A stretch of DNA of 63,998 bases, filler included, from Fonticula-like sp. SCN 57-25 (GCA_001724245.1; 7 parts of 7 records of this genome joined end to end with filler, not necessarily neighbours in it), one strand, 5' to 3'; shown: positions 1 through 63,998, counted from the first letter of the whole stretch. Program-made: numbers and translations. Notes: generated by a model from the letters alone, not told the origin.

Positions 1-1361
1 AGGGGGGGGCAGACAGCTCGGGAAGTGACAGCGACACGTCCATTTCGCTGCCTGTGGGTGACACGACATTGCTGCTGCTGCCGTCCGGCGACAGAAATGG
101 CGGCGGCGAAGCAGACACGAGGGGAGCGATACGCGCCGACTGACGCGGGTTCGGCGCTGGCTTGATGCCAAAGAGGTGAAGCTGGCCGCACGCGGTAAGA
201 ACGGCCACATGGTCTTTCCACTCTCTTTTTGGCGCTGTCAGTAAAGCAAAAAAATCCGTAAAAAGGCGCACTGTTTGAATTTTGTCGGCCGTCGGAGAAT
301 GCCTACTTTGATGGCGGCGGTCAGCGACGATGGGACGAGTGGTGGGGGGGCGGGCAAGGGCGACCACAGTTGAGGGTCGTTCAGGCCGACGCGGGTGCAG
401 AAAGAGTTGTACTCGTCCATGGCGTTGATAGAGTAGACAGAGTCCCACATTTGGTTGGCTTGTTGCAGCAATTTGCTAGACATGTCGCGCTGCTCGAGAA
501 GAATGTGGAACTGGTATCGTTTGGTGAGCGCAAACAAAAAGTAAAAATAGACGCACAATGCTGTCTTTTAGCCGCCCTGTAGCGCGAATGTCGAGCTGTT
601 CAAGGCGGGCATACAGCACGCCGATATTGGACGCGACCACCTTCTCCTCGTGCTCGAGCACCTTTAGCGTATCGCGCAGGCGCAGATCCGCCAGCCACGG
701 GTCCACGGACACTTCGCCCGTCTCCACTGCGGCGCACGCACGCCTCAGCTGGTGAAGCGCGTCCTGTACGGCTTCGCGCTGCTTGCGAAGATGCTGCGAG
801 AGACGGCGGGTCTCGGCCCGGATCGCGCGCGACTCTGCTTCCAGGAATGCTTTGGCTTGGGTCAGCGGTGGCACTACATGGGCGCTCAGGCTCGTCGCTA
901 CAATAAAAGTAAACAAGAATGTCAACAAAGCACGCATTTATTTCAAGGTATTGTACCGAATTGTTGACTGCTGGTTTCCGCCATGCTCACCATGGTCGAC
1001 AGGCCGCGTAAAGCAGATCCGATGTTTCCTGCGGGGCATGTCAGGGCGGGCGTAAATCAAAGGCAAGCACGCACCGGCATTCTCAATATCGCCATCGCGC
1101 CATTCTGACGACACCTTGGAAAGGCTCTGCTGAAAGTTTTGCTGCGCCTGGCGAAGATCTTGCCACATACCTTAGTACTCTTTGTTTCGCGCGCAAAAGC
1201 ATACCTTGAACGAACGATTGAACGGCTCCAGTCAAGCGGACGGCGATTTCCGCGCGATCTGCAATAGCCACAAGGACGGCCTCTTGGCGCACGGCTCTGT
1301 CGCTCTGCGCAATGCTTTCTGACGAGACAGAGGAGGACGACGATCTCCCCGCCATCTCCAT
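1..1361 (-). CDS. Spliced BAR + PH domain protein, Slm1-like (3' truncated by window edge)
   Basis: Helical exons with DPWLADLRL..EHEEK resemble the Slm1-family BAR region. Downstream exons give IKVGILRR...KREWKDHVAVLTACGQLHLF, a PH-domain start. Several short introns. Confidence 0.5.
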
Positions 1362-1536
1362 GTCGTCGCGCAGGGGATCAGGGCGGACTGATTTGCAGTT
1401 TGCACTCTAGTTTGCATCTGGTCAAGCGGAATTCTGGCGGAATTGGCCGACGGTCATGTCGAATTGAAAGTACAGAAAAGTACAGAAAAAGAGAGGAAAA
1501 AGAAACAAAAGACACAATGGTAAATAAAGGAATGTA

Positions 1537-2451
1537 TTATCGCCTCGTTGAGGCGGAGGAGCGGCCTTGCCGCGCGCGCGACGATGCAGAGTGCCTAGTT
1601 GGTGTGAGCAAGCAGAGCAAGGTGGTGATCGGCGTACGCTGTCCGTCTATAGTCCTCCTCGTACTCGATGCTGCTGTACTCGCTCACACGACGGTCGTCC
1701 GACTCGTTATTCGCTTCTTGCGCGGCGAGCTTGGCCAGCTCGGCCTCAAACTCTGCTCAGAACGAGTTTAGCAAGCGATCGGCAATTAACCAGGGGCGTA
1801 CCGCGCTTCTGCTGTGCGGCAGTGTTGACCGCCTGGCGCGTGTGCATCACCTGCTCATCAAGCGACTTGGCCGTCTCCTCTGTCACCGCCATCCACTGGG
1901 TCAGGCGCTGAGCATCAAAGTCAGCAACGCGCATCATGACAACAAAAAAGTACCTGGATAATGTCTTGAAGCTGTCCGGGCCGCACGTCGCGCCCCATCG
2001 CGCTGTCGACAAAAAGCGCCGCCTTTTGCTGGTCGAGCGTGCCCTTAACAAGGCCCGCATAGATTACCTCGATGAGGAGATCCTCGAGCTCGCGGACGGA
2101 ACCGATATCGAGCTCGGTCTGCAGCATGGCGTAAGGCAGCGAGCTGAGCTTGGTGCACAGCTCAACAACGCTCAGCTGCTTCAGCTTGAGGACGGCGCGA
2201 GGAGAAATCTCGGGCAGCGACGCGCGCTGCGACACGTAATCGGCAAACGTCCCATAGGCAAACAAGCTCAGCAGCGTCACGTAGGGCGACAGAGGCGTTT
2301 GCGAAAGCTGCCTCACCGGCGCGCAATCCAACAATTCGCCAAAAGTAAAAATAGCAGGGTTCTCCACGGCCTTCTTCACCACCTCTGCAACCTCTTCTGG
2401 CCGCGTCGACGCAAGCGCCTCCGACACCAAACCCGCCAGGATGCCCGACAT
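1537..2451 (-). CDS. CSN7: COP9 signalosome subunit 7 (PCI domain), spliced
   Basis: Motifs FTFGELL, LLSLFAYGT, KLKQLS, VRELEDLLIEVIYAGLVKGTLDQ, MGRDVRP. Short introns in the 3' part. Confidence 0.9.
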
Positions 2452-2532
2452 GGTCGTAGTGGTGCCCGCCAAAATGATCACGTGATATTGCGACAGGCCT
2501 GTGGCAGTTAATTGATATGTTAGTACTGACCA

Positions 2533-4492
2533 ATGGCGTCGCCGCTTCTAGTCCTTAACGGACCAATGGCGTTCGCAGCGGCTTTGCAGAGCACCGTGCA
2601 CGAACAGAGGATGTCTTCTGCCACCCTGCGCATGTCGTCGGCCACCTTGCGCCCCTCGAGCGCAGCGGCCCCGGAGCAGCCGCCGCTTATCGTGGCTTCC
2701 CGCAACGGCGACTCGGCGACAATTCATGTACATTAAAATCGCGCTTTTGATTGGTGCTTGCTAACGTGATGTTTGCAGCGCCTCCTTGAAAGTGGCGCCT
2801 ATCCGGTGAACATGACCGACACCACGGGCATGACGTCCCTGCACTGGGCGTGCGCAAACGGCCACTTGGACGTTGTTCGTTTGCTTTTGCTTAACGGCGG
2901 CAACATCTTTGCGCGCACGGTCTCCAACCACCTTACCCCGCTTCACTTTGCATGCAGGGCGGGCCACCAAAAGGTCATCCAGCTCCTGATGGAGTGGGGA
3001 GCCGATCCCGCTGCCCTGAGCCTCAACAACAATACCCCATTTGACGATCTTCCCGAGACCCTTAAGGGCCTCAAGAAGAGTGCGCATTTGCCTTTAGGAT
3101 TATTGTTCGCTCACCGATCTTGTGCAGAGTACGCCAAGGCGGCAGAGCCGCCAAAGATCCGCAAGAACGCCGACAAAATCATGGAAAGCGAAGGTACCAA
3201 TTTGATGAAAATGTGAGCCAGACGAGTATTTAACATTATTTTTAGCCTCTCTTCTGCACTTTTTAGACAGGCATCTTGACGAAGTGGACGAGCCTATTGA
3301 GGAAACGCACTGGCTCACGCCGCTCATGTTCGCGGCCCGCGCCGGCCAGGCCGAAATTGTGCACATTCTTTTGATGCACTGTGCGCGCGCCCACCCGCGA
3401 GACAAGACCGGGTACGCATCTTTTCCGCCTTCGCGCGTGGGCTAAAAACACATTTTCTTCCTCAGGAAAACCGCTCTTCACTGGGCGTGCATCAGCGGGA
3501 CGCCCGAGACGGTCATGCTTCTCATCGAATACAACAGCCTGGTCAATATGTGCGACAGCGCCCCCGGCATGAGTCCTCTTCACTACGCCGTCCTCCGCAA
3601 CGATGTCCGGACCGTCCGCGTTCTCCTCCCGTTTGCCTACGCCAACATGCCCGACAAGGAAGGCAAGACCCCCCTCTTGCTCTGCGCGCGCAGCGACAAC
3701 AACACCGCCGTCGCCGAGGCGCTTCTCACGATGCGCGAAATCGACGTCAACCTCGCCGACGCGCACGGCCTGCGCCCCCTTCACGAGGCGGCGGCGCGCG
3801 GCGACCACCTCCTTGTTTCGATGCTGCTCCAGTCGATCAAGACCAACGTGAATGTGGCCGACAACTATGGCAACCTGCCGCTGCACAGCGCGTGCGCCGG
3901 CATGCACCCCGAGGTCGTCCAGATGATCCTCGAGCGCGGCCGCGACCCGAGCATCGACGCCAAAAACGCCGAGGGCTGCACGCCGCTCCTCATCCTCATG
4001 CGCACATTTGCCATGCTGCAGGACCCGAGCATGTCCAACCGCATCATCGCGACGCTGCGCCATCTCCTCGCGCACTACGCCAAGCCAAACTTTAGCGACA
4101 ACGACGGCAGGTCGGCGCTCATGTTTATCAACGTCGACCGCGCCACGAGGGAGGGAAGCACAGACCACGAGATTGCCGTCACGCTCGTCGAGGCGGGCGC
4201 CGACCCGGCGATCTTAGTAAAGGAGCAGTTCCTGAGCAAGCTAAAGGTCGCGGAGCGCGACAGCGTGCACTATCTCGTGTCGATGCTCAACTGGCACCGC
4301 CCGGCACCCGTCGAGCGCGGCATGACAAGTACGTTGGTAGAGTATGTTGATGTGGTTGCTGACACATGGGTGGTAGTGAGGGGTAATCGCGGGGAGGCCC
4401 GCGCCCCCGTGGGAAGGGCAAACATGGATATGGAGTCGCCGCTGCCAACGATGCAGTACCCGTCACGGCGGGTCGGCCGCTCGGGGCCGTGA
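2533..4492 (+). CDS. Ankyrin-repeat protein, spliced
   Basis: Many ANK motifs: GMTSLHWACANGHLDVVRLLL, LTPLHFACRAGH, MSPLHYAV, GKTPLLLCA, GLRPLHEAAARG, GNLPLHSAC. Confidence 0.85.
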
Positions 4493-4778
4493 AGAGATCA
4501 ACTTTTATATGATATGTTGTTGAGTTTATATTTAGTGTTTGGGCGCGTTTCTGTTACATTAGTCAAGATATTTAGAGTGGCCTGGTGAGCCATGCGGTGT
4601 TTAGAAGTATTTGCAATTATGATTATTGACGTCTTTAAAGGCGTACTGGGCGCAGCCCGAGGTATATTCGAGGTTGCTTTTTGTTTATTCCAACTAAATA
4701 TACTCAATATTGCCAATAATCATCCAATAGAGCGAATCACAAACGTATCTACAAAATGTTGCTGCGCAAACCAATTAC

Positions 4779-7241
4779 TTACATCATATCCTGATAAATA
4801 TTCTTTAAGAACCCAAGAAAGCCGCCCGCCCTTGCCGCGCCGCCCGCGCCGCCGTCCCTAACACCCTTGTACGCCTGCATAAACAGCGACCTCAGCTGCC
4901 GCAGCCGATGCCGCCGCCGCGCGAGGCTGCTCTGCACGGCTCGCGAGAACGCGCCTCCGCCGTCAGCCGGCCCGGGAAGCGCCCCGCAGCACCCGCACGT
5001 GCTGATCGTAAAGGCGACGGGTGGGGGGGCCGCGCCGGCGGTGGCCTCGGGGGAGTATGCAGAGGGGAGCGCGTGCGGGCTGAGGCGGTTTTCCATCGAC
5101 CCATGAAAGCCTTTGTGATATTTAGTGGGAGGCGTAAAGGGGAAAAAGGCGCGTACTGAATGATCCTGAGTGCACAAATGACCACGATGTCGATAGCTAT
5201 CATATCAAACAGTCAGTAAAATCAGGTATAATCAGCCAAAAAATTCAGATTACCTCATCGGATGGTTCCCTGTGGTGCCGCCCGTTAATATCCTGAGCCT
5301 GACTTCTTGGCACCGGCACGGCGGCCGACTTTTCGTGATGTTCCCTATTTAACACCATTAGAATATACTCGCATATTAAACGTGTCGTACGGCATCGCTG
5401 CGGCGGCATTTTCGTCATCGGCGGCAGCAGCGGCTTCCCCCTCGGCAGACGCGCGCCAATCCTATCAATGGTCAATAAGCTTTTCCACGTGGCCTTTCTT
5501 TGACGCACCATGACGGCCAGGCTGAATTCTGGGCCTTCCATGAGACTGAGAAAGTAAAAGCAAAACAATAGAATGTCCTCGCCTTTCTGGGAACGGTCGG
5601 CGAGCAAGTGACCGAAAAGCAGCCAATCGTAGCCGAGCGTAAGGTAGAGCATCTCGGTGGCGGTCAGGGACGCGTGCGCTTCGCCGTCCGCCCAGAGCGA
5701 CATGCGGATAAGGGAAGTGAACAGCGGCGTGCGGTCCCAACCTACACGTGGACAAATAAAACAGGGAAAATGACGTCAGACAAAGTGAAAATACGCCGCA
5801 TTTGAGCTTGAATGCGTACCTGATATGCAGTGGATGAGCATGCCGCCGGGCTCTGTTGTGCTGCTCCCCGACACGGCCAATGTGATCATTAACTGAAGGT
5901 ACTTTTGCGTGAGCTCGGCGAGGTCCCATTCCTTGTACGCCGCAAACTCGTCCGCGTGCCCGGGCACAGATATCTCGGCATTCACAAAGGGAAGGTACCA
6001 GTCGTACTTTAGGCCGCGGGCTGCACAAAAAAGGTCAGAAAAGCCGAATTTGGTGCAAACTACACAATGAAAACTATGCCACTTTGCACCACAAAAACAA
6101 AGAACGCGTACCGCAGTGGCCCTTGTCCCGAAAGTCTTTAAAGAATTCGCAGCCCGGGTACGGAATTGTCACGAGGGTGAACTCGCCCGTGTACCGCCCC
6201 TCCGAGTCGGCCTTTTCAGACGAGCACACGTTCAAGTAATACTTGACTTTGCGGTTCTCCACCATGAGGTCGACAATGTACCGCACGTCCAGCCACTTTA
6301 GCAGCTCAATGTCGGCGCGCCGCTGCTTGTTCAGGGCCGTGAGCTGGTCCGAGCCGTCGTCCGTCGCGGTGCGTCGCAGACCGCCGGCGGCGCCGTTGAT
6401 AGACGAAGAGCTTCCTATGAACGAATTTCCGCCTCCATCAATTGAAGAGGACGACCCAAAGATGAGCGACTTGGCATTGTCGCTCGCCATGTTCATCCAT
6501 ATCTGGACGGCGATGTCAGAAAAAGTTCAAAAAAAAACGACGAAAAAGCCGCGTACTTCGGCCTCGTGCGCCAAGGTGGCCGACCGACATATATTCTGGC
6601 CGCGGCAGAGGATAACGGGCACCGCGAACCGAGATCGCACGCGCGAGAATTTGCACTCGAGGATGAGGCGGCGCAGCTCGACAGGGTCATTGTGCTGCAT
6701 GAAGGAGGAGCTGCGCGGGCGCGGCACCGGCTGTGACGGGATTCGCCGGTCAGAGCTCTCCGCGTCGGACACCAACGGGTCTTCGTCAATGTCCGTCATT
6801 GGAAAGATGGTGTCGGAGAAGCGACTCCCGCGCCGCGGCCGGGGCGTCTCGACAATGGGGGCACCCTTTGCGTAGAACGATTAGGATCATTGATACAGAA
6901 TAAAAAAGTATTGCGCACATTGCTAATGTCAAGGTCGTCTGCGGCCGTGCCATTGGAGCGCGACGCTTCAACCTCGGTGCCAGAGCGTGACGACCGCGAG
7001 CTACCAGCCTGTAGAGTTTATGGCGGTAAGAGACCAGCTGAAGTTGAAAGAACTTCTCGCGTACCTGAGCCTCATCGAGGTCCGACTCGGCGGCGCGCTT
7101 CATGCTGCCTCTCCGGGACCCGTTGCTTTCGAGCGTATCCCGCGGCGGCGAGATGGACGAAAAGCTAGAGGACAGATTGGGCAGTGACGTTGCACTGGAG
7201 CTCCCTTGGAATCGCGCAAAGAGTGAGCGATCTGCGGCCAT
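4779..7241 (-). CDS. MTMR14: Myotubularin-related protein 14 (PI3P phosphatase, Jumpy-like), spliced
   Basis: RSRFAVPVILCRGQNICRSATL; DLMVENRKVKY; IPYPGCEFF; catalytic HCISG|WDRTPLF split by an intron; SLWADG..LYLTLGYDWLLFGHLLADR..GEDI. Confidence 0.93.
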
Positions 7242-7760
7242 CTTCCAATTGGATCTGGCAGCGTACTGTGCTGAGGACGCTGCTCCTGCAGTACGAATAT
7301 GCTGGACGGGTATGAAGGGCAGAGCTCCCCGCCCTCGTTGGCGATGGTGCCGACGACATAGTCCTTGGCCAGGAGAGATTTGACTTGGGCCAGAATGGGC
7401 TTAACCTGCGCGACATGTTAAGCGATCGCGGCTCAACACTATGAGAGAATACGAACAATGGCTTCATTTCGCCTATTGTGAATGTCCGGCGTGCGGTAGA
7501 AAAAGTCCAATAGCTCCTGTATCCCTCCCGCAGACATCGGCATGCCGCCGGCTGACGACATTGCAAATCTCCAAATACACGCAAACTGCAAACTGCACAG
7601 AACGTGAATCTGGCCGTGCCCGCCTCCTGTCGTTCATCGAAACTCAAAAATAACAGAAAGCGCATATAAAACTAAAGAGAGTATATTATAGTTTACAAAA
7701 TGTGTACACAAAGCGACGGCAGCAAAGAAAAAAGCAATAGACCTAACAGCAAACCACCCA

Positions 7761-8529
7761 TTACTTTCGGTGGTTAATAAACGCGCTAAGCTGATCGTGC
7801 AGCGCCTTGATCTGCAGCATTGTCTCATCGCGAATGGGGCTCGGCAGCGACGACGGCGACTGCTCCGGGTCAATGCTGACAAAGCTTCCGTCCCCGAGCG
7901 GCACCGCAATGTTGTGCGTCCCGCTGTTGTTGGGCACAATGCTGATGCGCCCCATGTGCAACGTCTGCCCGGCTATCAACGTTCTACAGCCAAGTGCGTC
8001 AGTCACTTTCCTTTTCTTTTGGTAATAGCGCGCGTACCCATGCCCGTTCTTTGCGCCGCGCGCGCCCGGCAGCCTCGGGTCAATGAACGGCGTCTTGTCC
8101 GGGTCGGGCGCGCGGTACGCCCTCTTGGGGCGCTTCACGACGGGCGTCGCGTACGGGTCCGGAAGGGCCGCAACGCTCTCGCGCGCCTGCGCCCTCGTCA
8201 TGCGACGCGCGGCGGTGGCAGTGCCGGGGTTGGCCGAAACAAGCGTCTCCTTGCGACGCGTCTAAGATGCAACAAAAAAGAAGAGGAATAATCGTGTTAA
8301 AAATAGACAAAAATCAAACAAAAGAATGCGTACGGCGCCGCGCTTGGTGGCCGTCTTGGTGATCGTCGGGGGGCACTCTGCATCATCGCTGCGTTGCCTG
8401 CAAAATGGACAAAAGGAAGCCGTCAATCGACACGAACAGGCACTGAATCAGGAACGTACGTCGACTGAGCAGCAGGGGCCGCCGTGCTCTTCATGAGCAA
8501 GTCCAACTTCTTCCGCGTCATTGCGACGT
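7761..8529 (-). CDS. Hypothetical protein, 3' part (5' end lost at contig break)
   Basis: Open last exon 7761-8260 with GC-rich codon usage and upstream GT-AG introns. No recognisable family. Confidence 0.45.
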
Positions 8530-8629
8530 NNNNNNNNNNNNNNNNNNNNNNNNNNNNNNNNNNNNNNNNNNNNTTAATTAATTAANNNNNNNNNNNNNNN
8601 NNNNNNNNNNNNNNNNNNNNNNNNNNNNN
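8530..8629. other. Artificial contig spacer
   Basis: N44 + TTAATTAATTAA (stops in all six frames) + N44. Confidence 0.99.
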
Positions 8630-10846
8630 GCATCAACATCAACTTCAGCCACGCTCTATAATCACTTTTAATATGCAAATAATCAAATAATAATGCAAAA
8701 AAAGTCATAAAAAAGATATGAAAATGTACCTTTAAGCTGCCCTTTTCATCTGATGTGTCAGCATTTATGGAAGAAGGCGGAGAAAAGTGCGGCTCATCTG
8801 GGTCGGAAGTGACGCGCCAGGGAAAGACGCAAAGGGCGAGGCCGAGAAGGAGGGCAAACTGGGAAAAGATGACGCCCACGTGGTCGTATTCGTCATACGG
8901 GCGGATTCCAGCATCCACATTGCGCTGTTATAGAGTGTATAAAGGCATAAAAAGAGGCATAAAGTGAAGCAAAAGTGAATGAAATGAGACATAAAGTGCA
9001 TAAAATGAGGCATAAAATGAGACATAAAATGAGACATAAAGTGCAGAAAAAGAGACGTAATGTGCATAAAATGAGACATAAAGTGCATAAAACGTGGCAT
9101 AAAAAGAAGCATAAGATACATAAGTGCATAAAAATGGCATAAAAATGGCATAAGTGAGTATGATCTACAATGAATAATTCCCTGCGTACGTGCGTTGCCT
9201 CGTCCGAATAATGAATACTCCCCAAAAACAAACACATCTGACACAGTGTCGCACACACCAACAACCCATTCGCCAACCACTTATGCCTCACCAGCTCCGC
9301 ATTAACCAACACAACCCCACACGCAATCAACAACAACACAAACGTCTGATACGTCGGGAACGACAGCGCCCACACAATCATAACAACTGGCGCAGTTTTT
9401 GCCAAGCTAAGCACGACAAAAGAGGCAAGCGAAGCAGAAATAGACTGGGCTGCGAAAGAGGCGGCGTCAATGCCGCGGCGGGTCGCGTCGCCGTGACGTG
9501 TCAGAAATCGAATAGAATTGTTGGTATGGTCACGTGAGCGAGGGGCGAGTTTGATGTGTGCGGTGAAGGAGATGAGCTGGAAGATGAGGGAGAGTTGGAA
9601 GATGTAGGCGTAAAAGGGGGTTGTGGGGGTGTAGAGGGTGAGGAGGCCGAGAATTAAAGGGGGGGTGAGGGAGAGGGATTGGCAGAGGTAGAGGATGAGG
9701 AGGTGCGTGGTGCTGTAGATGATGACGGAGAAGGTAGAGGCGCTGGAAAGAAAAGAAAATGATGGTGAACATGAGCATGTGAACAAGAGAAAATGATGGT
9801 AAAATGACCACATGAACAAGGGTAAATGTCAATAAATGACCATGTGAACAAGAGAAATGTTGGTAAAATGACCACGTAAAATGTCAACAAAATGCCCACG
9901 TAAAATATCATAAAAATGACCATATAAACAACTACAAATCAATTGAATTGCGTACCTAGAGGTAAAGAAGCGCGAGCTCATGGTGGCCGCCGCGAGCAGT
10001 GCGACGCAGAAATAGAGCGCGTAAAAGACGGAAAAGATGGACGGCAACGACGCCGACGTCAGCGCGAGCAGCAAAATACCTAAAGCAAGGCAGACTTCGG
10101 ACGCGATTGTCGCGTAGGCGGTGCGGCGCGCAGAGTCGAGCGGGACGACCTGCGCGTCTTGTGGCTGCTCGTGGATCTCTTCGGCATCGTTTTCTTCGTC
10201 GTCGTCTTGGTCTTCGTCGCGGCCGCCGAGCAAGCGGTCGCTCTCGCTCGGCTCGCTGGGCAGCGCCGTGTACCTGTTTTTGGACGAAAAGGTCTTGAAG
10301 TAGAGGGTGGCGGCGGCGATCACGATGACGAGCGGGTCGGGCAGGATGAGCAGTGTGCCCGCGACGGCATCCGTGATGCGGTAGATGCCAAAGAGGAGGA
10401 GCGTAGAGTAGGCGCTGCTGTCTTCGGGGAAGGCGTCGGGGTTGGCGAGCCAGAGGATCTGGAAGGAGGCTTCGGTGATGGCGGCGATGACGGCGTAGGA
10501 GAGAGAGGCGATGACAAGACCGCGGCGGTTTTTGAAGCCGGATGGGAGGAAGAGATGCGCGAGAAAGAGGACGAGATAGGGGATGCCGATCAGGTAGATG
10601 CGCATGTAGGCGGCTGTGGCGCTTTGTCAGCGTTTTTGGAGTGAGTGGATGCCGGTCAACGTACCTGCAGCGAGCGACATGGCCCAGAGGACCGAAAGCA
10701 CCTGGGGCATCCTGGCCTTGAGCTAATATTTGAAATGAGCATAAAAGATCCACAGGAAAAATCGGCGCACCGACATCTTCTTGGCCCCCTGCACCTGATC
10801 GTGCGGCTCGGGGAAAACGTACACGCCGTCCGACAAGCCGACCATG
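8630..10846 (-). CDS. PIEZO: Piezo-type mechanosensitive channel, N-terminal fragment, spliced
   Basis: Successive TM units match the Piezo N-terminus: YMRIYLIGIPYLVLFL, LFGIYRI..LILPDPLVIV, SASLPSIFSVFYALYF, VVMIVWALSFPTYQTFVLLLIAC. Start codon uncertain; runs off the contig. Confidence 0.75.
8935..9155. repeat. Degenerate ~12-nt tandem repeat (ATGAGACATAAA-like) in a Piezo intron
   Basis: Repeated cataaaatgaga / cataaagtg units. Confidence 0.8.
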
Positions 10847-11244
10847 AACCCGCAGGCACGCTAGCCCTGTAAAACCCACATGATCAGCATCAGAAAAGTT
10901 CGAAAAGCTAATCGGACCAGTGCAAGAGAGTCGGTCGCACAAGCTAAAAGTGGCGAAAACTACCAAGCTGACTCTGTCCGCCTCGGCCGTACGCACCGAA
11001 AGGATGCGCTGCTGGCGGGACGCTTGGTCGCTTGGCAGGCGGCCAAAGCAATAATGAAAGTGGAGAAATTGCCCGTAATCGCGCGGGAACGTGAGTCAGC
11101 ATTTCGGGAAACCTTTGTCTGACCTTTGTTTTGTGACGACTTGCGGTGACGTGCGCTTCTCCTGAACTACTACTGACACGCGGGGACGGACGAGGGCTCG
11201 TTTCGTTCTATGCTCTGCGGCCTTTGCGGAATGTCGACGGCAAA

Positions 11245-11827
11245 CATGCACACGATGGACTTGGAGGGCTCCAAGATCCAGGTCAACATTGTGAAATCGA
11301 AAAAGACGGGAAGGGTACGCTGCGCAATCTTAAGTGAATTGGCATGCAAACAGGTTTGTCGTAGGAAATCCACTTGATTGACGACGACATTGAGTGGTCC
11401 GATGAGGATATTGACGTGAGCGATTTGAATGACGACGACGACGAGCTGGAGGCGCTCGCTGCCGGAGTGCAGGGACAGTTCCAAAAGGTCGGCCGCTCGG
11501 TCATGTCGAGTACGATCCCATGCTGCTCTTGATACGCGGTGCTGATGATGGCCGAAAAAAGTGGTGAATGTGGTTGGGCGCTGGAGCGCGTCGGCGCTTG
11601 GCTTGGGCGACTCGAAATGGGCGGTTGAGCAGCTTGAGCATGAGAAGCGCAAGAGGCAAGCCGAGGAGGATGCCATCGAGCAGGCCAACATCATCTCTGA
11701 GCGGGAGCAGCTCGAGGCCGCCGCTGCCGCTAATGCTGATGCTGATGCTAATGTTGATGCTGCCACGCCGTCACAAGAGGCAGAGTCGCAAGTCGTTGAT
11801 GAGGAGATTAGCGTGGTGTCGTCGTAA
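11245..11827 (+). CDS. Small acidic protein, possibly FAM177-like, spliced
   Basis: IHLIDDDIEWSDED, then GRWSASALGLGDSKWAVEQLEHEKRKRQAEED, loosely like the FAM177 core. Confidence 0.35.
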
Positions 11828-12012
11828 TAGTTTTGTTGTTTATTCGCAGGTTTCGCCAGTTGCTCGAGTTTTGAATTGCTTTGTTTCGTTCCACCTTGTA
11901 CATGCTGCAAAATGAATCAAATTCGCACATTTATGCGCATTAAATTCCAGAAAAAGGCCTTTTGTAGCCGCTAGTTAGCTGTCATATCATAAGAAAGTCT
12001 ATTGGTACAAAG

Positions 12013-13578
12013 TCAAACTGCGTCTGATCCCTTTTGAGCTGGATTTGCGATTCGCGAACCAAACTGAATCGCCCTCTTTGGCTGCGCCGCCGCCCCCTTC
12101 AAGCCCAATTCCCTTGCCACCCTCCTTAACAACCTCTTGTCGCCGTGCTCGCGCCCCGCCGCCGGGTCCGTCTTGACCGCGACCGGCAGCGATCCTAGAT
12201 ACTTTACAACGTCCTCGTCGAGGAATGGGAAGCGCGCCTCCCTGCCGTGGTCGCCGACGATGCGGTCGTCCCGCCCGAGATTGCGCGACGCGATGCGGTC
12301 AACGTCCATCTGCAGCTCGGCCTGCAGCGCAGCCCAGCCGCCGCTGTCGAAGCGCGAGCGAGCACGCGAGTAGCCGCCGAGCTGCTCGTCGGCGCCCATG
12401 CCGAGGAGAAGAACGCGCGCGGAGGTCGAGGCGGGGGCGCCAGACTGCGCGTCAACGCCGACGCCGCGCGCGGCAAACCAGATGGAGGCAGCGAGGCTAT
12501 AGTCTAGAACGGAGCCGTGCGGCGCGGCGAGCGACAGAATGTGAGACGCGTGGGCGTCCAGCTCGGCGCGCGGAATGTTTTCTAGGATAAGCCGCCAGCG
12601 GCGGTGTGGAAAGACGGCGCACAGCTCGGCGTGTGTTGATAGCGCTGTGCGGCGGTCGGGCGCGTCAAAGATGGAAGTCGACGATGCGCGGTGGTTTTCA
12701 AAGACAACATTTAAAAGGTCAATTGGCTCGGAGGGAGGGACGAAGGCGTCGGCGAACGCAGAAATAACGGCGCAGTCAAGGCCGCCAGAAAAGAGGATCG
12801 CCACACGGGCGGCGTCGGGGGTGTCGAGCGGGGCGGGCGCCGTCGACACGCGCCGGCCGACCGCCGCCTTGAGGACAGAAGCGAGGGCGACCGACGCTGA
12901 CTCGACCTCATCGTCCGAAGGTACGGCGAGGCACGCGTTAAGGCGGCCGACGGGTGCAACCAACGCATCTTTTGACTCAGAATTTACACAAATGTACGCC
13001 GGCGGTTGCCATGGGTGCTCGATGATGCGGACGGACGGCAGGGAAACGTCGACCTCAAAGAGACACGAGCCGGCGGGGACTTCACTCCAGCCGTGCGCGT
13101 TCGTCGGTATTACCGACGCGATGGCGAGCGTGTCCGCTTCGACGAGCTGAACAAGACTCCGCCGACCGAAAAAGTCGCGGCCAAAGACAAGTCGCGACCG
13201 CGGCGCGTCGTAGAACGCGAGCGCCCACTCGCCCTTGATGGCCGAGAGCGTGGCGAGCATCTCGCTGGGACACTCTGAAAGGCGCTCAAATAGCCGCGCC
13301 CCGTCATTGTCAGTGTCGCTCATAGAAAGTCCGTCGTATATTTCGCCGTTCCAGAGCAGCCAACTATTCGATCCGCTCGCGCGAATCGGCTGCGCTTGAG
13401 GATGCGATCCGCGCAGATGAAGGACGCTGCCGATCGCCAATAGGACACGCCCACCGCCGAGATCTATAGAATGGCGGCCGCTGACGTCGGGGCCGCGGCG
13501 CTGCAGGAGCGGCGCCACGTCGGCCGCCAGCGCTTCCGCGGCGCTCTCGTCGCCCAGGACAAAGGCGATCCCGCACAT
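12013..13578 (-). CDS. ASNSD1: Asparagine synthetase domain-containing protein 1
   Basis: N-terminal MCGI (Ntn), RRGPD, SVLHLRG, LWNGEIY, FGRDFFGRRSL, ILFSGGLDC, GMGADEQLGGYSR, RNLGRDDR, PKRAIQFGSRIA. Confidence 0.95.
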   Translation of the reverse strand: MCGIAFVLGDESAAEALAADVAPLLQRRGPDVSGRHSIDLGGGRVLLAIGSVLHLRGSHPQAQPIRASGSNSWLLWNGEIYDGLSMSDTDNDGARLFERLSECPSEMLATLSAIKGEWALAFYDAPRSRLVFGRDFFGRRSLVQLVEADTLAIASVIPTNAHGWSEVPAGSCLFEVDVSLPSVRIIEHPWQPPAYICVNSESKDALVAPVGRLNACLAVPSDDEVESASVALASVLKAAVGRRVSTAPAPLDTPDAARVAILFSGGLDCAVISAFADAFVPPSEPIDLLNVVFENHRASSTSIFDAPDRRTALSTHAELCAVFPHRRWRLILENIPRAELDAHASHILSLAAPHGSVLDYSLAASIWFAARGVGVDAQSGAPASTSARVLLLGMGADEQLGGYSRARSRFDSGGWAALQAELQMDVDRIASRNLGRDDRIVGDHGREARFPFLDEDVVKYLGSLPVAVKTDPAAGREHGDKRLLRRVARELGLKGAAAQPKRAIQFGSRIANPAQKGSDAV

Positions 13579-13617
13579 TGGTCCACGGTGTCAAAACGCT
13601 GACTGCACTGTCAGCAA

Positions 13618-14541
13618 ATGGCGATGCGGCGGGCTCTTTCGTCGGGGGCCGGGCGGCTCTTTGTACGCAGCGCGCTTTAACTCGCCTTATCGTGCTGCTA
13701 ATGCGCGCTCCTTTGGGCAGTCGGCGGCGGCGCATGGGACAAAGTACTCGCCGGATTTCCGCGTGACGTTCACGTCGGGCGCCAAGGAGATCTCGCCGTG
13801 GCATGATATTCCGCTCGTGTCGGCATCGGGCGCCCACCACTTTATCTGCGAAATGCCCCGCGGGTACAGCGCCTTTCCTGTCTTTTGTGTACGCTTTGTG
13901 TGCTGACACCTTGCATAGCGAGCGCGGCAAGTTTGAGATAAACACCAAGGTGCCGGGCAACCCCATCATCCAGGATGTGAAGAACGGCAAGCTGAGGTGC
14001 GTGTATTCGCCTCTCTTCTACACCATGCTAAAACCGGACGCCTGCTTGCCAGAATGATTAACTACAGCCCTGTGCTGCACAACTATGGCGCGCTGCCGCA
14101 GACCTACGAGGATCCCGAGGTGGCGCAGCCCGCGGCGGACGGCCTTTTCGGCGACGCCGACCCGCTCGATGTCGTAGACATTGGCGCGCAGGCGGCTACC
14201 ATCGGCGAGGTGTACGAAGTGCACCTGCTCGGCGCGCTTGGCCTCATTGACGAAGGCGAATGCGACTGGAAGATCATTGCGATCCGGTCATCTGATCCCC
14301 TCGCGGCCGGCCTCAAAGGTGCGACGCACACAATTGCATTTTGTACTGACCAAGTGCAGACATCGGTGACGTCCCGGCGAACGTCATCGCAGACATTCAC
14401 TCGTGGTACGAGCTGTACAAGACGGCCGACGGGAAACCGCGCAACTCGTTCATCAATGGGGGCAAGGCGTTTTCGCGCGAGCGCACGCTCGAGCTCGTGG
14501 ACGAGTGCCACCAGATGTGGAAGCGGCTGCCCAAGGCATGA
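13618..14541 (+). CDS. PPA: Family I inorganic pyrophosphatase, probably organellar, spliced
   Basis: SPWHDIPL, NPIIQDVKNGKLR, NYGALPQTYEDP, GDADPLDV, LIDEGECDWKIIAI. Arg/Ser-rich N-terminus MAMRRALSS. Confidence 0.93.
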
Positions 14542-14797
14542 GCGAGACTGTAAATATACAAAGCTTAACAGGATTCCTCCGTGACTAGTGCGTGCCCCAG
14601 TTTCAGCTCTGCGCTCGCACTGCGGTATTGCTGTTTATGTATTAGGTGACTGTACAACATGTGCTCTAGAGAGGTTGCCCATGAAGGAAAAGAGAAAAAC
14701 ACGTAGGCCGAGTGGCCACGCAACAGACGACAAGGAAAGACACGGAATAAAGAATAGAGAGGATGATGAATCCCCTCGTTCTAGCGATGCCCGTGCA

Positions 14798-15348
14798 TTA
14801 GCGCAGGTCCTCGCCCGAGAACATCTTCTGGGCGCGCTTCATGATGGCATCCTTGGACGGGTCATAGGGGAGATCCTTGGAGGGGATCTCGAGCACGGAC
14901 GGGATCGGCTTGTTGTACTTGTCGACCAAGTGGCGAATGAGCTCGGCGACCTGTAGAGCACAAGGCCGCGTGAGTGTGATTGATCCCAAGGGAGCGGGGG
15001 GCGCACATTCTGCGTCACGAGCACGACCGACACATCTTTGCGGGTGGTAAAGTCAGTAAAAGCGGCCTCGATTTGCGACAGCGGCGTTTCTATCATAAAC
15101 GCACGTTAGATACTCTACGAGCGAGGTGGGGCTGCGTACTGGACGTCACAGTCAAGAAATTGGTCTTGCGGGACGCATCGGTGTTGCCAATGCCAGCGAG
15201 CAACATGCCGGTGACAGTGTCCTAAAAGCGAAATCAAAAACATGAATAAACCGTTCCTTGACATGTCTAAAATAAATTTAGGCCATACCTCATCACCGAT
15301 GAGGGCGATTAGCGACCTCTGCTTGAGACCGCCGGCGAGCGTAGTCAT
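14798..15348 (-). CDS. ATP6V1F: V-type ATPase subunit F, spliced
   Basis: [55 protein letters not shown]. Confidence 0.95.
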
Positions 15349-15504
15349 GTTTGATGCTGTCGATACCGAGGCAAAAGGAACAAAAAACCAGGTTTGCGCC
15401 CACGTGGATGATGGAGTGCTGCGATCGGGATTGGATTCGATCGGGATCGCTGTCCGTTACGAATCGGTGTTTGCTTTTGAATTTGAACGGGGACACACGG
15501 CGGC

Positions 15505-16837
15505 ATGTCGGGGCGGCTGCTTGCGGACGACTTTGAAGACTTTGACGACTCGCAGGACCAAAAGATAAAAGCGAGGCTCAACAATGCTCTTGTAGAGGAG
15601 CTGATGGAGGGCGTGTCGGCGCGCTGCTTTGGCCTCGGATCCTTTGACGATGTGTTCATGTCGTCGGCTGCGGTACGTGGCCCACGGCTTTGCTCATCGA
15701 CTAACATGGCTCGATGCAGACGGGCAAGGCCGTCGCGCAGGACCCCGCGCAGCAACGTCGCGCCGAGGTTGAAAAGGTCCTCTATGGATATGCGGTTGTC
15801 GCGTCGTCCTCGGCGAGCGGCCCGACCGCATCGACTCGTCTCTCTGTCGACTCTGTGCGTGCACCGGCGCGCATCGCTGCGGCCGCTAACTGTTTGGTAC
15901 ATAGATGACCATTGAAGATGGGACGCTTTTCCTTGCGTCCGCCGGTCTCATGTTTCGCCCCGAACGCGGCGCGCGTGCGTTCCTGTTTCGGCCGTCGAGC
16001 CTTTCTGACTGCCGCCTGAGCGTCGCGACGAGCAGCGTGACGGCGCGCCTCGAGGGCACCTCCCTAGAGCTGCACTTTGCACTGGCGAGTTTGAGCGACG
16101 TTGACGCCGCGAGGAGAATCATGAACGACTTTGCCGCAATGGGCCGGCCGGCGGCGCCGCCGACGTTTGCCGCTTTCCAGGCACCAGTTACTGCGCCGCC
16201 GACGTTTGCCGCCTTCAAGGCGCCTCTTTCGGCGACGCCGCCGCGCGCGGCACCCGCGCCGGTGACCAATGAGAATTTGGCTGCTCTGGCAAATTGGCCG
16301 CCGAGCGAGTCGTGGAAGGAACAGCGGTCGTCGAAAGGCTCGCCTCGCCAGGGACCGCCGCCGCAGCGGTGCGCAAGTTTGTTTGGTAACTTATCGCTGA
16401 CATTGCTCTGTAGTCGGTTCATGGCGGGCTTGCCGGCGGAGGGCGACGAGCTTGACCGCGCGCTCGAAGACCCGCGTAACGCCGCCTTTCTCGGGCGCAT
16501 GCAGGCCGCGCAGAGTGAGCTGCAGCAAAAGGTGGCGGAGGCGCTCGCGCAGTACCACGCCACGCGCCAGGAGATCATGGCCGAGATGGCGGGAAAGCAA
16601 CCTTTGGTGGAAAATCAGCCTTTGGCAGAGGTAAAAGTAAATGTCGCCGTTTCGTCGGCGGAAGTGAGCACTGAATGCGGGCTGTGCTGCGCGGCCGAGG
16701 TTGATCGCGAATTTAAGCCTTGCGGGCACCAGATTTGCAGCGGGTGCGCCGGGAGGCTCGCCAACGGCGGGTCAACGTGCCCGTGGTGCAGGCAGCAAGT
16801 GTCGCTGCTTGCTGTGATTGAGACGCATTCGTACTAG
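15505..16837 (+). CDS. RING (C3HC4) E3 ligase-like protein with a possible PH-like domain, spliced
   Basis: C-terminal CGLC..PCGHQICSGC..CPWCR. Middle region GTLFLASAGLMF is beta-rich. Confidence 0.7.
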
Positions 16838-16955
16838 AATGCGTGCACTCTTATTATCGTGTATATTACTTTTTTTTGTGGTACTTTGTATTGTTGCCTA
16901 GCTTGCACTACAGGTACTTTTGATACAATGCAAAAAGGCATCAGTGAATTGACTG

Positions 16956-17126
16956 TTAAAGAACTTTCCCTCCAAAAATTAGTGCCAGGCAGTCCGTGTG
17001 CCACACTTCCTGAGCGGGCCGTCCAGACGGCGCCGCGTTGTTGAGCACCTCGTAGCGCATCTGCGCGACGCGGCCGTCAAAGAGCTCGGTAGCAAAATCG
17101 TAGATGGCGTACTCGCCCCACGACCT
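16956..17126 (-). CDS. 3' end of an unknown gene (contig edge)
   Basis: Open frame SWGEYAIYDFATELFDG...GGKVL-stop. Confidence 0.4.
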   Translation of the reverse strand, partial: RSWGEYAIYDFATELFDGRVAQMRYEVLNNAAPSGRPAQEVWHTDCLALIFGGKVL

Positions 17127-17226
17127 NNNNNNNNNNNNNNNNNNNNNNNNNNNNNNNNNNNNNNNNNNNNTTAATTAATTAANNNNNNNNNNNNNNNNNN
17201 NNNNNNNNNNNNNNNNNNNNNNNNNN
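17127..17226. other. Artificial contig spacer
   Basis: N44-TTAATTAATTAA-N44. Confidence 0.99.
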
Positions 17227-17425
17227 TTGTTTTTTTGAACAGTTTTTTGAACAGTCTTCTAACATTTGACACTCTTGACACTCTTTTTTGGCACTTTTTG
17301 ACACTTTTTTGACACTCTTTTTGTCACTTTATCTTTTGATTGACACCTTTTTATGATACTTTTCTTATCTATGACACTCTTTCTTGACACTTTTCCATCT
17401 CTTTCCCTTCCCTTCCCCTTCATAG

Positions 17426-18120
17426 ATGAATCATCTCCTCCACTTTCACCCCGACTCGCCGCCGGCACGCGCACCCGCCGCCGCGTCATCATCACCACCA
17501 CCGGCCTCCGCCTTCCCGATACTTCCATTTCTTCCCTCTCGCGCCTCCCCCACTGCGACATCCTCCCGAAATCCTCCCCCGGCACCGCCCCCTTCACGCA
17601 CCTCATCGCCAACAAAATCTCGCGCACCAAAAAATTCCTCCAGGCCGTCTGCCTCGGCGCCGCCATCGTCACCGACGCGTGGGTGGCCGCATGCGTGCGC
17701 GCGCGCGCCCTCGTCGACGAGACACCTTTTCTGCTGCGCGACGCCGAGCAGGAGCGCGACTATGGCTTTAACCTTAATGATGCATTGACGCGAGCGAGGG
17801 GGGGCAAGATGCTGGCGGGGTGGGTCGTTGCGGTCACCCCCGGTGTGCGGCCGGATGAGCCAGAGCTGGCGGAAATGGTGATGCATGCGGGGTGTGCGGT
17901 GGTGGGGTGGACGCAGTTGGGGCAGATGAGGGTGCTGCCGGTGCATTTATTGATTGTGTCATGTGAGGAGGATAGAGGAATGTGGGAGGAATTGGAAAGA
18001 GTGGCGCCAGGGAAGCATATTTTGGCTGTAAAGGCGTTGACAGTTGCACTGTTGAGACAAGAGTTAAAGTGGGACGAGTACGCAAAGTATTATATAAATT
18101 ATGTGCTAACAAATCTATAG
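17426..18120 (+). CDS. Last exon of a tandem-BRCT protein (MDC1/PAXIP1-like)
   Basis: THLIANKISRTKKFLQAV..IVTDAWV..FLLRDAEQERDYGFNL..VTPGVRP..LAEMVMHAG. Confidence 0.8.
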
Positions 18121-18362
18121 TGAGGATGTGCTTGTTAAGGGGCGCATGACGTGATGGATGACATATTTATTAGCACATTGTATCAAATTTCATTGTATTG
18201 TTCATTTTGAAGTTTATTCGAATGTCCAAATTGTCATCTAAAGGATGCTGTCCATTTCAATGTCCATTTTGTCATATTTCAATGCTCGTTCTGTCCATTC
18301 CATTTCATTGTCATTTCTTTCTATTGATGCATAAAAAAGTACAAAACAAATATACACAAATT

Positions 18363-21300
18363 TCACCTATGCTGCCGCTTTGCCGGCGGCGCATCACTCG
18401 CCTCCTCTTCCCGCGCACGCCCCGCGGCCCTCTCAACAACCCACAACTGCATCGCAGCGCCGCCATCAAGTTCACGACGATATGCTGACACACCGCGGCG
18501 GACGCGCGTCGCGTCAAACGCCGCCACGGAAGACGGCGCGTCGGCGGGCTGTGACCACGTGTCCGCGGAAACGGTCGGCAGAATTTGAAGGCAGCGAAGA
18601 ATGTCGTCGAGTGGACGTGATTGGAGGAGAGTGGGGGTGTCAACCTGCCACTCGCGTGATTGGCGGGCTGCTGCGGTGCGCTGTTCTTCGGAAAGGCCTA
18701 TGAAAGGGTCAGAAAAGATGACGTAATAGAAAAAGCGTACCGTTGGCGAGGACGGCGAGGCAGTCGCGGAGTGTTTCGCGAAGACGTGCGCGTTCATCAA
18801 TAAAGGCAAACGAAGGCCGCTGCGTAAAAGTCAGTATGCGAAAAAGCATGAGAAACAGAAAGTGATGCTAAAAGGGTACAAAATGACACTAAAATGACAC
18901 TAAAATGACACAAAAGTAACACTGAAATGACACAAAAGTAACAAAGTAACACTCAACAGCACTGAAATGACATCAAAAAGGTAATCAAATAACCAATATT
19001 TTCTCGTGCGTACCGCGAGTAGAACAAGAAGGACATCTGTCCATGCAACGACTGATTCAACTGACCGCGCCACAACAGGCAACAGCGGCACAAGCAACCT
19101 CGCCCGCACCGCCATCCCCCTCACAACACCATCAACTTTCCTCGACACTCCGCCGCCATTCGCCTCTGCCTCTGCACCAAAATAGTCTGCAAGCGACCCC
19201 AATCGACCCCCTTCAGGCGCCGCATCGCTTCCAAACACGTCGGCAGCATCGAGCTGCGCCGCCGACGCGCCTTCAGCGACACTTGTAAAATAGTCCAAAA
19301 GTGCCGACGCGAGCCACGCGCGCGCCTCGTCAGACGCAAACTGGGCAGCGGCGCACATTCCTTCAACAAGCGCTGCTTCGCAGTCACTCGACATCGTCTC
19401 TGATTGAGACGATTCATGCGCGCCGAAAAGCGATTTGGCGTGCTCGACGACGGCGTCGCAGAGGGCGGCGCGGCCGTGCGGCGGGACGCGCTCAAGCAGC
19501 TCGCGAATAACGCGACCGCCATGTGGCGCAGTGCGTCTCAATAGAGCGTCGGCGCCATTCGCAAATTCAGCGCCGATTTTTGCGCCGTCTTCTTCTTCAG
19601 CGTCGACGAACGGCAGCGTCCCCTGAAGGCGCGCCAATAGGTACACGAGCGACACAAGCTGCCGCGAAAGGTCGAGCGGGCGCAGCGCCGACATTGACGC
19701 CGACACGGCCGACGCGTCGGAGCTGCTTTCCAAAGCAGCAGCGTCAAGGCCTAGAAGGCGCGCGGCGCGGCCGGCCTCGCCAGGCGACATGGCGGCGAGC
19801 GCGGTAATGCAGCGGTCGGCGTGTGTTGAAGCGAGCGCAGCAACGCGCGGTTGGCCGACACGAACACTGTTGATAAGCCCAGTGAGCACGTCGGCGGCCC
19901 ACGTGGAAGCGCTGACAGCGAGCAGCTGTGTGTCCTCGACAGCACGGAGTAACAGTGCGACGCCGCTGGGTGCGCCAAAGATGGCCGCGTCGCGCGTCGC
20001 GAGCAGCGCAACGGCGGCTTCAGAGCCGAACCGCGCGGCAAACACGTCCAAAAGGCCGCCGCCAATGAGCGGCCCGCGGCTTTCGAGCGCCGTTTTGGGC
20101 GGCGCGCCAAGCAAAAACAGTCCGAGGATGAGCAGCGCGTCGTCGGCGTTGGCGCTCGGCTCGGCGGCGGTGCGCGCGAGTGCCGGCAACAATGCACGCC
20201 TCACAAGCTCGCCCCACGACACGAGCCGCTGTGACAGCAGCCCGAGCGTCCAACATAAAACTGCGAGAAATTGCGGCTGGTAGTCGGTCTGCAGCGCGCG
20301 TCGGATATGCTCGACGAGCGCTTCCTCAAATACGCGCGGGCTGCGAAGGCTGTGCGCGACGCCATGCAAAAAGGCGAGCTGCGTGCGCCAAATGGCCGCG
20401 TCGCCAATGCTGACATAATTGTGGCATGCGTCGACGACGGCGGCGGCGAGCTCGCCCGATGGCGACGCGCTAATCTTGTCGGCCCAAAAGGCGACGCTGT
20501 CGGGCAGCGACGCCGCGGAAAGCGACTGAATCGCGTCGGAAATGTTTGACGGGACGGCCGAAACAATAAATTTCCTCGTTATGGCGCGTTCCATGCGCGC
20601 ATCCGACAGCAACAATTGCGACGCCGACACATCAACAGGCACGCACGGCAGCCGCAGCAGCCGGTCAGCGCAGTACGACCGAAGGTACCACAGCACGTGG
20701 CCCTGATCGCGGAGGCGGCGGTACGCGCCCGTCAGCGCCGCGGCAATTTCGCGCGCAGCGTCGTCGTCGGCCAGCACGCACTCGTGCTGCTCAAGCACCG
20801 CCACGAGGCAGTCAAATGTCGACGCCAGTTCAGCGACGGCCGCGACGGCAGAAACAACGGGCGCCACGTGGTGCACCATTTCCATGGCGAGCAGCAGCGA
20901 CAGCGCGTCAAACACACACTGCGACGCGGCGGGGTCGCCAAGGTAGACGGCGCGGTCCGACGTAGCGCGGCGAGCGGCGGCGACGCATTCCGCGGCGAGT
21001 GAGACGCGCAGCGGCGCAGGAAGAACTGAAACACATCGGCGCATTTCGGCCGTCACGCACGAAAAAGCGTCTCTTTTCATGTCTTCATCGGCCTTTTCTT
21101 CAATTTCTGCTTCATCAACAAACCAGAGCGGATATGCGCGTGCAAGCGTTCGCTGAACATCGCCAACAACCGCGGCTTCGCTCGCCATCTGCGCCTCAAA
21201 TTCCGTCCCCCGAAAGAGCGACCTCCTCATTGTGAGCAGGTCGGCGGGCGGCGGCGACGGCAGCGCAAGCCCGTGCAGCACGCGCAGCGACCGCGCCGCC

Positions 21301-23701
21301 GCCGCCGCATCCGCCTCTGGGTCCAAATCGCCGCGCGACACCAATCGGCGCACATACGCCTCATGCTCAAACAGGCCGACATCGACGAGGTGCGAAGCGA
21401 GCAGCAGCGCCGCGTCAGACGGCGAAGCACCAACATCCAATGGGAGCGCGTCCATGAACGCGACAATCCCTTCCTGAAGCACGTGGCGCTGCGCCGCCGT
21501 CCTGAACACGCGGCGAAGGTGCGCGCAGCACAAAAGTCGCGACGAAACATCGCCGCGGCGGACGGCCCAGTCGAGCATCACGCGCAGCACCGACGCCAGG
21601 GCAGCGTCAGAAAGTGTCGGTGAAAGTCGGCCTGGCTCTTGCGCAGTCGCAGCGTCGAGGCGGAACGGCAAAAGAAAAAGGTCATCGTCGAGGCGGCGCT
21701 CGGCGAGGCCAAATGAAGTGTCGGAAAAGGCGTCGGCGCGGACGAGCAGCGCAGAGACCGACGCTGAAAGTCGCAAAGGCGGAAATACCGACGAGGCAGA
21801 CGCGCAGTCAGAGGAAAGCCACTCGGAAAGGTGCGACTGTGATTCGGCGGGAAGGTCGACGGCGGCGTCGGGTGATTCGAGAATGATGAACTGGACGAGC
21901 TGGTTGAGAATGTCAAACTGGACGCGGTGAAGGCTGGGGCCGTCCATGACTTCATTAGGGGGAGAGGAAGGGGAGGAAGAGGGGTGAACGCGGTGGTAGA
22001 CGGAAAGTCGAAGCTTTGACAGTCGCGCGAGGCACGTCTCAAGCAACATCCTGTGAAAATGTGTCAGAAAACTGGCGAAAACGAGGGAGAAACACATGGA
22101 ACTCAATAGAAAATGTACAAAAAACACTCAGAAAATAACGAAATGCACATACTTCACTAATCATTTCCACATTTTCGTACCTGCAAAAAACGCGCATCTT
22201 TACAATTTCGCCCAACAGCGGCAACAAAATCGACATAAACAACACGACATGCTCCGACGGCGCCCTCTTAAAAAACTTTACCGCCCACTCCACCAGCGCC
22301 TTCATATCCAGCAGCCCCTCTGCCGCCTGCCAGCAGACCAACCTCACCGTGTACATCCACCTGCTTCGCCGCTCCTTTGCCGTCGACTGCGCCTCCACAT
22401 TGGCCGCACCGCCCGCCGACGCCGCCACAGGCGCGCCAACACCACGTGGCGTCGACTCGGCCAGCTGCTTTTCGAGAAACTTTGTCAGCAGACCGGTCCA
22501 GTAGGTCGGGTAGTCGGCCGACGTGCGGCTCTGCATCTCGTCGAGGCCGACCATGCGCGCGAACCAGCTCGCGCGCAGCATTGGGACTTGGCGGCGCGCG
22601 AGAACTTCGATAAGGGAAAGGTCTTTGAAGCCGTGCGGGACAGTCTTGGCGAGCTTGGGGAGCGGCTCGACGCCGCCGGCGAGGTCGTTGATCCAGGCGT
22701 CGCGGCGGTCGAGGCTAAGAATGGTGCGGGTTGGGGGTGGGCGCGGCTTGGATGGCGGCACTTTTCGGTGCTAGAGTAGTGGAAATGTTAGCAAAAGGAA
22801 ATATGGCGGGCAAGGAATGCAGATGGGAAGCAAGATATCGAGCCAGAAACGAGATGCAGATAGGCACAAAAGATCATATATACATGTCACTAATACGCAA
22901 TAACATCATTCTACACATACAACAACATGCAAATGTGTACCAAGCTACACAACACAGTTACATGCAAGATATCCCTAATACACGCAATCACATCAACGCT
23001 GATATTAAAGATGCGCGTACGAGTGCGTTTTCGTCTGCGACGCGATTAATAAAGTCCCCTAACCGCTTCCTGATGCGCTGCCCGGCGTCTGTGCGGATAT
23101 GCTCACGCATGCGCTCCGATGCCGATGCCGTCTCCTGCTCGACGGCGACGCTGCTCTGGAACCCGCTCGTCACCATGGCGCGCGACAGCATGTCCTCGGC
23201 CTGATCCGCCTTTTGCGGGAAAAAGTCGCCAAAGCCAAACGTCTCAAGCTTGTGGACCTGCTTGCCGGACGGCGGCAGCAGCTCGTACTTGCGCGGCGCA
23301 GTGCCCGGCGGCGCGGTCGATGTCGTGATGGTCGTCGGCGCGGGAATCGCGGCGATCCCGCCATAGTACGCCGGCGAGAGCGATGATGGCGTCGCGGCGT
23401 TCCCCGTCAGCGGAATATTCATCGAAGGGACCGTCGCGACGCTCGATATCGAGCGGCCCGACGGCACCATGGCGACCGGCGTCAGACTATTGCCGCCGCG
23501 GCCGCCGCTCTGCACGACAGGAGAATGCGTGCCCGTGGGGCGCGCAGGCATGTGCGCGCCGTATCCCATCCGGTTAATAGGAACGGACGGAACCATAGGG
23601 ACTGTAGAGTACGGCTCGGCGCCCGGAAACATCGGCTGACCCGCGCCTGGCGGGCCCGCCATCTGATGGTTCCACTCGGGTTGTCGCCGCATCGCCCACA
23701 A
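18363..23701 (-). CDS. MED12: Mediator kinase module subunit 12, spliced
   Basis: DFFPQKADQAEDML..GF; Med12 domain RRDAWINDLA..PLPKLAKTVPHG..RQVPMLRASWF; GLFEHEAYVRRLVSRG. Confidence 0.88.
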
Positions 23702-24036
23702 ACAGCCACTCGTGAATCTGCCCTGGAATCGGGGGTGCTAGCAGGTGATTGACGATTGATTGGTGGTCGACGGCGGCAAGGTGGACCACAATTGAATGCA
23801 CATAAATAACTATTACTCTATCCACAAGAATACATGCATTTATATTACTCTTTACATATACGTTAATGATACAGGTGATAAGGGACTAGAAGCTCTATTG
23901 TTTCAATTTTTGTGTCATTTATGGTATCAGTCCTTGTTCTTCGTTCGTCTTTGCGAGTCTGTACTTTCTTCCTGCATAAACATTCTTTTTCTTTCCAAAA
24001 TACATTCGCCAATTCTATAATAAAAATACACATTAT

Positions 24037-25702
<1,666 letters not shown>

Positions 25703-25802
25703 NNNNNNNNNNNNNNNNNNNNNNNNNNNNNNNNNNNNNNNNNNNNTTAATTAATTAANNNNNNNNNNNNNNNNNNNNNNNNNNNNNNNNNNNNNNNNNN
25801 NN
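25703..25802. other. Artificial contig spacer
   Basis: N44-TTAATTAATTAA-N44. Confidence 0.99.
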
Positions 25803-26305
25803 GCCTCCTTGGTGGCATAGTCGCCGCTCGAGATGAGCTCATGCGCGATATCATCCCGTAGCCTTACCGCAAGAGCGTCATGTCGCTCCGTACGCTGGCC
25901 TGCAGGAAGCATTGGATGAGCAAAGATGCATAGGCGACGGCAGATTACGCACGCTTGAATTCGGCCTCCTTTGGCTTGAAGCGCTCGTGCATGAGCGGGT
26001 CATACACGCGCCGCTCTGTAATATGCTTCACCACGTCCTCCTTTGTCTCGGGGTACGGCATGGGCGCGTCCTCAAACATGGGCAGCTTCTCGCTCGTCTA
26101 GCGCACGCGGCGTAAAGTTAGCGTCAACCTGCCGATCAGCCGTCATGGCACGCACCACGTCCGGCTTGAGCGTGACGAATGGCGACATGAACAATGAGCG
26201 GCCATTCTCCTTGACGTAGAGGACAGCGCACGCCACCGCCACGCCTCCCGCAAACTTTGGCCACGACCAGCCGCGCGTCCACGCGAGCATCGACTGCGCG
26301 TTCAT
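25803..26305 (-). CDS. Hypothetical single-TM protein, spliced, truncated
   Basis: MNAQSMLAW..GVAVACAVLYV, then GT-AG introns and the exon TSEKLPMFEDAPMPYPETKED. Confidence 0.45.
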
Positions 26306-26889
26306 AAGGCCGCCCGCGTCCCACAATTACAACGCGCCAAAAATGACACGACTTGCAGCGTCAAGGTCGTGTGGTCGCTTCTCTGCGATTGCCCCTTCCA
26401 TTCACAGAGAGCACACGGTAATCCACGTGGCCACTCGGTGGGCTTCGACGGCGCGTGCGCGTTTTGCCTGCGCGCCGGCGCGGTGCTGTTGCGTTTGGAA
26501 CATTTCCGCCTTCTTTGGGAGGCGGCGGTGCCTTGGGGGGTTGTAGAGCAACTATTGAGCGCTCATAGTACTGGTCGCGCGCCATTTCTTCTGTCGGCGG
26601 CCTGTCTCCAGCATGCACAACATTCCATTTTCGAAACACATTGCCAGAGTCGATACTTTTATTGTGCAATGCCACTAGTGGCATATTATAGGAAACTACA
26701 CTACGTCGGAGGCCGGCAAGTTGATGCATAAACGAAAATCAGCAAGATGATGCATAATATCCACACATATGGATGAAAGTAAAAAGCGCATTGAAGAGGA
26801 TAAATGTGCGGTACTGTGGTAGCGATACACGATAGTGTACATGAGTAATTCAGTAAGAACTTCGTGGAGAGCAAAGGTAGCAAAGTGCG

Positions 26890-29337
26890 TTAAAAGGGGC
26901 TTGCAGGTGAAAGGCACGGCGTCGCCTCCGTGTGGCACTTCTTGTGGCATCTATATCCGCACACTTGGAGCGTGTCAGCAAAGCACCAGAAAGTAAAAGT
27001 TCGTACAGCGGCACTGGTATCCTTGCTTGCCGACCCCGAGCATTTTAGAGTTACAAACATTGCACGACTTGATTGAGTTGTAGTGCTTTGCGCGGAAGTG
27101 GTGGTCGTTGACGACGTGGATTTTCAGATCGCTAATGGACGAGATGGACGAGATGCTCGACATGGTCGTGTTGCGGCTCACCACCGAGATTTCGTCCGAG
27201 TCCATCCGCTGGCCTTGCGGCCTCAAAAGAGTCTGGGACGGTGGCCGCTCCTGCATCAAACCCGCGTGAGCAAGGTGACAGCAGCGCGGTCAAGAGTGCA
27301 TACCGAAAGGGCTTCCTTAAACTCCTCTTCGTCGCTAAACGCCCAATCCTTGGGCTCCTCATCCTCGTCGTCGTCATCGCCCATGTCCGCTTCGGCCGGC
27401 AGACTGACGTCCGGCGGCGTGTACTTTTCCGACATGAACTGCGAGGTCCACTGCGAGAACGTCCCGTTGTGGATCTGCTCGATGACCATCTTGATAAAAA
27501 TGCTGCCGGTCACGTCCTCCTCCTGGCGGCGCGCCATGAGCTTTAGCGTGTGCTCGACGATCCGGTTCGGCGGAATCGACGCAAGCTGCACGCGCGCGTA
27601 GCCCAGGAAATCGTCCGCGCTGCCAAAGTCGTGGTCGTAGAGCGTGAGGACGAGGTCGTCCTGCAGGTCCTGGATCTCGCTGTGCGTCGCCAAAGCGTCA
27701 GTGGCGGCCAAAAAGAAAAGTGCGGGTGCGTACAAGGTCATCTTGTGCTGCCAGATCGGGTTGAGCGTCTTGTTGATATACGGCGTCGACTTTGTCTTGT
27801 TGGAGACGCTCGCCTTGCAGTAGGGGTCGCTGAAGCCGTTGCTGTCCTTGGCCTCGAGGTCCGTGGCGCTCACGATGATGAGGCCCAGCACATACGACAG
27901 GTGCGGGTTGCTGTTCTCCGGAACCGCCAACTTGTCTTCGGTCCCCAGGGACTGCTGCTCGCCGGACGGCAGGAACGAGAGGTTCACCGTCATCGTGCCG
28001 CTCAGGCCCGGCTCGCGCTTGCGGTTCTCGGAAACGACCTCCTTGGTGACGGTCATCGAGCGCTCGCCTTCAATGAGCGGCGTGATCGGGATCGAGAGCA
28101 TGCCCAAAAAGTCGTCCTTGGAGTACTTGTCCCAGTCGTAGATGCGCAGCTTCACTTCCTTGTCGCGGTTGCGCACGTCAAAGTAGAACGACTGGTCCCA
28201 CGTCGGGTTTAGGTTCCGGTAAATGATGCGCGTCTTCTTTTCCACACGGCCAACGGCCACCTTGCAGTACGGGTCGCTGAGGCCGTTGCGGTCGGCGGCG
28301 AGCAGACCGCTTGCGCTGACGACGTGGACGAGAAGCTGGCCGACGATCTGGCGCTTCTTCCTGGCCTTGTTGACGTCCTCCTTGATCGAGCGCTGAAGCG
28401 GAAAGATCTTCACAGCGGGGTTCACAAAGGACTTGGCCACGACGCTGCGAATGGACTTGCGCAGGATCTGCGCCACAAAGTCCTGGTTCTTGTCGTTGAC
28501 CGAGAAGACAATCTTGAGATGAGGCTGCTCCATGAAGCAAACCGACGCGTAGAGCTGGTCGGTCGTGTAAAACTGCAGGCGCATCTGGATAGGAGAGCGA
28601 GTGAGCAACGGAAGCAGCTTTGCAGCGGGGTGCGCACCCTGCCCGTAATCTCCTCGATCTCACCGCTGAGGCTCACATTGACCGACGCGCCGGCAATGTT
28701 GATGGTCGCGTCAATCACCATCGAAAGGCGGCCAATGTAGAAGAAGTGGCAAAACACATTCTGAAGGCACACCAAAGTAAGTCAACGCGATGCCGCAGTG
28801 TTTGCGCCGTACGAGTTCCTTCTGCGAGCCCTCGCCGGGAGTGATGTGGATCCCCTTAAACTCGGGCGCCCTGGTGCCAACGCTGAAGCTCCGCACACTC
28901 AGGCGCGACTAGAGGGCATGGAGTCAGGTATCGACACACGCCGTGCTGTACACGTACCACAATCTTGTTCACCTTGGTCTGGAGCTCGTTGTTGATCTGC
29001 TCGCCGAGACGGTCGGGAAGCTCGGAAAGGCGGACCTCGTTGAACGTGCGCTCCATGATGCTATTAAGCCAAAGCGCGTCCTCTTCCGGCATATCGCCCT
29101 TCACAATGGTATCCTCCAACTTCTATTCTCATCGCAGCAGTTTAGCGCATCTTTCCCCCCAACAAAAAGTGCGCGAACCGTTTTCATGTCGTCCTTGATG
29201 TGCAGCTTCTTGGGGTTGTCGGCCGCCATCCGGACCAAGAGCATCACCATCATAATGGCCGTCTTGTACAGGGCCCAGCTGACGAGAAAGGCCAGCACCA
29301 TGCCGATGCCGAACGACCAATACACATCCTTCTGCAT
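26890..29337 (-). CDS. TM-SMP-C2-C2-C1 membrane contact site lipid-transfer protein, spliced
   Basis: N-terminal TM; EDALWLNSIMER (SMP start), SFSVGTRAPEF; two C2 domains (AADRNGLSDPYC, AKDSNGFSDPYC); C1 domain HHFRAKHY..CNVC..GKQGYQC..CGYRCHKKC. Confidence 0.82.
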
Positions 29338-29755
29338 GGCGGCTCTTTCCAGCGTTGGTCCCGGGGTGCCTGTCTTCCGCTCAGCCTCAACTCAGCAGCC
29401 AAAAAACAAGGACGCTGGTGATTGGTCCGTTTGGAATTCAGCGTCAACCAATCAGTGCGTTCCATTAGCTTCCAAAGGAGGTGGGGAGGATCGACATTCG
29501 ACCGAAGATGGAAACATGCACCTCATGTACGATGAACGCAAATAGACCAAAGGACCAATTCTCTGAAAAATAGCAACATAGGTGCAACTGTCTCTACAGT
29601 CCCAAGGCCATATGATACAGTCTTTATATTGTCTAGTCGCTAGGTGCCGCCAAAACACCCAATGCCAAAATATTACACGGCGATTTAGATTGATAGTATG
29701 GATACAGTAGTGAGTTCACCCGAATGCAGCCTTGCAAGTGATGTGCACGTTGCGT

Positions 29756-31351
29756 CTACGGCCCATGCAAAGCGGTAAAAAACAGGCGCTCGTTGAGGCG
29801 TAGCACAGCGTCGCTCAAAGAGTCGCACGGGAGATGCAGAGAATATAAAAGAAGCTCAATGGATGCAAGGAAGCTGCGCACGCACGCGAGCAGGTGGACC
29901 CCCCGCCGCTTGACGGTCGCCTTGTCGTTGGCGCTCCTCGCCAGTGCCTTCTCCCCAATCAAAACGCGCAGCGCGGCATGCTCAGCGGTCGTGCACGCGC
30001 ACGCATTGCCCGTCGCCTGGGCAGCCGCCCGCAGCATCTCTATCGCGCGCTCCTGCCGCCCATCGACCGAGCGCGCGCCATTCGCGATCGAGCGCCACGC
30101 AAACTCCCAGCGCTGGCTCTCTGACGCGCTGTAAAGAACAAAATCGTCGGCGATGACGTCGACTGTCATCACGCGATTGCCGCGATAATACTCGGAAACC
30201 TGGCTCGGCGAGGGCTCGCGCAGCCACGACATGGCGGCGGCGTACGCCCGCTGGCGGACACTCTGCGACGGTGCCCAGCACGACTCTTCCATCACATCCT
30301 CCGCCATATCTGAGAGGCGGATCGATTTCCTGAGCGCGGGCAAAGGTGAGATAAAGAAAGCGGGCTGAAGGGCGAGGCCGCACCGCTGAATGGCGACGTA
30401 AAAAGAGAGCGCTTCCGGCGGAACGCCCACCAGCTCAGCTGGAATGACGGACCATTGATCAAGCACGCTCAGCAGCAGGTGCACCGTCGCCGGCTGGCCG
30501 TCGGCCATCTGCGGCGGCACCACGAAGGGGTCGTATGTGCTCAGAGCCTTTTGCTCCACGCCAGAGAGCGGCTGCGCTAAAAGATGGTGAATGCGATCAA
30601 CGCATCCCCGGACGCGGGCAGACAGAGACGTCCGGGACGCCTTGCGCGGCGCATAGTCGTTCCCTAGCATGACGCCGAGCAGCGGCAGCCGCGACTGATC
30701 GATCTTGAGGTGCGTCGCCAGGGAGCTTGACGAATACCCCTGCCCAATAACAGTCCCTTCAAAGACCTTGAGCTCATAGTGAGGGATGACGGCGGGGCAC
30801 GCGCAAAGCAAAAAGTCGGAATCATTGCTGGGGATCAAATGTCAGCGAAGTCGCCAAAGATCAAACTCGACGCACCTGATGATGGTCAGCGAAAAGGCGG
30901 CGGCCAGAGACGCAATGTAGCGATCGGCGTCGTCAATGCAACAGAAAAACGGGCAGCCTCGCTCGCGCAGCCGGTTCTGCACGGCGACGGTGAGGCAGCG
31001 CACGCTGATCCGCGCCTTGCGCAATGCCTCGGTCCACACCTTGACTCCCGCCGGGATCCGCTTACAGAGGGCCTCGACTTCGGCAAACTTTTTCTCAGAC
31101 CGCTCGCTTATGACGCGCATCTTGTCTAGCGGCGGCGCGCCGTCGAATATAAAGAGCGGGTGCACGTCGCCCCCAGCGCACGTCTCTAGAAACGCGTCTA
31201 CCTCGTCGAGAACGGCGCTGGCATCCTGCACGTCGTCGCATGAGTAGATCCAGTTGAGCCCGTCAACGAGGACAACTTCTCCATGCGCGTACTCGTGGCG
31301 CGTCGGGCGCAGCTCATCGCGCACATAGCTGCTCAGCCCCGGCACACCCAT
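29756..31351 (-). CDS. ASTE1: Asteroid/XPG-like PIN-domain nuclease, one intron
   Basis: MGVPGLSSYV, LVDG, FIFDG, DADRYIA, SNDSDF, MLGNDY. Confidence 0.8.
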
Positions 31352-31446
31352 CTAACCATACGCACAGATGGCGCGCGATCTTTCATCAAACACCGCGCGT
31401 CAGCAATGTGTCAACATTCGCACTAGCACGTGACGCTGCGGCGACG

Positions 31447-32927
31447 ATGAGCGATGATGAGCAGCGCGAAAAGCGCGCCAAAATAAAAAAGATCCTAGAG
31501 GACGCCTCCATCCCGGCGAGCGAAAAGCAGCGGCATATTCAGGTACGCCGTCGTTTAGCCAACGCGTTCTTGCTAAGTGTCTGCCGCGATTACAGGCGGT
31601 CGTTTCGACGTTTGTCGGCTTCGAGCAGCCAGCGCCGACGCCGGATCCGTCGCGCGAGGAGCCCCCGCTGCCCTCGGGGCCCGAGTCCTGCGTGCACTAC
31701 CAGAGCAAGGCGAGCATACTGGCGCCATGCTGTAACAAATGGTTTCCATGCCGGCAGTGCCACGACGAGGCGGCGGACCACAAGCTTGATCGGTGCGCAT
31801 GTCGCGCTGTCGGTCAGCATTGCTAACGCAGGCGGGTAGATACATCACATCCCGCATGTACTGCCGGGACTGTCGCACGCCACAGCCGGTATCGCAAACG
31901 TGCAACAATAGCGAGTGCGGTGTGCAGGTACGATGCCGTTTGCCTTGCCTATCCTCGGCTCACCGCCCGTGCAGATGGCAAAGTACTACTGCGCCGTGTG
32001 CCATCTTTGGGAGGATGGTGACAGGAGCATTTACCACTGCGACGCGTGCCGCATCTGCCGCATTGGAAAGGGTCTTGGAATTGACTATTTTCACTGCACA
32101 GTCTGCGACGCGTGCCTCACCATTTCTTCCCGCGAGTCGCACCAGTGCGTCGCCGCCCACCTCTGTGCATTGAGCCTAACGCGCCGCCGCCCAATCTAGG
32201 TGCCGCGAAAACGTCATGCGCGGTAATTGTTGCATTTGTCATGACGACCTATTTACGTCGACGCAGAGCGTCGTGTTTATGGTGCGTCGCTTGATATGTT
32301 TATGCTGCTGTGCTGACAGCCGTGAACAGCGATGCGGGCATCCAGTACACGGCAATTGCATGGCACTAATCCGCGGCGGCTCCTGCCCCATCTGCCGCAA
32401 GTCTATGTCTGTACGCTTTCCGCTCGCCCTTTTTTCTATCCGCAGCTGACGCACACCGCCAGTCCCCAGCCGCTCTCCGGAGCATCCTCGAGGACATGCT
32501 GCGCACGATACAAGTTCCCACCGAGTTTGCCAATTGGAAGGCGCGCATTTTTTGCAATGACTGCTACGCCACGAGCGAGGTCAGAGAGACGTTTGAGTTG
32601 TACCAGTGCTCGACGTGCAAGAGTTTCAACACAGCGCGCCAGGCACGCATTCCGCCGCCACCAGACGCGGCGGCCAACCCGGGTGAGGCAAGTGCCGTGC
32701 CTACAAATGCCGACGCCAGCGCGGCACCAACAAACCCCGACGCCAGCGCGGCACCAACTAACCCCGACGCAAGTGCTGCGCCAACAAATGTCGACGCCAG
32801 TGTCATGTCAACAAATGTTGACGCCGGTGCCGAATCCGATTCATGGGAGAGCGATATGAGCTCATCCAGTGGGGCCTCTTCTGACCTTGGTGACGAGTCA
32901 GACGACGGCAGCGACAGCGAAATATAA
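31447..32927 (+). CDS. RCHY1: RING finger and CHY zinc finger protein (Pirh2-like), spliced
   Basis: CVHY..APCCNKWFPCRQCHDE, YYCAVCHLW, YHCDACRICRIG, CCICHDDLF..CGHPVH..CPICRKS, IFCNDC..CSTCKSFNT. Confidence 0.9.
32700..32830 (+). repeat. 27-bp coding tandem repeat (PTNxDASAA, about 5 copies) in the RCHY1 tail
   Basis: ccaacaaaccccgacgccagcgcggca-like units repeated. Confidence 0.85.
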
Positions 32928-33063
32928 GCTGGCCGCGTCCCACATGAATTAATACGAATTATATACTTTAAATATTTGAACTGCTTTCCAAACTGATTTC
33001 GTATTAAATTTCCACACCTATAAAGAAAGTACAAATGGTTTGATTGCGTATATCGTGTCACGT

Positions 33064-34142
33064 TCACGACGAAGCGGAGGCGCCCGAGAGCCCCGACTTC
33101 TTCTTCTCGGCCTCCTTGGCCTCGAGCTCGGCCTCGATGGCGGCAACTGTCGACTCGATCTCCTCGGCAGCCATATACTATTTTCGCACGTGAGCACACA
33201 TGCAGAGCGGAAAGCGAGGAGCGCACCTTGATATGGTCGTCAGAGGTCATGATGGCGATTTCGATATTCTTGGCTCCAGACTGGACGACCTGCTTGGGGT
33301 GAGCAAGGGCGAGAAAAAATAAAATAAGAGCGCACCTCGAGGAGCGAGCGAATGGCAAGCTTAACCGAGGCGGTGACGTCCATGTCGTCGGCGTAGTTCT
33401 TCTCGAGGAACTCGAGGACGGTCTTGCTGTTGCGGCCGAGCGCGTTGGCCTTCCACGCGTGGTAGATGCCCGACGGCTCCGTCTGGTAGAGCTTCGGCTC
33501 ACCTCCTGGGCGGTCAAAGCCGGCGATCAGCATGGCAATACCAAAGGGGCGCGCGCCACCACGTTGCGTGTATTTCTGCAGGAGGGGAATAGCGGCGGTT
33601 AGTGCATGGTGAGCGGGACTTAAACGAGACGAACCTGCTGGACATTGGCGATATACCGAGTGACATACTCGACCGTGATGCGGTCCTCCACCTGCAGCTT
33701 GTGGCTCTGGCACTCCACGCGGGCCTTGTCGGTGAGGACGCGCGCGTCGGCGGTCATGCCTACAGTCGCGAGCGCGAGTTAATAATCGAGATGAAACGAG
33801 TGGGCCAAGGGGGGCACGGACCGGCAAAGGCCATCAGAATGTGCTCGTCAAGCATTACAAGCTTGCGCATCGTGCGGGGATCCTGGAGCTTCGGTACTGT
33901 CTTCTTCTCGATGCCGAGAACGACGCAGTTGGCACCACGAACGCCGACCTTTTTTCGAGGAAGCACATCACGTTAGCCGCGAAGGGGATTCAGGGATGAA
34001 GGCAAAACGGCAAAAGCGAGAGCAAATAAAAACAAACTCGTACCAATGTGTTACCGCGGCGAACCGCCTCCATGGCATACTCGACCTGGAAAAGGTGGCC
34101 ATCCGGCGAGAACACCGTCAAGGCGCGATCGTAGCCCGACAT
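33064..34142 (-). CDS. PSMA7: 20S proteasome subunit alpha-4 (PSMA7/PRE6), spliced
   Basis: [62 protein letters not shown]. Confidence 0.95.
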
Positions 34143-34248
34143 GGTGCTGATCTTTTCGAGGTGCGCAAAAGAATACGCACTTTCAAAATCGCATGCGATT
34201 TTATTTTGCTGACCCATATGCTGACTGCGCATAACGATCCAAGAACTC

Positions 34249-34348
34249 NNNNNNNNNNNNNNNNNNNNNNNNNNNNNNNNNNNNNNNNNNNNTTAATTAA
34301 TTAANNNNNNNNNNNNNNNNNNNNNNNNNNNNNNNNNNNNNNNNNNNN
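34249..34348. other. Artificial contig spacer
   Basis: N44-TTAATTAATTAA-N44. Confidence 0.99.
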
Positions 34349-34730
34349 TTCCTGCTCGTAGTTGGTCGAGACGTCCACCAGTTTAACGGCGTCCAAAAAT
34401 AACTGCCCTTGGCCGTTCACTAACCGCCCAAGCGCCTGCAGGCTTTGGCCCAAGACTATTTTGCCACTCCACGAGTCATACGCCGACATGGATGTTACGT
34501 CGACCGGTATTACGCCGGTCCCGTCATCAATAAAGAACGTTGTGGGGCTCTCGACGGCGACGACGATCCCCTTTGCAACGATGTGAGCACAAGATCGCGC
34601 GCCATCCGCCCCGCACCTGTATCCAGATTCGCTCGCTTGGATGCGCCGACTCGAACACCAAGAACCGAAGCCACCCCTTGGCGTAGGTGTGGTCCGGCAG
34701 CAGCTGCAGCTGCGCCGACGCCGCTGACAT
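34349..34730 (-). CDS. RMI2: OB-fold protein, RMI2-like, 3' truncated
   Basis: Spliced RIWIQ|GIVV, IDDGTG, AVKLVDVS match the RMI2 pattern. Confidence 0.6.
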
Positions 34731-34829
34731 GCCCGCGAGGCAAACTGCAATCTTCTGGTGGGATGGTGATTAGACTTTGCTGATGGTCATCAGATAGTGG
34801 TTAGTGGACTGCGCAGATCGACGAGGAGC

Positions 34830-35631
34830 ATGTCGGACGGGGGCAGCCTGGAGGTGAGCGCCTCGCGGGCGGGGCAGTTGGCAGAGCAGGCTCGTGCCGA
34901 GATAGACCGCCTAGAGTCGCAGAACACCTCCATCTCGATGCAGGAGTATGGTACGCGCACACCGTCACCTTTGGTCGGTGCTGACCGCCTTGCCCCAGCC
35001 GCAATCACAAACACTCTCTCGTCGCTACGTCGCCAGGTGAAACAGACGCAGTCGCTATCGCAAAGGGAGATCGTGGCGGAGAAGCGCCAGCGTGCCAAGG
35101 AACTTGCGAGCAAGTTGAATGAAGAGTTGACGCAGCTGCAGCAGCGGTGCGATCGGCTGCGGCCGGCTCCGTCGTCGGGGAGCAACTCGCCTGCCCTGCA
35201 TTCGCAGGGATCGCGCGCGTCCGACATGGACACTGAGGAGCTTTTTCGGAGAACGAATGGGGAGCGCGCGACTGTCAGGATGGACACGTCGATCCAAATA
35301 TCGGATAGAATTTTGCAGGAGAGGGACTCGATGTACCGCGCAGCGAGCCAGATCGACGACTACATCGCCTCGGGCGCCAACACATTATCCTCGTTACAGA
35401 ATCAGCGTAGCACATTAAAGGTATGTAATCCTATTGCTTTCATTTGGGTACTAAACGTTCCTTGGCTAGACGGCGCAGCGGAAATTGCTCGATGCTGCGA
35501 ATGTGATCGGGCTCTCTGGGCACGTCATTCGTCTCATCGAACACCGATCTCGCCAGGACGTATGGATCCTTCGCATTGGCGTTGTTGTAACCCTCATCAT
35601 CATGTTGCTTGCATATATATACCTGTTGTAA
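34830..35631 (+). CDS. GOSR2: Golgi Qb-SNARE membrin/Bos1
   Basis: IDDYIASGANTLSSLQNQRSTLK|..KLLDAANVIGLSGHVIRLIEHRSRQD followed by a C-terminal TM. Confidence 0.9.
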
Positions 35632-35710
35632 TAGACGAAAATAAAGTGATCCTTACCTGTGATGCAAACTGGGATTCAGTTTGCTCTATTCTGTCATTGT
35701 CACGATCACG

Positions 35711-36691
35711 ATGGCCGCGCCCGCCATCGAAGTGTGCGATCTCACCTTTCGCTACAACCATGGCGAGGACCCCGTGTTTGACGGCCTCTCGCTGAAGCTT
35801 CCCGCTGGCAGCCGCTGCCTGATGGTATGCAGCTCTCTGGAGAGGTCGATTTCTAACATATCCTAGGTCGGCTCGAACGGCGCCGGCAAGTCGACGTTCC
35901 TGCGCATCCTGGCAGGCGTTCACATGGTGCCGGAAAAGGCGGTGCTCGTCCATGGACGGTCGGCTTTCCACGATACCCTTTTCTCCAATATGAATGTTGC
36001 GTTTCTTGGCGACGTGTGGCACCGCACCGTCCCGTGGGTAAGCACCGGTGTCCCGTACTCTGCCGACGTTCCTGTTTGGCAGATGGTCAACAACATAAAG
36101 GAGCATGATCCGGTCCGGCGCGACCGGCTCGTGCAGATCCTCGACATTAACCCAGAGTGGCGTATGCATGCCGTGTCGGACGGACAGCGTAAACGAGTCA
36201 TGATCATGCTCAAGCTGCTTCGCCCGTACTCGGTCCTGCTGCTCGACGAAGTTACTACGCACCTCGACGTTATCTCGAGGCAAGACTTTTTGGACTTTCT
36301 CAGGTACTGCGAGTCGCCTGTTCTATGCATGTATCACGTTTGCTGACAATACTTTTGCCAGGGCTGAAGCGGAAGACCGCGGCGCCACGATCGTGTACGC
36401 CACGCATATCTTTGACGGGCTCGAAGACTGGGCATCGCACATGATCTACCTGTCAAAGGGTGCGGCGACTATTTCACTTTTTAGTATAGTATGGCATAGA
36501 CTAATGCATTGTGTTGCCAAATAGGCCGCGTGCAACGCTTTTCACTCATGGATGAGGTGACCGAGCTCAAGGAGCGTCGCGCCAAGGGAGAGTCATCCGC
36601 ACTGATGCGCGTGGTGGAAAAGTGGCTTCGCGATGAGCGCAAAGAGGAAGGAGAACGGCCCAAGTTCACCAAATTTGAGCCGCAGGTATAA
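35711..36691 (+). CDS. CAF16: Soluble ABC ATPase, CAF16/ABCI19-21-like, spliced
   Basis: [51 protein letters not shown]. Confidence 0.88.
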
Positions 36692-36786
36692 CAGCAAATC
36701 ACCCACACACTCAGACCCATTGCCCCCCCCCATGTGCATAATAAAAGGAATGTTAAATTGCCTCAATTGTATGTGCAGGTTACTAC

Positions 36787-37553
36787 TTACACAACAGTGC
36801 CCGAGGCCGAAGCAATACGGGGCCACATCTCAGCGCACTCCTTGGCGACCGGGCCAGTGATGGCCGAGCCCTTCATCTCACCCTTGGGGTTGACGATGAC
36901 GCCAGCGTTGTCTGAACGAGATTGAATCAGCAAAACAAAGTAGGTTCACACTCTCAGCGTACCCTCGAAGTAGAGGAAAATACCATCGCGACGGCGCCAG
37001 GGTTTCCGCTGACGGACAACGACGGCGGGGTGCACTAGAAACGATGACGATGAGAAACTTTAAAGATTCAAATCGAATCAGGCGTACCCTTCTTGCGGAG
37101 CTCCGGCTTACCCTTCTTAACGGTAGCCATCACCATGTCGCCGGGGCACGCAGCCGGAAGGCGGTTGAGGCGCGCGCCGGTCTTGTTCACAGCAATGATG
37201 TACAGGTTCTTGGCACCGCTGTTGTCGGCGCAGTTGATAACCGCACCGACGGGGAGACCGACGGCCATCCTGAACTTGGTGCCCGTCGAGCCGGACGCTA
37301 CAATAAAGCATGTCAGACACAGTTCACGCACGGATGACCAGGCAGCTAGCGAGCAGACGCCGCGGATGGGCGGATGCACTGGATGCGCGCATCCATCCGT
37401 CGAGTTGGGCTTCGGGAACGTCTAACCCAGCATCCGACCCCAACTCAACGGCATAGACACCTGTGCGCACATCCGGCACTCCGCCCAGCCCGAACCATCC
37501 GCTCGCGTAGCGCCGAAACCCCCAGAATCCGCCTGCGTACCCTTCTGAGCCAT
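36787..37553 (-). CDS. RPL23: 60S ribosomal protein uL14, spliced
   Basis: [56 protein letters not shown]. Confidence 0.97.
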
Positions 37554-37713
37554 GGTAGCGGAGTCTGGATGTGAAAGAGGATGCACAAGCTGCGAAACGC
37601 AAACTTACATCCAATAGTGGATTAGACGCGAACCGATTTTCCCTATTGGATGGATTACGGAAATCGTGTTCGCGTTTCTTTCCTATGCAAACTGCACTAG
37701 CAAACTGACCACG

Positions 37714-38907
37714 ATGCGAGGCAAGATGGCGGTGGCGCGGCCCAAGGCGGTCAGCCGCAAGCCGGCGCGGCCATCGAAGCAGGACGACATTGAAATAGTC
37801 AAGGCTACTCGTGACATTAAGGTTCACACCCCCGCCCAGGGCTTTTCGGACGAGGATGAGGAGGACGACGACGTCGTTTTGGGAGGCGAGGTGATGGACG
37901 AAGACATGTCTGACGACTCGGCCGCTGGCTCTTCCGATGAAAGCGACAATGACCAAGTCTTTGACGACGTTCCTGCATCTGCATCGTTACCCCGTGGCTC
38001 AATGGCCGGCGTTGCGAACGCAATGTCCGCCCTGCTCAACCAAAATATGCCGCAAGTCGAGGTGCGTTTGTGTTCATCTCATGTCACTGTTCGTGCAGTC
38101 GCTGTCTACATCTATGTAAACGCAACCTGTATCTTCCAATTGGATGCAAATTCCACAAATACGTTTGTGGTTTTTGCGGTGTCCTTTTGGATCATGTGTC
38201 GTTGCAATAGTATGTGCGTGCTTACGAGGCTGGCATGAGCACGTGGTGCATGCCGGCGTCCAAATGCGCGTCAAATTTCTCTTTCCCTTTTTGAATACAC
38301 GAGTATGCATACGTGTGTGTATGCGTGCGTAATGCATGTGCATATGCGTATGTTAGAGTGTAGTGTCTGTATTTTTCGTTTCGCGGCTTTATGCGGCCTC
38401 GTTTTGTGACTCCCTCCCAGTTTCCAATACTAACGAACTGTGCGTAGGCGCCTATTCTCGCCAAGGAACGCTCGCGTGCGCACGAGATTGAAAAGGAGAA
38501 GCGCGAGTACAAGGAGCGCAAGGCGGCTGCTCACGAGCGTCGCATGTTGCGGATAAAGGAACACGTTGAAGTGACGTCGTACTCTGCCGTGCACGAGAAG
38601 CTGCTGAGGCGCGTCTCGACGCGTGGTGGTGCGTTTAGACTATATTTCAATGTTGCTGTTTGCTCACAAGGTTTCTTTAGTTGTCAAGCTGTTCAATGCT
38701 ATCAATCAGCAGCAGCGCGTCATCGAAAACGCCGTAAGTAAGACGAAAACCAGCACGGAACGCGAAAAGGTGGCCCAGCTCAGCCAGCAGGGCTTCCTCG
38801 ACCTGCTCAAGACGACGGGCGAGGCCAAACCCGCCGCCGCTGCTGCGCCCAAGTCTAGCTTCCTTTTGCCCCGTGCCGCTGAGAGCGAATTCGACGCTGC
38901 CGTCTAA
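37714..38907 (+). CDS. RRP15: RRP15-like ribosome biogenesis protein, spliced
   Basis: Acidic N-terminus; EKLLRRVSTRG|VVKLFNAINQQQ; LSQQGFLDLLK. Confidence 0.8.
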
Positions 38908-39440
38908 CTGGTGCACTGTTTGAATTTTTGCAGCGACGTTGGTGCAGACGCCGCCCGCTCATTGTTGTATACGTTTGTAATCGTCTCATTCATGGTGCAA
39001 TATGTACAGACATTTTTGGCTAGATGACCGCCGTCACTCTTATGATTCCGGCAAAGGTTAAAGGTCATAACAAGTTACTTATCGAATCAATAAAAAATAG
39101 CAACGTTGATATATTCCTTTCCTATTACGCTCCTTTTTTCTTATGCTATGCCACACACATTACCATGTCTTTTTTTGACATAGTTTTGACTTGATGCAAG
39201 CAGTCTCTGATCAAAAGTTCAAATCTACAGTGTTGTGACAAGGTTGTGACAAAGCGCGCCAAAACCTTTGGCGCCATATTTTTGTCTGCGCGCCTGTCTG
39301 CCTCCTGCAGATCAGTCCTGGCCGCCTGCGTCCCCAGCCGAGGCAAGTAACTCTAGCTTGTGGTGAAACAGACCCAGGGTGGTTTATACTATTTCTACCT
39401 CTTTTAATTCCCGGATCATTGCCCTGCGCCTACTATAGCC

Positions 39441-39869
39441 ATGGTGAGCATGCTCCATGTCCTTTCTCGGCTGCGGTCGCACTTGATTGCGCGCACAGAG
39501 AACAAGCTCGACGAAATCTCCTCCCTTCACTTGCCACAGGCTTGCCTGTCGCCGCTCGCGCGCGAGGTATTGCTTTCCAACCAGCTGGCTGTTTTGCGGG
39601 GCGACGACCCGGATCAGCTTTTCTTGCCCTCGGCCAAGGAGATGCTGGAGCAAAGGCGCATGCGCAATGCCGCCATCTACGATGCCAGCGCGCGCCTCAA
39701 AGCGTACCAGGGGCACGTTGACGTTGACGACTTTGAGAGCGACAGCGATGAGGACGAGGGCGTTTTCTCGTTGAAACGCGATCGCGAAGAGTTTGATGAT
39801 GTGGAGCAGGAACGCAAGTCCATGTTTACCAAGAAGGTTTGCTACGAGCCATTTCTTCTTTCAATTTAA
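39441..39869 (+). CDS. Hypothetical protein
   Basis: GC-rich 142-aa ORF within AT-rich flanks. No family recognised. Confidence 0.45.
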   Translation: MVSMLHVLSRLRSHLIARTENKLDEISSLHLPQACLSPLAREVLLSNQLAVLRGDDPDQLFLPSAKEMLEQRRMRNAAIYDASARLKAYQGHVDVDDFESDSDEDEGVFSLKRDREEFDDVEQERKSMFTKKVCYEPFLLSI

Positions 39870-40733
39870 TTAATTCATGTTGCCTGCTTGATGAATTTCG
39901 TGTACTTTGCCTATTTATTCACTATGTGCTGATCAAATTAATATCCCCCAATTATTCAATAATATACACCTACTCACCGCACCCCCCTCTGCCTGCCACT
40001 AATATCCATTAAACTATGTATTGCACAAGTGGTTATTATAACAAGCACACGTGAACCTTGCATAACCCTTTGCACAACAAAAGACGCTTAAAAAGTACTT
40101 GAAAGTGCTAAAGACCTCTGCGATGCATGCTCAACGCTGATTGGTGGAAAATTCATTTTTTGTGAATTTCATTTTTTACAAAATCGATGCCTTGCGAGTT
40201 GCTTTCTGATAAAATTATAACACTATGTGCCTTGTTTTGTTACATATTTGTATGCACTTTACGTGAAAATTTTGTGGCCTGCATTTGGCCAAAAAATCGT
40301 TTTGACGATATGTGTTGCAATCATCATATCACGATGACTTACTTTGAACCTACCTAGGTCTTTTATGACTAACCAAATTAACGAAAAGTCAAAAAACGTC
40401 TTTTAGCTAAAATTTAAAGCCCAGAGACAAGAAAAGGAGACAAAGATATGCCTTTGTTATTTGTCTTATTAGAAATATTGCCAAAACAGCGAGATTGATA
40501 ACATCCGATTATCTAGTCATTGCACTGGGGCATGAAAAACAAGACTATATCGCCTTTATAACGTTACTCTACACCTGCTGTTTATGCTGCGATATCTATA
40601 GTATATCTACTAAACTTTACATTGTATGGCCAGACGAGGACCTGCAGAGATGTACAGTACTAAACTTTCACATAAGTCTATTTGCTGCATGAATTGCAAA
40701 CTATATTAGAATTACAGCAACGTACAATATAAA

Positions 40734-41594
40734 TTATTTGAATAAAGCTTCAATGGCCTGGGCACCCAAAGGTAAAAGCTTGCGAGCGCCCACCCCGGCA
40801 TATGCGCCGGCAGGCCGAGGCACTTCTTGAACACGCACCCATTCAATTGAAGGGATTGGCGAGCCCTTCAGATGTGCTTGCCACCAGCAAGCAAGCGTCT
40901 GAGCAAAAAAGTACAACGGAATGGCACCTGAAACACGCCCTTTCTTCCGCAATATATCTACAAATACCTGGCTGCACCACGCGGTTCCACCTTGAATGCC
41001 GACGCCGCCGCGCGCAGGGCTCCACCTGCTACTTTGAGGGGGCGGTGTCTGTAGAAAGTCGCTCATAGCATACACTGTGTTCGCTTCGAGGGCTTGCTGC
41101 GCGTTTCGTCGCAGTAGCTGCTGAATAAAAGGCGACTGCGATGACGTCGGCGGCCGACCGAGCGAGCGGCCTGCTTCTGCCAATAGGCGATCCGCATGCT
41201 GAGCTTGGGCAAGCGACATTGTTCGCAACTCTACATGCAAGTTGACCACTGGGGGAATCGTTGGCTTGTGGCCATGAAAGGTATGCACAGCGACGGCGTG
41301 GCCTGCACGAGCCGCGCAGCTCGCAAAGCAGGCGTCGGCGCCGGCAGCCCCGCCAGTGTGCAAGATGGAGACTGCATCGGCGTGTGCTCGTCCGGAATCT
41401 AGAGTGTAGGGGCGCTTAAGTGATGGAGCAGCGGTATCTGCATAGGCCGAGGCGGCTGGGGGCTTGGGCATGACTGGAGTTGCGTCGTCTGCTTCGAGCT
41501 CGGCCATCGCGGCTGCTGCTTCGCGATCGAGAATGTCGATGCCTTCCGGCAAACCGGGCCCGTTGTCCTGCAGGCAGTGCACAGAGCGCTTCAT
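40734..41594 (-). CDS. Intronless SLOG-like (Rossmannoid) protein resembling phage hypothetical proteins
   Basis: LHTGGAAGAD, LLRRNAQQ, GGTAW, PLYFFAQ, YAGVGAR..GAQAIEALF. Confidence 0.55.
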   Translation of the reverse strand: MKRSVHCLQDNGPGLPEGIDILDREAAAAMAELEADDATPVMPKPPAASAYADTAAPSLKRPYTLDSGRAHADAVSILHTGGAAGADACFASCAARAGHAVAVHTFHGHKPTIPPVVNLHVELRTMSLAQAQHADRLLAEAGRSLGRPPTSSQSPFIQQLLRRNAQQALEANTVYAMSDFLQTPPPQSSRWSPARGGVGIQGGTAWCSQVFVDILRKKGRVSGAIPLYFFAQTLACWWQAHLKGSPIPSIEWVRVQEVPRPAGAYAGVGARKLLPLGAQAIEALFK

Positions 41595-41744
41595 TGCCGA
41601 GCAGACCGCCTGCACACCGCCGCCCTGTCGACTCGTGCTATGAATGGTGACGGTCTCGTGGCATCGGCTTTGCCCGTCTCAGGGCATGAACGGAATGTGC
41701 TGATCCAGTTTGCAGGCCAGTTTGCATCGTGGTGTTTGGTGGAG

Positions 41745-42722
41745 ATGGCCGGGATAGTCCGCAAGGCGTGGAAGGTATGTAGTAGCCGTGCCGCTACTGC
41801 GGCCACTTTGTTGCTTCTTCTGCGTGTTTCTGACAGCGGGCTCTTATAGTTTCCCGGAAAGTGGTCGGGGAACGAAGTCGACAAAGATTTTCTGAAGGGT
41901 GGCAAGGACAGTGTTGACCTGAGCAACACCAACCTGAAGGAGCTCAAGGAGGACCACGTCAAGCAGCTTCTCACCCTCCCCGTTCTTTCTTGGCTTTCAT
42001 TGGCGAACAATTCTCTCACGTCACTTCCTGACCAGTTTGCCCAACTGAGCCAAATATCGATTTTGAACTTGAGCGACAATGGGTTCACGCGATTCCCCAA
42101 CTGCATCCTGCAGCTCACGTCGCTGGTCGAGCTGAACCTTCAGTGCAACCAGCTGGCGTCGCTGCCTGCTGACATTGGTGAGCTGCGCTCGCTGGAGAAG
42201 CTGTCTTTGGCGAAAAATTCAATTGCCGAGCTGCCCGACTCGCTTCGTCAGCTCACGTCTCTTCGCGAGCTCGACATCAGCAACAACCAGCTGACCAAGC
42301 TGCCGCCGGCTATCGGAGCTCTTACAAGAGTTAGCGTTCTCAACCTGGGCGACAATAGCATCAAGTACGCACAACTTTTTTGAGCAGCACGACGCTAACG
42401 CACGAGCAGCGTTCTGCCACGCGAGCTTATGCAACTCGCGCGCTTGCGCGTCTTCAATGTCCGCAACAACCCTCTCGAGCTGCCGCCCCTGTCCGTCGCG
42501 GAAAAGGGCATGCCCGCAATTTTTTCATATTTGCACGAAATTTCCACCGGCGAAAAGGTGGAGGCAAAGTCGTGTTCCTTGGTTCTCAAGGACGCAACGC
42601 AGGTCCCCAGATCCGGCAGCGCCGTGTCGCTCGTGGTGAACGCCAACACCGAAAGCGGGAAGCGTGCGTTTCTCACGCGGTTTGTAGCCTTAAAACTAAT
42701 GCTTTGTATGTCTAGCGGCGTC
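41745..42722 (+). CDS. Leucine-rich repeat protein (possibly a ROCO-type N-terminus), truncated
   Basis: About 7 LxxLxLxxNxLxxLP repeats, then NNPLELPP..GMPAIFSYL. Confidence 0.8.
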
Positions 42723-42822
42723 NNNNNNNNNNNNNNNNNNNNNNNNNNNNNNNNNNNNNNNNNNNNTTAATTAATTAANNNNNNNNNNNNNNNNNNNNNN
42801 NNNNNNNNNNNNNNNNNNNNNN
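42723..42822. other. Artificial contig spacer
   Basis: N44-TTAATTAATTAA-N44. Confidence 0.99.
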
Positions 42823-43202
42823 TGAAACTGTGCGGGCAGTTCAGGCAATCTCGTTAAAAAGGTCTTCCAATGAACGTTTTCATTGCACAACGACCATTTA
42901 TAGTTGACCTACAATTCTACCAATCACATTGCCAGTTCAACAAGAAAACTATTCAACTATTATTTTCCCCAATCCCTGCGCAGATCGAGTGGTGAAGTTG
43001 TGGAAGCACACTTTGTGATCTGAGAGTATTAGCTGCAACAATTTTAGTCAACCTACTGCAGACTGTTTTTTTGCCGTTTCAGTAAATGGTATGTGGAGCA
43101 CGCGAAAAAAAAAAACAACACGACATAAAAAATCATAACACGACACACCAAAAATCCAACAACTACACTAAAATTCATCAACATAACACGACAACACGAT
43201 TC

Positions 43203-44290
43203 ATGCACAAAAATTTCAACACCCACCACAGGACACACCCAAATTGTACGTTACACGTTTGCAGCAGCTCTCCCAGTTACCCTCCCTTTTGCAACAGCAA
43301 AATCATTCTTGTCGGTGGTAAGTTTTTGCGCGAACCAAAGGAACTGAACGTGTGCGTGCAGATAGTGGCGTTGGAAAGACCTCGCTGGTCAGACGATACG
43401 CAACGGGCGAGTATCAAGGACAGTACGAGCCGACCATTGGTGTGGAAGTGCATCCGCTCGCATTCACAACAAGCAAGCACGTAGAACATACAGATAAATG
43501 GCTCACACAATCATCATTCCACACATTTGTGTATATTTTGTGACAATTGTTCCACACATTATGTGATCTTCTATCACTTGTGCAGGGGAAATGTTAAGAT
43601 GAACATTTGGGATACAGCAGGTCAAGAAACTTTGGGTGGGCTACGCGATGCATACTAGTGAGTAACTCAACTGTCCATCTGGAAGCAAAGTATTGACATT
43701 CTGACAAATTATGCATCATACACGTGCTACACATTGTGCACCTCGAACATTTCAAACACATGATCACATATTATGCTGCACTACACTTCACAAATGGTCA
43801 CACATTATGGTACACGACACACATGACCACTTGCAAATGTGACATACGTACACTGGTTGACACATATCCTTGGGAACAATTGCACAGTACACTTGCAGAC
43901 GGTGCACTAATCATGTTTGATGTGACAAACAAGGCTAGTTTTGACAATGTGGGGAAATGGCTTCTTTCTGTGCGAAAAATTTGCGGTTCCAAGATACCAG
44001 TTGTTGTTCTGGGGAACAAGGTGGAGTGTGAAGCACGAGAGGTGAGCATTGAAGAGATTCGTCACTTTCTCAAGGAGCACAAACTGTCCGATTGCTACTA
44101 CGACATTAGCGTGCATCAGCTAATCAACTTTGATCTCCCGATGCTCTCTCTGATTCGCAAGCTACGTAACGACCGGTTCATCTACTGGGTGGAACAAAAG
44201 CAAGCAGGTGGCGATACTGGAGAGAATGAGGACCACTCGCCAATTGAGCGCCAGTTGGATTTTGGCAGCACGTCCACCAACCACCAATGA
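43203..44290 (+). CDS. Divergent Ran-like small GTPase, spliced (start uncertain)
   Basis: [58 protein letters not shown]. Confidence 0.85.
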
Positions 44291-44507
44291 AACATTAAAA
44301 ACACACAACAGTTTTTCATTCACTCACTCTCTTTTCATGCACACAACAGTTTTTCAATCATACATCAACTGTGTCATACATCCATTCATTTTTCCATTGT
44401 GGAACATTTCTTTTACTGTGAGTATGCAACAATGTGCCAATGGCCAGAAAGCACGCATACGGTCAACCTAAACAAAATTTAACTTTTTGCACACATTCGA
44501 ACACTGT

Positions 44508-45632
44508 ATGAGCTGCAGAAACTCAAAGATCCTGTTCGGAGTGTGCGCGCTTGAGAAGAAGGTCAGTACGAAGCGCATGCAGCACCTGTTGCAAGAGGTG
44601 AACAAATTCCATGAGTTTGAGTTTGTAATGTTCAGCGACCAGATGCTCCTGGAGACACCCGTGGAGCAGTGGCCGAGCTGCGAGGTGCTCCTGTGTTTCC
44701 ACAGCTCAGGATTCCCGATTCGACGCGCTCGCAGGTACCAGCAGCGACTCGAGGGCTGTGGGCTACTGCGCGTCTCCCTCCAGGACCTGCGAGTGCAGAA
44801 GCAAGTGTTACTCAACCGGGAGAAGGTGTACAGTTTACTCGCGAATCTCAAGGTACCGGTACCGTGCAACAACTTTATTGCTGTGAAACGTGGAAGGGGA
44901 CATCGCTTCCCATCTCCTACCACAAAACTATGGGACACAGAGGATGCCCTTTTCTATTCGAGCTCAAACTCAACTGTACAACAGCTAGTTGAGAAGGACT
45001 ATGAGAGTGGAAATGGAGGTGAGAATGGAGGTGAAAATGGAAATGGAAATGGAAATGTGGGTGAGAGTGTTCCCTTCCACCCACTTGTCAAGCAACGTGT
45101 CGACAAACCATTGGTCGAGAAGCCGATAGATGCGAACAACCACCATATACGCATCTACTATCCGAAACGAGGGGGCTGTCGCACCCTCTTTCGCAAAGTG
45201 GACAACAAGTGCAGCGAGCTCCATCCACAGCTCAATGACGGCGTTAGAACAAAAGGTTCCTACATTTACGAACCATTGTTGACCACAGTCAATCATATGG
45301 ATATCAAAGTTTACATTGTCGGATGTCAGGCCGATTATGTGTATGCAGAGACTCGCAAGTCACCTGCGGTCTCTGGGGATGTGGAACGTACCAGTGAGGG
45401 ACTTGAGAAGCGACAGCGTCAGGTGGCTCTCACGGAACTGGAGCTTCAGATATGCAAGAAGATTGCACTCGGTTTTAGACAGACTGTGTGTGGCTTCGAT
45501 ATCTTGCGTCTCGGCCCCAACGATAGTCGTGTGTGTGATGTGAATGGTTTCTCCATGGCCAAGGGTTATGAACCCTTCTTTGTGAATGCTGGGCAGGTGA
45601 TTCGTGCGCAAGTTCTCTCAGCGTTCCAGTGA
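44508..45632 (+). CDS. VIP1/PPIP5K inositol pyrophosphate kinase domain only (ATP-grasp)
   Basis: GVCALEKK, PVEQWPSC..FHSSGFP, VEKP..NHHIRIYYP..LFRK, SYIYE, DIKVY, AETRKSP, QTVCGFDILR, VCDVNGFS. Stop follows directly. Confidence 0.9.
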   Translation: MSCRNSKILFGVCALEKKVSTKRMQHLLQEVNKFHEFEFVMFSDQMLLETPVEQWPSCEVLLCFHSSGFPIRRARRYQQRLEGCGLLRVSLQDLRVQKQVLLNREKVYSLLANLKVPVPCNNFIAVKRGRGHRFPSPTTKLWDTEDALFYSSSNSTVQQLVEKDYESGNGGENGGENGNGNGNVGESVPFHPLVKQRVDKPLVEKPIDANNHHIRIYYPKRGGCRTLFRKVDNKCSELHPQLNDGVRTKGSYIYEPLLTTVNHMDIKVYIVGCQADYVYAETRKSPAVSGDVERTSEGLEKRQRQVALTELELQICKKIALGFRQTVCGFDILRLGPNDSRVCDVNGFSMAKGYEPFFVNAGQVIRAQVLSAFQ

Positions 45633-46065
45633 TCTCCAATCTTACATCCTATTGTGTACAATATTGCTTATAACTGAAATAATGGAATATATGTGAATTT
45701 CTTACGGAAACAAGATTCGGAAAACCGTTTCATTTGCCTCATTTTTACTTTTTTTAGACGTCAACTAGTTTCTTTCCTTTGGCAACGAAACTTGTCCTAT
45801 CAGAACTGAAACAGTTACTTTTGTTACTCTTTCAATCGACTTGGTCTTCGTGTGTAAGAACTTTAATTTGGTTTGGCAATTTGATTCGATAAGCTGAACC
45901 AAGTGATTGTATATCCAGTCTCCCATGATTGTCGAGGCGCAAATGTTGTTTAATACGATTGTTTTGATGGACAGCATCAAGTGCTCGCAAGTGCTCAGTT
46001 TTACAACTTTCACTCAACAGAAAGAAATGGCTGGCCATTCTGCTTGAAAAACTACCGTAAAGTGA

Positions 46066-47190
46066 TCAGTTGACTTGATGGCTGGTAGCACTGGTGGCCT
46101 TGTGTATCATATCCACAAGTAGTGGTACTCGTATCTTTGCCAGTTTTAAGCACTCCTTGATATTCTGGTCTACAACATGGTGTTTCAGTGTGCTATGCAC
46201 ATGAGACTCGAAGCCCGAGGAGGAACCTCCTTGATCTTGCTCCAGCAGTGGAAAACTGCTGGGCACAACACTTAAGCGAACAAGATCCAGTGTTTTGGAG
46301 TTGAGGATTACTGTGACACGCATATTCAGTAGACTCTCTTCTTCAGCTGTTGGGTCAACAATGAGGTGCTCTTCTCCACTTTCCTCCACAAAAACACCAA
46401 ATGACAGTGGGATTGGGTAGTATTGCAACACAGACACCGAGCAGCAATCATACATGGTGGAAGAGGAAGAACTGTGATCCTTCTTCCACTGCTCTTCTTT
46501 CAGTGACATGTATTTGTGCTGTTCTTCTTGTTGCTTATCATTGTCCTTCTGCTTCTTCTTATTTTTATCTTGTAGCTCTTTCTTCTTCTTGTTGCCTTGT
46601 AGCTCCTTGTTGTTGTTGCTGTCCTGTTTATCTTCTTGCTTTGGGATGTAATAAACAGTGGATTGCTCTTCATCATAAGTTACCCTAGGGAGTGAGAGAG
46701 AATGCAATGCAGTGAGTGCAGCAAGGAGACATGCATCAAAGATATTCCCATCATGTTCCAGAACATAAATATCGACAAAAAGCACCCAGACTGCCTTCCC
46801 CTCATGAATAGAGAGACGCGAGAGATCGATGCACCCCTGGAGCACCGATCCCATTTGCGCTGCAATGAGTGCACCGAGCTCCTCGCGTGCTGCCGCTCTT
46901 CGCGCACCCTCTGCGTAGCTGGTCAAGTTGGACAGATGGACAGCGGGGAAGCAGAACCCAGCATGTGGCTCGTGCTCCCGCGGTTCCGTGACCAGAGCCC
47001 TGATACCGCACAACACGCTTGTGTTCCCTAGACGCACCATTGCACTCCCATTGGTGCTGCGAAGCATCGATGCGCTGATCAGCGTGTTTCTCGTCTTCAA
47101 CAGCGTGCGTCCATCTGGTCGCATCGCGTGTGCCAAAAATTTGTGGAAGAAGGCGTACGGATGAAGCGTGCGAAATTGCTCAGCCTCCAT
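46066..47190 (-). CDS. EXOSC8: Exosome complex component RRP43 (RNase PH-like)
   Basis: FRTLHPYAFF..RPDGR, GSAMVRLGNTSVLCGI, GKAVWVLFVDIYVLEHDGNIFDA, IVDPTAEEESL. Confidence 0.88.
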   Translation of the reverse strand: MEAEQFRTLHPYAFFHKFLAHAMRPDGRTLLKTRNTLISASMLRSTNGSAMVRLGNTSVLCGIRALVTEPREHEPHAGFCFPAVHLSNLTSYAEGARRAAAREELGALIAAQMGSVLQGCIDLSRLSIHEGKAVWVLFVDIYVLEHDGNIFDACLLAALTALHSLSLPRVTYDEEQSTVYYIPKQEDKQDSNNNKELQGNKKKKELQDKNKKKQKDNDKQQEEQHKYMSLKEEQWKKDHSSSSSTMYDCCSVSVLQYYPIPLSFGVFVEESGEEHLIVDPTAEEESLLNMRVTVILNSKTLDLVRLSVVPSSFPLLEQDQGGSSSGFESHVHSTLKHHVVDQNIKECLKLAKIRVPLLVDMIHKATSATSHQVN

Positions 47191-47557
47191 TTGTTCAATG
47201 TGAACCAAACTGATAGTGCAAATAGCAAGTGTAAAATTGTTGCACAATTGTTGCAGTGATACAAGAAAAATATACACAGTTTTGCAGTTCATTTCAGTTT
47301 CACATAAATGCATTGCAGTTTCACATAAATTCATTGCAATTTCAAAAAATTCATTTCATTGCAGTTTCGTAAATTCATTTCATTTCAGTTTCGCATAAAT
47401 TGTTTACAGTTTCACAAAAGAGTTAGCAGTTTTGATGTGTTTGCACTATTTACTATTTTTCACGTACATGATTTTGCCCAAATTGACTGGACAACCAAGA
47501 TTTGTTTTCTTCGCAATCGCAATCGCAACTGTGACCTAGCAACAACAAGAGCAATTG

Positions 47558-48130
47558 ATGTTTTCGAGAATTTGCCGACGCTCAACGACGATGCTGTTCC
47601 AGCGCGTGAAACCTACCACGGGACTCGTGGGGGTGCCAGTGCAGCCGCGCTGGAGGGACATGATTCTGAAGCTGTGCGACGAGACCCTCACGGAGCTGGA
47701 CACGCTGCCAAAGGGAGTATTCTGGCGCGTGGCCACGGAGAACAACATCCGATTCATCCAACGCGTGGTCTCCGAGAATGAGGATTACGAGAAGGTGGAG
47801 GACATTGTGAATCGCGGTCAGGTCGAGCAGATCATCATGCTCTTCGAGGACACCCTCACACTCATCCCCAAGATGCGAGAGTGGCAGCCCTGGGAGATCA
47901 CGGCAGAATCTGTCAAATTGGAGAGAGAGACCTACGAGAACGGACCTGACCCTTCGTTCCCCAAGGACTACGTCTCCCCACTCCTTGGAAAGGAACTCAA
48001 GACGTGGAGTGGACAGTACACAGTGGAGATCTCCCGCGAGGAGCTCGAGGAGAAGCTGAAGCGAGAGGAGGAGGAGAAGAAGAAGCGAGAGGAGGAGGCA
48101 AAGAAGGCTTCTGCACCACCGAAGAAGTAA
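47558..48130 (+). CDS. NDUFA5: Complex I accessory subunit B13
   Basis: TTGLVGVPV..P, RVATE, GQVEQII..KMREWQPWE, preceded by a presequence-like N-terminus. Confidence 0.88.
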   Translation: MFSRICRRSTTMLFQRVKPTTGLVGVPVQPRWRDMILKLCDETLTELDTLPKGVFWRVATENNIRFIQRVVSENEDYEKVEDIVNRGQVEQIIMLFEDTLTLIPKMREWQPWEITAESVKLERETYENGPDPSFPKDYVSPLLGKELKTWSGQYTVEISREELEEKLKREEEEKKKREEEAKKASAPPKK

Positions 48131-48653
48131 ATCGTTGCAACCAACCCCATGTATCAAGTTTTTTCTTGTTGGAGGCAAGTTGGTGAGGGGTGATGGGATG
48201 GATGGTCAGTAAAAAATGTGTTCCAGTTTGTGCGTTTCACTCTTCCCATTCACCATTTCACTCTTCACTCCTTGTTCAGACTCATCTCTTATTCACCATT
48301 CATTCCTTATGCACATTCGTTCTTCACTCCTTTTTCCCATTCACCATTCATTCCTTATTCCCACTCACCTCTTATTCCCATTCGTTCTTCACCTTCCCAC
48401 TCATCTCTTCTTCTAACTCACCATTCACTCCTTATGCTCACACAATTACCTGTGGAAAGTACATGCTTCCAGTTCACTCCACTCTTCTGGCCAATACTTT
48501 GTTCTTCTCAAAAACTAACGAGTACACTTGGTTGTAGTTATTTTGGCTGTTTTCTTTACTACACTTGTTGTCCGAGTTCTGTTGTACTTGCTATACAGCA
48601 AGTTCTACTGCACTGCACTCATTTGCCGCACTGCTCTGCTTGCACTACGCTTC

Positions 48654-50423
48654 TCACTGCTTGAAATGTCGCAGATCGTTGCTGGAAGCCTGGAAGGGGA
48701 CTGCTGCCCAGTAGCTCTCTGTTTGGTCAATGGGGGCAACGTTCAAGCGCCTCAACCTGCCAAACGAAATGCCATCTCCCTCCAAATCATTCGCAAATTT
48801 GGGTATAGTAGCTTCATCAGCATCACCATTGTTGTCGCTTTTCACTTGCACTACTGGTACTCCTTGTGATATGTGTGGTGGTAGTGATACTTCAGGCTCT
48901 CGTATTGGTAATAATGCTTCTTTTGATTTGTGTAGTGGTGTGGTTGAACTTTTTTCAACATTAATGTCATTATTACTGTTGCCGGGCAGTGGCAGTGGTT
49001 GTCTTGGTGTATCCGAGACTTGGTACTGGTGCAAACAATGCAACAATTGCTCCTTGTTTGAGTGAAAGTACAATGGCTGCACAAGCGTGTTACTGCTCCA
49101 CTTGCTATTCATATGTTCCAGTTGCTGTGTGAGGGTGTCGATATTGCGTTTCATGATTGCAAACTGAACTGGTGATGAAATATGTGTCTTATGCCATTTG
49201 TTTTTCAGCTCATCAACAACCAGCAACAATTGTTTCAATGCCATGCGTTGCTCTCTCAGTAATCGCGCTAATAACACACATTTTACATTAGAATTATCAC
49301 ACTCTAACTCTCATCAACAATAGTACTAGCAACTGGAACACAATCACTCGAATATCTCCTTCTCATTACAGCTACAACACAAATATATCTTCCGTTACAA
49401 TAACACTTTCACTATCGCCACAACAGCACCTTTACTATCACAACAACAGCACTCTCATCATTACCACTACACTACGTTAACATCTCCATTACATACTACG
49501 ACTGTTTGAAGCTATTTTCCATGTGCGCAGCAATTGTTCTCTCTTTTGCACGAGTGCTTCCATGAGCTTCTCAAATTCTCCAACAATGAGCGCATACACA
49601 CTTCCAACTTCCCCCTGATGCTGCTGGTGCTGCTGTGGGTTACAGTGTTCCAACTGTGGAGTCCAGTACATTTGCTGCTGCTTCTCCAATTGCACATCCC
49701 AATCCATTAGCTGTGCGCACCGCTCTTCCACTGATTTGAGGCCCTGTGCAATGAACATCTCGCACTGCTTCTCGTAGCGACTGAGCTCCTCATAATCGTG
49801 CTTAAAGTGCTTCCCTACAAGACAGCGCAGACACACCAGCGCACTGCACGTGCGGCACACTATGTTGCGCGCCATGCCCCCGTGTTCTGGGCACAAATCG
49901 CCTTGTGCTGGCGTGTTGAGGCGCTGGTGAGTGCGCATCACGCGGCTGTTGTGTGTTGCTGAGAAGCACGGTTCGCAGAAATTGGCGTTGCACGTGGTGC
50001 AGTGGCAACTGGCTGCAGCGCCACACTCCTCCTCGCACTTCTTGTTCCCGTGCCACTCGCCAGAATTCGCAACTTCTTTTGTAGTTGCACATAATTTGAG
50101 ATTTCAATTGCAGTTCAATTCAACGATTGGAAATTGTAATAGCGATTACAATGGGAATAACAAGAATCATCGAAAATGAGAAGAAGTCGCAACTTACCTG
50201 GATTGGAGAGTTGAATGTTTATTGTGGGGAGCAACTGTGGTTCCGTATCAAATTTCTCGTTGCACGTTGGACACTTATTGTCTGAAGGCATCAGGATTGA
50301 CATTGCCTGAGCTCGCTGAGAGCATGTCTTGCAAACACAGTGGTTACAGGGCAGCACTATCAAGAGCTCCTGCGGCTCAAAACAATTGACACACAGGCTT
50401 TTCACGTGTTTCTGCGAAAACAT
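48654..50423 (-). CDS. RING - B-box - B-box - coiled-coil (TRIM-like) protein, spliced
   Basis: RING CVNC..LPCNHCVCKTC..CPTC; B-box1 CEEEC..CTTCNANFCEPC..H; B-box2 CPEH..CRTCSALVCLRC..H..H; coiled coil. Confidence 0.8.
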
Positions 50424-50585
50424 GCTGCCACAAGTTGACCATCGTTGTAGGTGCTGATGATTGGGGGGAAAGTGAATGCGCGAGGTAAAAGAAAAGTTTG
50501 TGAAAGTATCTGTATTTCTTTATACACAGTGTACAACCAAGGGGATTTACAGTGTTCGGTTGGAAAGAAGTTGCTTGACATCCGG

Positions 50586-50850
50586 TTAAATCTTTGCAAG
50601 CTTCGCACTCGTGATCTTGTTGTGCATCATCTCCTTCTCAAGTCTCTTGGCAGCCTCCAAACGGAAATCATGGGAACAATGGTGAACATCTGGGTAACGG
50701 TGTTCTCCACAGTACAATCCTTCACACTTGCATTTGAAGCCAAGAAGGCCTACACGTTGTTTGCAGTGTTTGCATCTGTTGATCACCTTCTTTGTTGGAG
50801 ACGCAGGCGTTACCGTCTCTGGCTTCTGTTGCAGCTGCTCTGCTGTTTGT

Positions 50851-50881
<31 letters not shown>

Positions 50882-50909
50882 CAAGTTGAACGGAGGTGAC
50901 GGTGTTCAT
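50586..50909 (-). CDS. AN1-type zinc finger (ZFAND/SAP-like) protein with poly-Q
   Basis: RCKHCKQRVGLLGFKCKCEGLYCGEHRYPDVHHCSHDF..KLAKI. Confidence 0.88.
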
Positions 50910-51602
50910 GCGTGGCAAGTGTTGGTTTGCTTGTTGTGTTTGTTGAAGAAGGTGTTAAACCGAGCCAGTCGGTTTTATTTGGAGTCAAATTCCGTTCCAG
51001 GTTATTTTTGGATGTTTTCCGTGTCAAAAAGTGAAGCGGAACGCACCATTCTGAGAACCTTGATTGTTCCAACTGCGACATTCAAGCCACGTTGCACTCG
51101 AGCAGTAGGAAGCGTTGAGAGGTTGACTGGCTACAAGAATCGGTTGAATGCGACAGATCTTCCTGATCGATGGCACGCAACAAAATTGACAAGTTTCAAN
51201 CAAGTTTCAAACACAACCCCCTGTGAACTCCAAATTCGTGGTGCACGTCTTTCAGTTTAGAGAAGAATGAGTGTGTTGACAACTCAGCACACAGAACAGT
51301 GAAGTGAATTCTCAACTGGTGAGGTAAAGCACAGTTATGCAACTTAGCTAAAGAATTGAATCTGTTTATCCCATAAATACCAACAGAGTTAGCCTGTGGT
51401 TTGCGCTCTACCTGAAAGAAAGTGTATGCTACAGTTTTATGTAAACTCTAATAACCCTTTAGCTCTCAAGTCTTGGACTGCTTTGCTTATTTGACGAGTT
51501 TTTTTGAACATTTTCGTATTAATGATGAAAGCTTCAAGAATCACAAATTGCACAACCACTCTTCTTTACGCTTGGGACAACCCAGCACACAGTTGACGAC
51601 CG

Positions 51603-52757
51603 ATGGCTGGGCTGGAAGAAAAGATGGCAGACTTGCCCTTGGATGAACCAATGCAACCAATTTCGCATTGCGAGTTCAGTGGTGAACGACCTAATCTCGA
51701 GTGGAAGGCTTGTACAGTAGATGATTGCCAATCCTTTGCACGATTCTTGCCCATTCCTCAGCAAATCTCCATGGAAAAGAAGCCATCTCACCTCTTTAAG
51801 CAGCATTCAGATGAGTGGCACAAATTACGAAATGAACGGCTGACAGCCTCAAATCTGAGTTGTGTTCTTGGTTTCTTTGAGCCTTCCACAGTCAAAATGC
51901 TCAAGTTGAACCCTCAATACTATGTCAACCACCAAAGAGTGGTGCACATGGCCTCTACAATGAGACAACGCGTGCACTCACCGCAGTCAGTCAACGAAAG
52001 CTTTGATTTCCCCGAGAGCGTCAAAACTGCCATGAAATGGGGCTCCAACCATGAATTGAACGGGATATTGACCTTTCTTCAGGGGTTCAACGAGTTTTAC
52101 GTGAAGGAAACTGGTCTCTGGTCTTTCACATTGGAGAAACTTCCTGCCAGTTGTGCAAAATTGGGAGTTGAGTTCTCCCACCTACCAGCAATTGGGGCAA
52201 GTCCAGATGGTCTAGTTTGCAGATTGAAAGATGGTGATCCAGTGGAATACTTTTCGGAGAAGGAAGAAGTTGTCTCACTCCTTGAAATCAAATGTCCTTG
52301 TCCCTTCAAGGAGAAGAAGATGGCAAGGAAAGAGGAAATTTCAGCCATTAGTGAGCAAGCTATTGCATCTAGCAACAATCAGTACACATATGTCAAAATG
52401 AGGCCACATCCCAGTGTGCCAAGTTACTACATGCCACAACTTCAATGTCAGATGTTAGTTACAGGAGCCAAACAGTGTTATTATGTCTGTTGGACTCCAA
52501 CTGCCGGTGCCAAGGTGTACCAAGTGGATTTTGATGACGAGTACTGTGGAATAATGCTCCTCTTGATCAAGAACTTTTATGAGCGTTTTGTGCTCCCAAA
52601 GATCGAAATAGTGCCATCAGAAGATTTCTTTTTCAACCACCCAGAGTATGCTGGATTTGTAAATCGCACAATTGCCTTGGCATGTGAATCAAAACTAGTG
52701 AAAGATGTGAAGGATGTGGTAGTAGGTGGTAGAGAAGAGCCTCTCTTTCATTCATAA
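51603..52757 (+). CDS. YqaJ/lambda-exonuclease-like PD-(D/E)xK nuclease, intronless
   Basis: QHSDEWHKLR..LTAS, MKWGSNHE, GASPDG, LEIKCP, YYMPQLQCQM, YYVCWT. Confidence 0.88.
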   Translation: MAGLEEKMADLPLDEPMQPISHCEFSGERPNLEWKACTVDDCQSFARFLPIPQQISMEKKPSHLFKQHSDEWHKLRNERLTASNLSCVLGFFEPSTVKMLKLNPQYYVNHQRVVHMASTMRQRVHSPQSVNESFDFPESVKTAMKWGSNHELNGILTFLQGFNEFYVKETGLWSFTLEKLPASCAKLGVEFSHLPAIGASPDGLVCRLKDGDPVEYFSEKEEVVSLLEIKCPCPFKEKKMARKEEISAISEQAIASSNNQYTYVKMRPHPSVPSYYMPQLQCQMLVTGAKQCYYVCWTPTAGAKVYQVDFDDEYCGIMLLLIKNFYERFVLPKIEIVPSEDFFFNHPEYAGFVNRTIALACESKLVKDVKDVVVGGREEPLFHS

Positions 52758-52843
52758 AGAGAGATGTCAACAAGAAATCACGCATTTTCTCAATAAATAC
52801 TTGGTTTTTTATTTTCAGTGAGAATTTACACACAATTTAACAA

Positions 52844-54036
52844 CTACAGTAGGATCAAATTATTGCAGTCCATAACCACAGCAGTGGATTCAGCAGTAGA
52901 TGTTGCACTTTCAGAGAGGATGTGCTTGATCATCTTGGTGTGCTGCCCCTTGATTTCTGCCAAGTCCTGTGCACTGAAATTAGAGATCCCCTTGGCTAGC
53001 ATTTTGCCCTCTGGAGTAGCTAGCCACACAATGTCCATCTTGTCAAAGGAGCCCACAGTACCTACAATACCTACGGGTAGCAGACTCTTGCCCCTGTTGC
53101 TAACTGCACGCATGGCCCCATGGTCCACAAGTATGGTTCCCTTGGGTACAAGAGTGGGACTTGCCAGCAGTTGCTTGCGCTTGGAAACGTGCAACTGGAC
53201 CAGCAGCTGCTTATTGAGAGCGAGGTCCAGCAATTGTTCCTCTCCCTGTTCACCCTGTTGCTGCTTGAGTAACACTGAGACACGTCCCTCCAGTGAGAAA
53301 ATATGCTTGTCCTGCACTTGTAGCGATTTGAGACTATTAGCCAAATTGAACAAGTAATCACAATTGCGGCCACTCGGTCCAACACTCTGAAAAAAAAATG
53401 AAATGATATATTCCATGTATTCAATGGAAAGTGAGAAAGTGAAAATACATGTGCAATGGAAAGTGGAAGGAACAAATATGTTAATGAGTAACAATTCATC
53501 AACCACCAGTTGACTGTACACTTACATTTGAAATAATGGCGGCAATTTTCTCTTCTTCCTCATTCTCAACTAACTCTGGGTTATCACTCATGGACACGTA
53601 GACATATGCATTGGTGGCAATCACCTCCTGCTGCTGCTTATTGCAAGAAACGGATTGGTTCACAAAAATGGGAACAAATTTTCTGACATAGCCACCCTGC
53701 TCGCGAATGTCGAGATCTCCAAAAATTTGAAGCGCAATGCTCTCCCGGACAACATAGCACACGCCGTACACGCATTCCGACGGGTGCTTGCCGCCCTGCT
53801 CCACAAGCGTCACCACGCGACCAGGCTGCTCCTTGGTGCCGCGGTGGTATTGGCAGCTCTGCCAGAATCTGCGCACAAAGCCCTTCACGTAGCCTGCAAA
53901 TTTTCTTTCGTACGGGAAGCCCGGTCTTCACCATTTTGATCACGGTTGGTGAGCAAGGCGAGTGTAGAATCGCAACGTACCGCCACATTAGCGACCCGTA
54001 GCCAAATATGCACACTTGGCCTTCTCCTTGGCACAT
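52844..54036 (-). CDS. ChaC glutathione gamma-glutamylcyclotransferase fused to a ProB-type PUA domain, spliced
   Basis: IFGYGSLMW, RRFWQS..HRGT..PGRVVTL, LDIREQGGY, GPSGRNCDYL. In frame with GTILVDHGA..GKSLLPVGI..GSF..AKGISNFS..IKG. Confidence 0.85.
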
Positions 54037-54640
54037 CTTTGAGTTGCTGCTTGCTGTGCGGACAATTTCACACGAAATATTTTTAGAAATTTCACACGAA
54101 GAACAAACACTGTTCCGAAAAAAACTTAGAGGGTGAATTGAATGGTTGTGGGGGAGGATTGCACTCGTGTCCTTGTTAACTCCCTTGGGTTGTTAGAGTT
54201 TACCAAGTTTACAGCACTTGTTCTTGTTTCAACTGTCAAGCCTATTTTTCTTTGAAAAGTAAAAACTGTATTCAATCATGTGGTACTGTTCATCACTGAG
54301 ATTTGTAAAATCAACTCTTGTGCAAAAGAGGGAAAGGGAAGATGACCTGAGAGCTTACAAATGATATGAAAGAATCTTGGTTATTTGCACAGTGTGTTAC
54401 CGGAGACAATTTAGAACAACTTTTACTTGTTGGCAAAAGACGCTTCTCTCTCTGGATAATGAGATTAACTTTGCAGCAAAAGTTTTTGCTGTAATCACTC
54501 ACAACTATTAGGCACTCTACGAATAGTAACCTTCGTTTGTTTGTGCCAGTTGCATTTCTTCCTCCTTAATTTGGTTTAAGAGCATCTCTATTGCAAAAGA
54601 GTGAGTGAGATGAGCATCTATTCTCAATTCTTTACCCTTG

Positions 54641-55486
54641 TTATAGACTGCTGACAGATAACAGGCTGAAATAGAAATGGTGATAGCCTGTACAACTTTT
54701 GGTTAAGGAAATGAGGTGCAATTTTTTACTTACACAAACAATAATCCAGAGTACCATCCCAGCAAAGAAGGACAAGATAAAGATAAGCGAAGAAAAATTT
54801 TCTGGATTGTTGTTGGTCTGGTATATTCCATACACCACTGAACTGTTAAACATGTGATTATTGTTGTCAAAATATGATTATTGTTCGTTAAAATATGGTT
54901 ATTGTTTGTTTGTTAAAATCTGTACTAATGGATGTTCCGTACTGAGCAATATTAACTACAAATTGGGCTACGAATTCAATAAGCAGAAGAGTGATGAACT
55001 GATAGCAAAGCAGGTGTCAGGAAAGCAAAAAAAAAAAGAATACCCGCTTCTGTTGGACAGCAACAATAACAACTTACAACCAATGCAAACAGAAATTTGG
55101 ACGAGAATCGCATAGTCGAGGCAAACCCAACAACTGACACAACAAACATGTTCCAGAGCCCATTGAGGCCGATTTGCACTACAAACACAATATTCCACCC
55201 CTTGACTGATGAGGCTGCTTTGTCCGTTTTGAAACTACTTCCGAAAACGATGAGGTTCCAAATCATGCTGACCACCCCAAGCAAGCCTGCAATCTGTGTT
55301 CATTGTTATTTTTCTTGAAAAATCGCGATTTTCACAAACAAAGATGCCAAACGCCATTGCTTTCACAACAAAAGTTAATGCCTTTGCTCGCCAAACCAGC
55401 TTTGGTGGTAGCATATCCACATAATTAACATTTACATTGCTGAGCTTTTCCTTGTTGTTTGCGTAATCTTCGCCGAGTTCGTCCAT
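54641..55486 (-). CDS. Hypothetical multi-pass membrane protein, spliced (model uncertain)
   Basis: Several hydrophobic exon-sized ORFs separated by GT-AG introns. Confidence 0.4.
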
Positions 55487-55529
55487 TTAATCGGTGTAAA
55501 CTTCAGTCAACCAGTTTTTTATTCCGGTA

Positions 55530-56098
55530 ATGGGGAGCAAACAGGAAGTGCTGGCGACTACATTCCTCATTTTCTTGTGCTCTTTTGTGTTGGTTGTGCT
55601 TGGTCAGACCAACTGCAACACATTTCAAACGTGTGCAAGTTGTGCCCTCGGGAACTGCAGTTCGTTTCCCCAATTTTTCTGGTTTGATGCACTCACTCAC
55701 CAGTACAATTTACGTTTCAGCTTGGTGCTCAAGAATCTTTGCGTGCTATAATGAAAGCATGTCCAGTGTCGTATGTGAAAAGGAGCAGTACAATGTTTCC
55801 TTCCTGGGAGACCCCATGTTACACTTTAACTCCGATAATGAGATGGATTGCGTCTACGGTGCCAAACGTGTGAGAGATGCGCGGTATTGTCCGCAATTTT
55901 CTGGTACGAACATGTTGTAAAGTGCTAACCAATTTAACTGTTTTTAAATTATTTCATTTGTATCATTTGCATTATTTGCATTATTTGCATCATTTGCATC
56001 ACTTTCTCAGTCACAATTGAACAGGATGCTCGGTACTCAACCAATTTGCTTGGTCTGGACAGGACTATCAAACTTCGTGTTGCTGGCGTGGGAGATGA
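55530..56098 (+). CDS. Secreted/cell-surface Cys-rich protein with a PSI-like motif, truncated
   Basis: Signal peptide, then CNTFQTCASC..C|AWC..C. Confidence 0.5.
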
Positions 56099-56198
56099 NN
56101 NNNNNNNNNNNNNNNNNNNNNNNNNNNNNNNNNNNNNNNNNNTTAATTAATTAANNNNNNNNNNNNNNNNNNNNNNNNNNNNNNNNNNNNNNNNNNNN
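56099..56198. other. Artificial contig spacer
   Basis: N44-TTAATTAATTAA-N44. Confidence 0.99.
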
Positions 56199-57721
56199 TC
56201 GCTCGTCACGGGCGCGTCGGCGGCGGGCGCGGCGCCCTCTGTGGCCGAAAGTGAAAGGCCAAAGGAGGGCAATTGTGAGCGGAGAACGGCAATGGCGACG
56301 GAAGGGGCGTCGGCGGTGAGAAGCTCGCCGAGCTTGCGGGCATAATAGTGGTGCTGGCGGTAGCGGCCGACGCGGAGATAAGATGACGATACAAACGCTG
56401 TCACTTGGAGCTAAAATGGGCCAGAAAAGTCAGAAAATAACATGAAAATGGTAGAAAAATAGCAGGTTAAATACACAAACATGCACGAAAGAGCATAAAA
56501 CAAACACAAAAATGCACAAAACAACCTGCAATATTCAATAGCCCGTACAGTCAGACGCGCCGCCGACGCGATCAGTTCCCGCGATCCCGTCTCGCGCTGC
56601 GCCGCAACCTCCTTGAGCGACGCGTCATACGCGTTCAAGAGAAACTCATTGACCCACTCGCGCCGCCCGTGATTCATAATGTAATTGCACGCGCGCACGC
56701 ACGCCTATCGGTCATTAGCCACCGCTATGCACAAGCAGCGTTTCGTACCTCTATAACACACAGGTGAGCGCCCGCCTTTTCATAGTTTGATATGATGTCC
56801 TTGTAGAGGTCGATCATGCCCTTTTTGAAGCCGACCGGGGCCGACTGGGCCGCCGCGAGGATCGCCTGCGCAGCGTAGACCCCCTCGAGCGCGCCCGCCA
56901 CCGCGACAAAATCGTTCTGACCCTTGGCGGTGTCGAGCGCCGACTGGTACATGCCGGCGGCCTCGACTGTGGCGCCGCCCATGAGGCACAGATCAGCGAT
57001 CACCTTGGCGACGCGCGCGCTGCCGCGCTTCTTTGCCTTGAACTGCTCCGCCACTTTGGTCTTGAGCGACTCGGGTGGGTCAGACGGGACAATGATGGTC
57101 GACACCTGCTGGAGCTGGTGCACGCGCTGGCCGAATTTGTGCAGGAGGCTCGTAGCAAGATCGGCGAGCATCGTCGACACGTAAAAGGAGACGCGATCGG
57201 GGCCCTGATTGGGGACGAGGACAACGCGCGATTCGGAATCGGTCATGTCCTCGGAGGGCTCAAAGGCAAAGCAGCGCATCAGGTAGACGTTGCGGAAGCG
57301 GCGGCTGTCGGCGTAAAACTGATCGCAGGCGGCGGACAGATCGTCGCAGACCTGGCAGTCGATCACGCCGACGACGGCATTGAGGCGGCGATGCGTCAGG
57401 TACTCGTCCCAGGCGGACTCGGCGAGCGGCTGGCGAAGAAACTGAAACACCATGCTGCCGTCGCGCTTGGACGCGCCGTGCTGAAAGTAACCTAAAAGAC
57501 GCAGGCGTGAGCAGCGCGCAATCAAACCACACGCATCACGCACTGGGGAGTTGGTCATCGCCATGGCCGATCGTCAAGTCTGATAGCGGAACGGCGCTCA
57601 ACCGGTTAAATAAATCAAAATAACTGGAAAACTTTTCTGCGCTAATGTCGCCGACAGGCACCACCAGTACGCGCAGGCACCCCAAGTCGGCGAGGACCTG
57701 GCTCGCCTCGAACCCGGCCAT
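56199..57721 (-). CDS. TRAPPC9: TRAPP II subunit Trs120/TRAPPC9, N-terminal part, spliced
   Basis: LRVLVVPVGDI, WDEYLTHRR..VVGVIDC, RCFAFEP, RVAKVIADLCLMGG..NDFVAVAGALEG. Confidence 0.9.
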
Positions 57722-57935
57722 GACAAGCAATGACAAGGGGCAGTAACGATGTGTCAGCGTTACCGATATCCACAGTCGATTCACCTGCCCGCGCGATCCG
57801 CAGTATGGTGACCGAAATTAGTTGCACGAACGTGCGCCGGCCCTTAGGCTACCGGTAAATTAGACGTGCGTCATTTGTTTGAGCGCCTGCTGCCAATTGT
57901 ACCTACCCTCACACTCTTGCCTTTTTAGACGGATC

Positions 57936-60900
57936 ATGGAAGAGATCTACGATTGTGTTGCTGACATCGTCGAGGATGACACCGACCGTGTCTACAACTG
58001 GATCGTTGAAAACTTTGAATACAGCGAGCTCGAGCTCATCACCGAGAACGACTTTATCAAGTATCTTGGTTTGCCGAACGCAAAGGCAAGGCAGCTCGCG
58101 ACATCTTTGAGGGAAGCCGCCGCCGCACCACGCAAGCAGCTCGTGGCCAACTTTTCAGACCTCAACGAGTCCGAACTCGCCTTTAGCCAGATTCAGGAGA
58201 TGCGCGAGCCGAAGAATTCTTTCAAAATCCTAGTCCTGAGCGGCAGCCAGATGGGCGACTCTTCAAGCGCACAAGCCGTCGCTCTGCAGCTACTCCACAT
58301 CGACTGGGATATTGTGATTGATCTCGACCAGAACCCGAGCGACAAACACAGCGCGTGGACAGCAGTCACCCGCATCGGCAATCTAAAGCGCCGGCTAGAG
58401 AATTACCGTATTTCCAATGATTGTACTGTGTTTGGACCGCGCGACCTGGAGGCATGTTCCAAAGGCCATACCTTGCTCTGGCTCAGGGCCAGTACCGGCA
58501 GAAACAAGTACACTTTCAAGTACTGGCCTGTCGTCGAGTTCATATTCGATGTGCTGGCGACATGCGCGATTCGCCCCATCCTACTTGTCGGCGTCATGCT
58601 AACCGCCTCGGACCGAGTGCGGACAGTCATTGATAAAGTCAATGAATGGCACGAGCAGACGCTTGATGTAAGCGACTATCCCCTGCACGTTGCTTGTTTG
58701 GCCGTGCCAGAGGCTTGCGTCGCGAGCATGGCTGATTCTGTTGAGCAGAAGTTTTTCACGATGCCACTGGACATTATTACTTCCAAGCTTTGCAGCCATC
58801 TTGCTGAGCCAATGCCGTCCGAGTACATTCGCATGGCAGGCCATGGTGTTCGTACGCGGAACGCGGCCGCATGGAGAGGAATTCTTGCCCAGGTGCACGA
58901 AAACCTTGGCTCACCTGGGAGCGATGTCGCGATGCAAGAGCTCAACATTGCCGCGAAAACATTTGGGGCGGAACTTGTTGATGATCACGAGCCCGACCCG
59001 CACGTGAAGCACGGCTTTTTCAGAGTTTCGTTCACAAGTAACTCGACAGATGTGATATCCGGCGACCGCCTGCTGTACCTTGACTTTCTCCGTGGCTCCA
59101 CTCTGCCATGGTCGCTCCTCGCTCTCGACCAGGACCTCGACGCAGATATCCCCAAGCTCTTTTGCCGCAGCGAATTTGGCGAGATACGGGATCACATTTC
59201 CAACCTTTTACATCGTCCTGCAGTCGAGTGGAACGACACGTCGACGCTCGTCATTTGCGAGCACGATGCATCCGCCGGCGCGACCACCCTTGGTCGCCAG
59301 CTACTGCGCCACTTTGCTGACAAATTCCCGTGCTTCATCGTGGAAGATGCGAGCGGCTGCGCCGAGTATCTTGCGGTGGCTCAGAGGAACCTTTTTATGG
59401 ACAAGCCTCTTTTGTTGCTGCTGGACAATGTGGCAGATCCAGCAGATTTCGATCGCATGCTGCACTACCGGCATCCATGCGGAGTAAAGGCGATCGTTCT
59501 TGCCATGGTCCGCGCGTCCAACGGCAGCTTTGAGCAAGTCCGTGGAGGCCCGAAGGTGTTTAGTATCCGGCAACTCGGGAAACAAGACAAGGAAAGTCTG
59601 GAAGCAGGGATCAAACAATTCATAGCTGATATCCCTGGACTCGCATTTCCTAGTACCACTGTCACGGCCTTTGATGTCAAAACGCCTTTCTTCTACGGGC
59701 TTCTTTACTGTGGCGTTCTTTACAGCAACGAACGAGTGCAGAGCCACGTCGACCAATGCTTCGATGTGATCCTGAATGAACCCGAGTCCGTTCAAGTCCA
59801 GGCAGCCGGTTTGCTGAGTATCGCCACCACCCTCTTCAGACACGCCGATGTTGTGGGTATTCCCGAGAATTACGCCATCAAGCTCGCTTCAGCAGACATT
59901 ATCAACACAGGGGCCGACAGGTCGTCCTTGGCATCCGCGATTCTGAACTTGCTTGTTTGTCGGCACGACACTCGAGACCGCCTATTTGTTCTTCCCAACG
60001 AACAAGTAGCGCAAGCAGTCGAGCAGAGGATCAGGCATTGCTTTCATATTTCTCCTGGTGTACTTGCGCTCGTATGGTTTTGCTCCCGCCTTCTCGACTT
60101 TGACTCGATGGATCAATTTGGCGTGAACATTCTGCCAATGAGCGAGCTTCCTGCCAAGCTCGTGAACGTCTCCATTCCGATAGCGCAGTGGCTTAACAAA
60201 TATCAACTGCCTCGCACCATGGACGATGAGTTTCTCAAGATTGTGTTTACCGGGCTCTTTTCCCGTCATATCCGTCATGATGTGTCCGAGGGTGATGACA
60301 GCGGCACGCCGGAAAATGCGCCGAGTTCAAGTCGAAGCCAGCCGTTTTCCACGTTTGTGAATGAATTGCAGGAGGAACATGGGCTGGACATGGCGCGGAC
60401 ACTCTTTTCTCTCGCGGCAGCGGCAGGAGGAGACGAGCATGTCCTCGCTCACTATGGCCGGTTTCTCACTATCACAGCGGAAGTCAACAAGAACTTGCCT
60501 TTGATGCGCGAAGGCTTTAACATTGTCAACAAAACATTGAAGAATACGCGCGACCCGCCTTCGCGATTGTGTCATCTCGGCGGAGCGTTGGCATTGCGCA
60601 TTATCAAGCACATTCTGAACAACACGCTCGCAGATGACTCTCTTGCCATCGTCCGAGAGTATGCCGAGTCTGCGGAGACGCTACTTCTCAAGATTGGTGA
60701 CCCTCTCCGGAGCGATCCCGAGAGTTTTGCGCTCGTTGTTCTTCGTGAAACATGGCGGGCCGACCTTAGGCTTACTCTGCACGATTTCGCAGCCAGCTGG
60801 TCGTGGTATCACGAAATGTCACAAAGGAAGTTCTTCTCCGAAGAACCGTCGACGTCGCTCTTTTTGGATGTTGATGGCATGCGAATGGAGTGTCTACAAA

Positions 60901-61973
60901 GGAAGTTCTTCTCCGAAGAACCGTCGACGTCGCTCTTTTTGGATGTTGATGGCATGCGAATGGAGTGTCTACAACTGCTCGACCTTGCCGACCACTTCAA
61001 CAGCCAAACTGACGACAGCGGACGAGTGAATCGGGATCAGCTTATCCGGGACAAGTTTTTCGAAGTGTTGAAATTCATTGTCTTTTATCGGCAGACGACA
61101 CGCGAAAAAGTCGCTAGGCAGCTTTCGCGCCAGTTGAACAACAAGGCCTTTAAAACATTCCTACCCGTCCTGGCCGGCCAGATTTTAATCGGCCAACATC
61201 CCACTGCTCGCCAGAGTCGTTGGAGACCGTTTTCAGACGAGGCCTTTCAGGACGAACTCCATGCGACTTCGCATCAGTTGTTGGATGGCATATCCTATAC
61301 TGCTGCCTGGCATGGCACGGTTCCAATGATGGGCTTGCGAGATCTTCTTGCTATAAATATTGAGTTTGGCTGCCGCTCGCCCATATGGTTTCAGATGGGT
61401 AATGCCCAGGGTATCCTCGATTTTCTCCTTACGGTCAGGAAAGCTCTTGGCACCGACCAGAAAAAGGACCCACAAATGTGGACTATGTTCTGCGCGATTG
61501 CCATGGCGGCCCTCAAAGTAGCGCAAACGCCGACGGAGCGCGGCGCCGCTATCAAGGAAGTTGTTGCCGCAAATGATGTCATTGCGTCATTGGTCGACTT
61601 TTCGCCCGCTGTTCAGCGCAACGCGAGCGCAACGGCTTACCTTTTCCTCTCATCGGCGGGCGGTCTTTCGTGCATTCGTGACGCAGGGTACGTACGCGAG
61701 TCTCTCGATGAAAGCAGAATCGAAGGCGCGAGTCCCAGCGTGTTTTGGAATACGCTCGCCTACGAGAGACTCTGGCGCATCCCAGGGAAGCTGACCAACG
61801 GCGGCAAGACCGGTATTGTACGTTTCGATGGCCGGGCGTTTAAACTGCGCGTGACGCATTTGCGTGGGGCGCCCACCTATCGGAATGGTCTTCCTGTTGA
61901 ATTTTACCCGATCGTCACTGCCGCGGGGCTTGTGCTCAGCGTCGCCACCGTCCAAACCACGACATTGGAATGA
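57936..61973 (+). CDS. SAMD9/SAMD9L-like STAND NTPase (SAM, SIR2-like, P-loop, TPR, OB), intronless, ~1345 aa
   Basis: SAM-like N-terminus; LLHIDWDIVIDLD; degenerate Walker A HDASAGATTL..RHFADKFPC; Walker B PLLLLLDN; FSTFV; AHYGRF; C-terminal LWRIPGK..VEFYPIVTAAGL. Confidence 0.78.
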   Translation: MEEIYDCVADIVEDDTDRVYNWIVENFEYSELELITENDFIKYLGLPNAKARQLATSLREAAAAPRKQLVANFSDLNESELAFSQIQEMREPKNSFKILVLSGSQMGDSSSAQAVALQLLHIDWDIVIDLDQNPSDKHSAWTAVTRIGNLKRRLENYRISNDCTVFGPRDLEACSKGHTLLWLRASTGRNKYTFKYWPVVEFIFDVLATCAIRPILLVGVMLTASDRVRTVIDKVNEWHEQTLDVSDYPLHVACLAVPEACVASMADSVEQKFFTMPLDIITSKLCSHLAEPMPSEYIRMAGHGVRTRNAAAWRGILAQVHENLGSPGSDVAMQELNIAAKTFGAELVDDHEPDPHVKHGFFRVSFTSNSTDVISGDRLLYLDFLRGSTLPWSLLALDQDLDADIPKLFCRSEFGEIRDHISNLLHRPAVEWNDTSTLVICEHDASAGATTLGRQLLRHFADKFPCFIVEDASGCAEYLAVAQRNLFMDKPLLLLLDNVADPADFDRMLHYRHPCGVKAIVLAMVRASNGSFEQVRGGPKVFSIRQLGKQDKESLEAGIKQFIADIPGLAFPSTTVTAFDVKTPFFYGLLYCGVLYSNERVQSHVDQCFDVILNEPESVQVQAAGLLSIATTLFRHADVVGIPENYAIKLASADIINTGADRSSLASAILNLLVCRHDTRDRLFVLPNEQVAQAVEQRIRHCFHISPGVLALVWFCSRLLDFDSMDQFGVNILPMSELPAKLVNVSIPIAQWLNKYQLPRTMDDEFLKIVFTGLFSRHIRHDVSEGDDSGTPENAPSSSRSQPFSTFVNELQEEHGLDMARTLFSLAAAAGGDEHVLAHYGRFLTITAEVNKNLPLMREGFNIVNKTLKNTRDPPSRLCHLGGALALRIIKHILNNTLADDSLAIVREYAESAETLLLKIGDPLRSDPESFALVVLRETWRADLRLTLHDFAASWSWYHEMSQRKFFSEEPSTSLFLDVDGMRMECLQRKFFSEEPSTSLFLDVDGMRMECLQLLDLADHFNSQTDDSGRVNRDQLIRDKFFEVLKFIVFYRQTTREKVARQLSRQLNNKAFKTFLPVLAGQILIGQHPTARQSRWRPFSDEAFQDELHATSHQLLDGISYTAAWHGTVPMMGLRDLLAINIEFGCRSPIWFQMGNAQGILDFLLTVRKALGTDQKKDPQMWTMFCAIAMAALKVAQTPTERGAAIKEVVAANDVIASLVDFSPAVQRNASATAYLFLSSAGGLSCIRDAGYVRESLDESRIEGASPSVFWNTLAYERLWRIPGKLTNGGKTGIVRFDGRAFKLRVTHLRGAPTYRNGLPVEFYPIVTAAGLVLSVATVQTTTLE
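60821..60974 (+). repeat. Exact in-frame 75-bp tandem duplication
   Basis: QRKFFSEEPSTSLFLDVDGMRMECL is encoded twice by identical DNA. Confidence 0.95.

Positions 61974-63998: not shown

Follow-up and report, generated by a model that had tools for sequence, protein, structure and literature searches.

The window analysed here, a stretch of DNA of 63,998 nt, carries an intact eukaryotic gene of three exons on its minus strand (54036..52844; strand read and splicing by coordinates), and the encoded protein joins a ChaC domain to a C-terminal module that is derived from ProB (glutamate 5-kinase, G5K). The fusion is real yet already public, since the gene is a divergent addition to a conserved protist ChaC-PUA family that is present in the databases; the architecture is not new, and the window contributes a divergent member of the family and not a discovery. 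In the literature searched, the family is uncharacterised. The gene product is most likely a ChaC2-like gamma-glutamylcyclotransferase that would degrade glutathione to 5-oxoproline and Cys-Gly, a reaction assigned because of its ChaC family membership and active-site residues. For the gene as a whole, the interpretation that the evidence favours, with somewhat more confidence than doubt, is an intact and selectively maintained gene for a ChaC2-like glutathione degrader with a tethered ProB-derived PUA domain that would act as a regulatory or assembly protein module.

The coding sequence was 999 nt long and gave a protein of 332 aa followed by TAG, with a single terminal stop and none internal. 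The limits given in the first-pass annotation, 52844-54036, fell exactly on the stop and start codons of this gene, and the motifs listed there (FGYGSL, LDIRE, GPSGRN, KRKQLLAS, GKSLLPVGI and NNLILL) were all found in the sequence. The features of the gene are as in Table 1. Once intron 1 is taken out, the conserved W-R-P-G-F reads across the junction and aligns with homologues without an indel. Translation through intron 2 reached a stop after 8 codons. The GC content was 50.3% for the coding sequence vs 31.7% for intron 2, and alignment of the spliced product with its homologues showed zero indels at both exon junctions. The N-terminal M-C and the FGYGSL..WR stretch encoded by exon 1 were kept across the 74-row fusion alignment. 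Exon 3 alone contained the end of the ChaC domain, the linker and the complete PUA domain with no stop between, which bears out the earlier description of a fusion within one exon. No match was found in the whole window with Rfam at the gathering threshold.

Table 1. Coordinates of the ChaC-PUA gene features, counted from the first letter of the window.
Feature	Position	Strand	Description and evidence
Exon 1	53981..54036	-	ATG and 18 2/3 codons, including the FGYGSL (YGS) motif; sequence and splice check
Intron 1	53926..53980	-	55 nt, GT..AG
Exon 2	53526..53925	-	133 aa; ChaC core with H46/R47, catalytic E94, Y98 and Y128; Pfam and alignment to 6k95, 6ky0 and 6ky1
Intron 2	53387..53525	-	139 nt, GT..AG, 32% GC (31.7%)
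Exon 3, including TAG	52844..53386	-	180 aa; ChaC end, linker and PUA in one open frame
Exon 3 part 1, ChaC C-terminal helices (GPSGRN, Y163)	53258..53386	-	Pfam profile; aligned to ChaC2 135-178 of 184
Exon 3 linker, Q/E-rich, predicted helical	53150..53257	-	AF2 model and alignments to G5K/ProB
Exon 3 PUA domain, glutamate 5-kinase type, to the C-terminal NLILL	52847..53149	-	Pfam, TIGR01027 and Foldseek
TAG stop codon	52844..52846	-	Sequence read
AATAAA hexamer, 31 nt 3' of the stop	52808..52813	-	Consensus match only; may not be the organism's signal

An artefactual origin, with two adjacent genes (one for a ChaC and one for a PUA protein) joined through misassembly or read-through, is very improbable, and so is a decaying pseudogene. 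The window does have N runs, which would speak for such a merger, but those closest to the gene were located at 51200 and 56099 and none was inside it. A single exon without interruption spans the junction between the two domains; both introns have canonical splice sites, and the ChaC part keeps its catalytic residues. In addition, the ENA protein P0066 (190 aa) showed 95.8% identity over 189 aa, corresponding to residues 144-332 with the junction included. Because the P0066 sequence opens with translated bases from the end of intron 2, it represents another genomic record with almost the same exon 3. The same architecture was also present in 73 database proteins, Trinity transcript ORFs among them. 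Misassembly was therefore rejected based on the P0066 record that spans the junction, the lack of N within the gene and the indel-free alignment with homologues.

The earlier description of the ChaC domain as complete was confirmed. The Pfam scan was done on exons 2 and 3, and the ChaC profile PF04752 (cut-off 21) matched exon 2 with 99.7 bits (profile 13-134 of 176) and exon 3 alone with 28.4 bits (profile 137-174 of 176), both above the gathering score, while exon 1 (profile ~1-12) was covered by the homologue alignment. Residues 1-43 of exon 3 retrieved human ChaC2 from the PDB sequences. The active site of human ChaC2 is made up of Y6/G7/S8, H39, R40, Y87, Y109, Y144 and the catalytic E83, which is strictly conserved, as given in the available text of PMC7022552. 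Alignment to the ChaC2 chains showed the equivalents of all of these in the spliced protein: Y13/G14/S15 (followed by L16, completing YGSL), H46/R47, Y98, Y128 and Y163, and E94 at the position of the catalytic Glu. The Glu of the LD.RE motif and the other ChaC core positions were mostly conserved in ≥95% of the 74 aligned fusion rows. The position of ChaC2 E74 is replaced by Leu in the window protein.

The full-length fold was modelled on P0053, the full-length homologue closest to it (49% identical), which stands in for the window's own spliced protein. The AF2 model of P0053 had a pLDDT of 89.9 and a pTM of 0.67, and showed the GGCT fold with a TMt of 0.88 and an rmsd of 2.0 A to ChaC2 6ky1, and a TMt of 0.69 to yeast Gcg1 5hwi. 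Compared to human ChaC2 (6K95, 6KY0 and 6KY1), the window protein had the ChaC domain complete and aligned to residue 178 of 184. Identity of the P0053 model was 37-38% to ChaC2 and 30-31% to yeast Gcg1 (5HWI and 5HWK), a glutathione-specific PF04752 enzyme. As in these enzymes, the window protein has the YGS motif, a His-Arg pair, the three Tyr and the catalytic Glu, and the ChaC part thus looks catalytically competent. However, the window protein has approximately 137 extra residues, the helical linker and the PUA domain, that are absent from ChaC1, ChaC2 and Gcg1.

These extra residues had been described in the first-pass annotation as the linker and PUA C-terminus of ProB, and profile, sequence and structure searches all agreed with this. 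Exon 3 matched the complete PUA profile PF01472 (positions 1-74 of 74) with 70 bits at a cut-off of 24.8. The top NCBIfam family for exon 3 was TIGR01027 proB at positions 257-353 of 363 with 80.3 bits, compared to 32.6 bits for the runner-up. The PUA part retrieved only glutamate 5-kinases in the PDB sequence search (E. coli 2j5t/8zpj, E 2e-11; B. thailandensis 4q1t). A BLASTP alignment of exon 3 with the bacterial ProB P0006 showed 35% identity over 111 columns and extended to the final residue of both proteins; it started at exon-3 residue 70, inside the ProB linker (K-K-Q-W), and the alignment to the B. thailandensis G5K began at exon-3 residue 56. In its last ~10-25 residues (KRKQLLAS), the linker of the window protein is thus the homologue of the linker that leads into the PUA domain in ProB.

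The fold gave the same result. The AF2 model of the window's exon 3 had a pLDDT of 82.8 with helices at 27-45, 49-57, 59-63 and 67-75, and at least its top ten Foldseek matches were all G5K chains. The superposition with G5K 2j5t had an rmsd of 1.3 A over 100 columns with 33% identity (E 1.7e-11), compared to E 1e-5 for the best non-G5K PUA, and the P0053 model matched the G5K PUA domain of 2j5v with an rmsd of 0.9 A over 94 columns. Both by sequence and by fold, the last ~110 residues of the window protein are closer to the ProB C-terminus (2J5T, 2J5V, 8ZPJ and 4Q1T) than to any other PUA family. The gene itself is not a ProB because the amino-acid-kinase domain is absent: PF00696 had no match in exons 2 and 3, and annotation as ProB (TIGR01027, EC 2.7.2.11) was rejected since the 80.3 bits are below the cut-off of 186 and cover only positions 257-353 of the 363-position profile. 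The protein atlas returned only bacterial stand-alone PUA clusters with a score of 0.81, which is below the 0.9 level.

The search for longer proteins with exon 3 gave six matches, three of which carried PF04752 and PF01472 while three were ProBs. A profile built from those fusions and the window exons produced 1768 hits among 7999 scored candidates, and both domains were present in 61 of the 120 clusters among the matches listed. Named carriers of the fusion were Cavenderia fasciculata (annotated as 'PUA domain-containing protein'), Acytostelium subglobosum, Polysphondylium violaceum, Dictyostelium citrinum, D. purpureum, Tieghemostelium lacteum and Acrasis kona. Cavenderia and Tieghemostelium belong to Dictyostelia (Amoebozoa) and Acrasis to Heterolobosea (Discoba). 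Three fusions were found in EukProt only: the Trinity transcript ORFs P0003 (marked 'complete') and P0020, and the gene-model entry P0048. Many other database members were on contigs of 1.0-1.4 kb, a size that may fit transcripts.

With the same profile, a library at 50% identity gave 9343 hits at E ≤1e-3. The best 150 of these included 7 known fusions; 34 more proteins together with P0053 and P0066 were scanned with Pfam, and both domains were present in 14 of the 36. There were at least 19 fusion representatives at 50% identity, a lower bound next to ~108 unscanned rows that were mostly short or matches to the ChaC part. The window protein belongs to this fusion family: its ChaC precedes its PUA on one polypeptide, and it groups with other fusions in the trees of both domains. 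The dictyostelid and Acrasis kona proteins share the two-domain architecture and the N-terminal M-C start with the window protein, at 35-39% full-length identity and 38-39% at most to any named one; its nearest relatives were P0066 (95.8%, exon 3) and P0053 (49%), and not the named proteins. The first-pass annotation had implied that the fusion was novel and had named a widespread architecture as the observation that would speak against it. With 61 of 120 listed clusters, at least 19 representatives at 50% identity and annotated proteins in dictyostelids and Acrasis kona, the architecture proved to be largely that, and the implied novelty did not hold. Full-text searches, including searches on ChaC and glutathione degradation in Dictyostelium, returned no paper on a ChaC-PUA fusion, and no activity, oligomer or binding data for such a protein, in the portions of text they cover.

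A ChaC-domain tree (quick LG+G4, 179 columns) was built with 160 rows, made up of 73 fusions including the window protein and 87 ChaC-only proteins; P0066 was left out because most of its ChaC domain is missing. The fusion label required 5 changes on this tree compared to approximately 53 with shuffled labels. One fusion clade of 51 rows contained the dictyostelids with one nested ChaC-only row (P0131). The other clade of 23 rows (22 fusions; SH-aLRT 87) contained Acrasis kona, the window protein and P0053, along with the ChaC-only Acrasis paralogue P0069. The fusion P0059 was placed outside both clades, and support along the backbone between the clades went down to 4. Strict monophyly of the fusions was not obtained in the free tree, given the 5 label changes and the position of P0059. 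When all fusions and the two nested rows were held together, the log-likelihood was 8.58 above that of the free tree with a p-AU of 0.566, for a group named after the tree had been seen and trees from a quick LG+G4 search. One origin was hence not rejected by the AU test, as the constrained tree was the better one.

For the PUA tree, 73 fusions were combined with 30 ProBs, namely P0006-P0008 and a sample of every third locus among 80 from Beta-/Gammaproteobacteria. A single branch with an SH-aLRT of 93 separated all ProBs from all fusions within this narrow comparison set of Beta-/Gammaproteobacteria and three others, without eukaryotic G5K. A single origin of the fusion is compatible with both trees, and the linker and PUA module was probably captured from ProB, a glutamate 5-kinase, in a single ancient event.

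Residues of the PUA domain were compared between 74 fusion rows and 82 ProB rows. The PUA core was kept in both groups (G235, D240, G242, A243, L254, L255, G258, G264, F266 and G285), so that core Gly and hydrophobic positions are common to the window protein and ProB. Outside the core, three ProB residues were nearly or fully absent from the fusions: W278 (100% of ProB vs 0% of fusions), R320 (99% vs 7%) and R372 (100% vs 4%). The fusions had a set of their own with S248 (97% of fusions vs 2% of ProB), H301 (82% vs 2%), G299 (97% vs 37%) and V323 (85% vs 2%). R320 corresponds to E. coli R309 by alignment, while the correspondence of W278 to W268 and of R372 to R361 was derived from the numbering offset. 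According to the available text of a preprint on E. coli G5K (bioRxiv 10.1101/2024.09.19.614007), its PUA domain touches the kinase domain via W268, R309, R329, R361 and D363. The kinase contacts at W278, R320 and R372 are thus replaced in the fusions, and the loss of kinase-docking residues together with the fixation of the fusions' own set implies a new partner surface; the PUA partner surface is read as having changed after capture.

The same preprint text describes the E. coli PUA domain as needed for filaments and bundles and as promoting feedback inhibition, with Y352/Y354 stabilising the regulatory loop and the Y352A/Y354A substitution raising the proline IC50 by ~15-fold; the residues of the filaments and bundles are given there as not conserved among PUA proteins (bioRxiv 10.1101/2024.09.19.614007). 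In the window protein, the filament and bundle residues E277, R314, D322, R337, Q344 and E345 of E. coli are T, W, M, E, K and M, respectively. A transfer of the E. coli filament/bundle interface to the fusion was therefore rejected, and the E. coli mechanism is not transferable residue by residue because the interface residues are not kept.

In the P0053 model, residues 182-214 form a long helix, and residues 216-224 after it are disordered. The linker is 40 aa long in the window protein; family members range between 11 and 108 aa, and the medians are 65.5 for the clade with the dictyostelids and 16 for the window protein's own clade. The pTM of the model, its disordered stretch and the variable linker argue for a flexible tether over a fixed ChaC-PUA dock. 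In the mechanism proposed here, the helical and partly disordered linker would tether the PUA domain to the ChaC domain, and the PUA domain would serve protein-protein contact, either regulating ChaC (e.g. the gating loop) or driving self-assembly. By analogy, the PUA domain is probably a regulatory or assembly module, which is said with lower confidence than the assignment of the enzyme. The first-pass annotation had put forward proline/glutamate sensing, oligomerisation or RNA binding, all of them speculative; for oligomerisation or regulation, E. coli G5K gives an experimental precedent, as far as the text of the preprint goes (bioRxiv 10.1101/2024.09.19.614007). A role of the PUA domain in ProB-ProA channelling was also considered and rejected, as channelling was found to be absent and the ProB of C. 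jejuni is without PUA (PMC11573504).

RNA binding is the main rival to the regulatory or assembly reading. PUA is usually an RNA-binding fold, as in Cbf5, ArcTGT, Nip7 and NSun6-type proteins, and the domain could recruit ChaC to tRNA, rRNA or mRNA, or allow RNA to regulate glutathione turnover; this is considered unlikely for the fusion. RNA binders of these types did appear as structural matches, and the PUA fold with its generic G-x-S-L-L-x-x-G loop, which is conserved in the fusions, is common to the window protein and Cbf5/dyskerin, archaeosine TGT, Nip7, NSun6 and MCT-1. However, the matches were far weaker (Foldseek E 1e-5 to 1e-2 vs 1.7e-11 for G5K), and none of the RNA-binding PUA proteins was found at E 0.01 in the PDB sequence search. 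The positions common to the fusions and ProB are Gly, Ala, Asp or hydrophobic and not basic. The pI of the PUA domain was 8.1 in the window protein with a median of 8.9 in clade B, which would suit RNA, but clade A was near neutral (median pI 6.85, median net charge 0), and these values do not decide RNA binding. E. coli ProB was described in the available text of PMC10380284 as having a specific but weak affinity for a fragment of tktA antisense RNA by SELEX/EMSA (Kd far >10 uM); its authors urge caution. No G5K-type PUA is known to have a physiological RNA target.

The regulatory or assembly reading was also weighed against the possibility that the ChaC domain acts on another gamma-glutamyl compound tied to glutamate/proline metabolism, the ProB module reflecting a pathway link. 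ProB, the source of the PUA domain, catalyses the first step of proline synthesis, and its product also cyclises to 5-oxoproline; the title of the 2j5v entry names glutamyl-5-phosphate and pyroglutamic acid as ligands. ChaC domains were in addition found joined elsewhere to the metabolic modules GNAT, 4HBT thioesterase and PRKCSH in the Pfam scan. Nonetheless, such a substrate appears quite doubtful, more so than RNA binding: all listed residues of the ChaC2 glutathione pocket are conserved and the active site gives no hint of it, among solved structures the glutathione-specific ChaC2 (37-38%) and yeast Gcg1 (30-31%) are the nearest, and the G5K ligands bind the kinase domain and not the PUA domain in the preprint's available text (bioRxiv 10.1101/2024.09.19.614007).

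A more speculative extension of the regulatory reading, and an improbable one, is that the PUA domain would be a switch which ordinary ChaC enzymes are without, acting by ligand- or state-dependent self-assembly, by docking to the catalytic domain or by RNA control, so that amoebae could match glutathione turnover to their redox or amino-acid status. If true, the fusion would be a natural experiment in which the long-puzzling PUA domain of ProB is a portable regulatory module for 5-oxoproline-forming enzymes. The ChaC enzyme and G5K both end in 5-oxoproline chemistry, and Dictyostelium is genetically tractable. The roles of the ProB PUA domain in filamentation and feedback inhibition have been assigned only by a 2024 preprint, going by its available text (bioRxiv 10.1101/2024.09.19.614007), and the same module on a different enzyme gives an independent handle on what PUA does. 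The family would also point to a lineage-specific layer over glutathione degradation in amoebae.

Finally, the other domains recognised in the window were eukaryotic and included C2, exosome RNase PH, PPIP5K, G-patch, TRAPPC9 and SNARE. The neighbouring PPIP5K exon had 32-38% identity to proteins covering >90% of it from very diverse eukaryotes, with partial matches of up to 49%.

Two ChaC proteins were found in Acrasis kona, the ChaC-PUA fusion (P0064) and a paralogue with the ChaC domain only (P0069). In the ChaC-domain tree, P0069 was nested within the fusion clade, and this position suggests that its PUA domain was secondarily lost following duplication. The Pfam scan of the compared database proteins also identified other modules fused C-terminally to the ChaC domain: P0150 carries a GNAT acetyltransferase, P0187 a PRKCSH domain resembling that of glucosidase II beta, and P0231 a 4HBT thioesterase. 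Therefore, ChaC seems to be prone to C-terminal domain accretion.

The neighbouring single open frame, which is convergent with the ChaC-PUA gene and ends 87 nt from its stop codon, was found by Pfam to carry a YqaJ-like viral recombinase/exonuclease domain. This domain is commoner in phages and mobile elements than in eukaryotic housekeeping genes. The GC content was approximately 55–64% at 1–38 kb, fell to approximately 40–48% at about 38000–56000 and returned to approximately 54% past 56 kb; the ChaC-PUA gene is located in the low-GC block. The Pfam search at E ≤ 1e-4 showed no match in two very long ORFs of the window. Runs of 44 Ns were present in pairs with a 12-base gap, spaced approximately 8.5 kb apart, and a lone N was also present. 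The N runs look like regular masking or scaffolding and not biology.

Coordinates of the open reading frames and N positions in the window
Feature	Position	Strand	Description
Long ORF	18900-22127	-	1075 codons
Long ORF	57864-61973	+	1369 codons
YqaJ-like ORF	51597-52757	+	One 386-codon open frame, Pfam PF09588 at 46.6 bits
Paired 44-N runs	8530-8629, 17127-17226, 25703-25802, 34249-34348, 42723-42822, 56099-56198		
Lone N	51200
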